Source of the DNA: Eutreptiella sp. 'Long Island Sound 2002'
Lineage: Eukaryota > Protista > Euglenida
Direction: 5' to 3'
Length of the DNA stretch: 64,000 bases
Assembly: GCA_964036045.1 (NCBI GenBank)
Contig: OZ038378.1
Location: 43,710,001-43,774,000 of the forward strand
In this document: in pieces, positions 1-64,000 of the stretch
Position numbering within the stretch: the stretch's first letter is position 1
How the letters are laid out: each line of letters begins with the position of its first letter
Made by a program: the position numbers and the translations under genes
The notes under the pieces: model-generated
The model's input: the letters and a program-made list of their open reading frames with translations, nothing else
What the model was told of the DNA's origin: nothing
The model's database searches: none

Positions 1-300
1 AGGGGGCCAAAATGGCTTGCAATGGGCTCAAAAAGGGCTCATTTTACTTGTTTGTGCAACCCAAATGGTCTAGGATCATGTTTGGAAAAACACATTTTTG
101 ACCCATTTTTGACCCATTTATTGTCCCAAAACAGCCCATTTTCAAGGCATTTTGGGATTCTAGGAGGGCCAAAACGGGCCACCACGAGCTCAAAATGCGC
201 CAAAAACACTTGTTTTGGCATTCCATGTGGTCCAAGATCACTGTTGAAAAAAGTCATTTTTTTTGCACCCGGTGGACCTCGTTGACCCATTTTGGCACCC
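1..300. repeat. Degenerate internally duplicated repeat (~160 bp period), cut by the window edge
   Basis: Two similar blocks (aaatggcttgcaatgggctcaaaa...tggtctaggatcatgtttggaaaaa and aaacgggccaccacgagctcaaaa...tggtccaagatcactgttgaaaaaa) plus repeated gacccatttt. The short ORFs on both strands are probably spurious. Confidence 0.55.
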
Positions 301-2995
301 ACCTCTTTGGGTTACCTCTTGCAGCTTGCCGCAGCCCACTGGGCCTAAGTACGGGGGTCTAGGCGTCGGTTAGGGCAATTCTGAGGGGTGGAAACCACGG
401 CAAGTGGGTGGTTGCGAGTGGATTAGGTGCGCTTGAAATCGCGTGAATTTGCTCCGTGTTGGCACCTTATGAATGTCCCCGAGAGAAATTCAATCCTAGT
501 TTTGGTTTGGGGCCCTCGGCGGCCAATGTGCACACATTCTGGGGCTTTTGGGGGCCTTTTGGGGGCGGTTCGCGGACACATTGTGGAGTTCGAGGGCCCT
601 AGAGGGCCCTTCATCACGGGGAAGACACGCTGCATGTGTAGAGTAGCCACTATTTCCCTTCATTTGGCCGTTTTCATCAGGTTCTAGGGCGGTTTTGGTA
701 AAAAAAAAAAGGCTAATTTTGGCCCTAAATTGCAGATGTTGAAATGGAGGTCCGGCACCTGCGACGCCCGTTCCCGGCCGCCACGCTTGATTTTCTAGCT
801 CATACTTCGTGTGGTTGTCCCTCACACCTATAGGTACCATCCACCAAAATTTTGGCTGCATTTGAAGCACCACGACGGAGCTGTGATTTTCCCCCATTTC
901 GCGCGTGCTTGCTTGCTGCTTGCTTGCTTGCCGCTTGCTTCCTTCCTTGCTGCTAAACCCGTTAGGTCCACCCTAGACACTAAAGAGGGTTAAAACCAAG
1001 CCTGCTTCCACCAGCTCGGTGATGGTATGCTTAGAGGGAGGGCAAGGGGAGATAAGGGGAGCCTGTCATTGACCAACGCTTGGCCTTGGGGGCATGTGCC
1101 CCCCAAATTGCCCCACCTAGACCCCCCCCCAAACAACCAACCGTCCTGGACACCCCCCCCCACCCCTGCAAAAGCCCCGACCCCCATCGCCCCTCCCAGT
1201 CCCTCCCTTCCCCCCCAGGAGGGGTGGCGAGCGGTGTCACCCTCGGGGTCCCGCCTCGTCAGAGGTGACCAGGGCGCAGCAGGCTCACTTGGAGCTCCGC
1301 TCCCTTGAGTGCTCCTGGGGTAGGGAAGTGCTCAGCACGCCCCAGGACCTTCCTTCTACTGGGACGCTCCCAGCCGGTCTGGCACTCTGTGCAACGCTAC
1401 CTGTGACCCTCTGGGTCAGCCAAGGAGCACCTCAGACCACACGCCCCGTGCACCCCTCTGGGGTTCAGTCGTGGGCTGGAGGAAGCTGCCGGTCACCCGA
1501 CCCACAGACTCCCTCAGCAGCCACGTGGTAGGGCACCCATGCCCCGCTGCTGGGGCCCGGAGCACCGGGCACACACAACCCCCCACACGCGCCAACCATG
1601 GCCCACTAGAGAACGACAAAGGTGTGCCCCTGCCTTGAATCCCCCCCCCCCCAAGGACCCCAGCGCGCGCGGACACACAGGCACGGCGACATCTCCCTCC
1701 CACCAGCGCCTTGGTGGGGTACGGGGGTCGTCAGCAGTCTGGACGGCTGTGAGACCAGACAACCAGAGGGGGGTACCCAGTCGAGCCGGTGAGGTACGGG
1801 CACACTGGCCGTGGGTCACCACCTTTGGCGCAAGCCAAGACCCAACCCAACCCAACCCCCCAGGGGGCCTTCCGCCAATGGTTAGTTCGGGGGGGGGGGG
1901 GGGGTAGTTGGCGTCCAGAACCGAGGAGTCGACCCCCCGTGGACTGCCGGCGGTTGTCAGGTGAACTGCTGGCGAAGGGGGTTGAATGGGCCATATGGCC
2001 TTGGCCATCTTCAGGTTTTCATCTGCGGGTGAGAAGTCGGCAGGTCTGTTCTCTAGCATCCTGCCACTGAAAGTGATAACCACATGTGTCCCGCAGACAC
2101 TGATTGTTTCAATCTCACGAGAATCCTGCTTTATCCTCTTCTGCAGAGTTTTCTTTGTGGTTTGGTTTGTTGGCTACAACACGTGGTCTGATTTCATTTT
2201 CCAATGCATTGCTTGATGCTCTGTGAAATACTTTGTAAATACTTTTGATCCTCTATGGAGATTGGCCTCGCTCTGCTTTCAGTTCTAGTCCTCTGTCGGC
2301 TGACACTTTGCACGCGAGATATTCGATCTGCCTTGCCCCCAGTTTCGGCTCTTAGCACAATTTTGGAGGCTTGCCCTGGAGCAGTCTGGATTGCTCACAG
2401 GCATACACCGTCGGTGTGTGCGTCCATTTCGGTGCCATGGGAGATGAGCTCCTGGACAAGGGGTCGCTGCCGCATCAGGGATAGGATCTTGTCCATGAGG
2501 TCTTGAAATAGGGCAGGGTTGTTTGGATTGACCAGGAAAAATCTGGCAATAGGCATTCACCCTATTGGTAACAGGTAAGGGGGACACCTCACTGGATCCC
2601 AGGTTCAGTCAACCCAAGGATCCCCCCCCCCCCCTGCTCTTCTGGGCCCTCTGGGCCCAAGATAGTGCGGCCAAGTAGAGGGCTTGAGCCAGCATTCACT
2701 GTCGGTACCAAAGGTGTCAGAATAAATGGCTTGAGAAATGTGCATCACTGATATGTCACATGTCAGCCTGAGGCAAACCACAACATGATGCAGTTCAGGT
2801 GGTCTGTGCACCTGCCTGGAGGCCTGGAGTAGTTCTTGGTATGGGCAAGTTTCAATGTACATTTTTTTTGAAAATAGATTGGCTCGTGGCTTTTAAACCC
2901 TCTGGGAGTTCTAGCAACCAAGACAATCTCAACAGATAAGCACTGGCAAGCACGGTGTAATGCTTCACAACAATCCCTGACATTGGTGTCCCAAA

Positions 2996-3043
2996 GTTGA
3001 ACTACACGTTTCGGTGTAAACTTACGCCCTCATCAGGTCTAAA
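2996..3043 (-). ncRNA. Minimal type I hammerhead ribozyme motif (Penelope/retrozyme style), slightly degenerate
   Basis: Minus strand reads agac-CUGAUGA-GGgcguaaguuuacaCC-GAAA-CGUGUA-guu. Both catalytic boxes are intact, helix II is closed by G-C pairs, helix III is 2 bp with a 2 nt loop, and there is a GUA cleavage triplet. Helix I is weak. Confidence 0.6.
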
Positions 3044-4099
3044 GCTACTGAAATGCAACAAATCAAGTTGGAAATGAACTAGAGCAGCAGAATTGATCAA
3101 AACGACAAACAAAAGCAAATGCCACCGCAACTTTGCACCCCTGTGTCTGCAGAGTGCGTGCTGAGCACGGCGTCTAAACAATGCTCTTGTGCTGGGCAAT
3201 GGCTTCAAAATAGTAAAGATCTTGACATCAAGCAGGCACTTCAAATTTGCTCCACAACACAGGCAAAGAAGAGTGGTGGCATACCCTCAACACATGAATG
3301 GGCGCTTTGGGCATAGCGTGTGAGTGTAACTCCTTTTTTTTGTTCCCCTTGCCTCAATGATGGTTGTGACACTGACATTGCATGGCACCCTACTGTTCTA
3401 TGTTCTTTTTGCTCCAAAACTGTCAAGTGGCGTGTGCAGTAATCCACAAATGAGAGCAGCACATGTTTGGTGGATTACACAGCCGTTTGGTGGCTCTCAA
3501 CCCCCACCCCAAACCTAGCCCTCCCCTCTCCCACTCCCCTCGGCTGGTGGCTGACCCCTTCCCCCCTCCCGGACCCCCCCAACCGCCGGAAGGGTTGGGT
3601 CAGACCTACTGAGGCAGGGATCTTGTAGAGCCACCTATTTCGCCAAATTGCCCTGATGAAGTCCGCAAGTTTGCATGACAATGATCAGTGCTCTGAAACC
3701 AAGAGTATGATTGCAGCTGCTGCAATCAATGCTTTCAATCCCGACCTCATGGACAAGTCCAGACATTTCCTGCTAAGCCAAGCTTGGCTTCCACAGTGAA
3801 TTGCAAATCATACCTATTGCACATGCCAAAATGCGGTATTGCACACGCCAAAATACGACGGCTCCCAAACCCAATCTTGACCCCAGCACCGATTGCATTG
3901 GCAGAGACCCCCATGGAGCCAAGAGTTGATTGCCGTTGCAGGGGTGTCGTCATTTGGTATGAGCTGCTTTTTGACTTCTTTCAGCCCCTTGTCGCTTTTA
4001 AGACCGCAAAGCAATCCGCCTGTGGCAGCGATGTCTGCAGAGGTTGAGATCTTGCAATGGCACATCTGCAGACTCCAACATTTACCCCGCAATGGCCAC

Positions 4100-6598
4100 C
4101 ATGCAGGGAGGGGTGAATTTTTGGGCTGGGATAATTCTATGGGGAAACTTCCTCTTTAAGGAAGGGGGCGAAAATTTCCCCCACTGAAATTGAGAGGCCA
4201 GTTCCCAAGTTGAGGAATTGTCCTTTGGAAGAACCCCCCTCCCTGGTTTCCGAATTGGGGATTTGGGGGTCTTTGAGGACAAAGATTCCCAACTTGGGAA
4301 CTGGGGAGGGGGTTCTCCCGACAACTGTCCTGGTCATTCTGACGTTTCTGGGTCCAATTTCCGGTATTATTCAGAGCAGAAATCCCCCGTTCGGCAATTT
4401 CGGAGGGGTTTTTTTCTTGGGGGCTGACAAGCGGGGAGGGGGGGTTTTCGCCGTTGACAAAAATCCCCCATTCAGGAACTGGACAGGGGGCTGAAGGGGG
4501 TCAGCTAGCAGTCATCATTTTCCCCAGATGGGGAAGCTGTGCATAATAGGGTTGGTTCTTGAATAGGGGAGTTTTGTCGTCTTGTGAAAACTCCCCTCCC
4601 CGGTTCCTTAACAGATATTTCTGTCCTCTCGGGATATCCCCCCCCCCCGGGTTCCCCCATGGGATAGAGGTTGTAAGTTCAAATTCCACTTGGTTGATAA
4701 GTCCCATGTGTATGTTCCCTCCCTCTCTTCCTGGTTTTTCTTGACTATGCATTTCACTGGTGATTTGTACTGGCCACTAGCCAAAGTAGAGACCAGCAAC
4801 CTCAGCACCCTGGGGCAATGTGCTGTTTTAAGCATGCGCTTGTCATATGGCTTTTTTTTTGTTTTATTATTCATTTCACCGGTGAGTCATACCGGCCGCC
4901 AGCCAAGGTGGGGGCCACGAACCTCAGCACCATTAGGCAAGGTGCTGTTGTAACCTGCCCGGATGGAGGTTGTGGTGGTGGTGATGTGTGTGTTGTACTA
5001 TCGGCAAAAAGGTTCAAGGGGTCCAAGGGGTTGGGGTAAAATTGTCCTCTCGATGCCTACTTGACTGCTTGCCGCCTGGTCCACCGTGCCTGCTTCCTGT
5101 CTGGCTGCCTATTTGCCTCGAGCACCTAATGCCTGCATTCCCAAATGTATGCTGACCCCTTGCATGGTGTGCCACAGCGGAAAAGGGGGATTTGTGCTTT
5201 GGAGAGTAGGTTTATCCTCGGGGCCAAAACTCGGAGGCGCAGGGGACACCTCCCTAGTACCCCTATAATACTACCTCCCTCATGCAAGCCACACAAAGGG
5301 TGAGGGGTGCTCCATTGTTGCTGATTCTGTAGGACCTTAGCCCCCCGACCCCGTCTATTTCTCTTATCTAGTTGCCTACCTGCCTGCTTGCTTGGCTGCC
5401 TGCAGTTTTTTGGAACCCATTGCCTCCTCCCCCTCATCAACGTGTCAATCCCTGCCTGCCCTTATCACTGCCTATGAGGGGCCCCAAGCAGCCGAGCCTC
5501 TAAAACTTGCGTTGGCAAAGTTTACCTCCACTTGTTGTCACCTAGTTTTGGTTGTTTGATCGTTGCACAATAGCAAGAGGGGGTCAACCAAATTCCAATG
5601 CGAGTGTCACAAGCTTGGCTACATGGGTGCCGTGAGACTCGCACATGGATAAAGGTGGTGAGGGATTGACAAATTCATAAGAGAGAGGGAGGGGTTCCGT
5701 AGTATTTTTTGTTGCATTGCCTGTTGCATTGTGGTGCAGTGTTTGATAACCTTGGGAATTAATTTTTGCCTTTTCAACCGGTGGCGTTTTAAGGCCCGTT
5801 GCATAACCTAGTTTACAACCCCAGGTCATGTAACAATCGTTAAAACGGACTGATCCCGGAGATGTTGAAGACAAAAGTCCTTGGTTCAGGAACCGGGGAG
5901 GGAGTTGTCTCAAGAGGACACAAATGTCCTGTTTGGGAACTGCGGAGGTGGGTTCTCCCATGACACAACTCCCCAATTCGGAAACGTGCCCTAGTATACA
6001 CTGATTCCCGATTGGGGAAAAGTGACGATTGTTGTGAATCACCGCGTGCCTCCCCCTCCCTTAGGTCCGAAGTACGGGATTTCTGTCTTTAGAGGACAAT
6101 TTTCCCTCATTCGGGAACCGGCCCGAAAGTGGTCCGTGCGGCAGAACCCCCCCCCCTCCAGCTCCCAAATGGGGGATTTCTATCCCCAACCGTGAACATC
6201 CCTCCCTGTTTCCTGAGTTCGGGGTTTCTGTCCTTCGAGGATAGAAATCCCCAACATAGGGAGGGGGGTTCTCCACGAGGACAATTTTCCCCTGATTGGG
6301 AACTGGCCTCGAAATTGAGGGTGCTGTCGACAATGTAGCACAGACTTTCTTCTACTATGTCTTCCAAAATTTGTTCTTTTGTGTATCCTGTGTATGTTGC
6401 TGAGTAGATTCTTTCACATGTTGTGAACCAATGCTACTTTCAGTTGGAATTTGATTTCCAAATACTTGTGACTCTTTTGAACACAACATGGGGTTGCACG
6501 TTAGGGTGTGTGTTTGGAGTTGGGATTTCCAAGGGTGGCGAGATTTTCCCCTCCGAAAATTTTCTTGGCCGAATCCGTGCATGAAATAACCCTGCATG
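4100..6598. mobile_element. Foldback-like non-autonomous element with long modular inverted arms
   Basis: Bounded by CATGCAGGG / CCCTGCATG. The 4190-4330 block (gaggccagttcccaa...gaattgtcct...gaacccccctccct) matches the reverse complement of 6200-6320. Both arms consist of repeated ttccca/gggaa modules. Confidence 0.5.
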
Positions 6599-7233
6599 TA
6601 CACATTGCGTGCCCATCAATCCATTTAATCGCCGTCTTCTTGGATATCAGCTCTTAGATCCTCACTAGCAACTCTTTAGGGACTACCATCTACCCCTGTA
6701 GGCATCAAGTTTGCCGTGAAGTGAGAGTTTACGTGTATCTTCCATGCTGCCAAATCTACACACCAGAGCTTCAAGTAGCTCTTTGACTTGCATGGGGAGT
6801 GAGTTGCGCCCCTGAGCTCTCTCACAATTCCATCACCTACAGAGTTATCACCTTTTGTAGGCCGCCTAATGCCCAACGGCCCATATTGGGGTGGCGCACC
6901 AATAGCGCCGTGGTGCCATCACAGCTCATTTGGTTGCTTGGCACCAGACCCCCCCCCCCTCGATGTGTATGGCACGTCCTTGTCCAGGCTACCCCCGCCC
7001 CCCCTGGCACAAGCACTGCCTTGTCTAAGCACATGAGCCTGTGTTACCGTCGTTTTGATGGAATTTTCTGACCACGTTTTTTTTATGGTCAGAAATGTAA
7101 CATCATGCAATTGTGCTTCGCTTGTAGAGGGAAAGGGGGGCTTGATCATGCTTGTGGTAGTTGCTCCTCCTCATACCCACATTCTGCTTGCAATTGCAAC
7201 CCAATAATGTCCTTGTTGATGTGATTTGCAGCC

Positions 7234-7497
7234 ATGGCTCATGTTGCTACACCTGGCACGGCTGTTACGTACATCCGGTCCACCGGTGGATATGTCTCCC
7301 CAACAATCATTGGTCCTTCTACTCGTGGGTATGATTTCTTTCATGTGAAGTACACGCGGAATGGGCATGAGCTTGAGCATCATGCTCCTATGGACCGTGT
7401 CCTTTTCCCAATCCACAACCCTTCCGTAGAACCCTCAGAGCCCTCTCCAAAACGAGGGCGGTCAACAACGCGCAGCGAATCACCCCCCGTACGATGA
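7234..7497 (+). CDS. Short ORF, possible small beta-barrel (Tudor/SH3-like) domain; product unknown
   Basis: PGTAVTYIRSTGGYVSPTIIGPSTRGYDFFHVKYTRNGHELEHHAPMDRVLF shows alternating beta-strand and Gly-turn patterning unlike the surrounding spurious ORFs. No family was firmly recognised. Confidence 0.3.
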   Translation: MAHVATPGTAVTYIRSTGGYVSPTIIGPSTRGYDFFHVKYTRNGHELEHHAPMDRVLFPIHNPSVEPSEPSPKRGRSTTRSESPPVR

Positions 7498-9251
7498 TTG
7501 TTCAAGATGAGGCGCAAAGTGGGAAAGGGCTTTTATTCCACAGCTCCTGATGGTCTTGATGGGCAGTGGGGACCTCCAGATGTCGCTGAAATTTTGCCTG
7601 CACATTGTGTTGTAGTGCCCTGTTGCGACAATTGTGCTCAGGGTGAGGTATGGGCAGGTCTCCGGTGACATACCTTCATTTGGTACCGCGCGTCGCGCGC
7701 AAGCACGGGCTTGTCTAAGCACGGGAGCCTGTGTTACCATTGTTTTGATGACTTTCAGGGTGCTTGCGCAAGGGGGGGGGGGGTACAACGGGTGTCGGGA
7801 CCGAATTAACTTGGTACCTAATTTCATTTGGTACCAAATGTAGTGTGGCCACATAAGACTTCGGTTTGATGACAAATGTGCTCTTTACACAGAGTCATGA
7901 ACACATTTGTTGTGAGTGTTTTCCCACCTCAAAGCCCATAGCTCTGATCTTCGGGATAATTTCGCACTGTAATGGCCCTTGTTGCACAAAGTGACCATGC
8001 AATGTTCCCCTTTTGAACTTGGGTTTCCGCTTATTTTCACACATTCCACCCGCGATTGTGCTGAAGCCACAATAAGGGGACAACCGGAGCAAGGGGAACT
8101 ATTGGCGGTGTTGGGGTACATGAAGGGTGGGTCGGTGGTTGCATACCCGTGTGGCACCCCTTCAAAAATTCAAGTTTTTCATGTGGTCCCGTGTCCTTCC
8201 CCCGCGGCAAGCACACCACCGCCACCTGCCCTTGTTGTTGGCTTGTCATCCTTAATTGCTTGTGAGAACATAGGTGGAAATGGGAAATATCATGTTAAAA
8301 ACACTTTCTTGTGGTTGCATGCCTTTGGGAACTTTGGTGGAAGTTGAGGTTTGTCGTCTGAAAGCAACTTGAAACAACAAAAGGCAATGTCACACGAGCC
8401 ATCATTGGAAGGAGTGTGTGATCACCGGGCCTACTAAGGCCTCCTCCTTGCCCAACCATTCATCCAACCCAAGTAGAAAGTCCTTGTGCTCTTCATCGCA
8501 ATATGGCAATATATTGTGTGTGACTTTCGTTAACATCGTGGCAATAGTGCATTAATTCATTTCGCTCGTGGATGCATGCCATTTGTGAACTACTCTCATA
8601 CTGCCGATTGTCAATTGAACAAAGACCAAGCATTTGGCACAAAGATTTAAGGGGACTAAAAAAAAGCCATCTTTGGGAAACACACAATGAATCCCACATA
8701 GGCAGGCAAACCAACACATGAAGATAGTAAGACCGATTTGATCTTCAAGTGTGTCTTTTGTTTGTAGTTGGAAGTATTTGGCGCTACCGTTGGCTATGGC
8801 CCCGCCGGGTTCCCTTTTTTTCAAACTACGCCCGGTTTTGTTGCTCGTGCTGCCACATTAATGTTGGCCATGGGCTACTCGTGGGGTGTGTTTCAGGAAG
8901 TCCTAATTGGAAGGTCTTGCCACATCCCCATACCCACCAATTGAAGTAGGTGTTTCCGATGGACACGAGACTTATTATTTTTACCTTTGGGATCATTTTC
9001 AAGTGATTGAAGGTCATGGGTCCTCTCGGGGGGGGGATTCAAATTGCGTCACAAACCTTCTTCCCGGGGATCACCCAGAGGATCTTTGGCTGTGAAATGG
9101 GGGGGGGGTTCACGGAAAAATGGACCTAGCAAGTGACTTCCCTGTGCAACTTTCAGGTCTACAACCCACTTAACGGTTCTACTTACTTGGATTTTGTGCG
9201 TTTCTTTTTGCATCCTTCATCTTCACCCCCAATCCCCTTCTTTGTGACAAC

Positions 9252-9653
9252 ATCGTACGCAGTGTCGACGAGCTCGAGACCTTGCACATCTCCTCCGCTG
9301 CAAGCCGCGTCGACTTCTGGGCCAACACCACGATGGGCGTGTTGTCCGTCTCCCGGTCTGCCCTAGGCGGGTACGACCCAGGGGCGTTGAGCATTTTTTT
9401 GCTTTGTGTCGGGCGGCACAACAGCCACCTCTCTGCCGTGATTGTCACGCTGGGCCGTCTCCACATAGCCACCGTGTGTGAGGGCTTGGAGAACAACATG
9501 CCCAGCATGAAGGCCAAGACGAACAAGAGCAAAGGGGGGCAGCGCGGAGACCACAGACACTCAGGTCTTCGTCGCTCCCAAGGACATAGGCATTGTGTTT
9601 GCGGACACAAAACACCGGTCGTTGGAGGGGCAAGGGTAGGCCTATGGGCTTAA
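9252..9653 (+). CDS. Possible exon or gene remnant, unknown product
   Basis: Open frame (IVRSVDELETLHISSAASRVDFWANTTMG...) with a high G/C share at third codon positions, preceded by a pyrimidine-rich tract. Confidence 0.25.
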   Translation: MVRSVDELETLHISSAASRVDFWANTTMGVLSVSRSALGGYDPGALSIFLLCVGRHNSHLSAVIVTLGRLHIATVCEGLENNMPSMKAKTNKSKGGQRGDHRHSGLRRSQGHRHCVCGHKTPVVGGARVGLWA

Positions 9654-11028
9654 AATAGCGCTTTGTCGAGCATCGAGGATGTTTAACGTGTATTGCCCTT
9701 GCTCCCACTGCCCACTGCAATGGGCTTTGAGGCCGGCTCTTTGGCAACACCACCCTTGTGGTGTATACCGCTCCCACCCCTAATCGCATACCACGGGCAC
9801 TTCTCTACCGTTTCCCGTGGGTTGGGCACTATGAGGCCGTCGTTCTTGGTCTGAAAGTTGCACCGGCGGAGGAGAAGACGGTGCCCCAAGCTTTGTAGCC
9901 AACCTATCCTTTCGTGCCGCAGGGTGTTGTGTCGCAGGAGCGTTTGGACCGCTTGAAGACGGACTACGAGGCACCGCCGTTCTCTTTGTGAACCGTCCTT
10001 TTGAATCGAGGTTGTATTTGAACAATTTTGCACTCATTCTTTATATTGTGCCCTACTATTGTGCCCGTGTGCCGTGCTCTGTTCTCCTAAAATTCAGCAA
10101 AAATAAGGACTTCAAAAATGCACTTTGGCACCGTGTTGAATCACGCACACCAATTTCTAAAATTTTGCATTCACACTCACACACACCCATGCATTGACAG
10201 TCCATTCACATGACTTAGATGAAAGCGAATTTCATACGATTTTCGCATGAAGTTGGCACGAATGTAGCACGAGATTTTGGCATTCATGTCGCATGTGTTT
10301 CCCGTAACCCACACATTGTTTCCCTTGTACAAGAGACCTTTCTTCCCGAGATGTCCCAATATTTTTGTCAGCTAGGGTCCTAGCCACATCCCCTTCCGAC
10401 ACCCACTCCAACTACCACTCGCGCCCCATACTCACGCATGAGTTGAAGGAGGCAACATACGACTGCAATGGCCTCCATTTCGGGTCAACCGTGGAATGGG
10501 CGTGCAACCAGCGACCACCCCTTGCAGTAGTGGGCATCGATATGGGATCTCCGGATCGCACTCAATGGTACTGCCGCAAGGGGTGGAGTACAAGGCTCTA
10601 GGTAGGGCTGTAGGGGGCGATTACAGGGATTTGAGCAATGGTGCTTATCCCAAGGGATAAGACGGCATATTGTCTTAAGACTCCGGGGCCCTCATGTTGA
10701 GCACAAGTTCATACCTGGCGGTGGTGGGGAGTAGGGAGGCGGCATATGCCTCAACGACGGCCTTGCATGCCTCACCCGTGGTTTGGGTAGAAGTCGTGAG
10801 CCAACACCCAGACCCCCTTGTCGCACGTGCTTGTGTTACCATACCGCAGATAAACATTTACACATACGATCCCCGAGCCCACGTCTCCCTTGAAGTGTTG
10901 TGTATAAATGAGGGAGTTTGGGAGGAAGAAAGGGGGGGGGGGCTGACCGAACCGGGAAGGGAAGGAGTAGAAGCGCTAACCAATGTAGAACCCATGCACC
11001 AATGTATTCAACAAGTGGGGGGGTCACA

Positions 11029-11180
11029 GAACCACTTCTTCTTCGAGGGTTAAGTCTTTTACATTACCATGTAACTAGAGAAGGAATTACACAACCGCTT
11101 TGCCTGGGAGGGTTCGATCGCATATGCATGCATGCACGGAGGATGGGGGAATAACACAACCACTTCACCTTGGAGGGTTG
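11029..11180. repeat. Three copies of the AACCAC-N9-12-AGGGTT motif; diverged relative of the array in the 2 kb units
   Basis: gaaccacttcttcttcgagggttaa, caaccgctttgcctgggagggttcg and caaccacttcaccttggagggttga. The spacer catatgcatgcatgcacggaggatggggg matches the unit spacer. Confidence 0.75.
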
Positions 11181-11369
11181 AATTGCAGCGGTGCAGTGTC
11201 ACTTCACTTCCGCGTCCAGTCTAGTGAAGAGTGCACTTGCAGCAGGACAATCTCAAATGACGTGTTTGGGTTGTTCGTTTGCAACTAGAACCCAAGAAGC
11301 AAGGAGGCCGCAGACACTTGTCCCCTTGTCGTCTCTGCCACCCCATTGAATCCCTGTGTACTCGCAAGG

Positions 11370-11595
11370 AACAAATAGACATCGTCTCTTGCTGCTGTTG
11401 TTGTTGTTGATGCTGCTGCCTGTGTTGTTGCTTTCGCCGAGCACGGGCAGAAAGCTGCCCCTTCAGAGCGTTCAGATGGCCTTGGAGCATGTCCCTTTTG
11501 CGTAGTGCTACCTTACGCGCCGAGACATCCAATGCTGACTCGGTTGGCGACACCTCAAAAACCTTCACGGGCTCTTCGACACGAGGACGAAACGC
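11370..11595 (-). CDS. Possible exon encoding a coiled-coil/poly-Gln segment
   Basis: Open frame AFRPRVEEPVKVFEV...LQGHLNALKGQLSARARRKQQHRQQHQQQQQQQE starts directly after a ttccatAG acceptor. The donor was not identified. Confidence 0.3.
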
Positions 11596-12855
11596 CTATG
11601 GAACTAACTTGCGGAGCAAATTGGCAACACAGAGAGGTCATGAAAACAGACAAAAAGGGCAAACAAAAACACTTTCACTAGATCCGCCGTGTGCACCTAA
11701 TTTTGGACCTTGGGATGCCCAAAGGAAGGTATGCCATATCACGGACATATGGGCACAAGTTGTTCAACTGTGAACCCCGAACCTGAAACCATGTTTGGTG
11801 ACTTTGGCTAATGACCAAAACAGCATCCAAAATGATTGCTCGATGGTGCCCCAAACATGCGCGTATCAATTACAATCGTGTTGCACGGGTAAAAATTGCA
11901 AATTCATTGTGTTTTAGATGATTTGGCAAATTTCGTTTTATCGACGGCAACACATTCAACCGTGAGTTCAACCACGCGCCTTTTCCATCTTCCTCGATTC
12001 AAATGTCCGTAGGTGCAAAAAGCTCATTTCTTGGGCGGACGCAAAAGGGAAGAAAAGCCGTGCAAGCAATATCCCGTGGACGCATTGCTTTCCATCGTAT
12101 CCAACCATGGATAAAGCTTGGTGAAGCTAAAGTAGGACACAGGCACTAAAAACCACCAAAAAGCATGGAAGGGGTGGTCTTTGTTGGGATGTGGATGATT
12201 GGCCGTAATACATAGGTGACCAACCCCCTCCCGGCATGGTTGCTCATGCACAGCCACGCATTGTGCAGCTAATGATCATTGCGTGGTGCAAAATGCTTAA
12301 TGACATTGAGGGGCAACACACCACCTCGCTTATGAACCTCCCCCCGGACGGTGAATGGCTGTATCTATCTAGTGGCCGCTCTTGAGGGGGTACCCTTGGT
12401 ACACGCTAGAAGACCCAATCTTGTTCTAGCCTAGAACTTGTAGACTACATGTTCTAGCCTAGAATAGATCAATCCTACACCCATACAATGTCCACCAAGA
12501 AGTGCCATTTTCTTCATTCTTGCACTGTGCATGCTTGCTATTGCCCAGGGTGCATTGTGCCATGGTCCCTTCTGTCACGATTAGATAGGACATATTTCTT
12601 TGCAATGGAACGCCCCGCCACTTCCCCTCTTGCTCCCTCCTCAACAAGGAAGGATACTTCCTTCTTGTCCAAGGTAGTACGGGACTTGAATGGGGCTTCT
12701 AACCTCAAGGATGAGCAGGTGGGCCATTACTTGGCCACGTGGGCGCTATCATGCCCCCTAGCACGGCGGCAATTCAACAACGCCGTCCAATATGTGAACA
12801 CCGCCAGCACGTGCGAGATGGGTAGTAGGTAACGGTATTGGTGCATTTCATGTCA

Positions 12856-13614
12856 TTAATGCTGTAGCTTCCTCATTACCTGCTCGCGCAAGGGTACGTG
12901 TGCCCCCCCCCCCCCTTTCCCCCCAAGGGACATAGTGGGATTCTGCTTCGTCCCCGATAGGGCCTGCTGGATTAGGGCCACGGCTGCACGAGCCGGCCCT
13001 AGATGGCCGTGAGGATCAGGGGTGGACGGGCCGATTCGACGGTTTTCGGCTTCGAGTTTGTCAACAATAGGGCTGATGGGCCCTGCCGCAAACATGTTCT
13101 TCTGCACCTGGGGCTGTGGCAACCCCCCCAACGACGGAGGGGTGTCAGAGTCGACCACGATGGGGCCCATGGGCGAGGCCATCGTACCCCAGTGGGCAGC
13201 GCGCGTGGGTGCAGCGTTCGTCCGCTCGATCACCCTGACAGATGGTTCGATTATTGCCCGATTCTTGGTGCTAATGACGGTTCCCGTGCCTTGAGAAGGC
13301 AATTGTGGTGCACTTAGCTCTCTTTGAGGGTGATTGTCCATTTCCCCCCCAACCAACCCAGGTACCCCAACCGCATCTAGAGGATGGGGGGCCCCGATGG
13401 GACCATTCCGGGATTTCGGAGACTTGGGATTTGTTGCCACTTGGGGCTTGGCCCGTTTTTGCGGCCCTTGTCCGGTCGATGGAGTAAGGGACGAGGAGGT
13501 CGTGAGGGCAGGGACCTGGACACCCTGAGCTATCCCTCCCGGGGAAGAGTTTTTGGTTTCGATTTGGTCCACGATTTCGAGGTCCGATCGCTTTCTGCGA
13601 TGCCAAGCCCCCAA
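12856..13614 (-). CDS. Pro/Gly/Ser-rich hypothetical ORF of the 2 kb unit (copies at 14639-15305, cut by the LINE, and 27913-28629)
   Basis: The ~240-250 codon frame stays open in all copies and starts just downstream (minus strand) of the motif array. No domain was recognised, and the copies are too similar to show selection. Confidence 0.35.
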   Translation of the reverse strand: MGAWHRRKRSDLEIVDQIETKNSSPGGIAQGVQVPALTTSSSLTPSTGQGPQKRAKPQVATNPKSPKSRNGPIGAPHPLDAVGVPGLVGGEMDNHPQRELSAPQLPSQGTGTVISTKNRAIIEPSVRVIERTNAAPTRAAHWGTMASPMGPIVVDSDTPPSLGGLPQPQVQKNMFAAGPISPIVDKLEAENRRIGPSTPDPHGHLGPARAAVALIQQALSGTKQNPTMSLGGKGGGGAHVPLREQVMRKLQH

Positions 13615-13644
13615 CAGAGACGAATGCGCTGAGGATAGGGAAAT

Positions 13645-14185
13645 AACACAACCACTTCGCGGTGGAGGGTTGAGCTACATATGCATGCATGCGCGGAGGA
13701 GGGGGAAAGAACACAACCACTTCGCGTTGGATGGTTGAGTGTGGCATGCATATGTGTGTCTACGTACTTCTATAACTAGTTATTCAGAAGGGATGGCACA
13801 ACCACTGACGCCTTAGGGTTGAGCGTCAACATACCTAATGTGAGGGAATGGATTGCTCAACCACTTCATTCCATGAGGGTTGAACCTGCACAACAACGGG
13901 GATAACCACTACTTCAGTGAGAGGGTAGAGAAAGACAAAGGAAGTCACCACCGCTTGACGTTGAGGATGGAGAGGTACGTATGAGGAAGGAAGTCACCAC
14001 CGCTTGACGTTGAGGGTGGAGAGATACGTGTGAGGAAGGGAAGTCACCACCTCTTGACGTTGAGGGTGAAGAGATACATGTGAGGAAGGGAAGTCACCAC
14101 CACTTGGGCTTAGGGTGGAGAGAGGCATTTGAAACTAATGATGGTGTGTAGAAATTCACCACCAATTCTTGGAGAGGGTAGGGAC
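13645..14185. repeat. Array of ~10 bipartite inverted-repeat motifs (CAACCAC/TCACCAC-N9-12-AGGGTTGA/AGGGTGGA); copies at ~26703-27245 and ~28697-29190
   Basis: Motifs listed directly from the sequence, spaced roughly 40-85 bp apart, including a 50 bp subrepeat present in 3, 3 and 2 copies. Confidence 0.85.
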
Positions 14186-15305
14186 GTGCCATACTTGTTA
14201 CAACTATGCGAGCACAAATAGCAATCATGGCAATAATCATTCACAAACACTTACGTGAGGTTTGAGACATACCAATCATGCTGGTTCCCCTTGCGTCTGT
14301 GCATGCACGGCGATGCGCTGTCCGTGTATCGGACTCGCGCAAGTAGTGCGCTCCCAGCTCGAATTCAGGTGTCAAGTACGGCCGCATGTGGTGAAATTCG
14401 TTCGAATGCAGAGCACCCTACGAAAAGGCAATCTAAACTCTTGAATAGCTCCGTCAAGAAACCAATTATCTCCAAGTGCGATGCTCTCTCCGAACTCTAC
14501 TTGCGTGGATTGCTTGATCCTGGCATCCAACATATCCATGCCAACCCAACCACGATATGTGATGCTTGCCATATCACTTGTAAGGATTGCTCGCTTTCCT
14601 TACCAATGCTACACTCCACCGCTACTTGGTTTCCCTCATTACCTGCTCGCGCAAGTGTACGTGTGCCCCCCCCCCCCCTCCCCCCCAAGGGACATGGTGG
14701 GATTCTGCTTCGTCCCCGATAGGGCCTGCTGGATTAGGGCCACGGCTGCACGAGCCGGCCCCAGATGGCCGTGAGGATCAGGGGTGGACGGGCCGATTCG
14801 ACGGTTTTCGGCTTCGAGTTGGTCAACAATAGGGCTGATGGGCCCTGCCGCAAACATGTTCTTCTGGACCTGGGGCTGTGGCAACCCCCCCAACGACGGA
14901 GGGGTGTCAGAGTCGACCACGATGGGGCCCATGGGCGAGGCCATCGTACCCCAGTGGGCAACGCGCGAGGGTGCAGCGTTCGTCCCCTCGATCACCCCGA
15001 TAGATGGTTCGATTATTGCCCGATTCTTGGTGCTAATGACGGTTCCCGTGCCTTGAGAAGGCAATTGTGGTCCACTTAGCTCTCTTTGAGGGTGGCTGTC
15101 CGTTTCCCCCCCAACCAACCCAGGTACCCCAACCGCATCTAGAGGATGGGGGGCCCCGATGGGAACATTCCGGGATTTTGGAGACTTGGGATTTGTTGCC
15201 ACTTGGGGCTTGGCTCGTTTTTGCGGCCCTTGTCCGGTCGATGGAGTAAGGGACGAAGAGGTCGTGAGGGCAGGGACCTGGACACCCTCAGCTATCCCTC
15301 CCGGG

Positions 15306-18300
15306 CAAGCCATGCCCGGGCCACACCCCCAAGGCGCAGACCTCCTGGGGTTCCTGAGCAAGCCCTCCGCAGAGCGGACCAACCCGAACCAGCACCGATC
15401 CTGGACCCGGAGGGGAACAAATATCACGCCCACTGGCAACGGGGGGTGCCCCTCTACCACAAGACGTCGGTCACGGTGCATGCCCACCCCGACCTCGGAG
15501 TGGATGGTCGCCTCGGGGCGTACGAGTGCGTGGGGCCCGGATGGCAGCTAAACGTGCTACTCACGCACGTCCCATTCGGGGAGGAGACCAAGGACTTCCT
15601 GGACACCCTGAGCCTGGCGTACCGCCGACTCTCCCTCCTGGCACCCACCATCATCATAGGCGACCTAAACGCCGCCCCCACCGACGACGACCGCACCGGC
15701 CCACCCACAGCCACCGACATAGCTGTCCGGGACGCCATGCACCAACTGGGCCTCACCGACCTCACGGCAGGACTCACCGGCACACCCTCCCATTACCCCC
15801 ACCAAGCCGGCACCCACCCATCCCGCATCGACACGTGCTACGGGGACCCAACCACGGTGCGCGTCCACGAAGCAGCCTACGGGGACCTCCCGCCCACAGG
15901 CACGGGCCACCGACCCCTCTACATCAACCTCATCATCCCCAACCTACCCCCACCCGCGGCCACCCTGCCAGACGACACCCTCCCACCCACACTGTCGTTC
16001 CCGGCCGAGGACGACCACGGCGCCTGGCACAGGTATAACAGAGCCCTACACGCCATCCTGCGCCGCCCGGATGCACCGACACTCACCACCGCCATGCGCC
16101 GGGCGGCACAAGCATGCGGCATGGAGCGTGACACCAGCCACACGGGAGCACCACCAGACCTCACCCTCCAACAACTCGTCCATGACATCTGGACCACGAA
16201 GGAGGACCTCGCCACACTGCTACGCCCCAGCACACCGGAGGCACGAGACCGGGACGCCCACCTCCGTGCGCTCCTCACCACCCGCCGCCACCAACTCCAG
16301 GAATGGCACGCCCACCGCATAGCGGCCGCAGCCCAGGAACGCGAAAGATACGGCAGAAACGACACGCCGTACAAGTCCCTGCGGTACGTCAGCCGCATAC
16401 TGGAGGACACGGGGCGCCGTACCATCCACGCGGTGCGCACCCCCGAAGGAGGCCTCACCAATGACCCCGACGCCGTCCTCCAGGCAGTCCTGGACAGCTT
16501 CCAGGCACAACACGGGGGCGCCCTCCCCGAGCTCGACCCCCACACCAGAAACACCATCCGCGAGCATGTGCCCAGGGTCTTCCACCGGGAACAGCAGGCG
16601 CCATCGAACACGACCCCTTCAGCATCTCAGAACTGCAACGCGCCCTAGACCGCCTGAAGAAGGGGGTCGTGCCCGGCGTCGACGGTTTGCCGGCCGAAGC
16701 GTACCAACGCCTCACCCTGCCCGTCAAACGCCGCCTGGCAGCCCGCCTGTGGGACATCGTCACGGGCGCCACGCCCATCCCCCCTGAGTGGGCCAACCTG
16801 GTCCACCCCCTCTACAAAAAGGGGGACGGGGCGCAGCCGGGGAACTGGCGGCCCATAGGCTGCGCCACCACCGAGGTCAAGCTGGCGTGGACGCTCATCC
16901 TAGGCCGCATCGCGCTGGCGGTCTTCGCCCACGTGCCCGCCAGCATGTGGGGAGCCATGGCCGGCAGGTCCCCCCACGAGGCCATCTTCCTCCAGGACAC
17001 CGCACTAGACATGAACCCCTACGAGATGATTATCGCCTCCCTCGATGTCCAAGGCGCGTTCCCCCACGCCCCACACCGGCTCCTCACGGAGGTATGGGAT
17101 GCCATGGGCCTCCCATTCCTATCCTTCATGACCGGGTACATCCAGACCCGACTCTACGCCGTCATCACAGCCGCAGGCCTCACCCCCTGGACCGGCACAG
17201 ACAGCGGGGTCCCCCAGGGAGGCGCCGAAGGCCCCTTCCTCTACCTCCTCGTCACCCTACCACTGGCATTCGAGCTAGCACGGGTATACCCGGGGTACGC
17301 CCCATACCCGCTGCGGTCCCCCCTCATCAACTTCGCGGACGACAACCTCCTAACTACGGCCACCCGCCACCGCGACCCTGAGAACGCAGGGCTACCAACG
17401 ACCACCGAGCAAGCGTCCGCCATTCTCCAACTCACCACAACCTACCTGGACGCCCACCAGCTCCTAGTGCACCCCCGCAAATCGGTCGGGCAGGCCGACG
17501 CCAGGACCCCCACCCCCCACATCCGGAAAGGCGAACCCCTACACCTGGAAGACACCACAGTCCACCTGGGAGTCACACAGGCCACGCGGCACCACCACAT
17601 CACACTCCCAAGCAAGCTGGAAGAGCGCCTCGCCCGGCTACCCCAAATTGCCAGGGGGGACCTCCTGTCTACGCAGGGCCTGGCGTACTTCATGGAAGCG
17701 GTGCTCAACGCGGCCATCGGGTACCAAGCCCTGCACCTCCCGCGCCCCCAAGACGCCCTTCGTCACGCTCGACAGCAAGTGACGAAGGCATGGGCGCAAC
17801 ACGGAGGCTGGCCCACGTCTTTCCCCAAGGAGGCCATGATGGCCCACTGGCGCTACTACGGAGACAATACAGGCGCCCTGGTCGACATGGCCTATGCCAA
17901 ACACGCAGCGCACCTCCTACACAGGGTGACACACAACCACCAACCTGCAGTTCGCGAGGCGGCAGCCATACGCATAAAAGAAGCGCAAATGGCCCGCAAC
18001 ACCTTCCCCCGGTGGATACTAGCGCAACACGGCGTCTCCACCTCCGTGGGCACTGGCATCTAGGCCCAGCTACAACTCCTCCTACCGCACCACACAGACG
18101 CCATCCTGACAAACCACCACTGCGATCAACAGGGGCCACTCGTGGCCACGCACACCGACATCCACCGACACCCGGCAGGCGAGGTGGACACCCTGCGCCT
18201 CGTGGGGGCCACCGTCACCATCCTGTATATCACCCCAACACAGATGAGGATCATGGCCCAATGCGACGCCCACCACGCCCCGTTCCTTTCCGACCCACAA

Positions 18301-20493
18301 TGGCCAGCACGCCACGTCTTCCAAGCGTACCTCCGCGCATGTGCTACGAAGGCAGGGCGCGACATGCCGGGGCCCAAGGACATCGACACGGCGTACACAG
18401 CCTTCCAGCGCCAGCACCCCCGGCCCCGCCCGAGCGAGCACGAGACCCCCAACGACGGCGGCAAGACGAAGGAGGAGCCCACCCCGTCAGCCGAAGGCTG
18501 GACACCACCCACCATCCTGCTACTAGCACCAAACGGCCACAAACATGCTACCCGCACTGTCCAGCGACACCATGCCCCCTGGTCCATCCCCAAACACAAT
18601 GCACCGGAGACCGATGTACCACCAGTTAGACACAGTGACCAGGGCATACCACGCACGTGTTGGCACTGCGGCCCGGCAGCCCTCGACACTCCGTGGCCCC
18701 TGCTACACCTCATCTCCACCCACTACCACACCCCCACCGCCGCCGCCACCGCCGACCAGCAGGCATGGCTCTCCCCCTGGTTTCACACGGTACCCCCAGA
18801 CCACCCAGCGCACGTAGCTTGGACCCGAACACCCACGGCGACATGGACGTTCACCAACGAGCGGGCAGACCCGGACAGCGTGGCCATAGAGTACGACCGC
18901 TGCGACCCACACCGCGCAGGACCTCAGGAGGCACCCATGCGCCCCCTACAGCACAAATGCCCCACCCTCCGCGGCGACAAAGACGACAAGAAGCGGCGAC
19001 AGACCATCACGTTCTAGAGGTTCCACCCCAATACGGGATACCTCTTCCACCTGATGTACGCGTATATCACCCAGGGGCGCCCAGACAGGGGCCTCCTCCG
19101 CCTCACCCCACGAGCCCAGGCCATCATCACCCAGGGGATAGGCGTCTATGCAGCGCCACTACTACAACCCACGCAAATCACGGCCAGAACCGCCCAAGGG
19201 AACCCCATCTACGTCTATCACCCCACAGCAATTGCCCGCCTACCCATACCCAGCGACACCGACATCATCTACTTCACTGACGCATCCGGCACCCAGCAAC
19301 GCACCCCCACGGTCGGTTGCGCCTCCGTGCGCATCACCCGGCACGCGGACGGCCTCCACGTGGAACACCACACCGGGGCCACCATCTTTGGGGCGTCCTC
19401 CCACGGCGAACTGCGCACCATGGCAGACGCCGTCACCGCCACAGCGCCACCCACAACGATCCGGCCCCGCCACATCTGGGTAGTCGTGGACGCCACGGTC
19501 GACATCCACCTCACCAGGCGCCTTGCGGACCTGCCCCTCCACAAGGCACTCGAGTCCGGCCTCACCACACAAGCGTTGGAACTATGGATGGCCTTCAGGG
19601 GCATGCACCCCCAGGACGCCCTACACATCGTCAAACAGGAGTCACACCGCTACGCATACGGCAATGGACGCGCAGACACGCAGGCCAAACACCAGAACAC
19701 CAGCCGGACCCCAGGGCTCGAACACGTGCGACTGGACACCCCACACCACAGCCACCTGCAGCACCTGCCCCCGATACCCCCGGCCACACAGCCCCCCCAA
19801 TGGATGCCCGAGGACACGCCGTACACAGATCGAGACAAGCAGTACCACTACCCCACACCCATCCAGCAACTGGCCACCACACTGGGCCACCCAGCGAACA
19901 CCGAACTCCTCCGACGCCTCGAAGACTCCGTCCACACCCCCCTCTACTACTCCGCCCTGCGCCCGGATAGCCTCCCAGCACACCTACAAAAACCCCGACT
20001 CCAACTCGCCCTCGAACAGCTTCCCCTCCTCACCCGATACCACCGATGGTATGCGCGCCGCTCGATCCACGTCCCCGCAGGATACACCAAATGCATCTGT
20101 AGCCACACGGAAGAAGAAACCTGGGACCACTTCAAGGTGTGCCCCCTGTACAGAGGACTGGACACCCTCACAGACTGGAACCCAACCCACACCATCGCAC
20201 AGCACGCCGGATGGCTGACGCAGTCCCCGGCGACCCAGCAACTCACCACCGTCCTCAAGCAGGCGGAGGTACTCGAGGCGGTCCGCAGGGGACTCGTCTC
20301 CACTGCCGTCTACACCTTGCTACGCACCCACGCGGAGGACCCCCAGGCCACGGCGGCGCGCATGCAGCGGACGGCCGTTGCCAAGACAGCGGAGCAGCTC
20401 ACATACCGCACCCACAAATACCTGCAGCATGCAGCAACCCTGCTCCAAACAGACCAAGCCCACCTCCTCAAACTCCTGTTCTACCAACCATGA
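15306..20493 (+). pseudogene. pol ORF (~1730 codons): AP endonuclease, reverse transcriptase, RNase H, C-terminal Zn knuckle
   Basis: APE: IIIGDLNA, SRIDTCY, GHRPL. RT: PGVDGLP, YKKGD..PGNWRPI, LDVQGAFP, GVPQGG, FADD. RNase H: YFTDASG, HGELR, VVVDA, GNGRADTQA. Zn knuckle: CICSHTEEETWDHFKVC. There is one frameshift near 16600, a probable second near the truncated 5' end, and in-frame TAG stops at 18061 and 19015. Confidence 0.95.
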
Positions 20494-20611
20494 GAACCTA
20501 CCCCGTGACATACCAACACGGAACCCCCACCACGTCTACACACCGTCCACCGAGCACAACACTGGCACGGCACACACGGGCACCACAGGCACCGCACACA
20601 CTCCCACCAGC

Positions 20612-21518
20612 ATGCGCGCGCCACCAGCCCCCATCCCCCCACGCCGCCGTCCGTCCACAGGTACCACTAACCGCCAGCCACCGCATGTCCCCTCTGCGTA
20701 CGCCAGCGGCTACTACAGACGGCCCTGCCCTGCAACCCAGACCACTGGGTCTGCCTGGGAGCCGCGCACCGCCTCACCCACTGCCCCCACTGCGGGGACC
20801 TCAACCCCCACCACCGCGGGCGGCCCGCGGCCCCAGCCGCACCCCCCCCCCCGCCAGCCACCCCAGCTTCTTCGGGTTCCTCACCGACACCCTCCGGGAC
20901 CACCTGGGAGGGTACTACGTGGCGGACGCGGCGGACCACGCATGGACCATAGCCGTGGCCACGGGCAGCACACCCCTGCCCCCCCACAGCCCACCCTTAC
21001 GCCACAGCGGAGGCGGCTTGAACGTGGCGGCCCGCCACATCCTCCTCGCCCTATACCTCCACCACTGTGACCTACACCTCCCAGACCCACAACTCCCGGC
21101 CCCCCAAGCAGCAGCCCTGACGCCAGAAGCGTGGGCGGACACGGCACCCGAGGAGATAGCAGCCTACCTCCGAATCACTTGCCGCCGGTTCAACACCGCC
21201 CTCGGGCGACGGAAGGGAACACCTTACCCACTCAGCGCACTCCTCTACCCGGCACACCACCTCCACCCCGCACAACAGAAGCCCCCGGAGGGCTGGGCGT
21301 CTTTTAGGGACGCCCACCTGGCCGCCCCCGACGAGGCCACCGCCACACGGATGGGCCTCACGGACCAGGAAACCTACGTCAGAGGCCTCAAGACGAGCCT
21401 CCAAGAGGCACACCGCTGGCACGCCCGCTCCCCGTCGCCCCCAAGGGGACAGGGGGATTCACCCGCCCCCGACACACACCAGGCCAAGAAGACCAAGACA
21501 GGTCAGGGTGCCCGCTAG
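20612..21518 (+). pseudogene. Cargo ORF A: RING finger (C3HC4/IAP-like) followed by a helical domain of unknown function; two frameshifts
   Basis: 20686-20793 translates to CPLCVRQRLLQTALPCNPDHWVCLGAAHRLTHCPHC, with 7 of 8 Zn ligands. It joins the upstream frame (ATG 20612) and the downstream frame (SFFGFLTDTLRDHLGGYY..., stop 21518) through inferred 1 nt slips, the second in a poly-C run. Confidence 0.65.
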
Positions 21519-22221
21519 CGCGCCCGCCAGCAGGGCGCGACGCCCCGACCAGGGCCGGGGTCCAGCCACACCGCACCACCCCACGCCCAGACCCCCGGGG
21601 CACACCAACAACACCGCCCCCGCCAGCGCCCACCACCACCACCGTACCGCAGCACCCAAACCCTGCAGCCCAGTCAGCCACTACCGCCCACACACGTCCA
21701 CACCATGCCAGGACCACCATACGCGCAGAGCCAGGGGACATGGCACCACCAACACCACCACCACGCCCCCGTCCCTCCCAACCCCTACCCCCTAATGCCC
21801 CCATGCTACAGCGACCCCCACCAGTTACATCCCCACCACGCCCCAGCACAACCGGGCCCCACGAACCACCCACCCCACATGGCACACATCACCGCACCAC
21901 ACCATCACGTATTCCACCACCACCAGCCCCTACCACCACACCCACCAACGCCGGGGTACCACACACAACCAGCACACCCTCAACACCACCACCACGCGGT
22001 CCAGCAACACCCGCCGCCCCCGCTACACGGGCCCACGACACACGAGCCACGGTACACCCCCATAGACCCGCGGGAAGCCGCGCACGCACACCAGCAACAC
22101 CAGGGCCTAGTAGGAGCGCCCCACCACCACCAGCAGCCCCCCCACCCACACCCCATACCAGCGAGCACCATCCACCAGCAGCCACCCATTACATACGGAC
22201 CACAGCCCCACCCGGACGCCC

Positions 22222-23721
22222 ATGCGGCCGCCTCCCACCCACACCCCGGCACCACAACCAGTCAAGAACCGCAAGGACCGCACGGCGCACACACGCAACA
22301 CCCACACGACCCACAGGGACGCCCAGACCGCCAGCCAGCACAACACCCACCCCCGCCCCCCCCACCACCAACAGCGCCACCCCCACACCACCCCCCTCCG
22401 CCCCCCCCCCCCCCCCCCCGGAGACAAGGCCACGGACGCAACACGCGGCAGCCAGCACCAGCCAATTGACGTCGATGCCCCCGCCGACACACGCCACCGC
22501 GAATTCCCCCTCCCGCGACCGCCACAAGAGACCCCATCACCGGACCCCACGCGCGACAACGACGACCACCCCCCCCAACCCACACCACTCCCCCCATCAC
22601 ACCCCGCACCACCAGCCGCCGCACCGGCCGAACCCTACGCCCTACACAACCCCGCAGCGGTACGGCAGCACCTCCGGGGACTCGAGGAACAGGACGTGCT
22701 GTGCCTCCGCACCTCCGGCACCAGCACCCGCATCCGGGCGGCCACCCTGGTCCAGGCGGCCACCCTGGGGGAAGGCGTCCGAGACTTCCTCTTCGACGCC
22801 TTCCTCCACGTCGCCCGACACGACCGCCCCCCACGCGCCACCCCGGACGGCGAGAGCCCGCCCCCCACGGGGAGCCGGATCTGGGTGCCCCCCATCGACT
22901 GGGGGCGACACCTAGTCGGACACCCCGTGCCGGAGCGGGACAGCACCCAGGGCCGCACCCGCTACCGCGAGCCCAACATGGCCCACCCCCCACCCGGCGC
23001 CACCCCCGACAACACCAAAGAGTGGGAGCGGGAAACATGGGTGGCCCGGATGGCCTCCCTGAGCAACTTCCGGCACCACGTCCCGGGGGACATCCCCACC
23101 CCCGACGAGCGGCAGCCAGCCCCCTCCACGTACATGACCCTCATGTACAATCTGCACTACACCCTCTCCACCACCCACTACCACGCACGCACTGACCACT
23201 GGGTGGTACACGGCACCGACTCCCTCCTCCCCGCCGACTACGCCCCCCCCCCACACAACCCAGGCCTCGACACGTACGCCAGGGGGGACGACCCGGACGA
23301 CCCCCACATCTGGGGCACGTGGGAACGCAAATCCCTGGACACGCTGCTCTCCATCCGCAGCGGCAGCCAGGGCCTTGGTAGGGCGATGTATTGCCTCGCC
23401 AAGTGGACCCAACGGACCTGGGGGATCCCCACGGACCGGTGGGTGTGGGTGGTCACGCTGCGCCCCCAGCAGAGGGAAGCCCCCCCAAACCGCAGGGGAC
23501 CCACCCCCCCACGCCCCACCACCCTACAGCTCTGCCCATACATGGTGGCGGCCTGCCTCATGGCGCTGCTGTGGCCGGGCCCAGACACCCCCACCCAAAA
23601 CTACCCCCACCTCACAGAGGAGGACATGCCCGGCATCCAGCGATGCTTCTTCCGCACCCTCGACTACCTCCAGCAAACACACCCGCACGTCCTGGAGCAG
23701 ATATGGCCACCCCCCGGGTAA
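22222..23721 (+). CDS. Cargo ORF B: disordered Pro/Thr-rich N-terminus and a Ulp1/SENP (peptidase C48)-like cysteine protease domain
   Basis: Motifs occur in C48 order: GEGVRDFLFDAFL, IWVPPIDW, YNLHYTL (His 23155), HGTDSL (Asp 23218), RPQQ (23464-23472), LCPYMVAACL (Cys 23533). The true start is probably the ATG at 21740 via a poly-C slip near 22400. Confidence 0.6.
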   Translation: MRPPPTHTPAPQPVKNRKDRTAHTRNTHTTHRDAQTASQHNTHPRPPHHQQRHPHTTPLRPPPPPPGDKATDATRGSQHQPIDVDAPADTRHREFPLPRPPQETPSPDPTRDNDDHPPQPTPLPPSHPAPPAAAPAEPYALHNPAAVRQHLRGLEEQDVLCLRTSGTSTRIRAATLVQAATLGEGVRDFLFDAFLHVARHDRPPRATPDGESPPPTGSRIWVPPIDWGRHLVGHPVPERDSTQGRTRYREPNMAHPPPGATPDNTKEWERETWVARMASLSNFRHHVPGDIPTPDERQPAPSTYMTLMYNLHYTLSTTHYHARTDHWVVHGTDSLLPADYAPPPHNPGLDTYARGDDPDDPHIWGTWERKSLDTLLSIRSGSQGLGRAMYCLAKWTQRTWGIPTDRWVWVVTLRPQQREAPPNRRGPTPPRPTTLQLCPYMVAACLMALLWPGPDTPTQNYPHLTEEDMPGIQRCFFRTLDYLQQTHPHVLEQIWPPPG

Positions 23722-24198
23722 CCCACGTGCCCGCGCAGCCGAGACAACGCCGCCACACCAGCACCAGCACGCACGGATCACCAGGGAAAACGCGCGCACA
23801 CGCCCGGTGCCCGAACCCGCACCCTCGTTGTCGCTACTTGCAGGACCCAGCATCATACGCCCGCCCCCGAAGCCCAGGACCCTCCGCCGTCTCCCTCAGC
23901 CCTCTCCTCCGCCTCCGACTCCACAACCTCCACCACCACGACCACCTCATCCACCACCACCACCACGTCCTCATCCAGCACTCCACCCCCCAGGCCGCGG
24001 GGGACACCTCCCAAACGGGCCCCCGAACCCGCCCCCACCGCGAGCAACCCCGCCGCCGCCAAGGCCCACGCCCCGACGAGGCCCACACCCGCGACCCAGC
24101 CGAAACCCAAGACCGCCGCCAAACAGCCACCCAAACCCGTCAGCGCGCCACGACCGCAACCCGCAGCCAAGCCCAAACCCAAGTCCAAACCCGGCGCC

Positions 24199-25175
24199 AT
24201 GACGGCAGCGCGAGCCGGGCCCCCCGAGGACGTCCTCTATGACATTCGGCCCCAGCCGTCCCAGGCCCGGAGGCAGCAGCGCCCAGCACGGCGCCCCCCC
24301 ACCGTCACCGCCGCCGCCGCCACCACCTTCATAGCGGAGCGCGCCGCGGCCGAAGCACGACGCACCTCGTCCCGCCACCTCTCAAAGCCCGCACCCCAAG
24401 CCCACGGACCGCCCCCGACCAGGCCACAACGACGCCAGGGTCCGCCAGCAGCGTCCCCGCCCCCCTACCAACCCTCGATGACAGCCCACATACAGCGCAT
24501 GCCCCACTACCGCCGCCGCCGCGAGTCCCCGCCCAACCCCGAGGCGGAGACCGTGCGCGCACACTCGCGGGTCCACATCCGCGCACGCCTCCACTCCCCG
24601 CGCACCCCCACGGAACAGGACTACAAGGAATCCCCCAGGCCCGCCACCGCCACCGGTCCCCACGACCCCGTCACACCCACCCACGCCCACTCCTCCGCCC
24701 AAGACCGCAGGCCCGCCCAGGGACAGTGGTGGCAGGCTGGACCCACACGCAGCTCTGGGAGCTGCGAAAGTGGGCCCGGGGAGAGCCCTCCCTCGAGGGC
24801 CTGGTCCATCGGCCCCGCAAGGGGTCGGTGGAGAACTGCCGCCTCCGGCCGGCGGGGGGGTGGATGCCACAGGCCGCATGGGAAGCCATGCTGGCCGATG
24901 CGCTCCACCCCCTGGGAGTCCACCCCCGCAACCTCCCCGCGCCCCAGGACCACCCGTATGTCCTCAGGCGCCTGCGGGAGACCCTCCAGGAGACACAGCG
25001 AGACGGCATCCGCCTATGGGACATCACCCAAAGCCCAGCCCCGCACACACACCCCCCCTCACCACCCCACAAGCGTCGGCGCACCGACACCGGCGGCACC
25101 CACAGCACCCCAGGAGCCCTGCGCACCACACAACACGACGCGCCTGACCCCCCGGCCAGCGGCGCCGCCACCTAA
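24199..25175 (+). pseudogene. Cargo ORF C: disordered region and a small Trp-rich globular domain, unknown function; one frameshift near 24735
   Basis: Frame 24199 runs to GQWWQAG, then frame 24726 continues WTHTQLWELRKWARGEPSLEGLVHRPRKG...WEAMLADALHPLG...LRETLQETQRDGIRLWDI to a stop at 25175. Confidence 0.4.
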
Positions 25176-25762
25176 CCCCGTTACCCAGCAAACCACCACC
25201 ACGGGGCGCCACGCCAGGCCCCGCCCAGAAGTCACCACACGAACCGGACGCCGAAGGACGCCAACGCACACGACAACGGGCACCACTACGCCCAAAGGCA
25301 CCGAACCCAGGCCCGCTACCGTCGCAACCGCCTAACCGAGCCAAAACCCAAACACAAATCAAACCCGAGCCACACCCCGAAACCGCTAACCCTTGACTCC
25401 TAACCAGGCCCGCCGAGGGAACAACGTAACCACAGCCCACACCCACAGCCCACACAGCCGCCTAACCAGCCAGCTCCAGAAGCAAAGAGACACCTCACCA
25501 AACCCACCCTGGCCCAAGCCCGTGTACATCTGGACGCGCGAGCTGTACCCCTAGGGCGCGACCGCCGCCGCAGCACCGACGACACACGCCAGAGGACACA
25601 ACACTATTGCACCGCCGCACCAGCTGCCCGTGCCTGTGCCTGCAGTGTACGCGCGCCCCTGTTTTTCTTTTTCTTTTTTTTTTGATGGAAAAAAAAACGA
25701 AAATTAGGGGGGGAGGAAGAGGGACACAACCACCCATGGCACACGCGCACCGCACACAGCGC

Positions 25763-25929
25763 GCACACCGGTGAACGGGAGCCAAGTGGCCCAGGACACC
25801 ACACACGCAACACAACACACCGAGCGAGCACACCGGTGAACAGGAGCCAAGTGGCCCAGGACACCGCAGACGCTACACAGCACACCGCGCGGGCACACCG
25901 GTGAACAGGAGCCAAGCGGCCCAGGACAC
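25763..25929 (+). repeat. Three ~65 bp-period repeats in the LINE 3' UTR
   Basis: The core gcacaccggtgaacRggagccaagYggcccaggacac occurs at 25763, 25828 and 25893. Confidence 0.85.
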
Positions 25930-28900
25930 TGCACACACGTAAGGCGGCCGAGGGACAGGAAAGAACCAATACCCCATGGGTCGGACGCACTGGGGCGACC
26001 CAGCCGACCCACCGGGCCAGTGGCAGGAGCGGTACTCCAAGGCCACTGGTCCGAGCCCGGCCAGGCTGCATCGGGGACCATGGCAAACGTCAGCCGGAGC
26101 CATGGAAGCAACCGGTGACAGGCGAGCCGGTACACAGTCCAGGAAGGGGTCACCTGCCAAGCAGAGTGGCCCCGCAACTCAAGCCACAAGGGTGAGGCGG
26201 TCGTACCGTAGACTAGCGGGAGCAATACCCCTTGTGGTGAGAGATACTCCACACGGCTAGGCAGCCCCCAGAGCTGCCGCCCAAAGGAGGGGGCATGTGG
26301 CCCTACCCATGGACACTTGTGGGGGCACCCTCCCACCTGGGACACATGGACCGGGTGGCCGCGACAATGCCTTCCCAAGCACATGCGGGAGCGGCTCAAG
26401 AGGCACCTGACATAGGGCAGTGGGAGGGACAGGACGTCCCCTTGGTAAGACCTTCTTCCTGCAATGTCAAAGGATGCATCCCGAGCTCCCGAAGATACCT
26501 ACCTACCTACCTACCTCGTTTTTGCGGCCCTTGTCCGGTCGATGCAGTAAGGGCCGAGGAGGTCGTGAGGGTAGGGACCTGGACACCCTCAGCTATCCCT
26601 CCCGGGGAAGAGTTTTTGGTTTCGATTTGGTCCACGGTTTCGAGGTCCGATCGCTTTCCGCGATGCCAAGCCCCCGACAGAGACGAATGCGCTGAGGATA
26701 GGGAAATAACACAACCACTTCGCGTTCGAGGGTTGAGCTACATATGCATGCATGCGCGGAGGAGGGGGAAAGAACACAACCACTTCGCGTTGGATGGTTG
26801 AGTGTGGCATGCATATGTGTGTGTACGTACTTCTATAACTAGTTATTCAGAAGGGATGGCACAACCACTTACGCCTTAGGGTTGAGTGTCAATATACCTA
26901 ATGTGAGGGAATGGATTGCTCAACCACTTCCATCCATGAGGGTTGAACCTGCACAACAACGGGGGTAACCACTACTTCAGTGAGAGGGTGGAGAAAGACA
27001 AAGGAAGTCACCACCGCTTGACGTTGAGGATGGAGAGGTACGTATGAGGAAGGAAGTCACCACCGCTTGACGTTGAGGATGGAGAGGTACGTATGAGGAA
27101 GGAAGTCACCACCGCTTGACGTTGAGGGTGAAGAGATACATGTGAGGAAGGGAAGTCACCACCACTTGGGCTTAGGGTGGAGAGAGGCATTTGAAACTAG
27201 TGATGGTGTGCAGAAATTCACCACCAATTCTTAGAGAGGGTAGGGACGTGCCATACTTGTTACAACTATGCGAGCACAAATAGCAATCATGGCAATAATC
27301 ATTCACAAACACTTACGTGAGGTTTGAGACATACCAATCATGCTGCTTGCGCTTGCGTCTGTGCTCATTTCGCGCCCGTGAGGCTGTCATTTTCCTCTAG
27401 CTCACCTCGGACGGTACCAAGACGTCACGAGGGTGTTCCATGCCGTAGTACAAGTTATAGATCCCCTTCACCACGTACATGGCCCCATACATCCACCCAA
27501 TCGTCCAATCAATGCACTCCTGGATGGGATCAGGGATTGCGTCCGGCAAAGAGACTGTCCACGTCCGATAGTCGAACTGGGCTCCAAATTGCCATGCACG
27601 GCGTTGCGCTGTCCATGTATCGGACTCGCGCAAGCAGTGCGCTCCCAGCTCGAATCTAGGTGTCAAGTACGGCCGCATGTGGTGAAATTCGTTCGAATGC
27701 AGAGCACCCTACGAAAAGGCAATCTAAACTCTTGAATAGCTCCGTCAAGAAACCAATTCTCTCCAAGTGCGATGCTCTCTCCGAACTCTACTTGCGTGGA
27801 TTGCTTGATCCTGGCATCCAACATCTCCATGCCAACCCAACCACGATATGTGATGCTTGCCATATCACTTGTAAGGATTGCTCGCTTTCCTTTGCAATGC
27901 TACACTCCACCGCTACTTGGTTTCCCTCATTACCTGCTCGAGCAAGTGTACGTGTGCCCCCCCCCCCCCCACCTCACCCCCAAGGGACATGGTGGGATTC
28001 TGCTTCGTCCCCGATAGGGCCTGCTGGATTAGGGCCACGGCTGCACGAGCCGGCCCCAGATGGCCGTGAGGATCAGGGGTGGACGGGCCGATTCGACGGT
28101 TTTCGGCTTCGGGTTGGTCAACAATAGGGCTGATGGGCCCTGCCGCAAACAGGTTCTTCTGGACCTGGGGCTGTGGCGACCCCCCCAACGACGGAGGGGT
28201 GTCAGAGTCGACCACGATGGGGCCCATGGGCGAGGCCATCGTACCCGAGTGGGCAGCGCGCGAGGGTGCAGCGTTTGTCTGCTCAATCACCCTGATAGAT
28301 AGTTCGATTATTGCCCGATTCTTGGTGCTAATGACGGTTCCCGTGCCTTGAGAAGGCAATCGTGGTCCACTTAGCTCTCTGTGAGGGTGGCTGTCCGTTT
28401 CCCCCCCAACCAACCCAGGTACCCCAACCGCATCTAGAGGATGGGGGGCCCCGATGGGAACATTCCGGGATTTTGGAGACTTGGGATTTGTTGCCACTTG
28501 GGGCTTGGCTCGTTTTTGCGGCCCTTGTCCGGTCGATGGAGTAAGGGCCGAGGAGGTCGTGAGGGTAGGGACCTGGACACCCTCAGCTATCCCTCCCGGG
28601 GAAGAGTTTTCGGTTTCGATTTGGTCCATGATTTCGAGGTCCGATCGCTTTCCGCGATGCCATGCCCCCGACAGAGACGAATGCGCTGAGGATAGGGAAA
28701 TAACACAACCACTTCGCGTTGGAGGGTTGAGCTACATATGCATGCATGCGCGGAGGAGGGGGAAAGAACACAACCACTTCGCGTTGGATGGTTGAGTGTG
28801 GCATGCATATGTGTGTCTACGTACTTCTATAACTAGTTATTCAGAAGGGATGGCACAACCACTTACGCCTTAGGGCTGAGCGTCAACATACCCAATGTGA

Positions 28901-29869
28901 GGGAATGGATTGCTCAACCTCTTCATTCCATGAGGGTTGAACCTGCACAACAACGGGGATAACCACTACTTCAGTGAGAGGGTGGAGAAAGACAAAGGAA
29001 GTCACCACCGCTTGACGTTGAGGATGGAGAGGTACGTATGAGGAAGGAAGTCACCACCTCTTGACGTTGAGGGTGAAGAGATACATGTGAGGAAGGGAAG
29101 TCACCACCACTTGGGCTTAGGGCGGAGAGAGGCATTTGAAACTAATGATGGTGTGTAGAAATTCACCACCAATTCTTGGAGAGGGTAGGGACGTGCCATA
29201 CTTGTTACAACTATGCGAGCACAAATAGCAATCATGGCAATAATCACTCACAAACACTTACGTGAGGTTTGAGACATACCAATCATGCTGCTTGCGCTTG
29301 CGTCTGCGCTCATTTCGCGCATGTGAGGCTGTCATTTTCCTCTAGCTCACCTCGGGCGGTACCAAGACGTCACGAGGGTGTGCCATGCCGTAGTACAAGT
29401 TATAGATCCCCTGCACCACATACATGGCCCCATACATCCACCCTAACGTCCAATCAATGCATTCCTAGATGGGATCAGGGATTGCGTCCGGCAAAGAGAC
29501 TGTGCACGTCTGATAGTCGAACTGGGCTCCAATTTGCCATGCAAGGCGATGCGCTGTCCGTGTATCGGACTCGCGCAAGTAGTGCGCTCCCAGCTCGAAT
29601 CTAGGTGTCAAGTACGGCCGCATGTGGTGCAATTCGATCGAATGCAGAGCACCCTACGAAAAGGCAATCTAAACTCTTGAATAGCTCCGTCAAGAAACCA
29701 ATTCTCTCCAAGTGCGATGCTCTCTCCGAACTCTACTTGCGTGGATTGCTTGATCCTGGCATCCAACATATCCATGCCAACCCAACCACGATAGTTGATG
29801 CTTGCCATATCACTTGTAAGGATTGCTCGCTTTCCTTTCCAATGCTACACTCCACCGCTACTTGGTTTC

Positions 29870-30800
29870 GCACACGCGGCCCCCACCTTCCACTACGTTG
29901 CGAGCTTTGCAGAGAGAGTCGGAAATCGCTAGCCAACAAACCCACTGACCACTCCACACCACCAGGTATGCCTACTAATCCTTCTAGAATTCTATATCAC
30001 TCACTGCCGCAGCAAACAACGAAGGTCACAAATTCCTTCTGCAAACGCCAGCATTCCTTGCTCACTCGCTAAGCCTTCACACCCTTCGTCCACCAACCTG
30101 AACACCCACAACGATCCTTTTACCTCTTGCTCAGAAGAGTCAAGCCAAGTGCAGCTCTTCTCAAGCCCCGTCTCTAAAGAGCGACGAGTGAGAGGCAACC
30201 TCCAGTGGGAATGGCACTTTGGTTACTAAGCTGTCACGTCATGACACTGCTAGTGAACACTCTGTAAATTTTGTGTTCTCTGATGGTTGTTGTGCAACGC
30301 CCTCGGCAGTGTCGGGAGCAACTGAAGTCAGCGAAATGGACGATGTCACTTTTGAAAACCCCTCAAAATCAGATGATTTACAGTCTACAGACAGATACAA
30401 GTCTAACCAAGTTTTTGAGTCGCTTGCAATAAACAGTAGTGTCTCTGAATTTCACAAAGGCTCCTGCACATCTAATATACCAATAACACGATCTCAAAGG
30501 AACAAGTTATGTGTATCGATGTCATATTTCAAAATTGCACAAAGATAACCAACATTTCAGCAAGCATGGAACATATTCATACAGGAACACTCACTACCAC
30601 ACTCGGATCCGCTCCTGAACTCTCTGAAGACATTTGAAACCGCCTTATGTACACTCAAGCCCTGACACTATACTATAGTCCACAGGTTTTCTTGTTGTTA
30701 CATACTCTGATTTTACTTACGACTATTGTATGATACATGAACACACGCGGACATGCCCAGGCGGGGGCCTAAGCCGCCACAGAATGAATGAATGAATGAA
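29870..30800 (+). mobile_element. 3' fragment of a decayed LINE ending in a (GAAT)n tail
   Basis: A degenerate coding-like region ends in gggggcctaagccgccaca(gaat)n at 30782-30800, a LINE-type microsatellite tail. Chromodomain coding sequence begins immediately after it. Confidence 0.5.
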
Positions 30801-31051
30801 CAGATGTAACGGGTGTAGTTGAAACTCCATCGTATGAGGTGGTGAAAGTTTTAAAACACCGTCCGCGGACCGAGAGGAAAACAAAGAAAAAATGTTTGGA
30901 ATGGTATGTCAAATATAGAGGATATGACGACCCGGAGTGGCAACCGGCGTCAGCTTTTATGCACGATGTGTCTTACCAGTGGGCTGAATATAACAAGTCT
31001 GAAGGCATTGATATAGGTCTCAAAGATATTCGGCGTGATACTTTTTCATAG
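30801..31051 (+). pseudogene. Chromodomain of a Ty3/Gypsy (chromovirus-like) integrase C-terminus, inverted relative to the integrase
   Basis: YEVVKVLKHR...LEWYVKYRGYDDPEWQPASAF...WAEY matches the chromodomain pattern YxVExI...xYLVKWxGY...TWEP. Confidence 0.85.
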
Positions 31052-31999
31052 ACACACAATAGCAGCGTTTGATTTTATACCCCCCCCTCCCTTTTTCTTG
31101 TATCTTTTCACATCTATAGTATTGATACCCAACTACTATGCGTGCGGTTGATAGCAAAATGTTGGGGCTGCAATGCGACCACGAGCACTTGTAGTTCGTA
31201 ACCAACCAGGTCCACTTCGACAAGTTGATCCAAGACGGTTATGAACGCTGGATCTTGGTGGCAATCCTATGGGAGTTCACGAGGATGGTGCTTACTCCAA
31301 GCGAGTCCACGAGTCTTTTTGGTGATCTTTCCCCGGACATGATGTTGCTCGTTCCGTGGGACATGCCGCATTCCGTGATTCGGATGCGAGGCCACATGGG
31401 TAGCCAACCTGAACCTTGATCTGGAACTTCCAACGCCTTGTTCGGAGGTCGTTTTGGTCTGTGAACTTTGATCCATTCTCCATTCGTGAGTGGTGTTGAT
31501 GCTGTAGAGGAGATAGAGATGGGCGTTTTGTGTCTGCGTTTCTTTTTGCAATATGTTCCAAGAATTTGAGGACACGAATTTTGCGTTGACCTTTTCTCTG
31601 GTAATTCGGCTGTGGGGCTCTGGGACCTTGAGGCGTGGGTCTCTCGGTGATAATGGAGAGTTCCTCTTGACTTGTCGTTGTGCACGCTGGAAGGTGGTAT
31701 TGGAGGAGCTAGACGAAACCTGCGGAGACCTCAAGCTTTGTGGAATTCCTTCACACTGTTCCTTAGACGAAGTGCGCTACGACGAAATTGAGTTCTTGTA
31801 TGCAGAGAGGGGGCGTTGGTGTGTGATGGCCATGTTCACAGCTCTGTAATCGTTGGCGTGATGGCGTGGACGCACCGGGACATCTTCGTGTGGTTGTGTT
31901 TTCGCTTGAGTGAATTGACTTGTCGTTGCTTGAGACAACAGGCTATGTGAAACATGTTCAAAATGTTCTCGAGATGTGCAGCACAAGGACGAAATTGGA

Positions 32000-33345
32000 T
32001 GCTGTACCAATGGACTGGATTGCTGCCACGGTCCAAGGGTTCCAAGCACAGTTTAAGATCCATGGCGTGAAAATATTTCTCCCCCTTCTCGGTGTGGATC
32101 TTATACCGGCCTGATCCCACTCGTTGCAGTACCTCAAATCGACCTTTCCACAAGCGACTAAGCTTTGTGGACCGTCTGTCCATTCCTGCTCTATTCACCT
32201 TGGCCCAAACGGTCTCTCCGGGCTGAAAAACTTGAAGGGGGTATCGCCTACGGAAGTCTTCCGTGGCTTTCTTTTGGATGGCTGTGAACTTGTCACGGAC
32301 CACCTCCCTGTCAGCCGCAAGTTGGGTAAAAAATTCCGCGGCGTCTTTGCAATCTGTATGGGGGAGGATGGGGCGGGTATCCCCAAATCCTATGCGGTGT
32401 CGGCCAAGGACCAACTTATAAGGGGAAGCCCCCCTGAGAGGCCCTGGGAGGTCATTTAAACCGCATGTGGCTAAGGGCAATAACACAACGCAGTCTTTAC
32501 TACCTTTTCGTTCAAGAAGCTTGCGCAAACTTTGAACAACTAATTGGACGGAATTTTTTGCACGTCCATTGGACTTTGGTTTATACACAATACTCTTGTA
32601 CTCATCGACTCCGGACAGACGAAAAATTTCCTTGCAGAACTCAGCATTGATCAAGTGGTCGTGGTCGGAGTAGATTGCTGAGGGCAGTCCAAAATGCACA
32701 AACACCCTCTCTACCATAAACTGGGCCACAGCCGCGGATGTGAGCCCTGCTTCAGTACATGGAATGGCCACTATGTAGCCGGTCAAACGACAAAGAAAGC
32801 ATAATACCACATCATATGTCTTGCCATTGCGTTTAATAGGGTTGTCTGGCAATTTAACAAAGTCAACCGAAATGGAGTGAAAAATGTGATCAGCGACTAG
32901 GGAGCTCTCACGGGTGTCCGGCGGACGACCCCGTTGAGGCTTGGCACGTTGGCATACACTTCAATGGTGCACCTTCTGTGAACACACCGCAGAAATCACA
33001 CTCAGAGTGGATCCTGGACCCATTATCTTGAACATACGATGGAATAGCCGTTCCGTCTTGTTAATGCCCGGGTGAGAGTAAGAATATACACCCGTAAACA
33101 CTTGTGGCAAGATTTTAACGGGCACCACACACTTTGCCTCTGTGACGTATCTTGCCCTTGTGGAGCAAGTAGTACGATCCATGTTGTTCGTCATTGCCAT
33201 ACTTCGACTTCTGCAATTCAGGCCACATCTTCTTATACACCGGGTCCCTTGAATAATAACTACTCCAGTCTTGATACAACACATGCACATCAGCAGGTAC
33301 TTGTACCTCGTGTAACAAATTCAGCGACCGTTCGACCACCGTGTC
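32000..33345 (-). pseudogene. Ty3/Gypsy integrase fragment (HHCC remnant, DDE core, GPY/F module), frameshifted
   Basis: YSHPGINKT...VCQRAK, ISVDFVKLP (D1), GLPSAIYSDHD (D2), PKSNGRAKNSV (catalytic E position mutated to K), SPYKLVLG, FQPGETVW and LWKGRFEV. Confidence 0.92.
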
Positions 33346-36001
33346 TGCAACATAACTTGCCATTCGGGCCGTATGCCAACTCAAATTACGCAAACAACGG
33401 CTCATGCGCCAGGCACCTACTGTTGCTGGTGCTACGGTGGGGCGAGGAAGCTCGCATAGCGGCCAAGGCACGGCAGCTAGGCGGGGAACGGTCGCCCGAC
33501 CACATGCATTCAAGACAAGTGACATGGTGTTTGTGCTCCATTATGGAATTTGTGGTCTTAGCAAAGAGTGAACCATAATCGCGCGTAACTGTCGCCAATG
33601 TCGCGCGAAATTCTCATGCTAATGAGATTCACATGTGTGCTCGAACATGGATGTGAATGTGAATTTTGTGTGAATTTCGTGTGAAATACATGCGCATGTA
33701 ATGAAAACATTTCAACTTCCCTCTAGAGCTTTCGTACCGTGGAACCATGATTGCGAGGGGTTGCGCTGAAATGTGCTGTTGCACTCCAGGCATACAACGT
33801 TGTGTGCAACTGGCCCTTGTTGCATTTTGCTTTGTTCAGCTTGTTCACAGTGCCCCGTGGAATTGCAAGCAAGAGCCCTGGCCCCTTCCACACCGTGCCT
33901 TCACATCTTCTGTGGGCTTAACTCAATTGAGTAATTAGTTTGTAAGGAATTGGGACCTCCGTACACATGCAATTTGCCCTCAAACGGGGCAAATAGTGGT
34001 AACTCTTGAGAGGGAGAGCACACCAACAGCTTGAGCCAAGGAACCAACCCTATGGTGCAAGACCATCTACGTGGTATGGCACTTCCGCTCACGACACCTA
34101 TCGCGGCCAATACTTCACACCACAGCTAGCAATTGCTGTAATGTGGCGGGACATGTATGACATGGCAGAGAGCTCAACTAACTGCTCGACCCCTTGAAGT
34201 GGTTGGCGGGAACAGCACCATCATCTACGGTGCAGCACACCGCTTGCCTTCACGGGTGAGGTAGTCGTACGAGTGCCGGCCCATACCTCCTGCAGATGTA
34301 TAGGAGCCTGCACCCCACAAGTACCATGGGCTGTGCACAGCCATTGACTGCACCAACCGGCATGATGCCGGTTACGTGCATTGCACAAAAGGGGCACGAC
34401 TAGTCCGGACGAACTGGCAAGTTGGTGGGCCATGGGAGGCTCTGAACAATGGGGCACCATCTTTGACACAGAAAGTAATTCCTTTTCCATAAACGACGAA
34501 CCCCGTTGTGTTTTGAAACCACATGTGTAGCATTTGGGTGTAGCCTTTGCTTGTCCGTCTGGTCACTGTATGTCTCTTCCTCACTGAGTCACCAGGCAGC
34601 CTTATGTTCACAGCACATATGTCGACTATGGTGATGTGCAACACTGTGCGTCCTTGATTGTGCACCAACAAGAAGAAAAGTGCTCCTGTTCTATGCACAG
34701 TCGAGTTCATGCAGATAGGCTCGAGCTGCCACGGAAAGCGGCCAGGACAGCCTGCAATCATGGGCTTATTTGATGTTTCAATGAAGGAAAAGCGAAACCC
34801 TGTCTACGACCAATTCGGGAGGTTGCGTGGACAAATTTAGTAAAAATAATTAGATAAAGACAAAGCTTGTGAACCGTTTTAGGCAAGACGCCCCAGTGGA
34901 TGAAAGCGCCGACTTGAGCTTCTGGAAGCAACGGACAAACAAATTTCAAAAGATAGTTGCGGAGCCCAAAAGAGTCACTGGTAAGAAAGATACAAAAAGT
35001 GGAAGGTGCTAAAGTGTGTGTGGAAGTAAAGGTAGCATGTCTGACATCGGACTTTTTCACTAGGCGCCGGCAAGGAAAAAATGAACAATCTACCTATTCT
35101 CTTTCTCTTCCCCTACTTTGGGGAGGCGCCGGTGCACGGCTTGAGCAAGTGCTCATGTTGCGGTGGGAGGCTGCATTTCTGGAAAGCGACCCCAACTACC
35201 TTCGGCCTTTGAGGAACCACAAGGTCAACTTACACAATCACTTTGGCTAAGGCGGGAAGATCTAGGAGCACTACTTGCAAATTTAGAGAACTAGTGCGAG
35301 CAAAGGGATTGCCCAGTCGATGCATTGTAAGAAGACAACGAGCAGTTGTCTCGGCCCCAATAGTTGCCCCACTGTGAGGATGCCAAACGAGGGGATTGTG
35401 TGGGAAGGGGGAGGAGGTCCGCTTGGGTTGCGGAGGAGAAAATAGGCTCCAGGGCAATGTCCCTTGTGTGATCTCCTGCAGTGATGGCAATAAGAGTGGG
35501 GAGGGGAGGTTCCTCCCCCTCCATAACCCCTCCTCCGCTCCGTTCGTCAGTGGGTCTATGGGTCCACACAGGCATTAGTGATAACTTTCTTCCTCACACT
35601 GTCCCGGTGATCATAAGAGAGGGGAGGGGGGTCGGTTCAGCTGTGGACCACGACCCCACGGCGTGGGCATGGGAGGTCCAAACATAACGGGGGACGGGGT
35701 GGGGTTCGTAATTTCTTTCCAAGTCTTTGGGGCATATTGAAGTCCCATTTCATTCTCGGAATTTTGAAGAAATACAAGTGGGGTAAAATCTCTTTTTACC
35801 ATTCACCACAAATGACAAATAGTGCTGCATTCCGGCAACGAACTGCTGAGCACCGACTGGTGACCCTGTCCAACGACGTGGCCCCAAACCCGAACAGAGC
35901 GCAACGGGTTTGTTGCGGTGACCCCGTCATATTGTCTCATCCCCGATGGAAACGTGGAACCCTAATACTGTCGATGTGCATCCGAACCCAAGTCACCCCA
36001 A

Positions 36002-39000
36002 GTGACCACGTTGCACGCCTTGACTTTGAACGTTGGCGGCCCACACCTCAGCAGACGGAGGTGGGGTCGCCTCGTGCAAGAAATAGCTGCCTCCTCCCCC
36101 CACATCATTGCGCTCCGGGAGGTCCGCTTTAGAACAGGCGAGGCCCACCTCGCATACACTGCAAAGGCCGGCCCAAACTACTAACCGCTGGCCAATGATG
36201 ACAAGCGCCCCGACATGATGTTCCTTGTGCATGAGAGGGTCCACAAGTATTGCAAATTAATGGCCCACCGCTGGCCCCATGCTATAGCTCTCCGCGTCCA
36301 GATTCCAGGCATTCCCGAACTCACTTTCGTGAACTAGCATGGACCGTTCACCCTACGGGAAAGGGAGGCCTTAGACGCCTGGATTGCGTCTGTCCCCAAT
36401 GTGGGCATTGTTGGAGGAGACTTCAACGACGGAATTTGGCACGCAAGCCCACATCACAGGAGGATATGGCACGACTGGCTCGACTCCGGACTCCTTGTTG
36501 ACCCACAATACCAAACAATACCTCAAGGGCCCGAGCCACACCCGAGGGGGCAAGCCCCTGGACGCGCTCCTCCTGTCGCAAACAACATGGAATGCACTCA
36601 CGCCGGTGGCCTACCAAGCGACCACGTTCCTGTCGGTAGGGGACCACGTAGGTGTCGAAATCCACACCACGGTCGTGCTCCTTGAGCCGCAGTCCCCAGA
36701 CCCCGAGGCCATCAGCATCCGTGACTGGACGAGTAGAGATCTGAAGGGCTTCCGCGCACACATGGGGAGCTGGTACCGGGGTGTCCCCAAAAACATGACC
36801 ATGGAGACCGCCAGCAATATGGTGCGGAAAGAGGTCGCGCGGTACGTCGCTGCGCACAAGAAGCCAGACAGACGACCAGACCAGGCTCATCACGATATGC
36901 AGACCCGTCTCGCCAAGAACCCTTGTGACCAGGCCGCACACAAACAATGGGGTGAACACATGCAATGCAAACGCCACACGGAGGTGATGAAGAAACTGCG
37001 CTGTTTCCGCAAATCCGCGGTTGGAAGCACAGGGACATTCTTCACGGACCTCGCCACGTGGCTTGTGAAGCCTACTCACGTTTCTTCCATGTCTCCCACT
37101 CTGGCGTCGGCAAACAAAAAGCTGCCATTTTTTGCGGGAGATCCGCAATGGGTTCCAGAGAAGGCCTTCAATATGTTGCCAAATCTCCGCGTGCCAAGAA
37201 CTCCCGTGGATCAGACCCTACCAACGTTGCGCGAGAGGTGGCCAATCAGGCCAAGAAAAAGTTGATGGGCATGGACGGGGTCCCGCCGCACACAATACAG
37301 TGGCTACCGGAGAACGTACAATGGATCCTATATCTCTCTGGGACGTGCGGTTTCATGCCAACACGGAGCGTTTTCAGGGGTTGGTGCCTTTGTGGTCTCA
37401 TTTGTGCCCGCTGAGTGTCCGGTTGGGGGGGGTATGTGGGGCATATTCGGAAAGCCCTTGAAAAGGGCTATTCGGAACACCCCAGGTTTGCATGCTGTGC
37501 TAACGACATGTTTGAGATTTTTCTCCGCTTTGGACAGTGCCTGTGTTGCCTGCTGCCTATTTTTGCTAACAGGCAGCCACCATGTCTTCATACAAATTCA
37601 CACAACGTGCTGTTGCTTCCCCTGATGCGCCACTGAAACCTTTGGTGCGAAAAAGAGCGCGATCTGGGGGTGAAACTTGGGTGCAGGTGACGCGGCGGCC
37701 TGACTTGCGCGCCAAAAAGCCTCGTACCGGTGGGTCACAGCAGCCTGCATGCGCCCACACAGAGCACGACATTTTATCCACTACTGAGGCCGCGGCTTTT
37801 GCAGCCCAGTTTTGGGATAAAAAGATTCACCCCACCAAGGCTTCGCAACACGAATTTCTGGCTGCAGGATTGGGAAAAACTGAAGAAATATGTTCCCAGT
37901 CACAAGCACGGGGATGTGTGCCCCAATGGAGTCCCGGCCCTTGCAGAAAGGGGCAACGATGACAACGAATCGGATTCGGAATAATGAGTGATCCCTGGAC
38001 CATTGCCTGTGCCCTGTGTGTCCTCCCTTGTACAGCTCGGTGCGCAAAACTGTGACCACCTACCCCCCCCAACCCATACATTTCTGAAACGGCGTTTTCC
38101 CACAGATTTCGAAAAGCATACACATACCCCCCCCAAGGTGACGACATTTTGGTGCATTACGCCAAAAGTTGAGAAAAGTCTGAAAAAATGTGAAAACGCT
38201 CCGTGTTGGCATGAACCGGATGTCCCAGAGAGATATAGAAGGGTCTGTGAGGTATGGAACCAGGGACAGATGCCGACAGAGTGGACTGCTACCTCCATAT
38301 CGCTGTTGTACAAGAAGGGCGACCCCAAGGATGCAAGCAACTACCATCCGTTAGCGGTATCCACATGCATGTACCAAATTACCACGAAGTTGATCTTGAG
38401 GCGCATCAAGAAACCTCTCACCGAAGTACTATCCGAACACCAAGCTGGAGGACAAAGGGGGCATACCACACTGTCCCAGGCTATAAAACTGTTGTCGCCA
38501 GCGCTGAGCATGCCGGGAACACCGGACGTGGTACTCCTTGATATCGCCAAAGCGTTTCCGAGCACGCCCCACCCACTGCTATGGGCTGCAATGCAGCAGG
38601 TGGGGGTACCAGATCGCTACATATCCATGATGCAATACACATACCAAGAGACACGGTGCTAATATCGGGTGGATGGCGAAAAACATTCATACCACCAGAG
38701 CAGGGGAGTGAAGGAGGGATGTCCCCTCTCCCCCCTACTCTTTTGCGTGGTGTACGAGATGTTTCACGGAACTCTTGCGGCAGAATTCCCCTCTGTCCAC
38801 TTCTACACGTACATGGATGATGTGGCCTTTGTCTCGCCGGACCGATCGACTACGATGGCCGTACTCAGTAGGGTCACAGACCTGGGAAACACGCCGGGCT
38901 TCCATGTGAAGAGAGGAAAAACAGAGGTGTGCTCCTGGTCGGCGACCTACAAGGTGGACCAGCTACTGTGGGACGGGCAGGTTAATACTGTCGGACCTCC

Positions 39001-41855
39001 CATCCTAAGCTACCTGGGACACATCATTGCACACCCACAGTGGGCACACAAGGCGCGGCCGGACTACCTGGACTTGATTACGTCGGACCTGGCGCAATAT
39101 GCGCATATTCCCGTGGACGGCTGCGAACGAAAACATGTGGTCAATTCCATCCTGATGCCTAGGTGGCTCCACCGGGCGGTGCTCATTTCCTCTGACAGGT
39201 GGTACAAGGAGGCACACGACCCGTGTTCGGTGTTCGTACGTCAACTTAAAGGTATGGTCCCGGGACGGAATACCAAATAACTCAGTGCCCCTTTATCTTG
39301 CGGAGGCATGGGGCTGCACCAGCTATACTGGGCCTACCGACGGCGATTCATCACCACCATGCAACAGACCGTACGTCGCCAGCACCAAGCATTTCGGGTC
39401 TCCCTCAACACATCAGCGGAACGTAGCCAGAGGCCTTTTCTTGCGTACGTTACTTTGTTGAACTCAATGGGAGCAATCTCAGGCATATTGCTACAGCACC
39501 CCCGTCGTCGTCCCTTGGGTCTGAGTCTCATCGGCAGCGAGGCCACGGAGGACGGTCGCATGATCCACAATCAAATGGCCCCAGTCGGCCAAGAGGACAT
39601 AGCGCACTGGTATAGGCTTGCTAAACCGCGGTGGCATGTCGTGGATGGAGGACAGGTTCCGGCAGGCTACCAACTCACTGTGCTAGGGGGTTGTGAAGTC
39701 TACACCAACGGCTGTGGTCCGCAGGGGACAACATGGTACACGGACGGAAGTAGAAAAGGCAATCCGGCGGGTATGGGGGGCGCCACAGGCGACTGCCGTG
39801 CAGGTTTCACACTTCACTGCGGGCCACTGCACGTGATTGGAAGAGTGCGGCGTCGTCAAACCCCGTACCAAGCGGAACTCATGGGCATGTATGTAGCTTC
39901 CTGCCTGGCACGAGCTGGTGACGAGGTGGTTTCAGACAATCATGGACGTCCGCCAGCCATTAGCACAGGAGCTGCACAGCAAGTCACTGGTACCCAGGTG
40001 GTTGCCAAGCCACCGGGAGGAACGTCAGGCGCGGACGACTCAGGAAGCCCAAGACATACGGGGAAATAACGTTTCGGACTCGTTGGCATCAATGGAAGCG
40101 AGCTCCTACTGACACCATACACACCAGATGCGCCGCATGGCATAGGTGTGGGAGGCACGGGGGCACCCACACCGGCAAAAAAATGGATCACGGCAATGCG
40201 CCCACATGCCACACCGGAGGGGGCACACTGGGCAACGTGGCTGCCCTTAAAGGCGGAGCGCCGCAGGCTGTGGCTTCAGTGGGTGTGGGGGAACGTGTGG
40301 TGGAAAGGGTGTATGCCTCCATGGAAGAAGTCGGCCCTACCATGTGCTCTGTGTGGATCCACACACCAAGGAGCGGCGCAGACACGGCTTGTGCAGTGTG
40401 GGGCATGGAAGACGTTGTGTCCGGACGAGTGGGCGAAAACCTCGGGACCCTGGAAGCCAATGGCCCGGCAGTGGCTCTCTACAGACACTCCTGACGACCT
40501 TGCCCGTGTAGCGAAGTTCCACATTCCCCTGTCTCTTGTGGGGTCAATCCCGCCCGACCATATGCCCGACCTCCGGTACAGGGTGGCGGTACACCAATAT
40601 TAGTGCATGAAGCTAGCGGGTGAGCTATGTCACAACCTCCCCATGCAGCAGGACTCGGCCGAGGAGCGGCGTTCCTCATCGGGCGGAACGGCTATTTGGT
40701 ACACGACCTTTCGCCGCACGGCCGTGTGTTTGTCCCCTACCGAGGAACGCCTTGTCCAACAATGCCACTACAACCCCCGACAACGCGCGGTGGCTGGCAG
40801 CCAACAAAGGTCTGCGAAACCCAAAAGAGATCACAGGCTGGGCACCAGGCGAACGGTGACGAGACTCCTGCGTCAACCATATACCGTCTCAAGGCCGGGC
40901 ATGGTAATCTGGGCTTTACCGGTAATGACAGGGGACATACTCACTTGTGCGGAGACCTTCCTCGACACAGGCATGCACTTAACGCCGTCTGTGACCCCCC
41001 ACAAAACATTGGCGATCGATGACAGGGGCAACGTACATGGCGGTTAATAATCTGATGCAGACAACCCAATCGCTGATCAGGGGAGCCGTGAGGGGAATCG
41101 TGGCGCAACGACAGGTTACTGTCAGGGTGGCAGTGACATGGGCCGCACACGTGGACGACTGCGCTAGGGTGCTCGCCGTGTCCGCTCAGCACACGCGGTT
41201 TTGGTTCCACCATAGTGTCCGCTTGACGCTCTACGCGGCGCACCGTGCGCGATAGCTCGTCCTTTTGGGCACACCGTCCTGCCTGCGCCGCCTAACCACA
41301 AGGGCCCTGCGGCATACAGACATGTTGGAACTAGCGCTGCGCTCTGCGCTCGCCCACTCGGCCACGGTTGCCCGGGCCAACATTAGCCACCAGCAGCTGG
41401 CCTACCAAAAGTTCCGCACATGGGCTGCTATGGTGACCTATAAGGTGGGGGATAGGGACCCGTGGTTCTCCGCGGCCATGTGCGATACCTTGCAACTTGC
41501 CCGCGTCAGCCAACATAGATCCATAAAACAATGGTGGCAAGAGTCACCGGAGGAGGTGCGGGCCCGCATGAGCCGGTGGCTGATGGAGCACTAGGCCTGG
41601 GTGGACAAAATTGCACAGCGGTGGAGCCTTGTCCGGGAACAGAAAAAGAGGCCTGCGAGTGCAGTCGACTTGTCACCGGGTCGGCGTTTCAAGCGATACA
41701 GGACGCACCACTCCGACACCCCAGACTACATCCAGCTTACTGGGGACCCTCATCCGACAGACCCGTGGGAGATTCAGCTGACTGGATCACCCAGGACCCA
41801 CCGCACGTGACCTTTGGCTCGCTACCAACACCCTTGAAACACCATACTTGAAACT
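36002..41855 (+). mobile_element. Second APE-RT-RNase H non-LTR retrotransposon (different family), decayed, with a long C-terminal coding extension
   Basis: APE: LTLNVGG, IIALREV, VGGDFND, LDALL, GDHVGV. RT: GMDGVPP, YKKGDP...NYHPL, LDIAKAFP, GVKEGCPLSP, YMDD. RNase H: WYTDGS, AELMG, VVSDN, WLPSH, GNNVSDSLA. Zn knuckle: CALC. Several stops and frameshifts; the ends are approximate. Confidence 0.92.
37333..38233. mobile_element. 901 bp non-autonomous DNA transposon (MITE) with ~44 bp TIRs and a TA target-site duplication
   Basis: The left TIR tctctctgggacgtgcggtttcatgccaacacggagcgttttca pairs with the right TIR at 38191-38233. Removing it plus one TA restores the RT frame tgg atc cta tat aga agg (WILYRR). 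Confidence 0.93.
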
Positions 41856-44270
41856 TCGGACTGGGCAGCCAATGCCCGTGGCAGAGTAGATCTGCCCACC
41901 GCTGTCAGCCGGCCTGTGGGATAACTTGTCCCCACAAGCTTTCTCGATGGACGTGCATAACCCGCACGAAGCCTGTGGCTATAGTTACAACGGCTGGACT
42001 GATGCTAGGCAACCTGCCTATGAGTGCCTCTTCGTTGTTCGTAGTGAGACTTTGAACCTCGAACTTATGTGGCGCCGAAAAAGAAAAGCAACGAACTGCT
42101 GAACATGGAACGGCATCCGTCAAGTAGTGTAAAACACACAGTGCTGTCAACAGCTTCAACTTGATCCACTGTTTTCATCGGCGTGTGTGCAGGCACATTC
42201 CATCCATCATCAATATGGCCACATTACCCCTGCCTTCTCAGGGTCCCCATGGTGGGGAGAAATCAACATGGCAACATAACCCCTGGCCAAGTTGATGGGG
42301 CACAACGGAAGAGTTGAAATCCCGATTCAGGAAAAACACACATTCGGTGAAAGGAGTTTTCTAACCGTTTCACTATAGAGCGCCACAATCTTTTTGGCGT
42401 TGTTGGCACCCAACGAGCTTTTCCCTATTGCCACCATTTGGTGTGGGTTGGGGGGTGTAGAGGGGAGGGAGAGGGGGGGAGGGGGCTAGGTTTGGTCTAA
42501 CACGTAAGGCCCCCCATGGCTGTGACTGTCACCGTTGCTTTGATTGCCGCTGTTGGTAACCAAAGATCGACGATGTGGTAGGTGAGCTTCATGAGGGGAA
42601 GTGTGTCACACACTTGTCTTGTGTTGTAGCAACAGCAGCAATGGGTCAGCATGTTGTGCAAGGCTTGCAAGCACAACAACAACAGTGGTAAAAGTGGCCT
42701 GCAAGAAATACTAAATGTGGCCGGGCTAGCGGCCAAATCATGTGGGCAAGGCACTGTAACTACGGAGGGGGCCAACCAAAAGGGGAAAATACTCCTTGAG
42801 TGTGCTGCAGTAGTGCACCTCATGCACAACAAAGGGTGGAAAATCTTGCTTGATCAGTGTGTCCATGGGGGGGGGTGTGGAAGGGAGACGTGCTGCAAGA
42901 CATTTTTGCGTAGACATTTGCCGCAAGTGGAGGACCACTTTTTGTGCCACGTGTGTCTTTGCATGCTGGACACGGTGGTTCACGTGGAATGGGCTAAAGC
43001 AATCGAGGGGGTATAGTATGGCAATGGGCAAGACCCATCTACAGCTGCAGTGGGGTAAACTTTTGTGGTCACACTTGTGGATACACTGCCTTTTTTTTCC
43101 GTCCGTGTCGAATCCTCTCCGAATTCGCATGTTTTTGCAACGGATGGGAGCCACCGGCGGCTGAAGCGCATGTTGTGCAATAGTCGTGACGTAAGCCTCG
43201 GCCTTGCTTGCAAATGATTGTGGATGACAAATTAAAACATGGCCACATTTGCACTAGGTTCATTGCCCATTCAAAAGCAACGCCATCGCCCATGCACAAG
43301 GGGCACATGGGTATAGGAGTGGACGCCCATCTTCGAGGACACTTTCCCCTCCTCAGACCGCCCCAAGGACAGTGGGGATCAGCGGGTCCTCTAAGCGTCA
43401 AAGGGGGCGAACCTTGACGGCGTCGCCACCCAAAAACCCCCGATTTCGACAAGCGAGGTTATCCGTGCAGAGTAGGGCCGGATGGTCCCTCTTCAATCTC
43501 ACAAGCTTGTGGTGGGCGACTGCGTTGGCGTTATGGGGTACAAGCGACAACATCTTGATCCCGATATGAGACATGTACTTGCGGGGGTCCCCCACTCTTG
43601 GTTTCACGGGCTATTCAGCGGGACTTCACCTAAGGCGAGGGCTCACAGAGCTACTTCATCGCCGAATCTACGCATGCCTTGCCACGGTCTTGGCACCAAA
43701 TTCCCATCCATGTGCACAGTGGCAACACTTTGGTGTTGCCGAGCAATGTCATTCATGGTGGCAGCGCAGTGCCCTTCGACTAGCCCAAGGATTCTCGCAC
43801 GACCATCTTACTCGGGACCCCCACACATAAGTTGATAGACCGGTTCACTTGTGGTCTTGCTACTCCATTTTGGGCCACGGAACACTTCAAGGTGATGTCC
43901 ATTTGCAGCATCCATGGGTGCCGTGCCACGCATGTTGCTCGAGTTTGCCTGTTCAGTCGTCACACAAAGCTTAGTGCAAAGCACATTGGACATCTTTGCC
44001 CAAGTTGCAGTGCACCGTCGTCTGAGGATCGCACCCTGACTCCCATCCTGCCGCCCACCACTCTCAGAGCCCTGGTGTTCACGATGGTCTGCTACCTGTC
44101 AGCAGTTCGAGCTTCGTCGCCACTTTGTTGCCCAAACTCCCTCCACCAATGCTCCAGGTCCCGCCCTCAAATCTCAAATGCTACACCCAACCCGAAGGAT
44201 TGCTCAATCGGCCCATGCTTAGGAGTTACTGCCGTCCCCCAAGCTGGTGGACAGTGTTATTCTAAATGCA

Positions 44271-45281
44271 GGCCTTCGGACCATCATCGCCACGGTGGAC
44301 GCGTACCTCGCTGGGTTTGCCCTACCCGAGGACAACAAGAAGGGGGCCGTGCTCTACCGGTGGGAGCTGGCCCTGCCGGATGCCCCCTTGTTTCACATGT
44401 CGGTTGGGTTGCCCAGCACTGCCGACCCGCACACTTGCACCCCCCCCCCCCCCCCACCACTTGTTAGGACGCATTTGCTAAAGTAGTGGTTTCCAAACTT
44501 AGACCAAAAAGTGACTGTAAAGTAGATTACAGACCTTGGTGTCACACTAGAGACTGAAAAAAGTAGGTTACATACCTGAATTTTAGACGTGAAAGTCCAA
44601 CCAGTAAGTGGGTTCCTAATCTTGGTTTCAGTCCTCAAAGTGGCAACTTACTGGGGTCATTTTGAGGGTTCTTAGATAGACTTTGTAAAGAAAAGTGACT
44701 CACCGGTTGGTATTACGTGCACTTGCTTGCGTCGCTTGACCGCTGCACGGTTCCGCGGTTAACTCCTTGTCTTGTAGGCCTCCGTCTATCTTTGGCCCGA
44801 TGTGGTGCACGACAACGTAGAGCTCGATGAGGCAGTGCTCGCGATGCCCAAAATGGTGATTTGAGGCTAGTCCATCCTTGAGGTACCGGTATCCGGCAAG
44901 GTGGCCCTGGCAGCAATCGAGTGGCCCGCTGTGGCGCGGCAACGGCTCGTGGAGGTCCGGCACATGATCATTGTGGAGGATCAAACGAGGTGAATCCACA
45001 TGGCGGTACCGCAACTAGTGGTGGGCAGTGCCAAGACGCTGTACGGGCCGTCGGTGCTTGTGCGCCTGCAATGCGCCTCACTGCAAGTCACTAGGGTTGG
45101 GTCCACCAAGGTGAGCCTGGGCCTAGCTGACGAGTTTTTTTGGATCTTCGCCGCAAAGAGTACCGTGGGGAACTATGACCATGTGCTGCTCTGTAACGGC
45201 ATTCATTTGAGGGCTATTAATAATTATTGTTAATATATTATATATATAAATATATAATATATATATATATATATATAATAT

Positions 45282-45325
<44 letters not shown>

Positions 45326-45774
45326 AATATATATATATAAAATATTAATAATAGTACATCGTGGGTGAGGCAGATCCGTGCAATTGGTGGCGATGTTGTA
45401 CCTCAGAGCATCTTGGATTGGGCAACGGTAAAGATTGACGGCTACGTGCTCGGTCAAAAGTGGGATTTGTCGGTGGGCGCAGCCGCATCAATGAGGAGCT
45501 TTCTGAGGAGCATGCTCAGGTAGCCCCAAAGAGACCTCGAGATGGCAAATCGGATGGGATGGTGCCCAAAGTCCCGCAAACAACTGGACAGGTGGATGGC
45601 AAGAGTGCCGCCCTTGACCTGAAGGACAATTGTAGAGTTGTGCGGCAACACTTGGAGGCAGAGGAGCACAAGCGACTGACCACAACTCAACGGGAAGCCG
45701 AGCGAGGGTGGGAGTGCAAGAGGAAAGGTGTGGACGCCTTGCAGCATGCGAGGGCCGACATGATGAGGTGGTAG
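44271..45774 (+). pseudogene. Decayed protein-coding gene of unknown family, with a candidate GT-AG intron (44403-44777) and a (TA)n insertion
   Basis: Coding-like frames GLRTIIATVDAYLAGF...FHMS | ASVYLWPDVVHDNV... join at phase 0. The frame continues through three stops to 45224 and resumes after the TA block. Confidence 0.35.
45225..45352. repeat. (TA)n-rich block flanked by a 10 bp direct repeat
   Basis: Almost pure A/T tract; tattaataat occurs at 45215-45224 and 45343-45352. Confidence 0.9.
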
Positions 45775-48153
45775 CGCTACTAGGTGGTGCATCAAGGAGT
45801 TGGAGACCAAACTAGCGGCAAAGACGCCTGAAGGGACGCGCCTACGGATGCAGCATATCACCTCCTAGGCTGCACAAGCGGCCGTTGAGGAGCGCGAGCA
45901 GAAGCTTTCGGATGTGTTGGCACCGTGTGGGAGTGCTCCGTCTTCCCAAGGTTCTCCATCAGCCGCGCGGTTTTCCCCAGAGAGCTTCGGCAAGTAGTAA
46001 TTGGCCACATGACTTTTCTGTTTCATTGCAATTCATCACTAGATTTTACTTCGGCACGTCATGTGTGCGCGTCACCGGTTGTGCACACACCGCACTGCTC
46101 CGCTTGCACACAATTTTTGGGTTGCACATATCGTTTGCGGAATTTTCCTGTGCCCGCCTGTGAGAGGTAGGCGTTGTGTGCATGGGCTGCCATGTGCGCC
46201 GCGTGTATCAAAAGTTGTACAACGTATCCCAACCATTTCCATTCCATTCCTTCCATCGTAGTCCTTAATTGTGTCTCACCGACCACTCCCACTAAACTGG
46301 AATGTGGACAGCCAGGCACACATTAGAACAAAAAAATTATAAGGAGGAGCCCCCCCAATCCAGGTCCAACCTCCCCCCCCTGAGACCCCCCCCTCCCCCT
46401 CTTCCAATGCAGGTGGAAGTTTGAGTGGGGGTCCTGGAAAGTTATTTCGGTTGACAGTTTCAGGTGCAACTTGAGTAAGTGCCTTGTGGTAGCATCTCTC
46501 AATGCGGAAGCTTCTTGGGGGCACAACTTTGCGAGGCAGTCAAAAGTCTTAGGGATCTATAGATTGCTTTGTGTCATGTTGCCCATTTTTCTCTAATGAT
46601 GCGAAAGACTCTTGTTAAATTTTTATTTGTTGCGAGTGCCCCTCCACTAAGGACGGATGCCCAATGTGGATTGATTGCTTTGAGTTGGCTGTGCACTATA
46701 CATCTGTTGACCACCGCGAATTCACAGCCACCATCCAGAGAGCAGCGGGAATCAACAACAACCATCACTAGGAATCAAAAGCAAGTATCCACAGCCCACC
46801 AGCAATATAGGCCAAGAGATTTTCATCTGCCGAAACCCTTCAAGGAGTAGTTGTCAAGGAGGCCGGTAACCCCCCCCCCCCCCTAGACCCCCCTCCAGAC
46901 CCCAAACCCACCCCTCCTCCTCTCTGATGCGTCCCTAGGGATAGCACTATTCTCTGCCGCAAGCGAATAAGTCACCAGCTGTACGTGAATGTCCCATGCT
47001 GATAGTGTATGAAATGCAATCCGCTTATATGAGCCTTCAATCTTCACCCTTTTGTGTCTTTCAGGCTACAATCATGGTGCCTCATGCACATTGGAAAGCC
47101 CACGGGCGTGGCAGTCTCCCACTGCATAACTTGGGTTTAGACCCAGTAATTGCCTACTTTTAGGTATGAACTTGGACCTGGACCGGGAACCCACCCACTA
47201 GTTTGACTTTCAGGTCTGAAACCTACTTACTAGTTTGACTTTTTGGTCTAAAACGCAGTTTTGTAACGTACTTTACGGTCACTTTGTGGCTCAATTTTCT
47301 ACCACAACTTTACCAAATTTCATCATCAAATCTTGCCATTGGCTGTGTGGTGCGCACCAGACACAGGTATAGGCACATGCACAGACACAGCATAGGCACA
47401 CGCACAGACACAGGCACGGACACAAGCCAAATCGATCATCAGGTCCCACATGATTGCATCCCACTGTGCCATTTGCCATGTGCACGGAGGGCATTCAACC
47501 ACCCAGTTTGGTCACACCCATCATGCACCCCGCATCCGCTCTGCAGGCTCTGAAAACGGGCGGTTGCCACATCACTGACCCCCCTCCCCCGGCAAGGGGG
47601 GGGGGTCGGAACCCCTTCGGAATGGAATGGAATGAGCTGGCGTAGCCTGCTGACTTCATAGAACTCGAGATCACCTCTCCGGATCAAGGTTGAGAGCTGT
47701 GCAGTACTACGATGATGCCACAATGGCCGTGGTAGCGGATCTGCCATGCAGTGAGGATTCGTTGAGGCCATTTTGGGAGTTCTCGATCAACTTTTTGACC
47801 TCAAACTCACTTATTGGTGGGGGTTACCCCTAGCTGGTGACTTCATTTTTTGTCCCTTGGTTTCCCACCCTGTTACAAGCTTTTGAGGCATTTACCACTA
47901 GTGCCTCCCCTCCTTGGACCGCCTTAGCAACGGGAGCGTTTGCAAAACTGCAGGGCATTGCAAGGGCGGTACTAGGAGTTGAGGATGTCCGCATTGAGAC
48001 ATCGAGCACTAGTGTGTTCACACGACACGGCGCTCCATAAGACCCCTCAGCAGTTACGGAGGACAACAAGTCGGGCAAATGTGGCTATGCGGTTGAGGTG
48101 CTTCGTAGTCCACGGCGGCTTGGATTGTCGGTGCAGCAGACAAAGCGTTAACC

Positions 48154-49518
48154 TTGACACCAACTTTGGCACGGCGTGGTAGACATGAGGGGAGAGCGAT
48201 TGCGTACCAGTCCCGGCCGCATGTTGTTTGTCCCGCTGAGGAGCACCCACGTGTAGGTGCGGCAGCCACTTTGCGGAATGTGGTCATGTCATGCTTGGAG
48301 CAAGCACACGCCAGCGGGGAGTTGGAGGTGCCATTGAGTGGGGTGACAGTGGACCTCTGCCCCGATGCCACACCACTTTGGCGCACAAGTGCCATGCGGT
48401 GTGATGTCTACTGGGGGTGTTGAGAAGGGGGCCCTGCAGCTGCAGGCCAGCCGCATCGTTGGGCAACATGGTGGGTCATGGACGGCCGCGACGACACACA
48501 CCCTCTTCGTGCTATTGATTACAGCGCCTCGCTCAATGACCAAGTCCAAGGAGTGGAGTGGGCGTTGGACATTATTGTCCGGGGACTTGGAGTGGCGCGC
48601 TTTAGGTGCCATTTAACTCGGGATGGTAAAGGGACGGCATCCATGAATCATTCACCCAGCAAAAACTGTTGGTGTTGTGATGATAGGGCAACATTTGAAC
48701 CGGCCAATGCCGTGGCTCCTACACCACGGGGGGGGGCCTTTGTACGGTGTGTGCCCCCATATTGCCGGGTCGGTGACTATGCCCATGCTTTGGCGTGCGT
48801 ATGTAATGCGGTACGCAAACACCTTAGCGCGAATGTGTCCGCGTGGGTTGCCAATGGAGAAGGCCGCAGCTGTGTGGGCCGCCTCAAAGGACCGTGGGCA
48901 GAATTCACCCAAAAGGTAGCACGGATCCCAGAGTCAGAATGCATTGCCATACGACCAACGAAGGATGGTCAATTTGACATCACATCCTTGGGATTTTTTC
49001 TCACGTAGCCCTTATGGCAACGTCGTGTGGTGGACCTCATCCATGAGTTCTACCCACAAAAAAGAGTAGAAGGCCATCCATACTATGTCCATGCCGTCTT
49101 GCACTCCGTGCTATCATGTGTTGCAAAGTTGCAAACCCTGTGGCACCACAAGGCATGGTTAACAAATGCCCAAGTGGAGGAGGGTCAGAGTGCTGCAACA
49201 CGCCTTCGACAATTTTGGGAGATGCTTGGATCGAAACCCACGGTTGTCTGGGTACATTGGGCAGTTGCCCACAGTGGCTTCTAAATGGAACGATATCGCT
49301 CCATTTATTTGTTTAGTAGCATTCCCACCGAACACCGAAATTCTCGGTTTAAGGTGGAATTGTGAAATTGTTTCAAGGGTTGGCCCGTGCGACGCCCATT
49401 GTTGAACCGAAGTGGGTTGAAGCACTTTGTAAATATGCATGCGATCGACCTTGGTATGGAAATCTTTGATGCCAAACAACACCGAGTGCTCCCAAAAACC
49501 AAGAGAGTGCGCATGTAA
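48154..49518 (+). pseudogene. RAG1/Transib (CMC-Transib group)-like DDE transposase; four in-frame stops, no frameshift over ~450 codons; N-terminal remnants probably extend to ~47750
   Basis: DLCPDAT (D 48364), HLTRDGK (D 48622), CWCC (48667/48676), GDYAH (48772-48786), WVHWAVAH (H 49255/49270) and FSSIPTEHRN (E 49330). The order matches the RAG1 core, and the H-x4-H-x19-E spacing is identical. Confidence 0.75.
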
Positions 49519-50912
49519 CACAACACTAATGGTGGGCCGCAAGTGTTGTAGTTTGTCTGCAAGGAATGGTAGGAAGTTGGATGGGATTTCGAACCCCCCG
49601 GGAACTCCATTGGGAAGTAACTTTCAGAACTGAAAGTACCACCGGGAAGTCACCGCAAAGTTGGACTCTCCGGGTCCATGTGGACCAGGAAGTCACTTCC
49701 TGGTCCCATGGGACCTTCCTCACCAAAACACCATATCGGCGAGTTTGGACCAAATTCAAAAAGTTGCTAGCCTCCTCACCTCAAGCCCTAAAAATCGCCC
49801 CTCACTCCCCCCGAGGGCACTATGGGGGGTCCTATGAAAATGGACCTTGGAAGTGGGGGACTTCCCGGTAGGACTTCCTGAAACACGCCCCATGTTGAGA
49901 CTCTTTTCTTGAGCCTGAATTTTTGTCCAGTGCCAAGTCCCAATTATATTATGCTATACTATGCCGTATTGGCCCAATGCCAACTAATTCATGTGCATGA
50001 TGGTTTGGCCCGGGTGGGGTGCCACCAACACAAGTGGCCAGGAATCGACCCGGGGCCCTTAAGCAAAAGTACAGCCTACCATTGAATTGTGGAGTTACTC
50101 AGCATAGATAGGGGAGGGATGGTATAAAGTTTAGTAAATAAATTTTCTTTTACTTAGTAAATAAAGAAATTTCGTTTTAACTTTTTTTTGGAATTTTTTT
50201 TTCACTAAGTTTTACCTCGTCCACTACTAAGTTCACCAAATACCAGGTGGGTTTGGCGCAAGGGGGGTTGGCGCTGACGAGGCGCAATTGGGGGGGGGTG
50301 CTGATGAGGTGCACGGGGTGGGGTTGGGGATTTGGTGTTAACGAGGTGCATCGGGGGGGTTGGCGCGAATGAGGCGTGCCCCCGGCGTGATTTGTGCCAG
50401 GTGTACTGAGGTGGGCAAATCTGGCCATAAATTCCAATCTTTGCATTTGTGCAAGGAGGTGGCTATTCATTGGGGAAGTTTGGAGGATGTTATGGTCATG
50501 CCGAGTCTACCTCGAGGCGTCAAGAGGAGAGGCATTGGGTATCACCATGGAGCATGATTACCTGAACGGGGAGGATTGAAATGGCTACATGACCCCACCA
50601 GATTGGGCTCCTCGAAAGTGGGGAGGATGCTGTGTTGGTTCCCCATTGAGTGGGTGGTTTTGAAAGGGGCCACACGCACATTCTGCAGAAAGGCCCTTCC
50701 CCAACAGCATCGCTAGTGCTGTCAGACTTGGGACAAGGCACATTTCCTAGATTGCCCCCATTGGACTGCCTAAGTTTATTGAGCACAATAAATGTCACAT
50801 TTCTTGTGTCACTTGAATCAGGAGATTTGGTGATGTGCCTGTGGTGCTTTAGAGCTGCTCTAGGGAAGGGTAAATCTGGGACTCAATTTTGCCACACTTG
50901 CCCAAAAGTAAA

Positions 50913-51493
50913 CCCCCCCCCCCCTTGTATAAGCTACGCCCTTGTCCCAGCTACAGCAGGCGTAGGGACCGTAATAATTGTGTAGGTAATTTTAATTGCG
51001 TACGAAATGTAGTGCGGCCACATGAGACACGGATTTGTCGTCACATTTGCCAATTACATGGAGCCATGGACACATGCAACATGCCACATGCAAGGCAATT
51101 CCATTTCCAAGAATTTGAAGTTGCCCGAGCCCAAACCAGCCCCTAAGCCTCAGCCAAAGGCATCTTCAAGTGGTGAGCATGTGCAATTGTTCCGCATGGT
51201 GTATGATCGCAAGAAAGGTTTCCAAGCCGAACATTTGTAGGCTTCGCATTCTTCATTGCTTGTGCCAACATGGGTGTGAACCTAAAATTTTCATGTTCCC
51301 AAGGCTTCCTTGCGTTTGCATACACTTGGGAAATGTGGGCAGAGGTCAAGGTGCACTCATACCATACGCGCGCGCACGTGTGTGTCGGTAGTTGTATGTG
51401 TTGCGCGCAAGCTACGCCCTTGTCCAAGCTACAGTGGGCGTAGGGACCGTAATAATTCCGTACATTGGCGTAGCTTATACAAGGGGGGGGGGG
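50913..51493. mobile_element. ~580 bp MITE with perfect TIRs
   Basis: (C)n-ttgtataagctacgcc at the left end and ggcgtagcttatacaa-(G)n at the right end. An internal direct repeat (aagctacgcccttgtccNagctacag...gcgtagggaccgtaataatt) lies near both ends. Confidence 0.85.
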
Positions 51494-52959
51494 TAGCATA
51501 TTGGGGGCAAATGCAACCCCAATGAAAACCAAGGGTGAGTATTTACTCCTGTGGGCAGAAGATGGGCAGGTGCGTCACAATTGTTCCCATACTTGGGCCA
51601 CTAACGCACACATATGAAGAGTTGGGAGCGATAAACGATGCAACGAGTGTAGACCTTCCACAAATCATCTCAAATTGTATCGGTGGGCTGTGTTCAAGCT
51701 AGGACAAGATGATACACCGGAACTGGTCCGCAATGTGTCATCTGCATTGCGATGCTGTTGTTCTTTGATCCCTGGGCCATAGTGCACCTGGCTGTTGTTG
51801 GATGCAAACAGGCACTGCACGGCAAATTGTATATCCTTCAACTGCGATCTGGATCCCAAGCAGTGCACATAAAAGCCCCATAAGATAAGATGCTTGCGTA
51901 GAGCCTTTAGAAAGCCATTCTCTAGTCGACATGGTCATGTGTTCCGTTTTCATGGCTAAGTGCTGCGCCTGTCATTTGTTGCCGCTCGGATTTTGTTTAT
52001 TTTTCGCCAAGTGGGCCATTGTGTGAGGGGTTGTAAGTGCATGTGTCCGCATTCCCAGGGCCATGGCAAAGCTGAAACGCACGCTATTTGGTGACATTCT
52101 CCCTGTGGAATGAAGGAAGTGCCCTGCAGTTGTTGTGGTGTCCATCATCCTGGCCGTTCCATTCATGACATCAGCCCACCCCTGCGGGGCTCAGTAGAGT
52201 CCAGCCGCAATGACAGGGCGAGTGTCGCTATCGCCTGTGCCCCATGAAATCGTGGAGGATGAGGATGAATCTTGGGCCACGGAGGACAAGAGTGTAGCAT
52301 CAGAGATATCGGCCATGCCACCCCCCACGAAGTCGGTGATGCTCCTTGCAATGCCGCATGCCGTGACCAAATTGACACCGCTTGAGATTGTGCAATGCCA
52401 AAAGCTGTACGCATCCGCCAAGGGCACCATTGTTAGTGTGGAGAGGCTCCAGCACATCCTCCAGGTATGTCTCAGGCACCCCATTTCTGCATACCAGGGG
52501 GTGGGGGAAGTTGGGAAGCGAGAAAATTGATGTGGACAAATTTCGAAGCCCTCCCTCGTACTAAAATTTTCCTGCAATTTGAAGGATGCTCTATGCCATA
52601 CACACCATGCACACCAGGCACGGGAAGCAGGGAGGGCTTTCTGTGTGCTATCCCCTCTTGCAATGTCCCTGCCCTTGCAGTGTGAATGCGTAATAGAGAG
52701 ATGAGATGCGGTGTCGACTGACACTGTGTTCTCTGTAGGTCTGCACAACTGCCGACGTTCAAGACCAGCATGGATTGGCGGTCTGCAACTGGCCTTCGAG
52801 TGGTCCTGCAACTGCCCCCCCCCCCCCCCGGCCAACGATGAAACGCGCGTACACCTATTAGTCATCTACCCACACAGACATGGATCATTTTGTTGTACCA
52901 AAGGCTGTTGTTGAGGCTTCAGAGGTGCAGTGCCGTTGCAGCAAGCAGCACAACAGTAC

Positions 52960-53395
52960 CATACATCAGCGCACAAAGGGAAGACCGGAGATTCATACAA
53001 GAAGAAACCATGGGCTGACTGGTCTGCTGAAAAGCGAGCTGCTTGTGCACAAGAATATGCCCGTAATGGCATTGCCGGGGTGCGATTGCAATATGGCAAA
53101 ACACATCCACCGGCAACCACAAATTCCCACTGGGCCAAGGCAGTGGCCAACAACCGATGTCTACAAAAGGGTGGCCGCCCAAGTGCCCTGAGTGCAGAAG
53201 AGTCGAAGACTGTAAAGGAGGCTTTTGATGCAGTGTGAACAAAAGGTGCACCTATTGACGGGGAGTTAATTGTCATCTTGGCCAACGAAACTGTCCAGGC
53301 GACACAACCTACTCAAGAGGAAGATGAAAAGCCGGAATTTCACAAGGAGTGGGCCAGAAAATGGGCATGGCGTAACGATTTGTCAAAAAAGATTC
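52960..53395 (+). pseudogene. pogo/Tigger (Tc5/CENP-B-type) transposase N-terminal DNA-binding fragment
   Basis: WSAEKRAACAQEYARNG...GGRPSALSAEESKTVKEAFDAV*TKGAPIDGELIVILA...EFHKEWARKWAWRNDLS matches the tandem-HTH pattern GRP..L..E.E...R..G.PI...A...F...W..F..R..L. One TGA stop; no DDD domain follows. Confidence 0.7.
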
Positions 53396-53525
53396 CTCAA
53401 CAAGACCACGTGGGAGATGCAATTTCGAGCTTTGTCTTTTGGTATAGTGCTTTAGCACCCCTGCGGTCATACACGATACCATTGATCACTCCCGTGTCGC
53501 GAATCTTCGAGCTATCCACGCGGAA

Positions 53526-53790
53526 CCAGGAAATAACAGCCACCATCCATAGCCCTCTAGGAAATAACAGCAACCATCTAGGACCCATTAGGAAATAACC
53601 GCAACCATCCAGAGCCCACCAGGAAATAACAGCAACCATCTAGGACCCATTAGGAAATAACCGCAACCATCCAGAGCCCACCAAGAAATAACAGCAACCA
53701 TTCAGGGCCCTCCACGAAATAACAGCAACCATCCAGGACTCATCAAGAAATAGCACTAACCACCTAGAATCCACCATGAACATCCAACAG
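53526..53790 (+). repeat. 31 bp minisatellite (~8 copies); related inverted copy at ~62900-63030
   Basis: Unit aggaaataacagcaaccatccagagcccacc, with alternating variants. Confidence 0.9.
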
Positions 53791-54014
53791 GAAGCAGTAG
53801 CAAGGGGCCTCATACCAAATTTTCCCTTCAGCAATACCGAAAATTTCCCCTCCTAATTTTGGCCATCCCAGAAACCCCCCCCCCCCCCCCTCCCCCGGTA
53901 GCACAAAGTGGCAGATGATGGCCGTCGGGTAATCACTGAGCGCCGTCGGTCGTCCTCCATCTGCGGTCGATTACCCGCCCCATGACAAGCTCGGTAGAGT
54001 AGTGGACGCAAAAT

Positions 54015-54911
54015 GTGCACACCCTTGCTCTCATTTCACAGTGTCATGGCATCAGCTACACTATCGATCAGCTGATGGCAGATTTGGAGGAGATCCAGTT
54101 CAGCTTTGAAAACAGTCGGGTCATGGACCTGTCGAGTTTCATCCGTGTGATGGAGATAGAGAAGGGCCGCCTGGAGGAAGTCGCGATGCAGGACCAGGCA
54201 ATGGATGCGGTCGACGCTTTCGTCTGTCTGGGAGGGAACGCTGACAAGAGCGGCCACATCCCAGCGGCCAATCTGCACACTCTCATGTTTGAGTTCGGCC
54301 TGGGCCACAGTCTCGAGCTGGTGCCAAAGAGTCAGGCGCGGCAGAAGTCGTTCACGTACAGAGATTTCGAGGAGATGTTCGACCTTGGATGCGAAGTCCA
54401 GGAGGATTTCAATGCCTTCTCGCGAGATTTGGAGGCGGAGCTGCGCTTGGAACAGGTGGCACATGTGGCGGAGTGGGATGATTTTGTCAACCCAGGCTCA
54501 GCCCAGGCTGACCCTGAGCATCGTAAGATTTCTATTGGCACACGTTTGGTGCACCTTTTGGACACCGTCCCGGAGTCGCGCCGCTGCTCTGCGGTGTCCA
54601 ACGGCAGCGTTGGGTGTAGGCGTGTGTCCACCGTGAGTGCGGTTGCTATGCGGCGGTACAGCAGCAGCCTGTCAACATTTCCCTCAGCCACCAACATTGA
54701 GCTCCGGCCCAGACGTGTGACCTTGAAGCATGGGAACACCGATAGAAAAAGTCTCGACCATGGCGCACAGGACTGCGTGCCTTCAGGAACAAGAACAGGG
54801 GACCGTGGCTCACGGGACCATGATTTCGGAGGCTATGTGATGCCGCGCCCCAGAGCTCCAGTGCAGAAGCGTGGCGACACGTGCACAACAAAAGATGACA
54901 ATACACCTGAG
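54015..54911 (+). CDS. Host gene exon: EF-hand protein resembling outer dynein arm docking-complex DC3/LC4-like proteins, followed by an Arg/Ser-rich disordered region; 5' end unresolved
   Basis: MDLSSFIRVMEIEK...DAVDAFVCLGGNADKSGHIPAANLHTLMFEFGL...FTYRDFEEMF resembles the AFVALGGNxDKSG...FGL signature of that family. Codon usage is GC3-rich, and there is a candidate phase-0 GT donor at 54912. Confidence 0.65.
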
Positions 54912-54995
54912 GTCCTCCATCACTGCTGTTGCTGCCTTTCCTCTGGCCCTCATGGCGCCGCCCTTGTGCTCGTGCTGGCCCCGCCCAAGGGGTGC

Positions 54996-55093
54996 GGCCG
55001 GTTCAAATCCAGACCCCCTCCCCCGCCCCCGCCCCCCCCTCCAGACCCCCCAAAGTTTTCGCACACGGTTGGGTTTCAACATTCGAACAGGCC
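54996..55093. mobile_element. 98 bp mini-MITE in the putative intron
   Basis: ggccggttcaaat and attcgaacaggcc form 11/13 bp inverted ends. The C-rich core cccctccagacccccc recurs near 1120, 3560 and 46880. Confidence 0.6.
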
Positions 55094-55317
55094 GCCCCCC
55101 TTGCCCCCGCCCCTTGCCCCGGCCCTGTCCCAGCCCCTCTGCTATAGCCGCTGTCACTACCATTGCGCCTGACTACAGGCAATAGCACTGCCGGTGCCGC
55201 CCCTACCCCTTCTGCCAATGTTGCTGACCACTGCCCCCTTGTTCATGCAACTGCCCCTGCTCCTGCACAGCCCCTACTGCCTTCCACCGGCCACTGTGAG
55301 TGCTGCTGCCTCCGCAG

Positions 55318-55989
55318 GTTGCAGCATCGCCGCTGGTAGACACCGGTCCTGAGCACCCATGGATAACCCACGCAGCTGAAGTACCCGATGCAAAGGTCAA
55401 GGAGCGCCCGGTGCCCATTCCCAAGCCCTCGTACATTACCAACTGTAAAGTAGAGCGCATTTGGAAGAAGCACATGACCATCAGTTCGACCAGCAGATGC
55501 ACCAAAGCACGTCCCAATGTGTCAAAGCGCGAGCCTGCGCCACAGGCCTCATGGGCTGTGCCACCAATGCACGCCGACACCCAGGGCTTTGCAGGGGGTG
55601 CCCCCATAGTTATCGAGAGGCTGCTTCTGCAGCAGGAGAAAGCGTTGGGCGAGATCTTGCGGCAATGTGCACGGGACAGCAACGTGGCGGCCGCAGCGGT
55701 TGAGGACAAAATCCGGCGCCGCAAGCGTCCAACTCCCACTAAGTGTTCCCGGGAGAAGTGCAGCGCAGGTCACAAGCTGCAGAGGAACGCAAGGGCCGGT
55801 GCAAAAGGACAGGCCTGGCCCACAGATCGGAATCTGGTAGATCGGTTGTTGCAGACGGACGAGACGGACTATGTGGTTTCGCTGGTGCGGCAGTTTCATG
55901 CTCGTGTGTTTGTGGAAGACGACGGGCAACACCAGGACCACGTAGTGAAGGCCACATGTTTGAGGAGTCTTCAGGAGGCGCTGAACAAG
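55318..55989 (+). CDS. Probable second exon of the EF-hand gene
   Basis: Open frame 55300-56079, a ccgcAG acceptor at 55317 in phase with the 54912 donor, and a candidate donor aag|GTCC at 55990 where low-complexity repeats begin. Confidence 0.45.
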
Positions 55990-55999
55990 GTCCCAACTC

Positions 56000-56345
56000 C
56001 CTGCAACCCTCTGCAACATGCCGCATCTCTCGAAGGCCCTTGCAATCCACACTCATCTTCGGCCCCTAGCACTTCATAGCCCTCTCCAGCACTCTACAAC
56101 CCTCTGCAACCCTCTCTGACCCTCTGCAACCTGCTGCAACCCTCTATCGCCCTTTCAAGTCTTCTGCCACTCGCTGTTGTTCGCTCCCTTCCACAACCCT
56201 CCAAAACCCGCCACAACACTCTCTGACCGTTACTAACACCTTCCAACCTCCTACAGTCCCCTGCAGCACTCAGCAAGTCCCCACAACCCCGTGCAGCCTC
56301 GAATTTTCCCCTGCGACCTTTGGAGACCCTCTGCAACCCGCTGCC
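56000..56345 (+). repeat. Degenerate ~11 bp tandem repeat (ccctctgcaac)
   Basis: Repeated ccctctgcaac/ccctctctgac variants. Confidence 0.7.
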
Positions 56346-56397
56346 TGTCAACAATTCTGGGAATCCCCCTGTCTCAGAAGGCCTGTCCAAGATTCAG

Positions 56398-57267
56398 AGG
56401 TGTATGTACCACATTGCTTTGGGGCCTAATTTATTTCGGCTCCGATTTGTAGATGTGGACCATGACGCTCAGTTTGTGTGCGTTTCCGCTGAGCCACACA
56501 ACTGCCCTCCACTCGCTTCGTGGTGGGCCAGTGGCAATGAAATACAAGTGGCATTGGAGCGGGTTGTGTCCAAGTGCCTCCATCATAGAATTTTAATTAC
56601 CGCGCGCAAGATACGGCTTGTCTCATGCCCCCGGGGCGTATGTACCTGTTGGGACCTGGCCGGTTCTTGGACAAGGGGGGCCACAGAGAAAGTTTGCACT
56701 ACTTTCTGCAATCCTCAGCAACCCTCTCCCTGCTACCAGCTGCAGCCCTCTACCTTACATTCTCAGGTGCTGGTGGTGCAGGATGCTTACGGCAATGTGT
56801 ACAGAGGGGCAGTGAGTGTGCAGAAAATCTTCCATTTGAGCCCTACTGGGAAGCACGGCGGGCAGGAGTGGGCATTGCTGTGCAATATCTGCAAGTTGCA
56901 GAAGAGATGTGTGCTGCGGGTCCTGCTCTTGCGCCACGAGCCACACATGCAGTTTGCACTGCGCGATGGCTCTTCTGCCACCCCTGACCCACACACCCTG
57001 AGCTCTGTCCCCAACCCGAGCCTGGACTCTACCCCTGGTTCCAGACACAACTCAAATGTTAGCCAAAATGAAGCTCCAATGCGCAGCACAGCCGCCTCCA
57101 ATGCGCCGCCCGTGCCACACCTTCGGAGTGAGAGTATATCTGCTATTGGCGCACACCTGCAGCGGGATGTCCCTCCTCTCTCCCCCTTGCCACCTGAGGT
57201 CCCCAACGGGGAGCATTCCCTTGTGCATGCATTCGCGGCGAAGGACCTGCTGATGATGGATGTATAA
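56398..57267 (+). CDS. Probable terminal exon or exons of the same host gene
   Basis: Open frame 56320-57267 with globular-looking segments (DVDHDAQFVCVSAEP..., VLVVQDAYGNVYRGAV...) and a phase-0 attcAG acceptor at 56397. An internal in-frame intron is possible. Confidence 0.4.
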   Translation, partial: RCMYHIALGPNLFRLRFVDVDHDAQFVCVSAEPHNCPPLASWWASGNEIQVALERVVSKCLHHRILITARKIRLVSCPRGVCTCWDLAGSWTRGATEKVCTTFCNPQQPSPCYQLQPSTLHSQVLVVQDAYGNVYRGAVSVQKIFHLSPTGKHGGQEWALLCNICKLQKRCVLRVLLLRHEPHMQFALRDGSSATPDPHTLSSVPNPSLDSTPGSRHNSNVSQNEAPMRSTAASNAPPVPHLRSESISAIGAHLQRDVPPLSPLPPEVPNGEHSLVHAFAAKDLLMMDV

Positions 57268-57699
57268 GCGCACAGGGGTGGGCCCATTTGCTTCCGAAGG
57301 TGGGAGTCATGCCACCCATATCCGCGGTTAGAGGGTTTGGGACAGGGGAAGTAATGCGTTAGAATCGGCAGTCTTTAAGGAGGGCCCCGGCCTCAATCGT
57401 TGCACAAGAGCACGCTGACTCTGACCTGTTCATCGTTCTGAATCGAATGCATGCGACAGCCATCCTGGTCCCAGCAACATTGGCCATGGCTGAAGACCAC
57501 ACCAAACCAAGCAGAAGCAGGTTGCAGTCTCAAGCAGATTGGTGTTATCAGCAGAAACAGCTCTTCACAGGCATGGCCCACTTTTTCCCATGTTGTCATG
57601 GTATGGGTGATGCATGGCCTTGTCTAAGCACAAGCACATGATACAGGATACAGGATTTGAGGGCGCTTACAACGGGTGTCGGGGATCGAGGGATGGCAC

Positions 57700-59168
57700 T
57701 AGACCAGTGGGGGTGGGTGTGGGGCAAACAATGAACGTTGTTATATATGCACCGTGGGTTGGCGGAGGAACCCCGTCAGCCCCTGGAAGTGTGGCGTGCG
57801 TTTGGCCGCCTTTACTTGCCCAAGTGGGACTTGGATTTTATCCGACGGGCGCTGTGGAAAAAATTGCCTATTGGTGGCAAAACGGGGCATCGAGTGGGAA
57901 GTAAGCTCTGCCCTCTATGCCATAAGCTGGAGGACCACGAGCACGTGCTTCGGCACAACGGTCCCACCTTTCATTTTTGATACGGTTCGCAAGGCCTTCG
58001 GCCTTGTCGCACTAGACCAGCTGGTTGTAGAGCCTAGTCGTGTTTTGCTGGAGAACCCCACACTGTCTTTGCAGACAAGCCAGGGACTGGTATTGTGGGC
58101 GGCCCTCAAAGCGTAGTGGTCATTGCGCTGAGAAGCACGCTTTCAGGGAGCGGCACCCACCTTGGATGACTTTGAGGCATGGTGGGTGGGGGTATTGGAG
58201 GTTTGGCGGGCGGAAAAAGACCTATCACTCTCCAGAGTGGACTTACAGCATTTGATTGAGCAACTATTTTCATGGTTCACGGGGGGGATGTTCATACAAA
58301 AGACCCTGGCCGCCGGGGTATATCCGGCAAAGCCCACGACCACGCCTGGGGACCTAAAAGAGCAGAAGTGGGGAAAGTATAGGGACGCAGTGGTCGAGAA
58401 ATTGGCCGTGCTAGAGAGAGGGGGCTGGCAGCCGGCATACACAGACGGGTCGGCAAAACAAGTACGCGGTTGGTGGCAAGCGGGGTACGGCGTTTGGTTT
58501 GGGCAGGGTGAGGATAGGAACATAGGGGCGCCAGTGCCGACGCACGAACGCCAGAGTGTTAGCCGAGGAGAACTATGGGGTGTTTTGTGTGCACCGGAAC
58601 AGCGAAGATGGAGAGGATGGCGGTGGTCCTGGATTCCGAATACGTGTATAAAGGCATAACGGAATGGTTGGTGAAATGGCACCACAACGGTTGGCGGGTC
58701 AAGAACAGGGAGGTGGGGCACAAGGACTTGTGGGAACATATTTTTCTGCTACGGCGGGAGGCGGGGTCGTTGTTGCAGCTGGTGTGGACGCCTTCCCATA
58801 TGCAGGTGGTGGGAAATGACAGGGCTGATGCACTGTCGGAGGAGGGCAGGCTGCAGCATCCACATAACAAAAAACGGAGGTCAGAGGAGCCGAGGCCACT
58901 GCCGTTGTGGGAGGAGGTGGGGCTTCTGCCCATGCGATCCGACGTGTCGTCCTCGGTAGGGGGGGGACCGACAAAACCCCCCGTTGTAGCCGGAGCCCAG
59001 TCAAGTGCTGGGGGCTCATTGACCTCGTCAGAGGGGTCGGCCACGTCGACAGGATCCTCCATAGCAGACTGGGTGAGTGCGTCCAGTGATGGGGGGGTTG
59101 AACTTCAGTGCCAACGTCAACGATCGGCAGCGGGAGCGCAAAAGAGCGAGGGGAGCAACATAGCATAG
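57700..59168 (+). mobile_element. 5'-truncated LINE: zf-RVT-like Zn knuckle followed by a C-terminal RNase H of cellular RNase HI type; decayed
   Basis: FIRRALWKKLP...LCPLCHKLEDHEHVLRH; AYTDGS, SRGELWGV, VLDSEYV, WLVKWHHNGW...HKDLW, WTPSH and GNDRADALS. Frameshifts near 57975 and 58610. Confidence 0.9.
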
Positions 59169-59482
59169 TTGGGCATGCGCAACTCTTCGATTTCACATAG
59201 GGTGGTTTGAACCCCGGGGAGGGCTGGGAACCGCCAAACGTCCCGCAGCCTCAAGGGATGTTTGCTTTTTATGGCCGCACATGAAAGGTGAGGTGCGAGC
59301 ATACTTGAAAGTGTACGGGGGCCCGGCCCCGCAATGCGCTCCGTCATCGCGGCTCGTGGAGGTGACGGCGCCGACGCTCATGAAGAGCTGCTGCTCTTGG
59401 TGTGGGGACGGCGGAGGCAAGTGACACCAGCGATGTGGAAAATGAGGTGTAGGGGGGTGGGCTGGATGACGGTTATTTAACC

Positions 59483-59836
59483 ACATTGGTAGCGTAGTAT
59501 ACTGGAAGTGCACGGGGGTCTCGTCCTGCAGAGCGTAGGTTCGATGCCCGGCGTGTAAAATATGGCGCCGACGGGCATGACACAGCTCTTTTTCCTGAGC
59601 TTGAGTGGCAACAAGACCCTATCCAACAAGGAGGTAGGGGCGACACACGGGATGTGCGTGCACATGAGAGGGCGGCTTTGCCGCTGTGCTGGACTCATGA
59701 GCGCGGCTTCGCCGCGTATGAACAATTTGTGGCCGCGGCTCCGCGCGTTTGTTGGACACGAGAACATTGAATTCCTGCCGGTGGGATACCGGGGGTGACG
59801 GCCATCGTCGGATTATGGCTAAGCACATGATACACA
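59483..59836 (+). mobile_element. Candidate tRNA-derived SINE (Pol III A/B boxes plus a LINE-like tail)
   Basis: A-box-like TAGCGTAGT at 59490 and B-box GGTTCGATGCC at 59538 are at tRNA-like spacing. The last ~120 bp align with the 3' end of the LINE fragment at 60397-60517. Confidence 0.5.
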
Positions 59837-59869
59837 CTTACAGTTTACATGAACTCCATCACAGTTGAA

Positions 59870-60520
59870 AGTCTCAGTGGCGGAGGAGGGTAGGTTGCAA
59901 AACCCGAACAACAAGAAACATTGGTTCGAAGAGCCTGCGCCGGTTGCGCAGATATGGGCGCAGATTGGGCTGCAGCCCATGCAATTTGATGTCTCGTCGT
60001 CAGCTAGGTCTGCCAGGTCTGGGTCATCAACTGCTTCGTTCTGGGTGGGACGGGGGAACAACGCCAGTTCAACCTCCACAGGGCTGCGAAGGCCCAATGT
60101 GGGCAGCATCCAGCCGACAAGTGACGATACCTTTGCAGCCATGGACACGACGGTCTGGTCCTCGCCAGGGTGGGATTCAGAGTCATGAAGTGAGAAGTCG
60201 GGTTTCAGCGTAGATGTGAGTGATGGACAGCGATTGAGGAAGCGATAGATGAAGGGTCAACGGTAATGAAGAGATCTCGCTGAACACCTAAAAGCGTTGT
60301 GACCTTACCTGGGAGGGCAGCCGCACGAGATGTGCGCAACATGGAACATGGAACTCGTGCTGGCAGCTTGACCACCCTACCTGGAACTGTGACCGAGGCT
60401 TCGCCGTGTTTGCACCGATATGCGGCCGCGGCTTTGCCGCATTCTCTGGACCAACGAGTTGAGATGTTGCCAATGTGAAGCATGAGGGTGACGAACCTTG
60501 TCGAATTATGGCTAAGCATG
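59870..60520 (+). mobile_element. Second, more truncated 3' end of the same LINE family
   Basis: AEEGRLQNPNNKKHWFEEPAPVAQIWAQIGLQPMQFDVSSS aligns with SEEGRLQHPHNKKRRSEEPRPLPLWEEVGLLPMRSDVSSS of the 57700-59168 copy. It ends in gggtgacg...ttatggctaagca. Confidence 0.75.
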
Positions 60521-62829
60521 GGATCCCTGCCCTACAACAGGAGGGGAGGGTATTGAGGTCTAATTTCCTTCAGTTTTCGGCAAATTGTCGCTATTTTGTT
60601 TCCGCAAGTGTTGTTGTCTTGTCCATCTTGCGTGCTTGTTGTTGTCAACCGGCAAATGTATGACTATGCACATTTACTGCAGAACAAATAATCTTCATTC
60701 CTCTCAACAACTCAATATGAGTACATGGTTCCTTCGTCTGCCACAGGGTCATGCTGCAATGTGTGTCTGTCAATCTGCGAATGTCATTTGCTTGTGTGCA
60801 ACCTGTTACCATACTCTGTTTCCCATTTGTTGCACCCAGCAATGTGGCATCATCATCTGAGACACTCTCTCCTGGGCAAGTGGCCGAGGAGGTCATTGCG
60901 TATGGTCCCTGGAAGAGGAAACGTGGGGCAGGTTGTGGGGGTGCAGGGGCAATGGTGCGTGGGTTTTGCAGCATGTCCCCATGGCAGAGGAAGGAACAAT
61001 ACCCTCATGAGCCATGTGAGGCAGCAGTTGTGCAACACCTGCATCTCACCAACAAAAGATGTTTGTGCAGTCGCAAATTGACAGCAAGTGGCACCAACAA
61101 GCATGCAAGATGGACAAGCTTCGGCAGCAAAACGTGCAAAACAAGCCCAAGCAACCCCAATGGGGCAGGTACAGCGCGCGGTGCGATGTGCGGTGTATGC
61201 GCGGTGCGCGGTCTTTTGGGTAGTGCGGTTGACTCTTTTCCCATAATTCTCCCTTGTGCTTTTTCTCCCTTGTGCTTTTTCTCAGTACCTCACCGGCCCT
61301 GTAGCACGCCCCCGGTGAGCCTGTCTGCCGTGGCTGCGGGATAGGGCGCCAAGTTAGGTTGCGATGGCTCTGGCGATGGTGGACAATAATCACGGGTGCC
61401 TCAACCCCTCCCCCGCAGGGAAAACCACAACCCACAATCAGAGGCACAAACGTTTTCCGCGGAAGCGCACATAGGGCGACGGGGCGAGGGTGTGCACATT
61501 GTTTGCATTGTGTGCCAAATAATAATTGTTGCTTGTTGTTTCATGCCACTTCTCCCCCAGGAAGTGTTCCATAGTCTTTTCTTCTATTTCATTCGATGCC
61601 TCCTCCACACCGTGCGAATCAGAAGGCACAATGCCACCGTCTACGATCCGTTGATGTGAATCTGTCCGCGGTGTTGGGCCGTGCTAGAGAGCGGATCCTT
61701 CTCCTTTCATCATCAACCAATGGCCCCCTCCGTCAGGGGGTGTGGGTGGCTACACCCACCATGCAATTGCTGAGGAGGATGGAGTGGAGGCCTCCATTGT
61801 TGTATGCTTACCCCTTAGGCCACCGCGTCCCTGACAACCTGAAAAATCACTGAAATTTTTCAAGACTACAATGGAAAGAGCGCGCACGTTGCACGCGGTG
61901 TACACACCTCCCCCAATGCAAGATGTGCCACAACATGTCAACGTATCAGCGTATCAGCGCACTGGCGCAGCCAAATCTGCTGCATGTTGCCAGGACAAAC
62001 GAACTATGTTGTGCTGCTCAAGACGACTGAGTCCTGATGACTTTGGGTATGACAGTCCGTCCCTCAAGAGAACTTGGACCATCTCTGCGGGGTGCACACC
62101 AGCCGAAGTATACCACTCACCATGGGCCAAGCATCAGCACAAATTGAATGACAACCAAACTGCCTTTATTTCATGCACCAACTCCATGGTGATATTCAGG
62201 GCTCACTGCTGTAATTGTGATGCCATTGGACCAAGTTGTACGATGCAAAGAAAAAGCTTGAGCCACCTGTTTGCCTGATTGTGGCTGTGCTTGCACAAGG
62301 GGTATGGAGGGTATCTTGCATGGCCACCAGCAATTACGATTTTGGTTGCGAGGGGGTGGAGGATTAGCCATCTCCCCCTCTGCCCTTGCACTGGACCTCA
62401 CTTGGCACATTCAAATATCCACATGAACACCATTTGATGGATGGTGCTGCCCCCCTTCAAGTACGCTGGTGTTGCATTGGGTGGGTATGAAGGGTGGCTC
62501 ACAGTGAACCAGGCATTTGAACTGCTGATGCAAGAGGTATTCCGATGGGTGAGAGTGCTGCCCAGATGATAGTGAAGGGTTGTTAGCTTAGTGGCATACA
62601 ATGGTTGACAGTGTTTGGCCTGGAAACGAACGTGGCTGGTGGAGAATGCACCAAATTTGGCCAGTAATGACCAGCGGTTGGCAGGCAACCGATGACAGTT
62701 GGCTGGTACCACGGTGTAAGGTGATGATAGATAGAATAAAAACTGTCTTGAGCTAAAGTGTGAGTTACGAGTTTATTTTTTATTCTTAAAAAATATTTCG
62801 AGCAGTTGATGGGGTGTTTATTTGAGGGG

Positions 62830-63340
62830 GTTTTTTTGGGAGGGCTAATTAGGAGGGGAAATTTTTGGAACTGGTCCTTAGAAATGAAGGAAAATTTTGG
62901 TATAAGGCCCCTGGCGGTTGCTACCTAGTGGATGATTGCTGTTATTTGCTGGTGCGTGCTGGATGATCTCTGTTATGTCCTGATGGGCTCTGGATGCTGA
63001 TATTTCCTGGTGCCCTCTAGATGGCTGCTGATATAGTATGCCCCCTGCTGGACTTGCACCACTTGCCACTGGCCCAGCCCCGGCTGGACATGCACCACTG
63101 TCCATCTGCATACCACTCTCCTTCTGCTGGGAATGTCGGCAGTCTTGAGCACCTACAGAGAACACAGTGTCAGTTGACACCACATCTCATCTCTATGCCG
63201 CGCATTCACACTGCATGCAGCGTGCAGAATACCCACCCCTCCTGCAACCCGTGCCTGGTGCACACATTTTGGCACATCGCATCCTTAAAGTTGAAGGAAA
63301 TATTTGGTACGAGGTGGGGCTTGGCGGCCCGAAAATTGCT
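62830..63340 (-). repeat. Inverted copy of the repeat family at 52500-52770 and 53480-53880
   Basis: cctacagagaacacagtgtcagtYgacaccRcatctcatctct and the minisatellite/ggggcct.ataccaaa.ttt.cc...aaaatttcccctcctaatt block occur in opposite orientation. Confidence 0.75.
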
Positions 63341-64000
63341 TTGCGGGGGGGGGGATGGCATGGGCGCCCGGCGAAGGAGGGGGGGGCGGGGGTTCCAGAA
63401 ATGGGCTTCCGTGCCGGGCCCTTTGTTTCGCGTAAGGACGGTTGTTGCCACCAAAGGTGCCGGAACACAAATTTTGGACTGGAAAATTTTTTTTCACTCA
63501 AAATTTTTCCCCCACGTATGTGTAGTCAAAATGATCAGCGCGACGTGGGGATCATTTTGAGCCATGTATGTTGGGGTCGGACCCCCCCCCCCTCCCCGGC
63601 ACGGCAGGCTGGGCAGCCCCAGCCCAAACCCCCCTCCTGGCACGGCGACCAAGGAGGGGGAGGGGTTGGTTGGGCAAATGGGCTTCCGTGCCATCCCCCC
63701 CCCGCAAAGCAATTTTCTTCCCGCCCTTCCAAATTTGTCCATATCAATTTTGTCCCTCCCTAAAATTTCCCCCTGTGGTAAGCGCCAGTGGTTGGCAACC
63801 TGCGGCCTGTTCTTGGAAAATAAAAATGGACAGCCCTTGGGGCGCGACATTGAGTTTTCAGGAGTGGTATTCATTTCTCGGACATTTGAATAACCAAGTG
63901 CCACTTGTTGCCCACCCACTTTCGTGGCCCGATCATCATCAGTGACCAGCCAACCACTGTCGCTCTAGTGCCGTGGAGTACTGCATTTTCTGTGGAAATG

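Follow-up and report, generated by a model that had tools for sequence, protein, structure and literature searches.

The question raised by this locus is whether a LINE, a class of elements regarded as minimal (one or two ORFs and then a short 3′UTR), carries further protein-coding genes of its own behind pol. In a 64,000-nt stretch of Eutreptiella DNA, called the window here, the initial annotation had described the block at 15306-26514 as one giant LINE of 11.2 kb that interrupts a repeat unit. Its extent was borne out at both borders (Table 1). Both 92-bp flanks match uninterrupted tandem-repeat units at 13439-13557 and 28496-28614, and the interruption of one such unit, ~1.8-2 kb long, is confirmed by these flanks and by the uninterrupted units elsewhere. 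The block is one target-primed APE-type LINE insertion into a satellite unit, which is 5′-truncated and decayed afterwards. The size of 11.2 kb holds for this truncated copy and not for the parent element of ~15.7 kb, of which ~4.46 kb of 5′ sequence is missing here. Compared with the intact copy L011, the window copy has five frame-breaking indels, namely 1-nt deletions at 15356, 16598, and 24736, an insertion of 2 nt in a poly-C tract at 20842 and one of 11 nt at 22391, as well as four premature stops (18061, 19015, 20668, and 21516). The target duplication of 92 bp is unusually long, and a clear target duplication was not found in L002 or L003. At the 3′ end, the single (TACC)n tail is present as described; in L006, one unit of this terminal repeat reads TAGC, and the end of each copy is followed by a different flank.

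Table 1. Features of the inserted element and its flanks (window coordinates)
Feature	Position	Strand	Remarks
Target-site duplication, left copy	15214-15305	.	95.7% identical to 26515-26606
Decayed, 5′-truncated family A copy	15306-26514	+	Collinear with L001-L006 and L011
APE endonuclease region of pol	15312-16648	+	Pfam PF03372, E = 6e-7
Reverse transcriptase region	16669-18063	+	Frame 1; Pfam PF00078, E = 1.7e-15
pol C-terminal region, RNase-H-like and CCHC motifs	19054-20493	+	dN/dS, frame 1
RING-like Cys/His finger	20686-20793	+	pol frame, downstream of pol stop
Variable-length poly-C tract	20842-20852	+	C11 here; C9 in L003 and L011; C14 in L002
ORF3 conserved core	20866-21518	+	Frame 0 here; dN/dS 0.40-0.59
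Pro/His-rich low-complexity ORF3 tail	21519-22469	+	dN/dS 0.42-0.68
ORF4, orphan domain of the LINE clade	22600-23721	+	dN/dS 0.44-0.72
ORF5, in frame after ORF4 stop	23722-25175	+	Ser/Thr/Pro/Lys-rich, then C-terminal domain
3′UTR	25176-26495	+	~1.3 kb
(TACC)n terminal repeat	26496-26514	+	GA(TACC)3-4 end also in L001, L002, L003
Target-site duplication, right copy	26515-26606	.	92-bp direct repeat with 15214-15305

By its domains, the element is an APE-type LINE, with APE located N-terminal to RT. The PF03372 match in L001 (E = 1.3e-7) extends further N-terminal than that in the window, where the N-terminal motif of APE is absent because of the 5′ truncation, and the first two deletions (15356 and 16598) shift the frame within the APE region. 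The RT region, whose best PDB matches, weak ones, are to human LINE-1 ORF2p, ends at a TAG at 18061 that is present only in the window. In the C-terminal region of pol, dN/dS is 0.25-0.41 in five of six copy pairs and 0.65 for the pair of the window and L004, and a CCHC motif is seen by eye. An RNase H, a domain that follows RT in I, Tad1, some L1, and other LINE clades, had also been assigned to pol: a D-E-D-D-like motif is visible by eye, but neither Pfam nor PDB sequence searches of pol gave an RNase H match. A weak PF00075 match occurs in L001, but in a neighbouring LINE that is unrelated. The pol stop annotated at 20493 is a conserved TGA (20491-20493), kept in all six copies that cover the site.

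The related copies all come from one ENA assembly, in which this family, designated family A, has hundreds of copies and protein cluster sizes reach hundreds. The window copy is collinear with L002, L003, and L011 (95-96% identity), with L001 (92-96%), and with L004-L006 (77-89%). The copies show the hallmarks of LINEs: they are without LTRs, they share a common 3′ end, and their 5′ truncation is variable, with independent truncations in the window (at 15305) and in L002 (at the equivalent of 15964). The full-length 5′ end is given by L011:9682, which corresponds to L003:5838 and upstream of which the two sequences are unrelated. The intact element of ~15.7 kb consists of a 5′UTR of ~0.3 kb, ORF1, pol, ~4.7 kb of further coding sequence, and the 3′UTR. 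Its frames, including those of the cargo behind pol, are open in L011, with 1234 aa for ORF1, 1727 aa for pol, and then 932 codons and 341 aa. The extra coding set comprises ORF3 (finger, core, and Pro/His tail), ORF4, and ORF5.

Linkage between pol and this cargo bears on the possibility that the cargo is foreign to the LINE, acquired by a one-off 3′ transduction or belonging to a second mobile element that adjoins it or is nested in it. LINEs do transduce 3′ flanks, and the cargo is without recognisable LINE domains. However, pol through cargo is collinear in all eight copies examined (the window and seven others with 77-96% identity), which lie in differing, unrelated flanks, and this holds even at 77% nucleotide identity; the cargo is thus not confined to this locus. 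The five copies read to the (TACC)n end (window, L001, L002, L003, and L006) share that end, codon usage and C/A skew continue from pol into the cargo, and three more families likewise have ORF4 linked to pol. No relative, whether in a host or free-standing, was found among 1.84 billion representatives. A foreign origin is extremely improbable. The skew had been described as unbroken up to the tail; it holds to ~25700, but the last 800 bp are unskewed.

Alternatively, the sequence behind pol could be a non-coding 3′UTR, poor in T, whose frames are open by chance. The GC content of the element is 62-74%, with an excess of C and A, compared with ~50% in host DNA. Because T makes up only 8-12%, ORF length is no evidence of coding here; chance leaves stretches of 200-540 codons open in all three forward frames, and the raw list contains spurious overlapping ORFs such as 21740-22915 and 23375-24202. 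In family B, ~5 kb of C/A-rich sequence on the 3′ side lacks a coding signal, and no significant constraint was detected by dN/dS at 22114-22599 or in the C-terminal part of ORF5. Coding was assessed by pairwise dN/dS between copies in each frame. Only a single frame has dN/dS significantly below 1 in each of four regions (finger, ORF3 core, ORF4, and N-terminal part of ORF5); off-frame values are mostly 0.8-1.9, and a codon model trained on pol selects the same frames. ORF4 moreover retains 24-32% amino-acid identity between families that can no longer be aligned at the DNA level. Against these results, chance frames are a very improbable explanation, and the extra coding regions are integral parts of the element under frame-specific purifying selection. 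The idea that this LINE family has 3′ accessory genes of its own is upheld by this selection together with the linkage in all eight copies examined and the presence of ORF4 in the three further families.

The first of these regions is the finger of ORF3, with the ligand pattern C-x2-C-x11-C-x3-H-x2-C-x4-H-x4-C-x2-C, of which all eight ligands are kept in six copies (the window and L002-L006). In the finger region (20493-20900), dN/dS is 0.33-0.38 in frame 1 and at least 1.0 in the ATG frame (four of six pairs). The finger had been designated a RING, and its best profile matches are RING families, but they stay below threshold: they matched only at E = 0.05-0.18, including zf-C3HC4_3 (E = 0.14, 12.4 bits against a cut-off of 27) and Sina_RING (E = 0.18) in the window, and zf-RING_2 in L010 scored 13 bits against a cut-off of 27.3. 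Ligands 5 and 6 are spaced C-x4-H, not x2 as in the RING cross-brace, and a strict RING pattern gave no match. In the window, the ORF3 core is out of frame with the finger because the poly-C tract is C11. The two are out of frame in four of the six DNA copies compared (window, L002, L004, and L006) and in frame in L003, L011, P0377, and P0378. The core has pol-like codon usage and no Pfam match, its dN/dS is significant at P between 5e-6 and 1.5e-2, and it ends at the TAG at 21516, present in the window only. The ORF3 tail differs between the window and L011 by a 246-bp copy-number difference.

ORF4 has more than 99 close homologues, with clusters of 484, 114, 105, and 89 members, and a stop terminates it at the same site in all copies (TAA at 23719 in the window). 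Homologues with 24-32% identity are located behind pol in L007-L010, where the DNA no longer aligns. The three other LINE families with ORF4 after pol have RTs that are 50-55% identical; in families B and C, ORF4 follows pol immediately, and in family D it comes after a 1086-aa ORF that opens with a finger. No ORF4 relative was found outside these elements. At least four LINE families thus form a clade to which ORF4 is ancestral. It had been called a Ulp1-like protease, a name that found no profile or fold support and stands on motifs only. Families A-D have a His (HY), an Asp (TDS/VDS), and a Cys (CLA/CLW) at aligned positions, in the order known from Ulp1/SENP and with spacings of ~20 and ~60 residues, and the Gln is not conserved. 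In 17 ORF4 members, no Pfam match was found up to E = 10, including to the profile of Ulp1/SENP (peptidase C48, clan CE). AlphaFold2 models reached pLDDT of only 32.6 and 47.8, no PDB match at E = 0.001 or better was found for them by Foldseek, and the Cys is placed in a predicted helix in a low-confidence model. The sole match in a PDB profile search, BOP1, was judged spurious.

ORF5 is broken in the window by the deletion at 24736 and has 484 open codons in L002. Its N-terminal part has dN/dS of 0.53-0.73, and its C-terminal motif recurs in L009. The 3′UTR that follows contains a T/A-rich island (25660-25705), a variable 65-bp tandem repeat (25758-25939), and a terminal segment (26095-26495) more conserved than the upstream UTR; its fold z is −2.3.

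How these ORFs might be decoded is suggested by their arrangement. In L011, ORF1, pol, and ORF3 form one frame with only TGA codons between them, and ORF1-TGA-pol is in frame in L001, L003, and L011. ORF4 and ORF5 are together in the −1 frame relative to these, separated by a TAA in the intact copy. The selected frame runs on past the conserved pol TGA, and the stop is thus followed by in-frame selected coding sequence. The ATGA noted at 20490-20493 as a stop/start overlap is present, but its start is not conserved (GTG in older subfamilies), and its ATG belongs to the frame that is unselected between 20493 and 20900. The segments after the junction stops are without a conserved AUG, and a putative APE N-terminal motif is found after the ORF1 stop but ahead of pol's first AUG. 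Because of this arrangement of frames, stops, and start codons, it is proposed that the full-length RNA may itself serve as template for the downstream proteins, with translation of each coupled to that of the ORF before it, either through termination and AUG-independent reinitiation or through leaky UGA readthrough. AUG-independent termination-reinitiation has been reported for human L1 ORF2. Independent cistrons would be less likely. The young subfamily has two TGAs five codons apart, so that readthrough would be very inefficient there, and the in-frame TGA layout is not universal because pol of family B ends with TAA and the next ORF has an overlapping ATG.

Retroviruses cut a Gag-Pro-Pol polyprotein, and a giant polyprotein could be imagined here as well, made by three UGA readthroughs, one −1 shift, and one UAA readthrough and cut by the ORF4 enzyme. 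The frame arrangement, the selection continuing beyond the pol TGA, and the position of the putative APE motif would suit it, as would in-frame C7 runs just upstream of the ORF4 domain and the Ulp1-like protease borne by NeSL and Utopia LINEs (PMC4640811). Such a product is nevertheless unlikely: serial readthrough would lead to vanishing yields, no stimulatory RNA structure was found after the stops at three junctions (fold z −0.7 to +1.2), C7 is not a classical slippery site, ORF4 is only a candidate protease, and family B has TAA at the pol stop, with an overlapping ATG. Production of separate RNAs is doubtful as well, be it from internal promoters, by cis-splicing from a 5′ leader, or by spliced-leader trans-splicing of a polycistronic transcript. 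It would agree with the lack of a conserved AUG in the downstream segments, with a conserved pyrimidine-rich stretch ending in AG at the pol stop (seen by eye), and with the way in which retroviral env is expressed. However, a start codon would be required on a subgenomic RNA all the same, and for the trans-splicing suggested in the initial annotation, no dinoflagellate-type spliced-leader relic was found in the window or L001-L003.

The best overall explanation, with a probability of roughly 0.8, is a family A insertion with integral cargo under selection, with coupled translation as the proposed mode of expression and a tentative function of the cargo. As to that function, a finger protein and a Cys/His enzyme-like protein might handle host ubiquitin/SUMO-type modification or process the large proteins of the element itself. 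These roles are tentatively regarded as the likeliest; they are a conjecture because no Pfam family, PDB sequence, or confident fold was matched by the cargo proteins. A bolder picture is rather unlikely, namely an APE-type LINE clade of virus-like coding complexity in which serial stop recoding and one frameshift on a 15.7 kb RNA would yield five products (ORF1, pol, a ligase of RING type, a member of a new cysteine-enzyme family, and one more protein), in which retrotransposition or the countering of host control would depend on the accessory proteins, and in which the fold or enzyme class of ORF4 would be known only from these elements.

Family A resembles APE-type LINEs with ORF1, ORF2, and a C-terminal CCHC motif (L1, I, and Tad1-like) in having APE and RT in one pol, an upstream ORF1, 5′ truncation, a target duplication in the window copy, and a simple-repeat 3′ end. 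It differs from them in its length (~15.7 kb against 4-8 kb), in an ORF1 of 1234 aa without known domain, in the three further selected regions behind pol, and in having ORF1, pol, and ORF3 in one frame. The junction of ORF1 and ORF2 in human L1 is similar in that in-frame ORFs are split by stop(s) and the downstream ORF is independent of its first AUG, but in family A this pattern would have to recur at three or four junctions. NeSL-1 and Utopia-1_TSP are RLE-type LINEs with a Ulp1-like cysteine protease N-terminal in a single ORF (PMC4640811); they likewise have an extra Cys-protease-like module beside RT, whereas family A is of the APE type and its candidate, which matches no C48 profile, is encoded 3′ of pol. 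Additional ORFs have been captured, and are stably kept, by LTR retrotransposons of bdelloids (PMC5408684), but family A is a LINE. In the literature searched, no precedent was found for stably carried extra ORFs in a LINE. Up to three added proteins, selected behind pol in hundreds of copies, would widen the coding range of non-LTR elements, and it may be asked how a zinc-finger protein and a protein resembling a Cys/His enzyme would benefit a LINE. With its clearly conserved residues, the orphan ORF4 family is a direct target for biochemistry, and the element may serve as a natural system for studying how eukaryotic ribosomes gain access to the third, fourth, and fifth ORFs of a single RNA.

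The block at window 15306-26514, initially annotated as a giant 11.2 kb LINE, differs from its surroundings in base composition (GC 62-74%, with C far above G and A above T, against about 50% GC outside). Its first 3 kb give Pfam matches to an endonuclease of the APE type (PF03372, E=6e-7) and to a reverse transcriptase (RT; PF00078, E=1.7e-15). Both flanks match uninterrupted units of a ~1.8-2 kb tandem repeat at 13439-13557 and 28496-28614, and thus the block interrupts one repeat unit. This was correctly described before, as was the single (TACC)n end, whereas the C/A skew said to continue unbroken to the tail stops near 25700, the final 800 bp being unskewed. The tandem array around the LINE (13439-15305 and 26515-28614) consists of ~1.8-2 kb units, each with 49-50-bp sub-repeats inside (13940-14123, 27001-27168, 28978-29113), and part of the unit is also found at L011:2138-2831 (84% identical), in the locus of another copy. 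Elsewhere in the window, 1001-2000 is a GC-rich island (67%) without similarity to the LINE, and pieces of other retroelements occur at 31839-32852 (minus strand) and 37988-38896 (plus strand), with a Tf2-type SH3 domain (28.3 bits, Pfam cut-off 30) and an RT of 25% identity to the LINE pol. The remaining long ORFs of the window are transposon fragments, and Rfam and tRNA scans of the whole window gave no match.

The coding regions 3' of pol (ORF3, ORF4 and ORF5; hereafter cargo) recur with pol in other copies. By word search, the ORF at 22222-23718 has at least 99 close relatives, and 90%-identity clusters have up to 484 members, all from ENA; every locus retrieved belongs to a single assembly, ERZ25074135. 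Comparisons were made copy by copy, over eight copies of this family (family A) and, from other families, six copies at four loci. The linkage of cargo to pol, implied by the earlier proposal of a LINE with dedicated 3' genes, holds in all eight family A copies, which are collinear. Five of them have the same GA(TACC)3-4 end with unrelated flanks beyond; one TAGC unit is present in L006. Collinear copies with a common tail and unrelated flanks indicate that the cargo belongs to the element, and they exclude local transduction or a neighbouring insertion as its origin.

Similarity between the copies L011 and L003 starts at L011:9682 (L003:5838), with unrelated sequences upstream. This point is taken as the putative true 5' end, giving an element of about 15.7 kb, of which the annotated 11.2 kb LINE is a truncated copy. 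L011 looks intact, and the window copy, which begins 4.46 kb into the L011 structure, is dead, with 4.2% divergence from L011 (see table). The database protein P0356, a 52-aa member of the cluster of the L003 ORF1, is from an NCBI/JGI record.

Features of the element, its copies and its relatives (window lesions are relative to L011; dN/dS is pairwise among four copies)
Feature	Copy or family	Coordinates	Frame	Value or structure
92-bp direct repeat flanking block	window	15214-15305, 26515-26606		95.7% identity
(TACC)n block end	window	26496-26514
pol stop TGA	window	20491-20493
ATGA overlap	window	20490-20493		present
1-nt deletions	window	15356, 16598, 24736
+2 nt in poly-C tract	window	20842
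+11 nt insertion	window	22391
Premature stops	window	18061, 19015, 20668, 21516
ORF1	L011			1234 aa
pol	L011			1727 aa from first ATG
ORF3-bearing frame	L011			932 codons
ORF4 domain	L011			called as 341 aa
ORF5	L011			in frame behind ORF4
Family A copy	L001			92-96% to window; collinear; 1076-bp deletion
Family A copy	L002	equivalent of 15964 to tail		96.5% to window; collinear, 10,558 bp
Family A copy	L003			94-96% to window; collinear
Family A copy	L004			89% to window; collinear
Family A copy	L005			77% to window; collinear
Family A copy	L006			81-85% to window; collinear
Family A copy	L011			93-96% to window; collinear; intact copy
dN/dS, pol C-terminus	family A	19054-20490	1	0.25-0.41; window-L004 pair 0.65
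dN/dS, after pol stop	family A	20493-20900	1 (pol frame)	0.33-0.38 in 4/6 pairs, else 0.59, 0.69; ATG frame >=1.0
dN/dS, ORF3 core	family A	20901-21515	0	0.40-0.59 (P 5e-6 to 1.5e-2)
dN/dS, Pro/His-rich part	family A		0	0.42-0.68
dN/dS, ORF4 core	family A		1	0.44-0.72
dN/dS, ORF5 N-part	family A		1	0.53-0.73
Related LINE	family B (L007, L008)			RT 52-53% to family A; ORF4-like ATG overlaps last ~10 pol codons
Related LINE	family C (L009)			RT 50% (partial), RNase-H-region 50%; ORF4-like, then 1079-aa ORF with ORF5-like C-terminus
Related LINE	family D (L010)			RT 55%; 1086-aa ORF starting with finger, then ORF4-like

The plus strand contains only 8-12% T, open stretches of 200-540 codons occur in all three forward frames, and many entries of the raw ORF list overlap one another. 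Since such a T content keeps three frames open, ORF length is no evidence here, and the cargo was tested instead for its linkage to pol in other copies, for selection acting on a particular frame and for being conserved in diverged relatives. A codon model trained on pol only chose one frame across most of the cargo. Nei-Gojobori dN/dS was calculated pairwise among the window copy, L004, L005 and L006, by segment and in a sliding manner, and the two remaining frames served as controls. The cargo is under frame-specific constraint, and the control ratios are mostly 0.8-1.9; in the same four-copy pairs, the ORF5 C-part (frame 0) and 22114-22599 (frame 1) are not significant. Neutral decay since insertion is part of these pairwise values, which therefore overestimate the true ratio. 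The cargo frames are also open in L011.

The frame signal of dN/dS revealed a Cys/His finger with eight ligands (window 20686-20793), encoded past the pol stop in the segment where the pol frame is constrained, and this finger is kept in six copies. The cargo had been annotated as including a RING domain. The finger is present, and its best Pfam matches are indeed RING families, but these stay far below threshold (E=0.14-0.18; E=0.05-0.13 for the family D counterpart), and a strict RING pattern has no match on either strand. The ORF3 core, the Pro/His tail and ORF5 have no Pfam match, and a word search on ORF3 gave 14 hits only, swamped by low-complexity words. Between finger and core runs a poly-C tract, 9-14 C long. 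The two share one frame in L003, L011 and the database proteins P0377 and P0378, but not in the window copy, L002, L004 and L006; the tract length (C9, C11 or C14) at 20842-20852 and its equivalents in L002-L006 and L011 sets this framing. Polymerase slippage, an assembly error in the homopolymer or a recoding site could each lie behind the length variation.

No cargo ORF, nor ORF1, nor any of the family B-D homologues gave a Pfam match above threshold. ORF4 matches nothing in Pfam or PDB, the PDB profile search returning only a spurious BOP1. Two AlphaFold2 models of ORF4 have pLDDT of 32.6 and 47.8, and their comparison with PDB by Foldseek was uninformative, with no fold match. Across the four families, a His, an Asp and a Cys can be aligned, and their order and approximate spacing are those of clan CE peptidases. 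The Ulp1-like protease of the initial annotation lacks profile and fold support, while the order and spacing of these residues make the name a reasonable lead. The RNase H placed after the RT has no profile support either. As a conjecture, the cargo may function in ubiquitin or SUMO-type modification, or in self-processing.

When 1.84 billion representatives were searched with an HMM of ORF4, 138 hits were obtained, and all those inspected were fragments of the same family or LINE-linked paralogues. The distant ORF4 matches, few in number, belong to related LINEs and follow pol there. This position in families B, C and D indicates that ORF4 is ancestral to a LINE clade; the interval between pol and ORF4 varies between families. 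Past its ORF4-like region, family B has ~5 kb of C/A-rich sequence without coding signal. The 1079-aa ORF of family C (L009:14590-17829) has His/Pro-rich and Arg/Ser-rich stretches and shares a C-terminal motif with the window ORF5. The family D LINE is closely preceded by an ORF for a retroviral-type aspartyl protease (PF13975, E=8e-11; L010:6373-7539), which recurs past the 3' end of this LINE (L010:22542-22778) and may be either part of the LINE or of a neighbouring LTR element.

In L011, ORF1, pol and ORF3 lie in one frame, separated by a TGA at the end of ORF1 and by TGA, five codons and TGA at the end of pol. The pol TGA is found in all six covering copies, and the second TGA is confined to a young subfamily. 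Visual inspection places a putative N-terminal APE motif past the ORF1 stop and ahead of the first pol ATG, just after which the Pfam APE match starts. ORF4 and ORF5 are in the -1 frame with a conserved stop between them (TAA, or TAG in L005). A conserved AUG is absent from ORF3, ORF4 and ORF5 of family A, and RNA folding 3' of the junction stops gave no excess structure. The ATGA overlap noted at the pol end does exist, but its start is GTG in the older subfamilies (L004-L006) and lies outside the selected frame, and it was rejected as the opener of a selected ORF. In L011, its ATG frame is open for 1158 codons (L011:19027-22500), spanning ORF3 and ending at the ORF4 stop, with a chance probability of about P=0.06 at this T content. 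Translation of the cargo would be coupled to the upstream ORFs, via reinitiation or readthrough. Alternatively, the element may encode a recoded giant polyprotein that ORF4 would process. As another alternative, the downstream ORFs may be carried on subgenomic RNAs; a search of the window and L001-L003 with an approximate pattern of the dinoflagellate spliced leader found none. Coupled translation is the mechanism proposed here.

The 3' end of the element has several features of its own. The end of the C/A skew is marked by a T-run/A-run island at 25660-25705, in an element otherwise poor in T. A 65-bp tandem repeat in the 3'UTR (25758-25939, 2.8 copies) varies widely in copy number, with ~33 copies at L003:1-2150, ahead of the full-length element there. 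Translated from the minus strand, the repeat is Cys-rich, and the database lists it as "protein" (P0038, for example). The terminal 400 nt (26095-26514) show higher conservation between subfamilies than the UTR before them (84-89% versus 54-64% in L006), and they fold somewhat better than shuffled sequences (z=-2.3). They may be a recognition structure for the RT.

In the literature searched, Ulp1-like proteases are confined to the RLE-type NeSL and Utopia elements, where they form an N-terminal domain (PMC4640811), and captured extra ORFs to LTR elements (PMC5408684). No LINE carrying conserved genes 3' of pol turned up in that literature. The analysis shows that in this LINE family, which belongs to a wider clade, the 3' coding regions are integral to the element and under selection.
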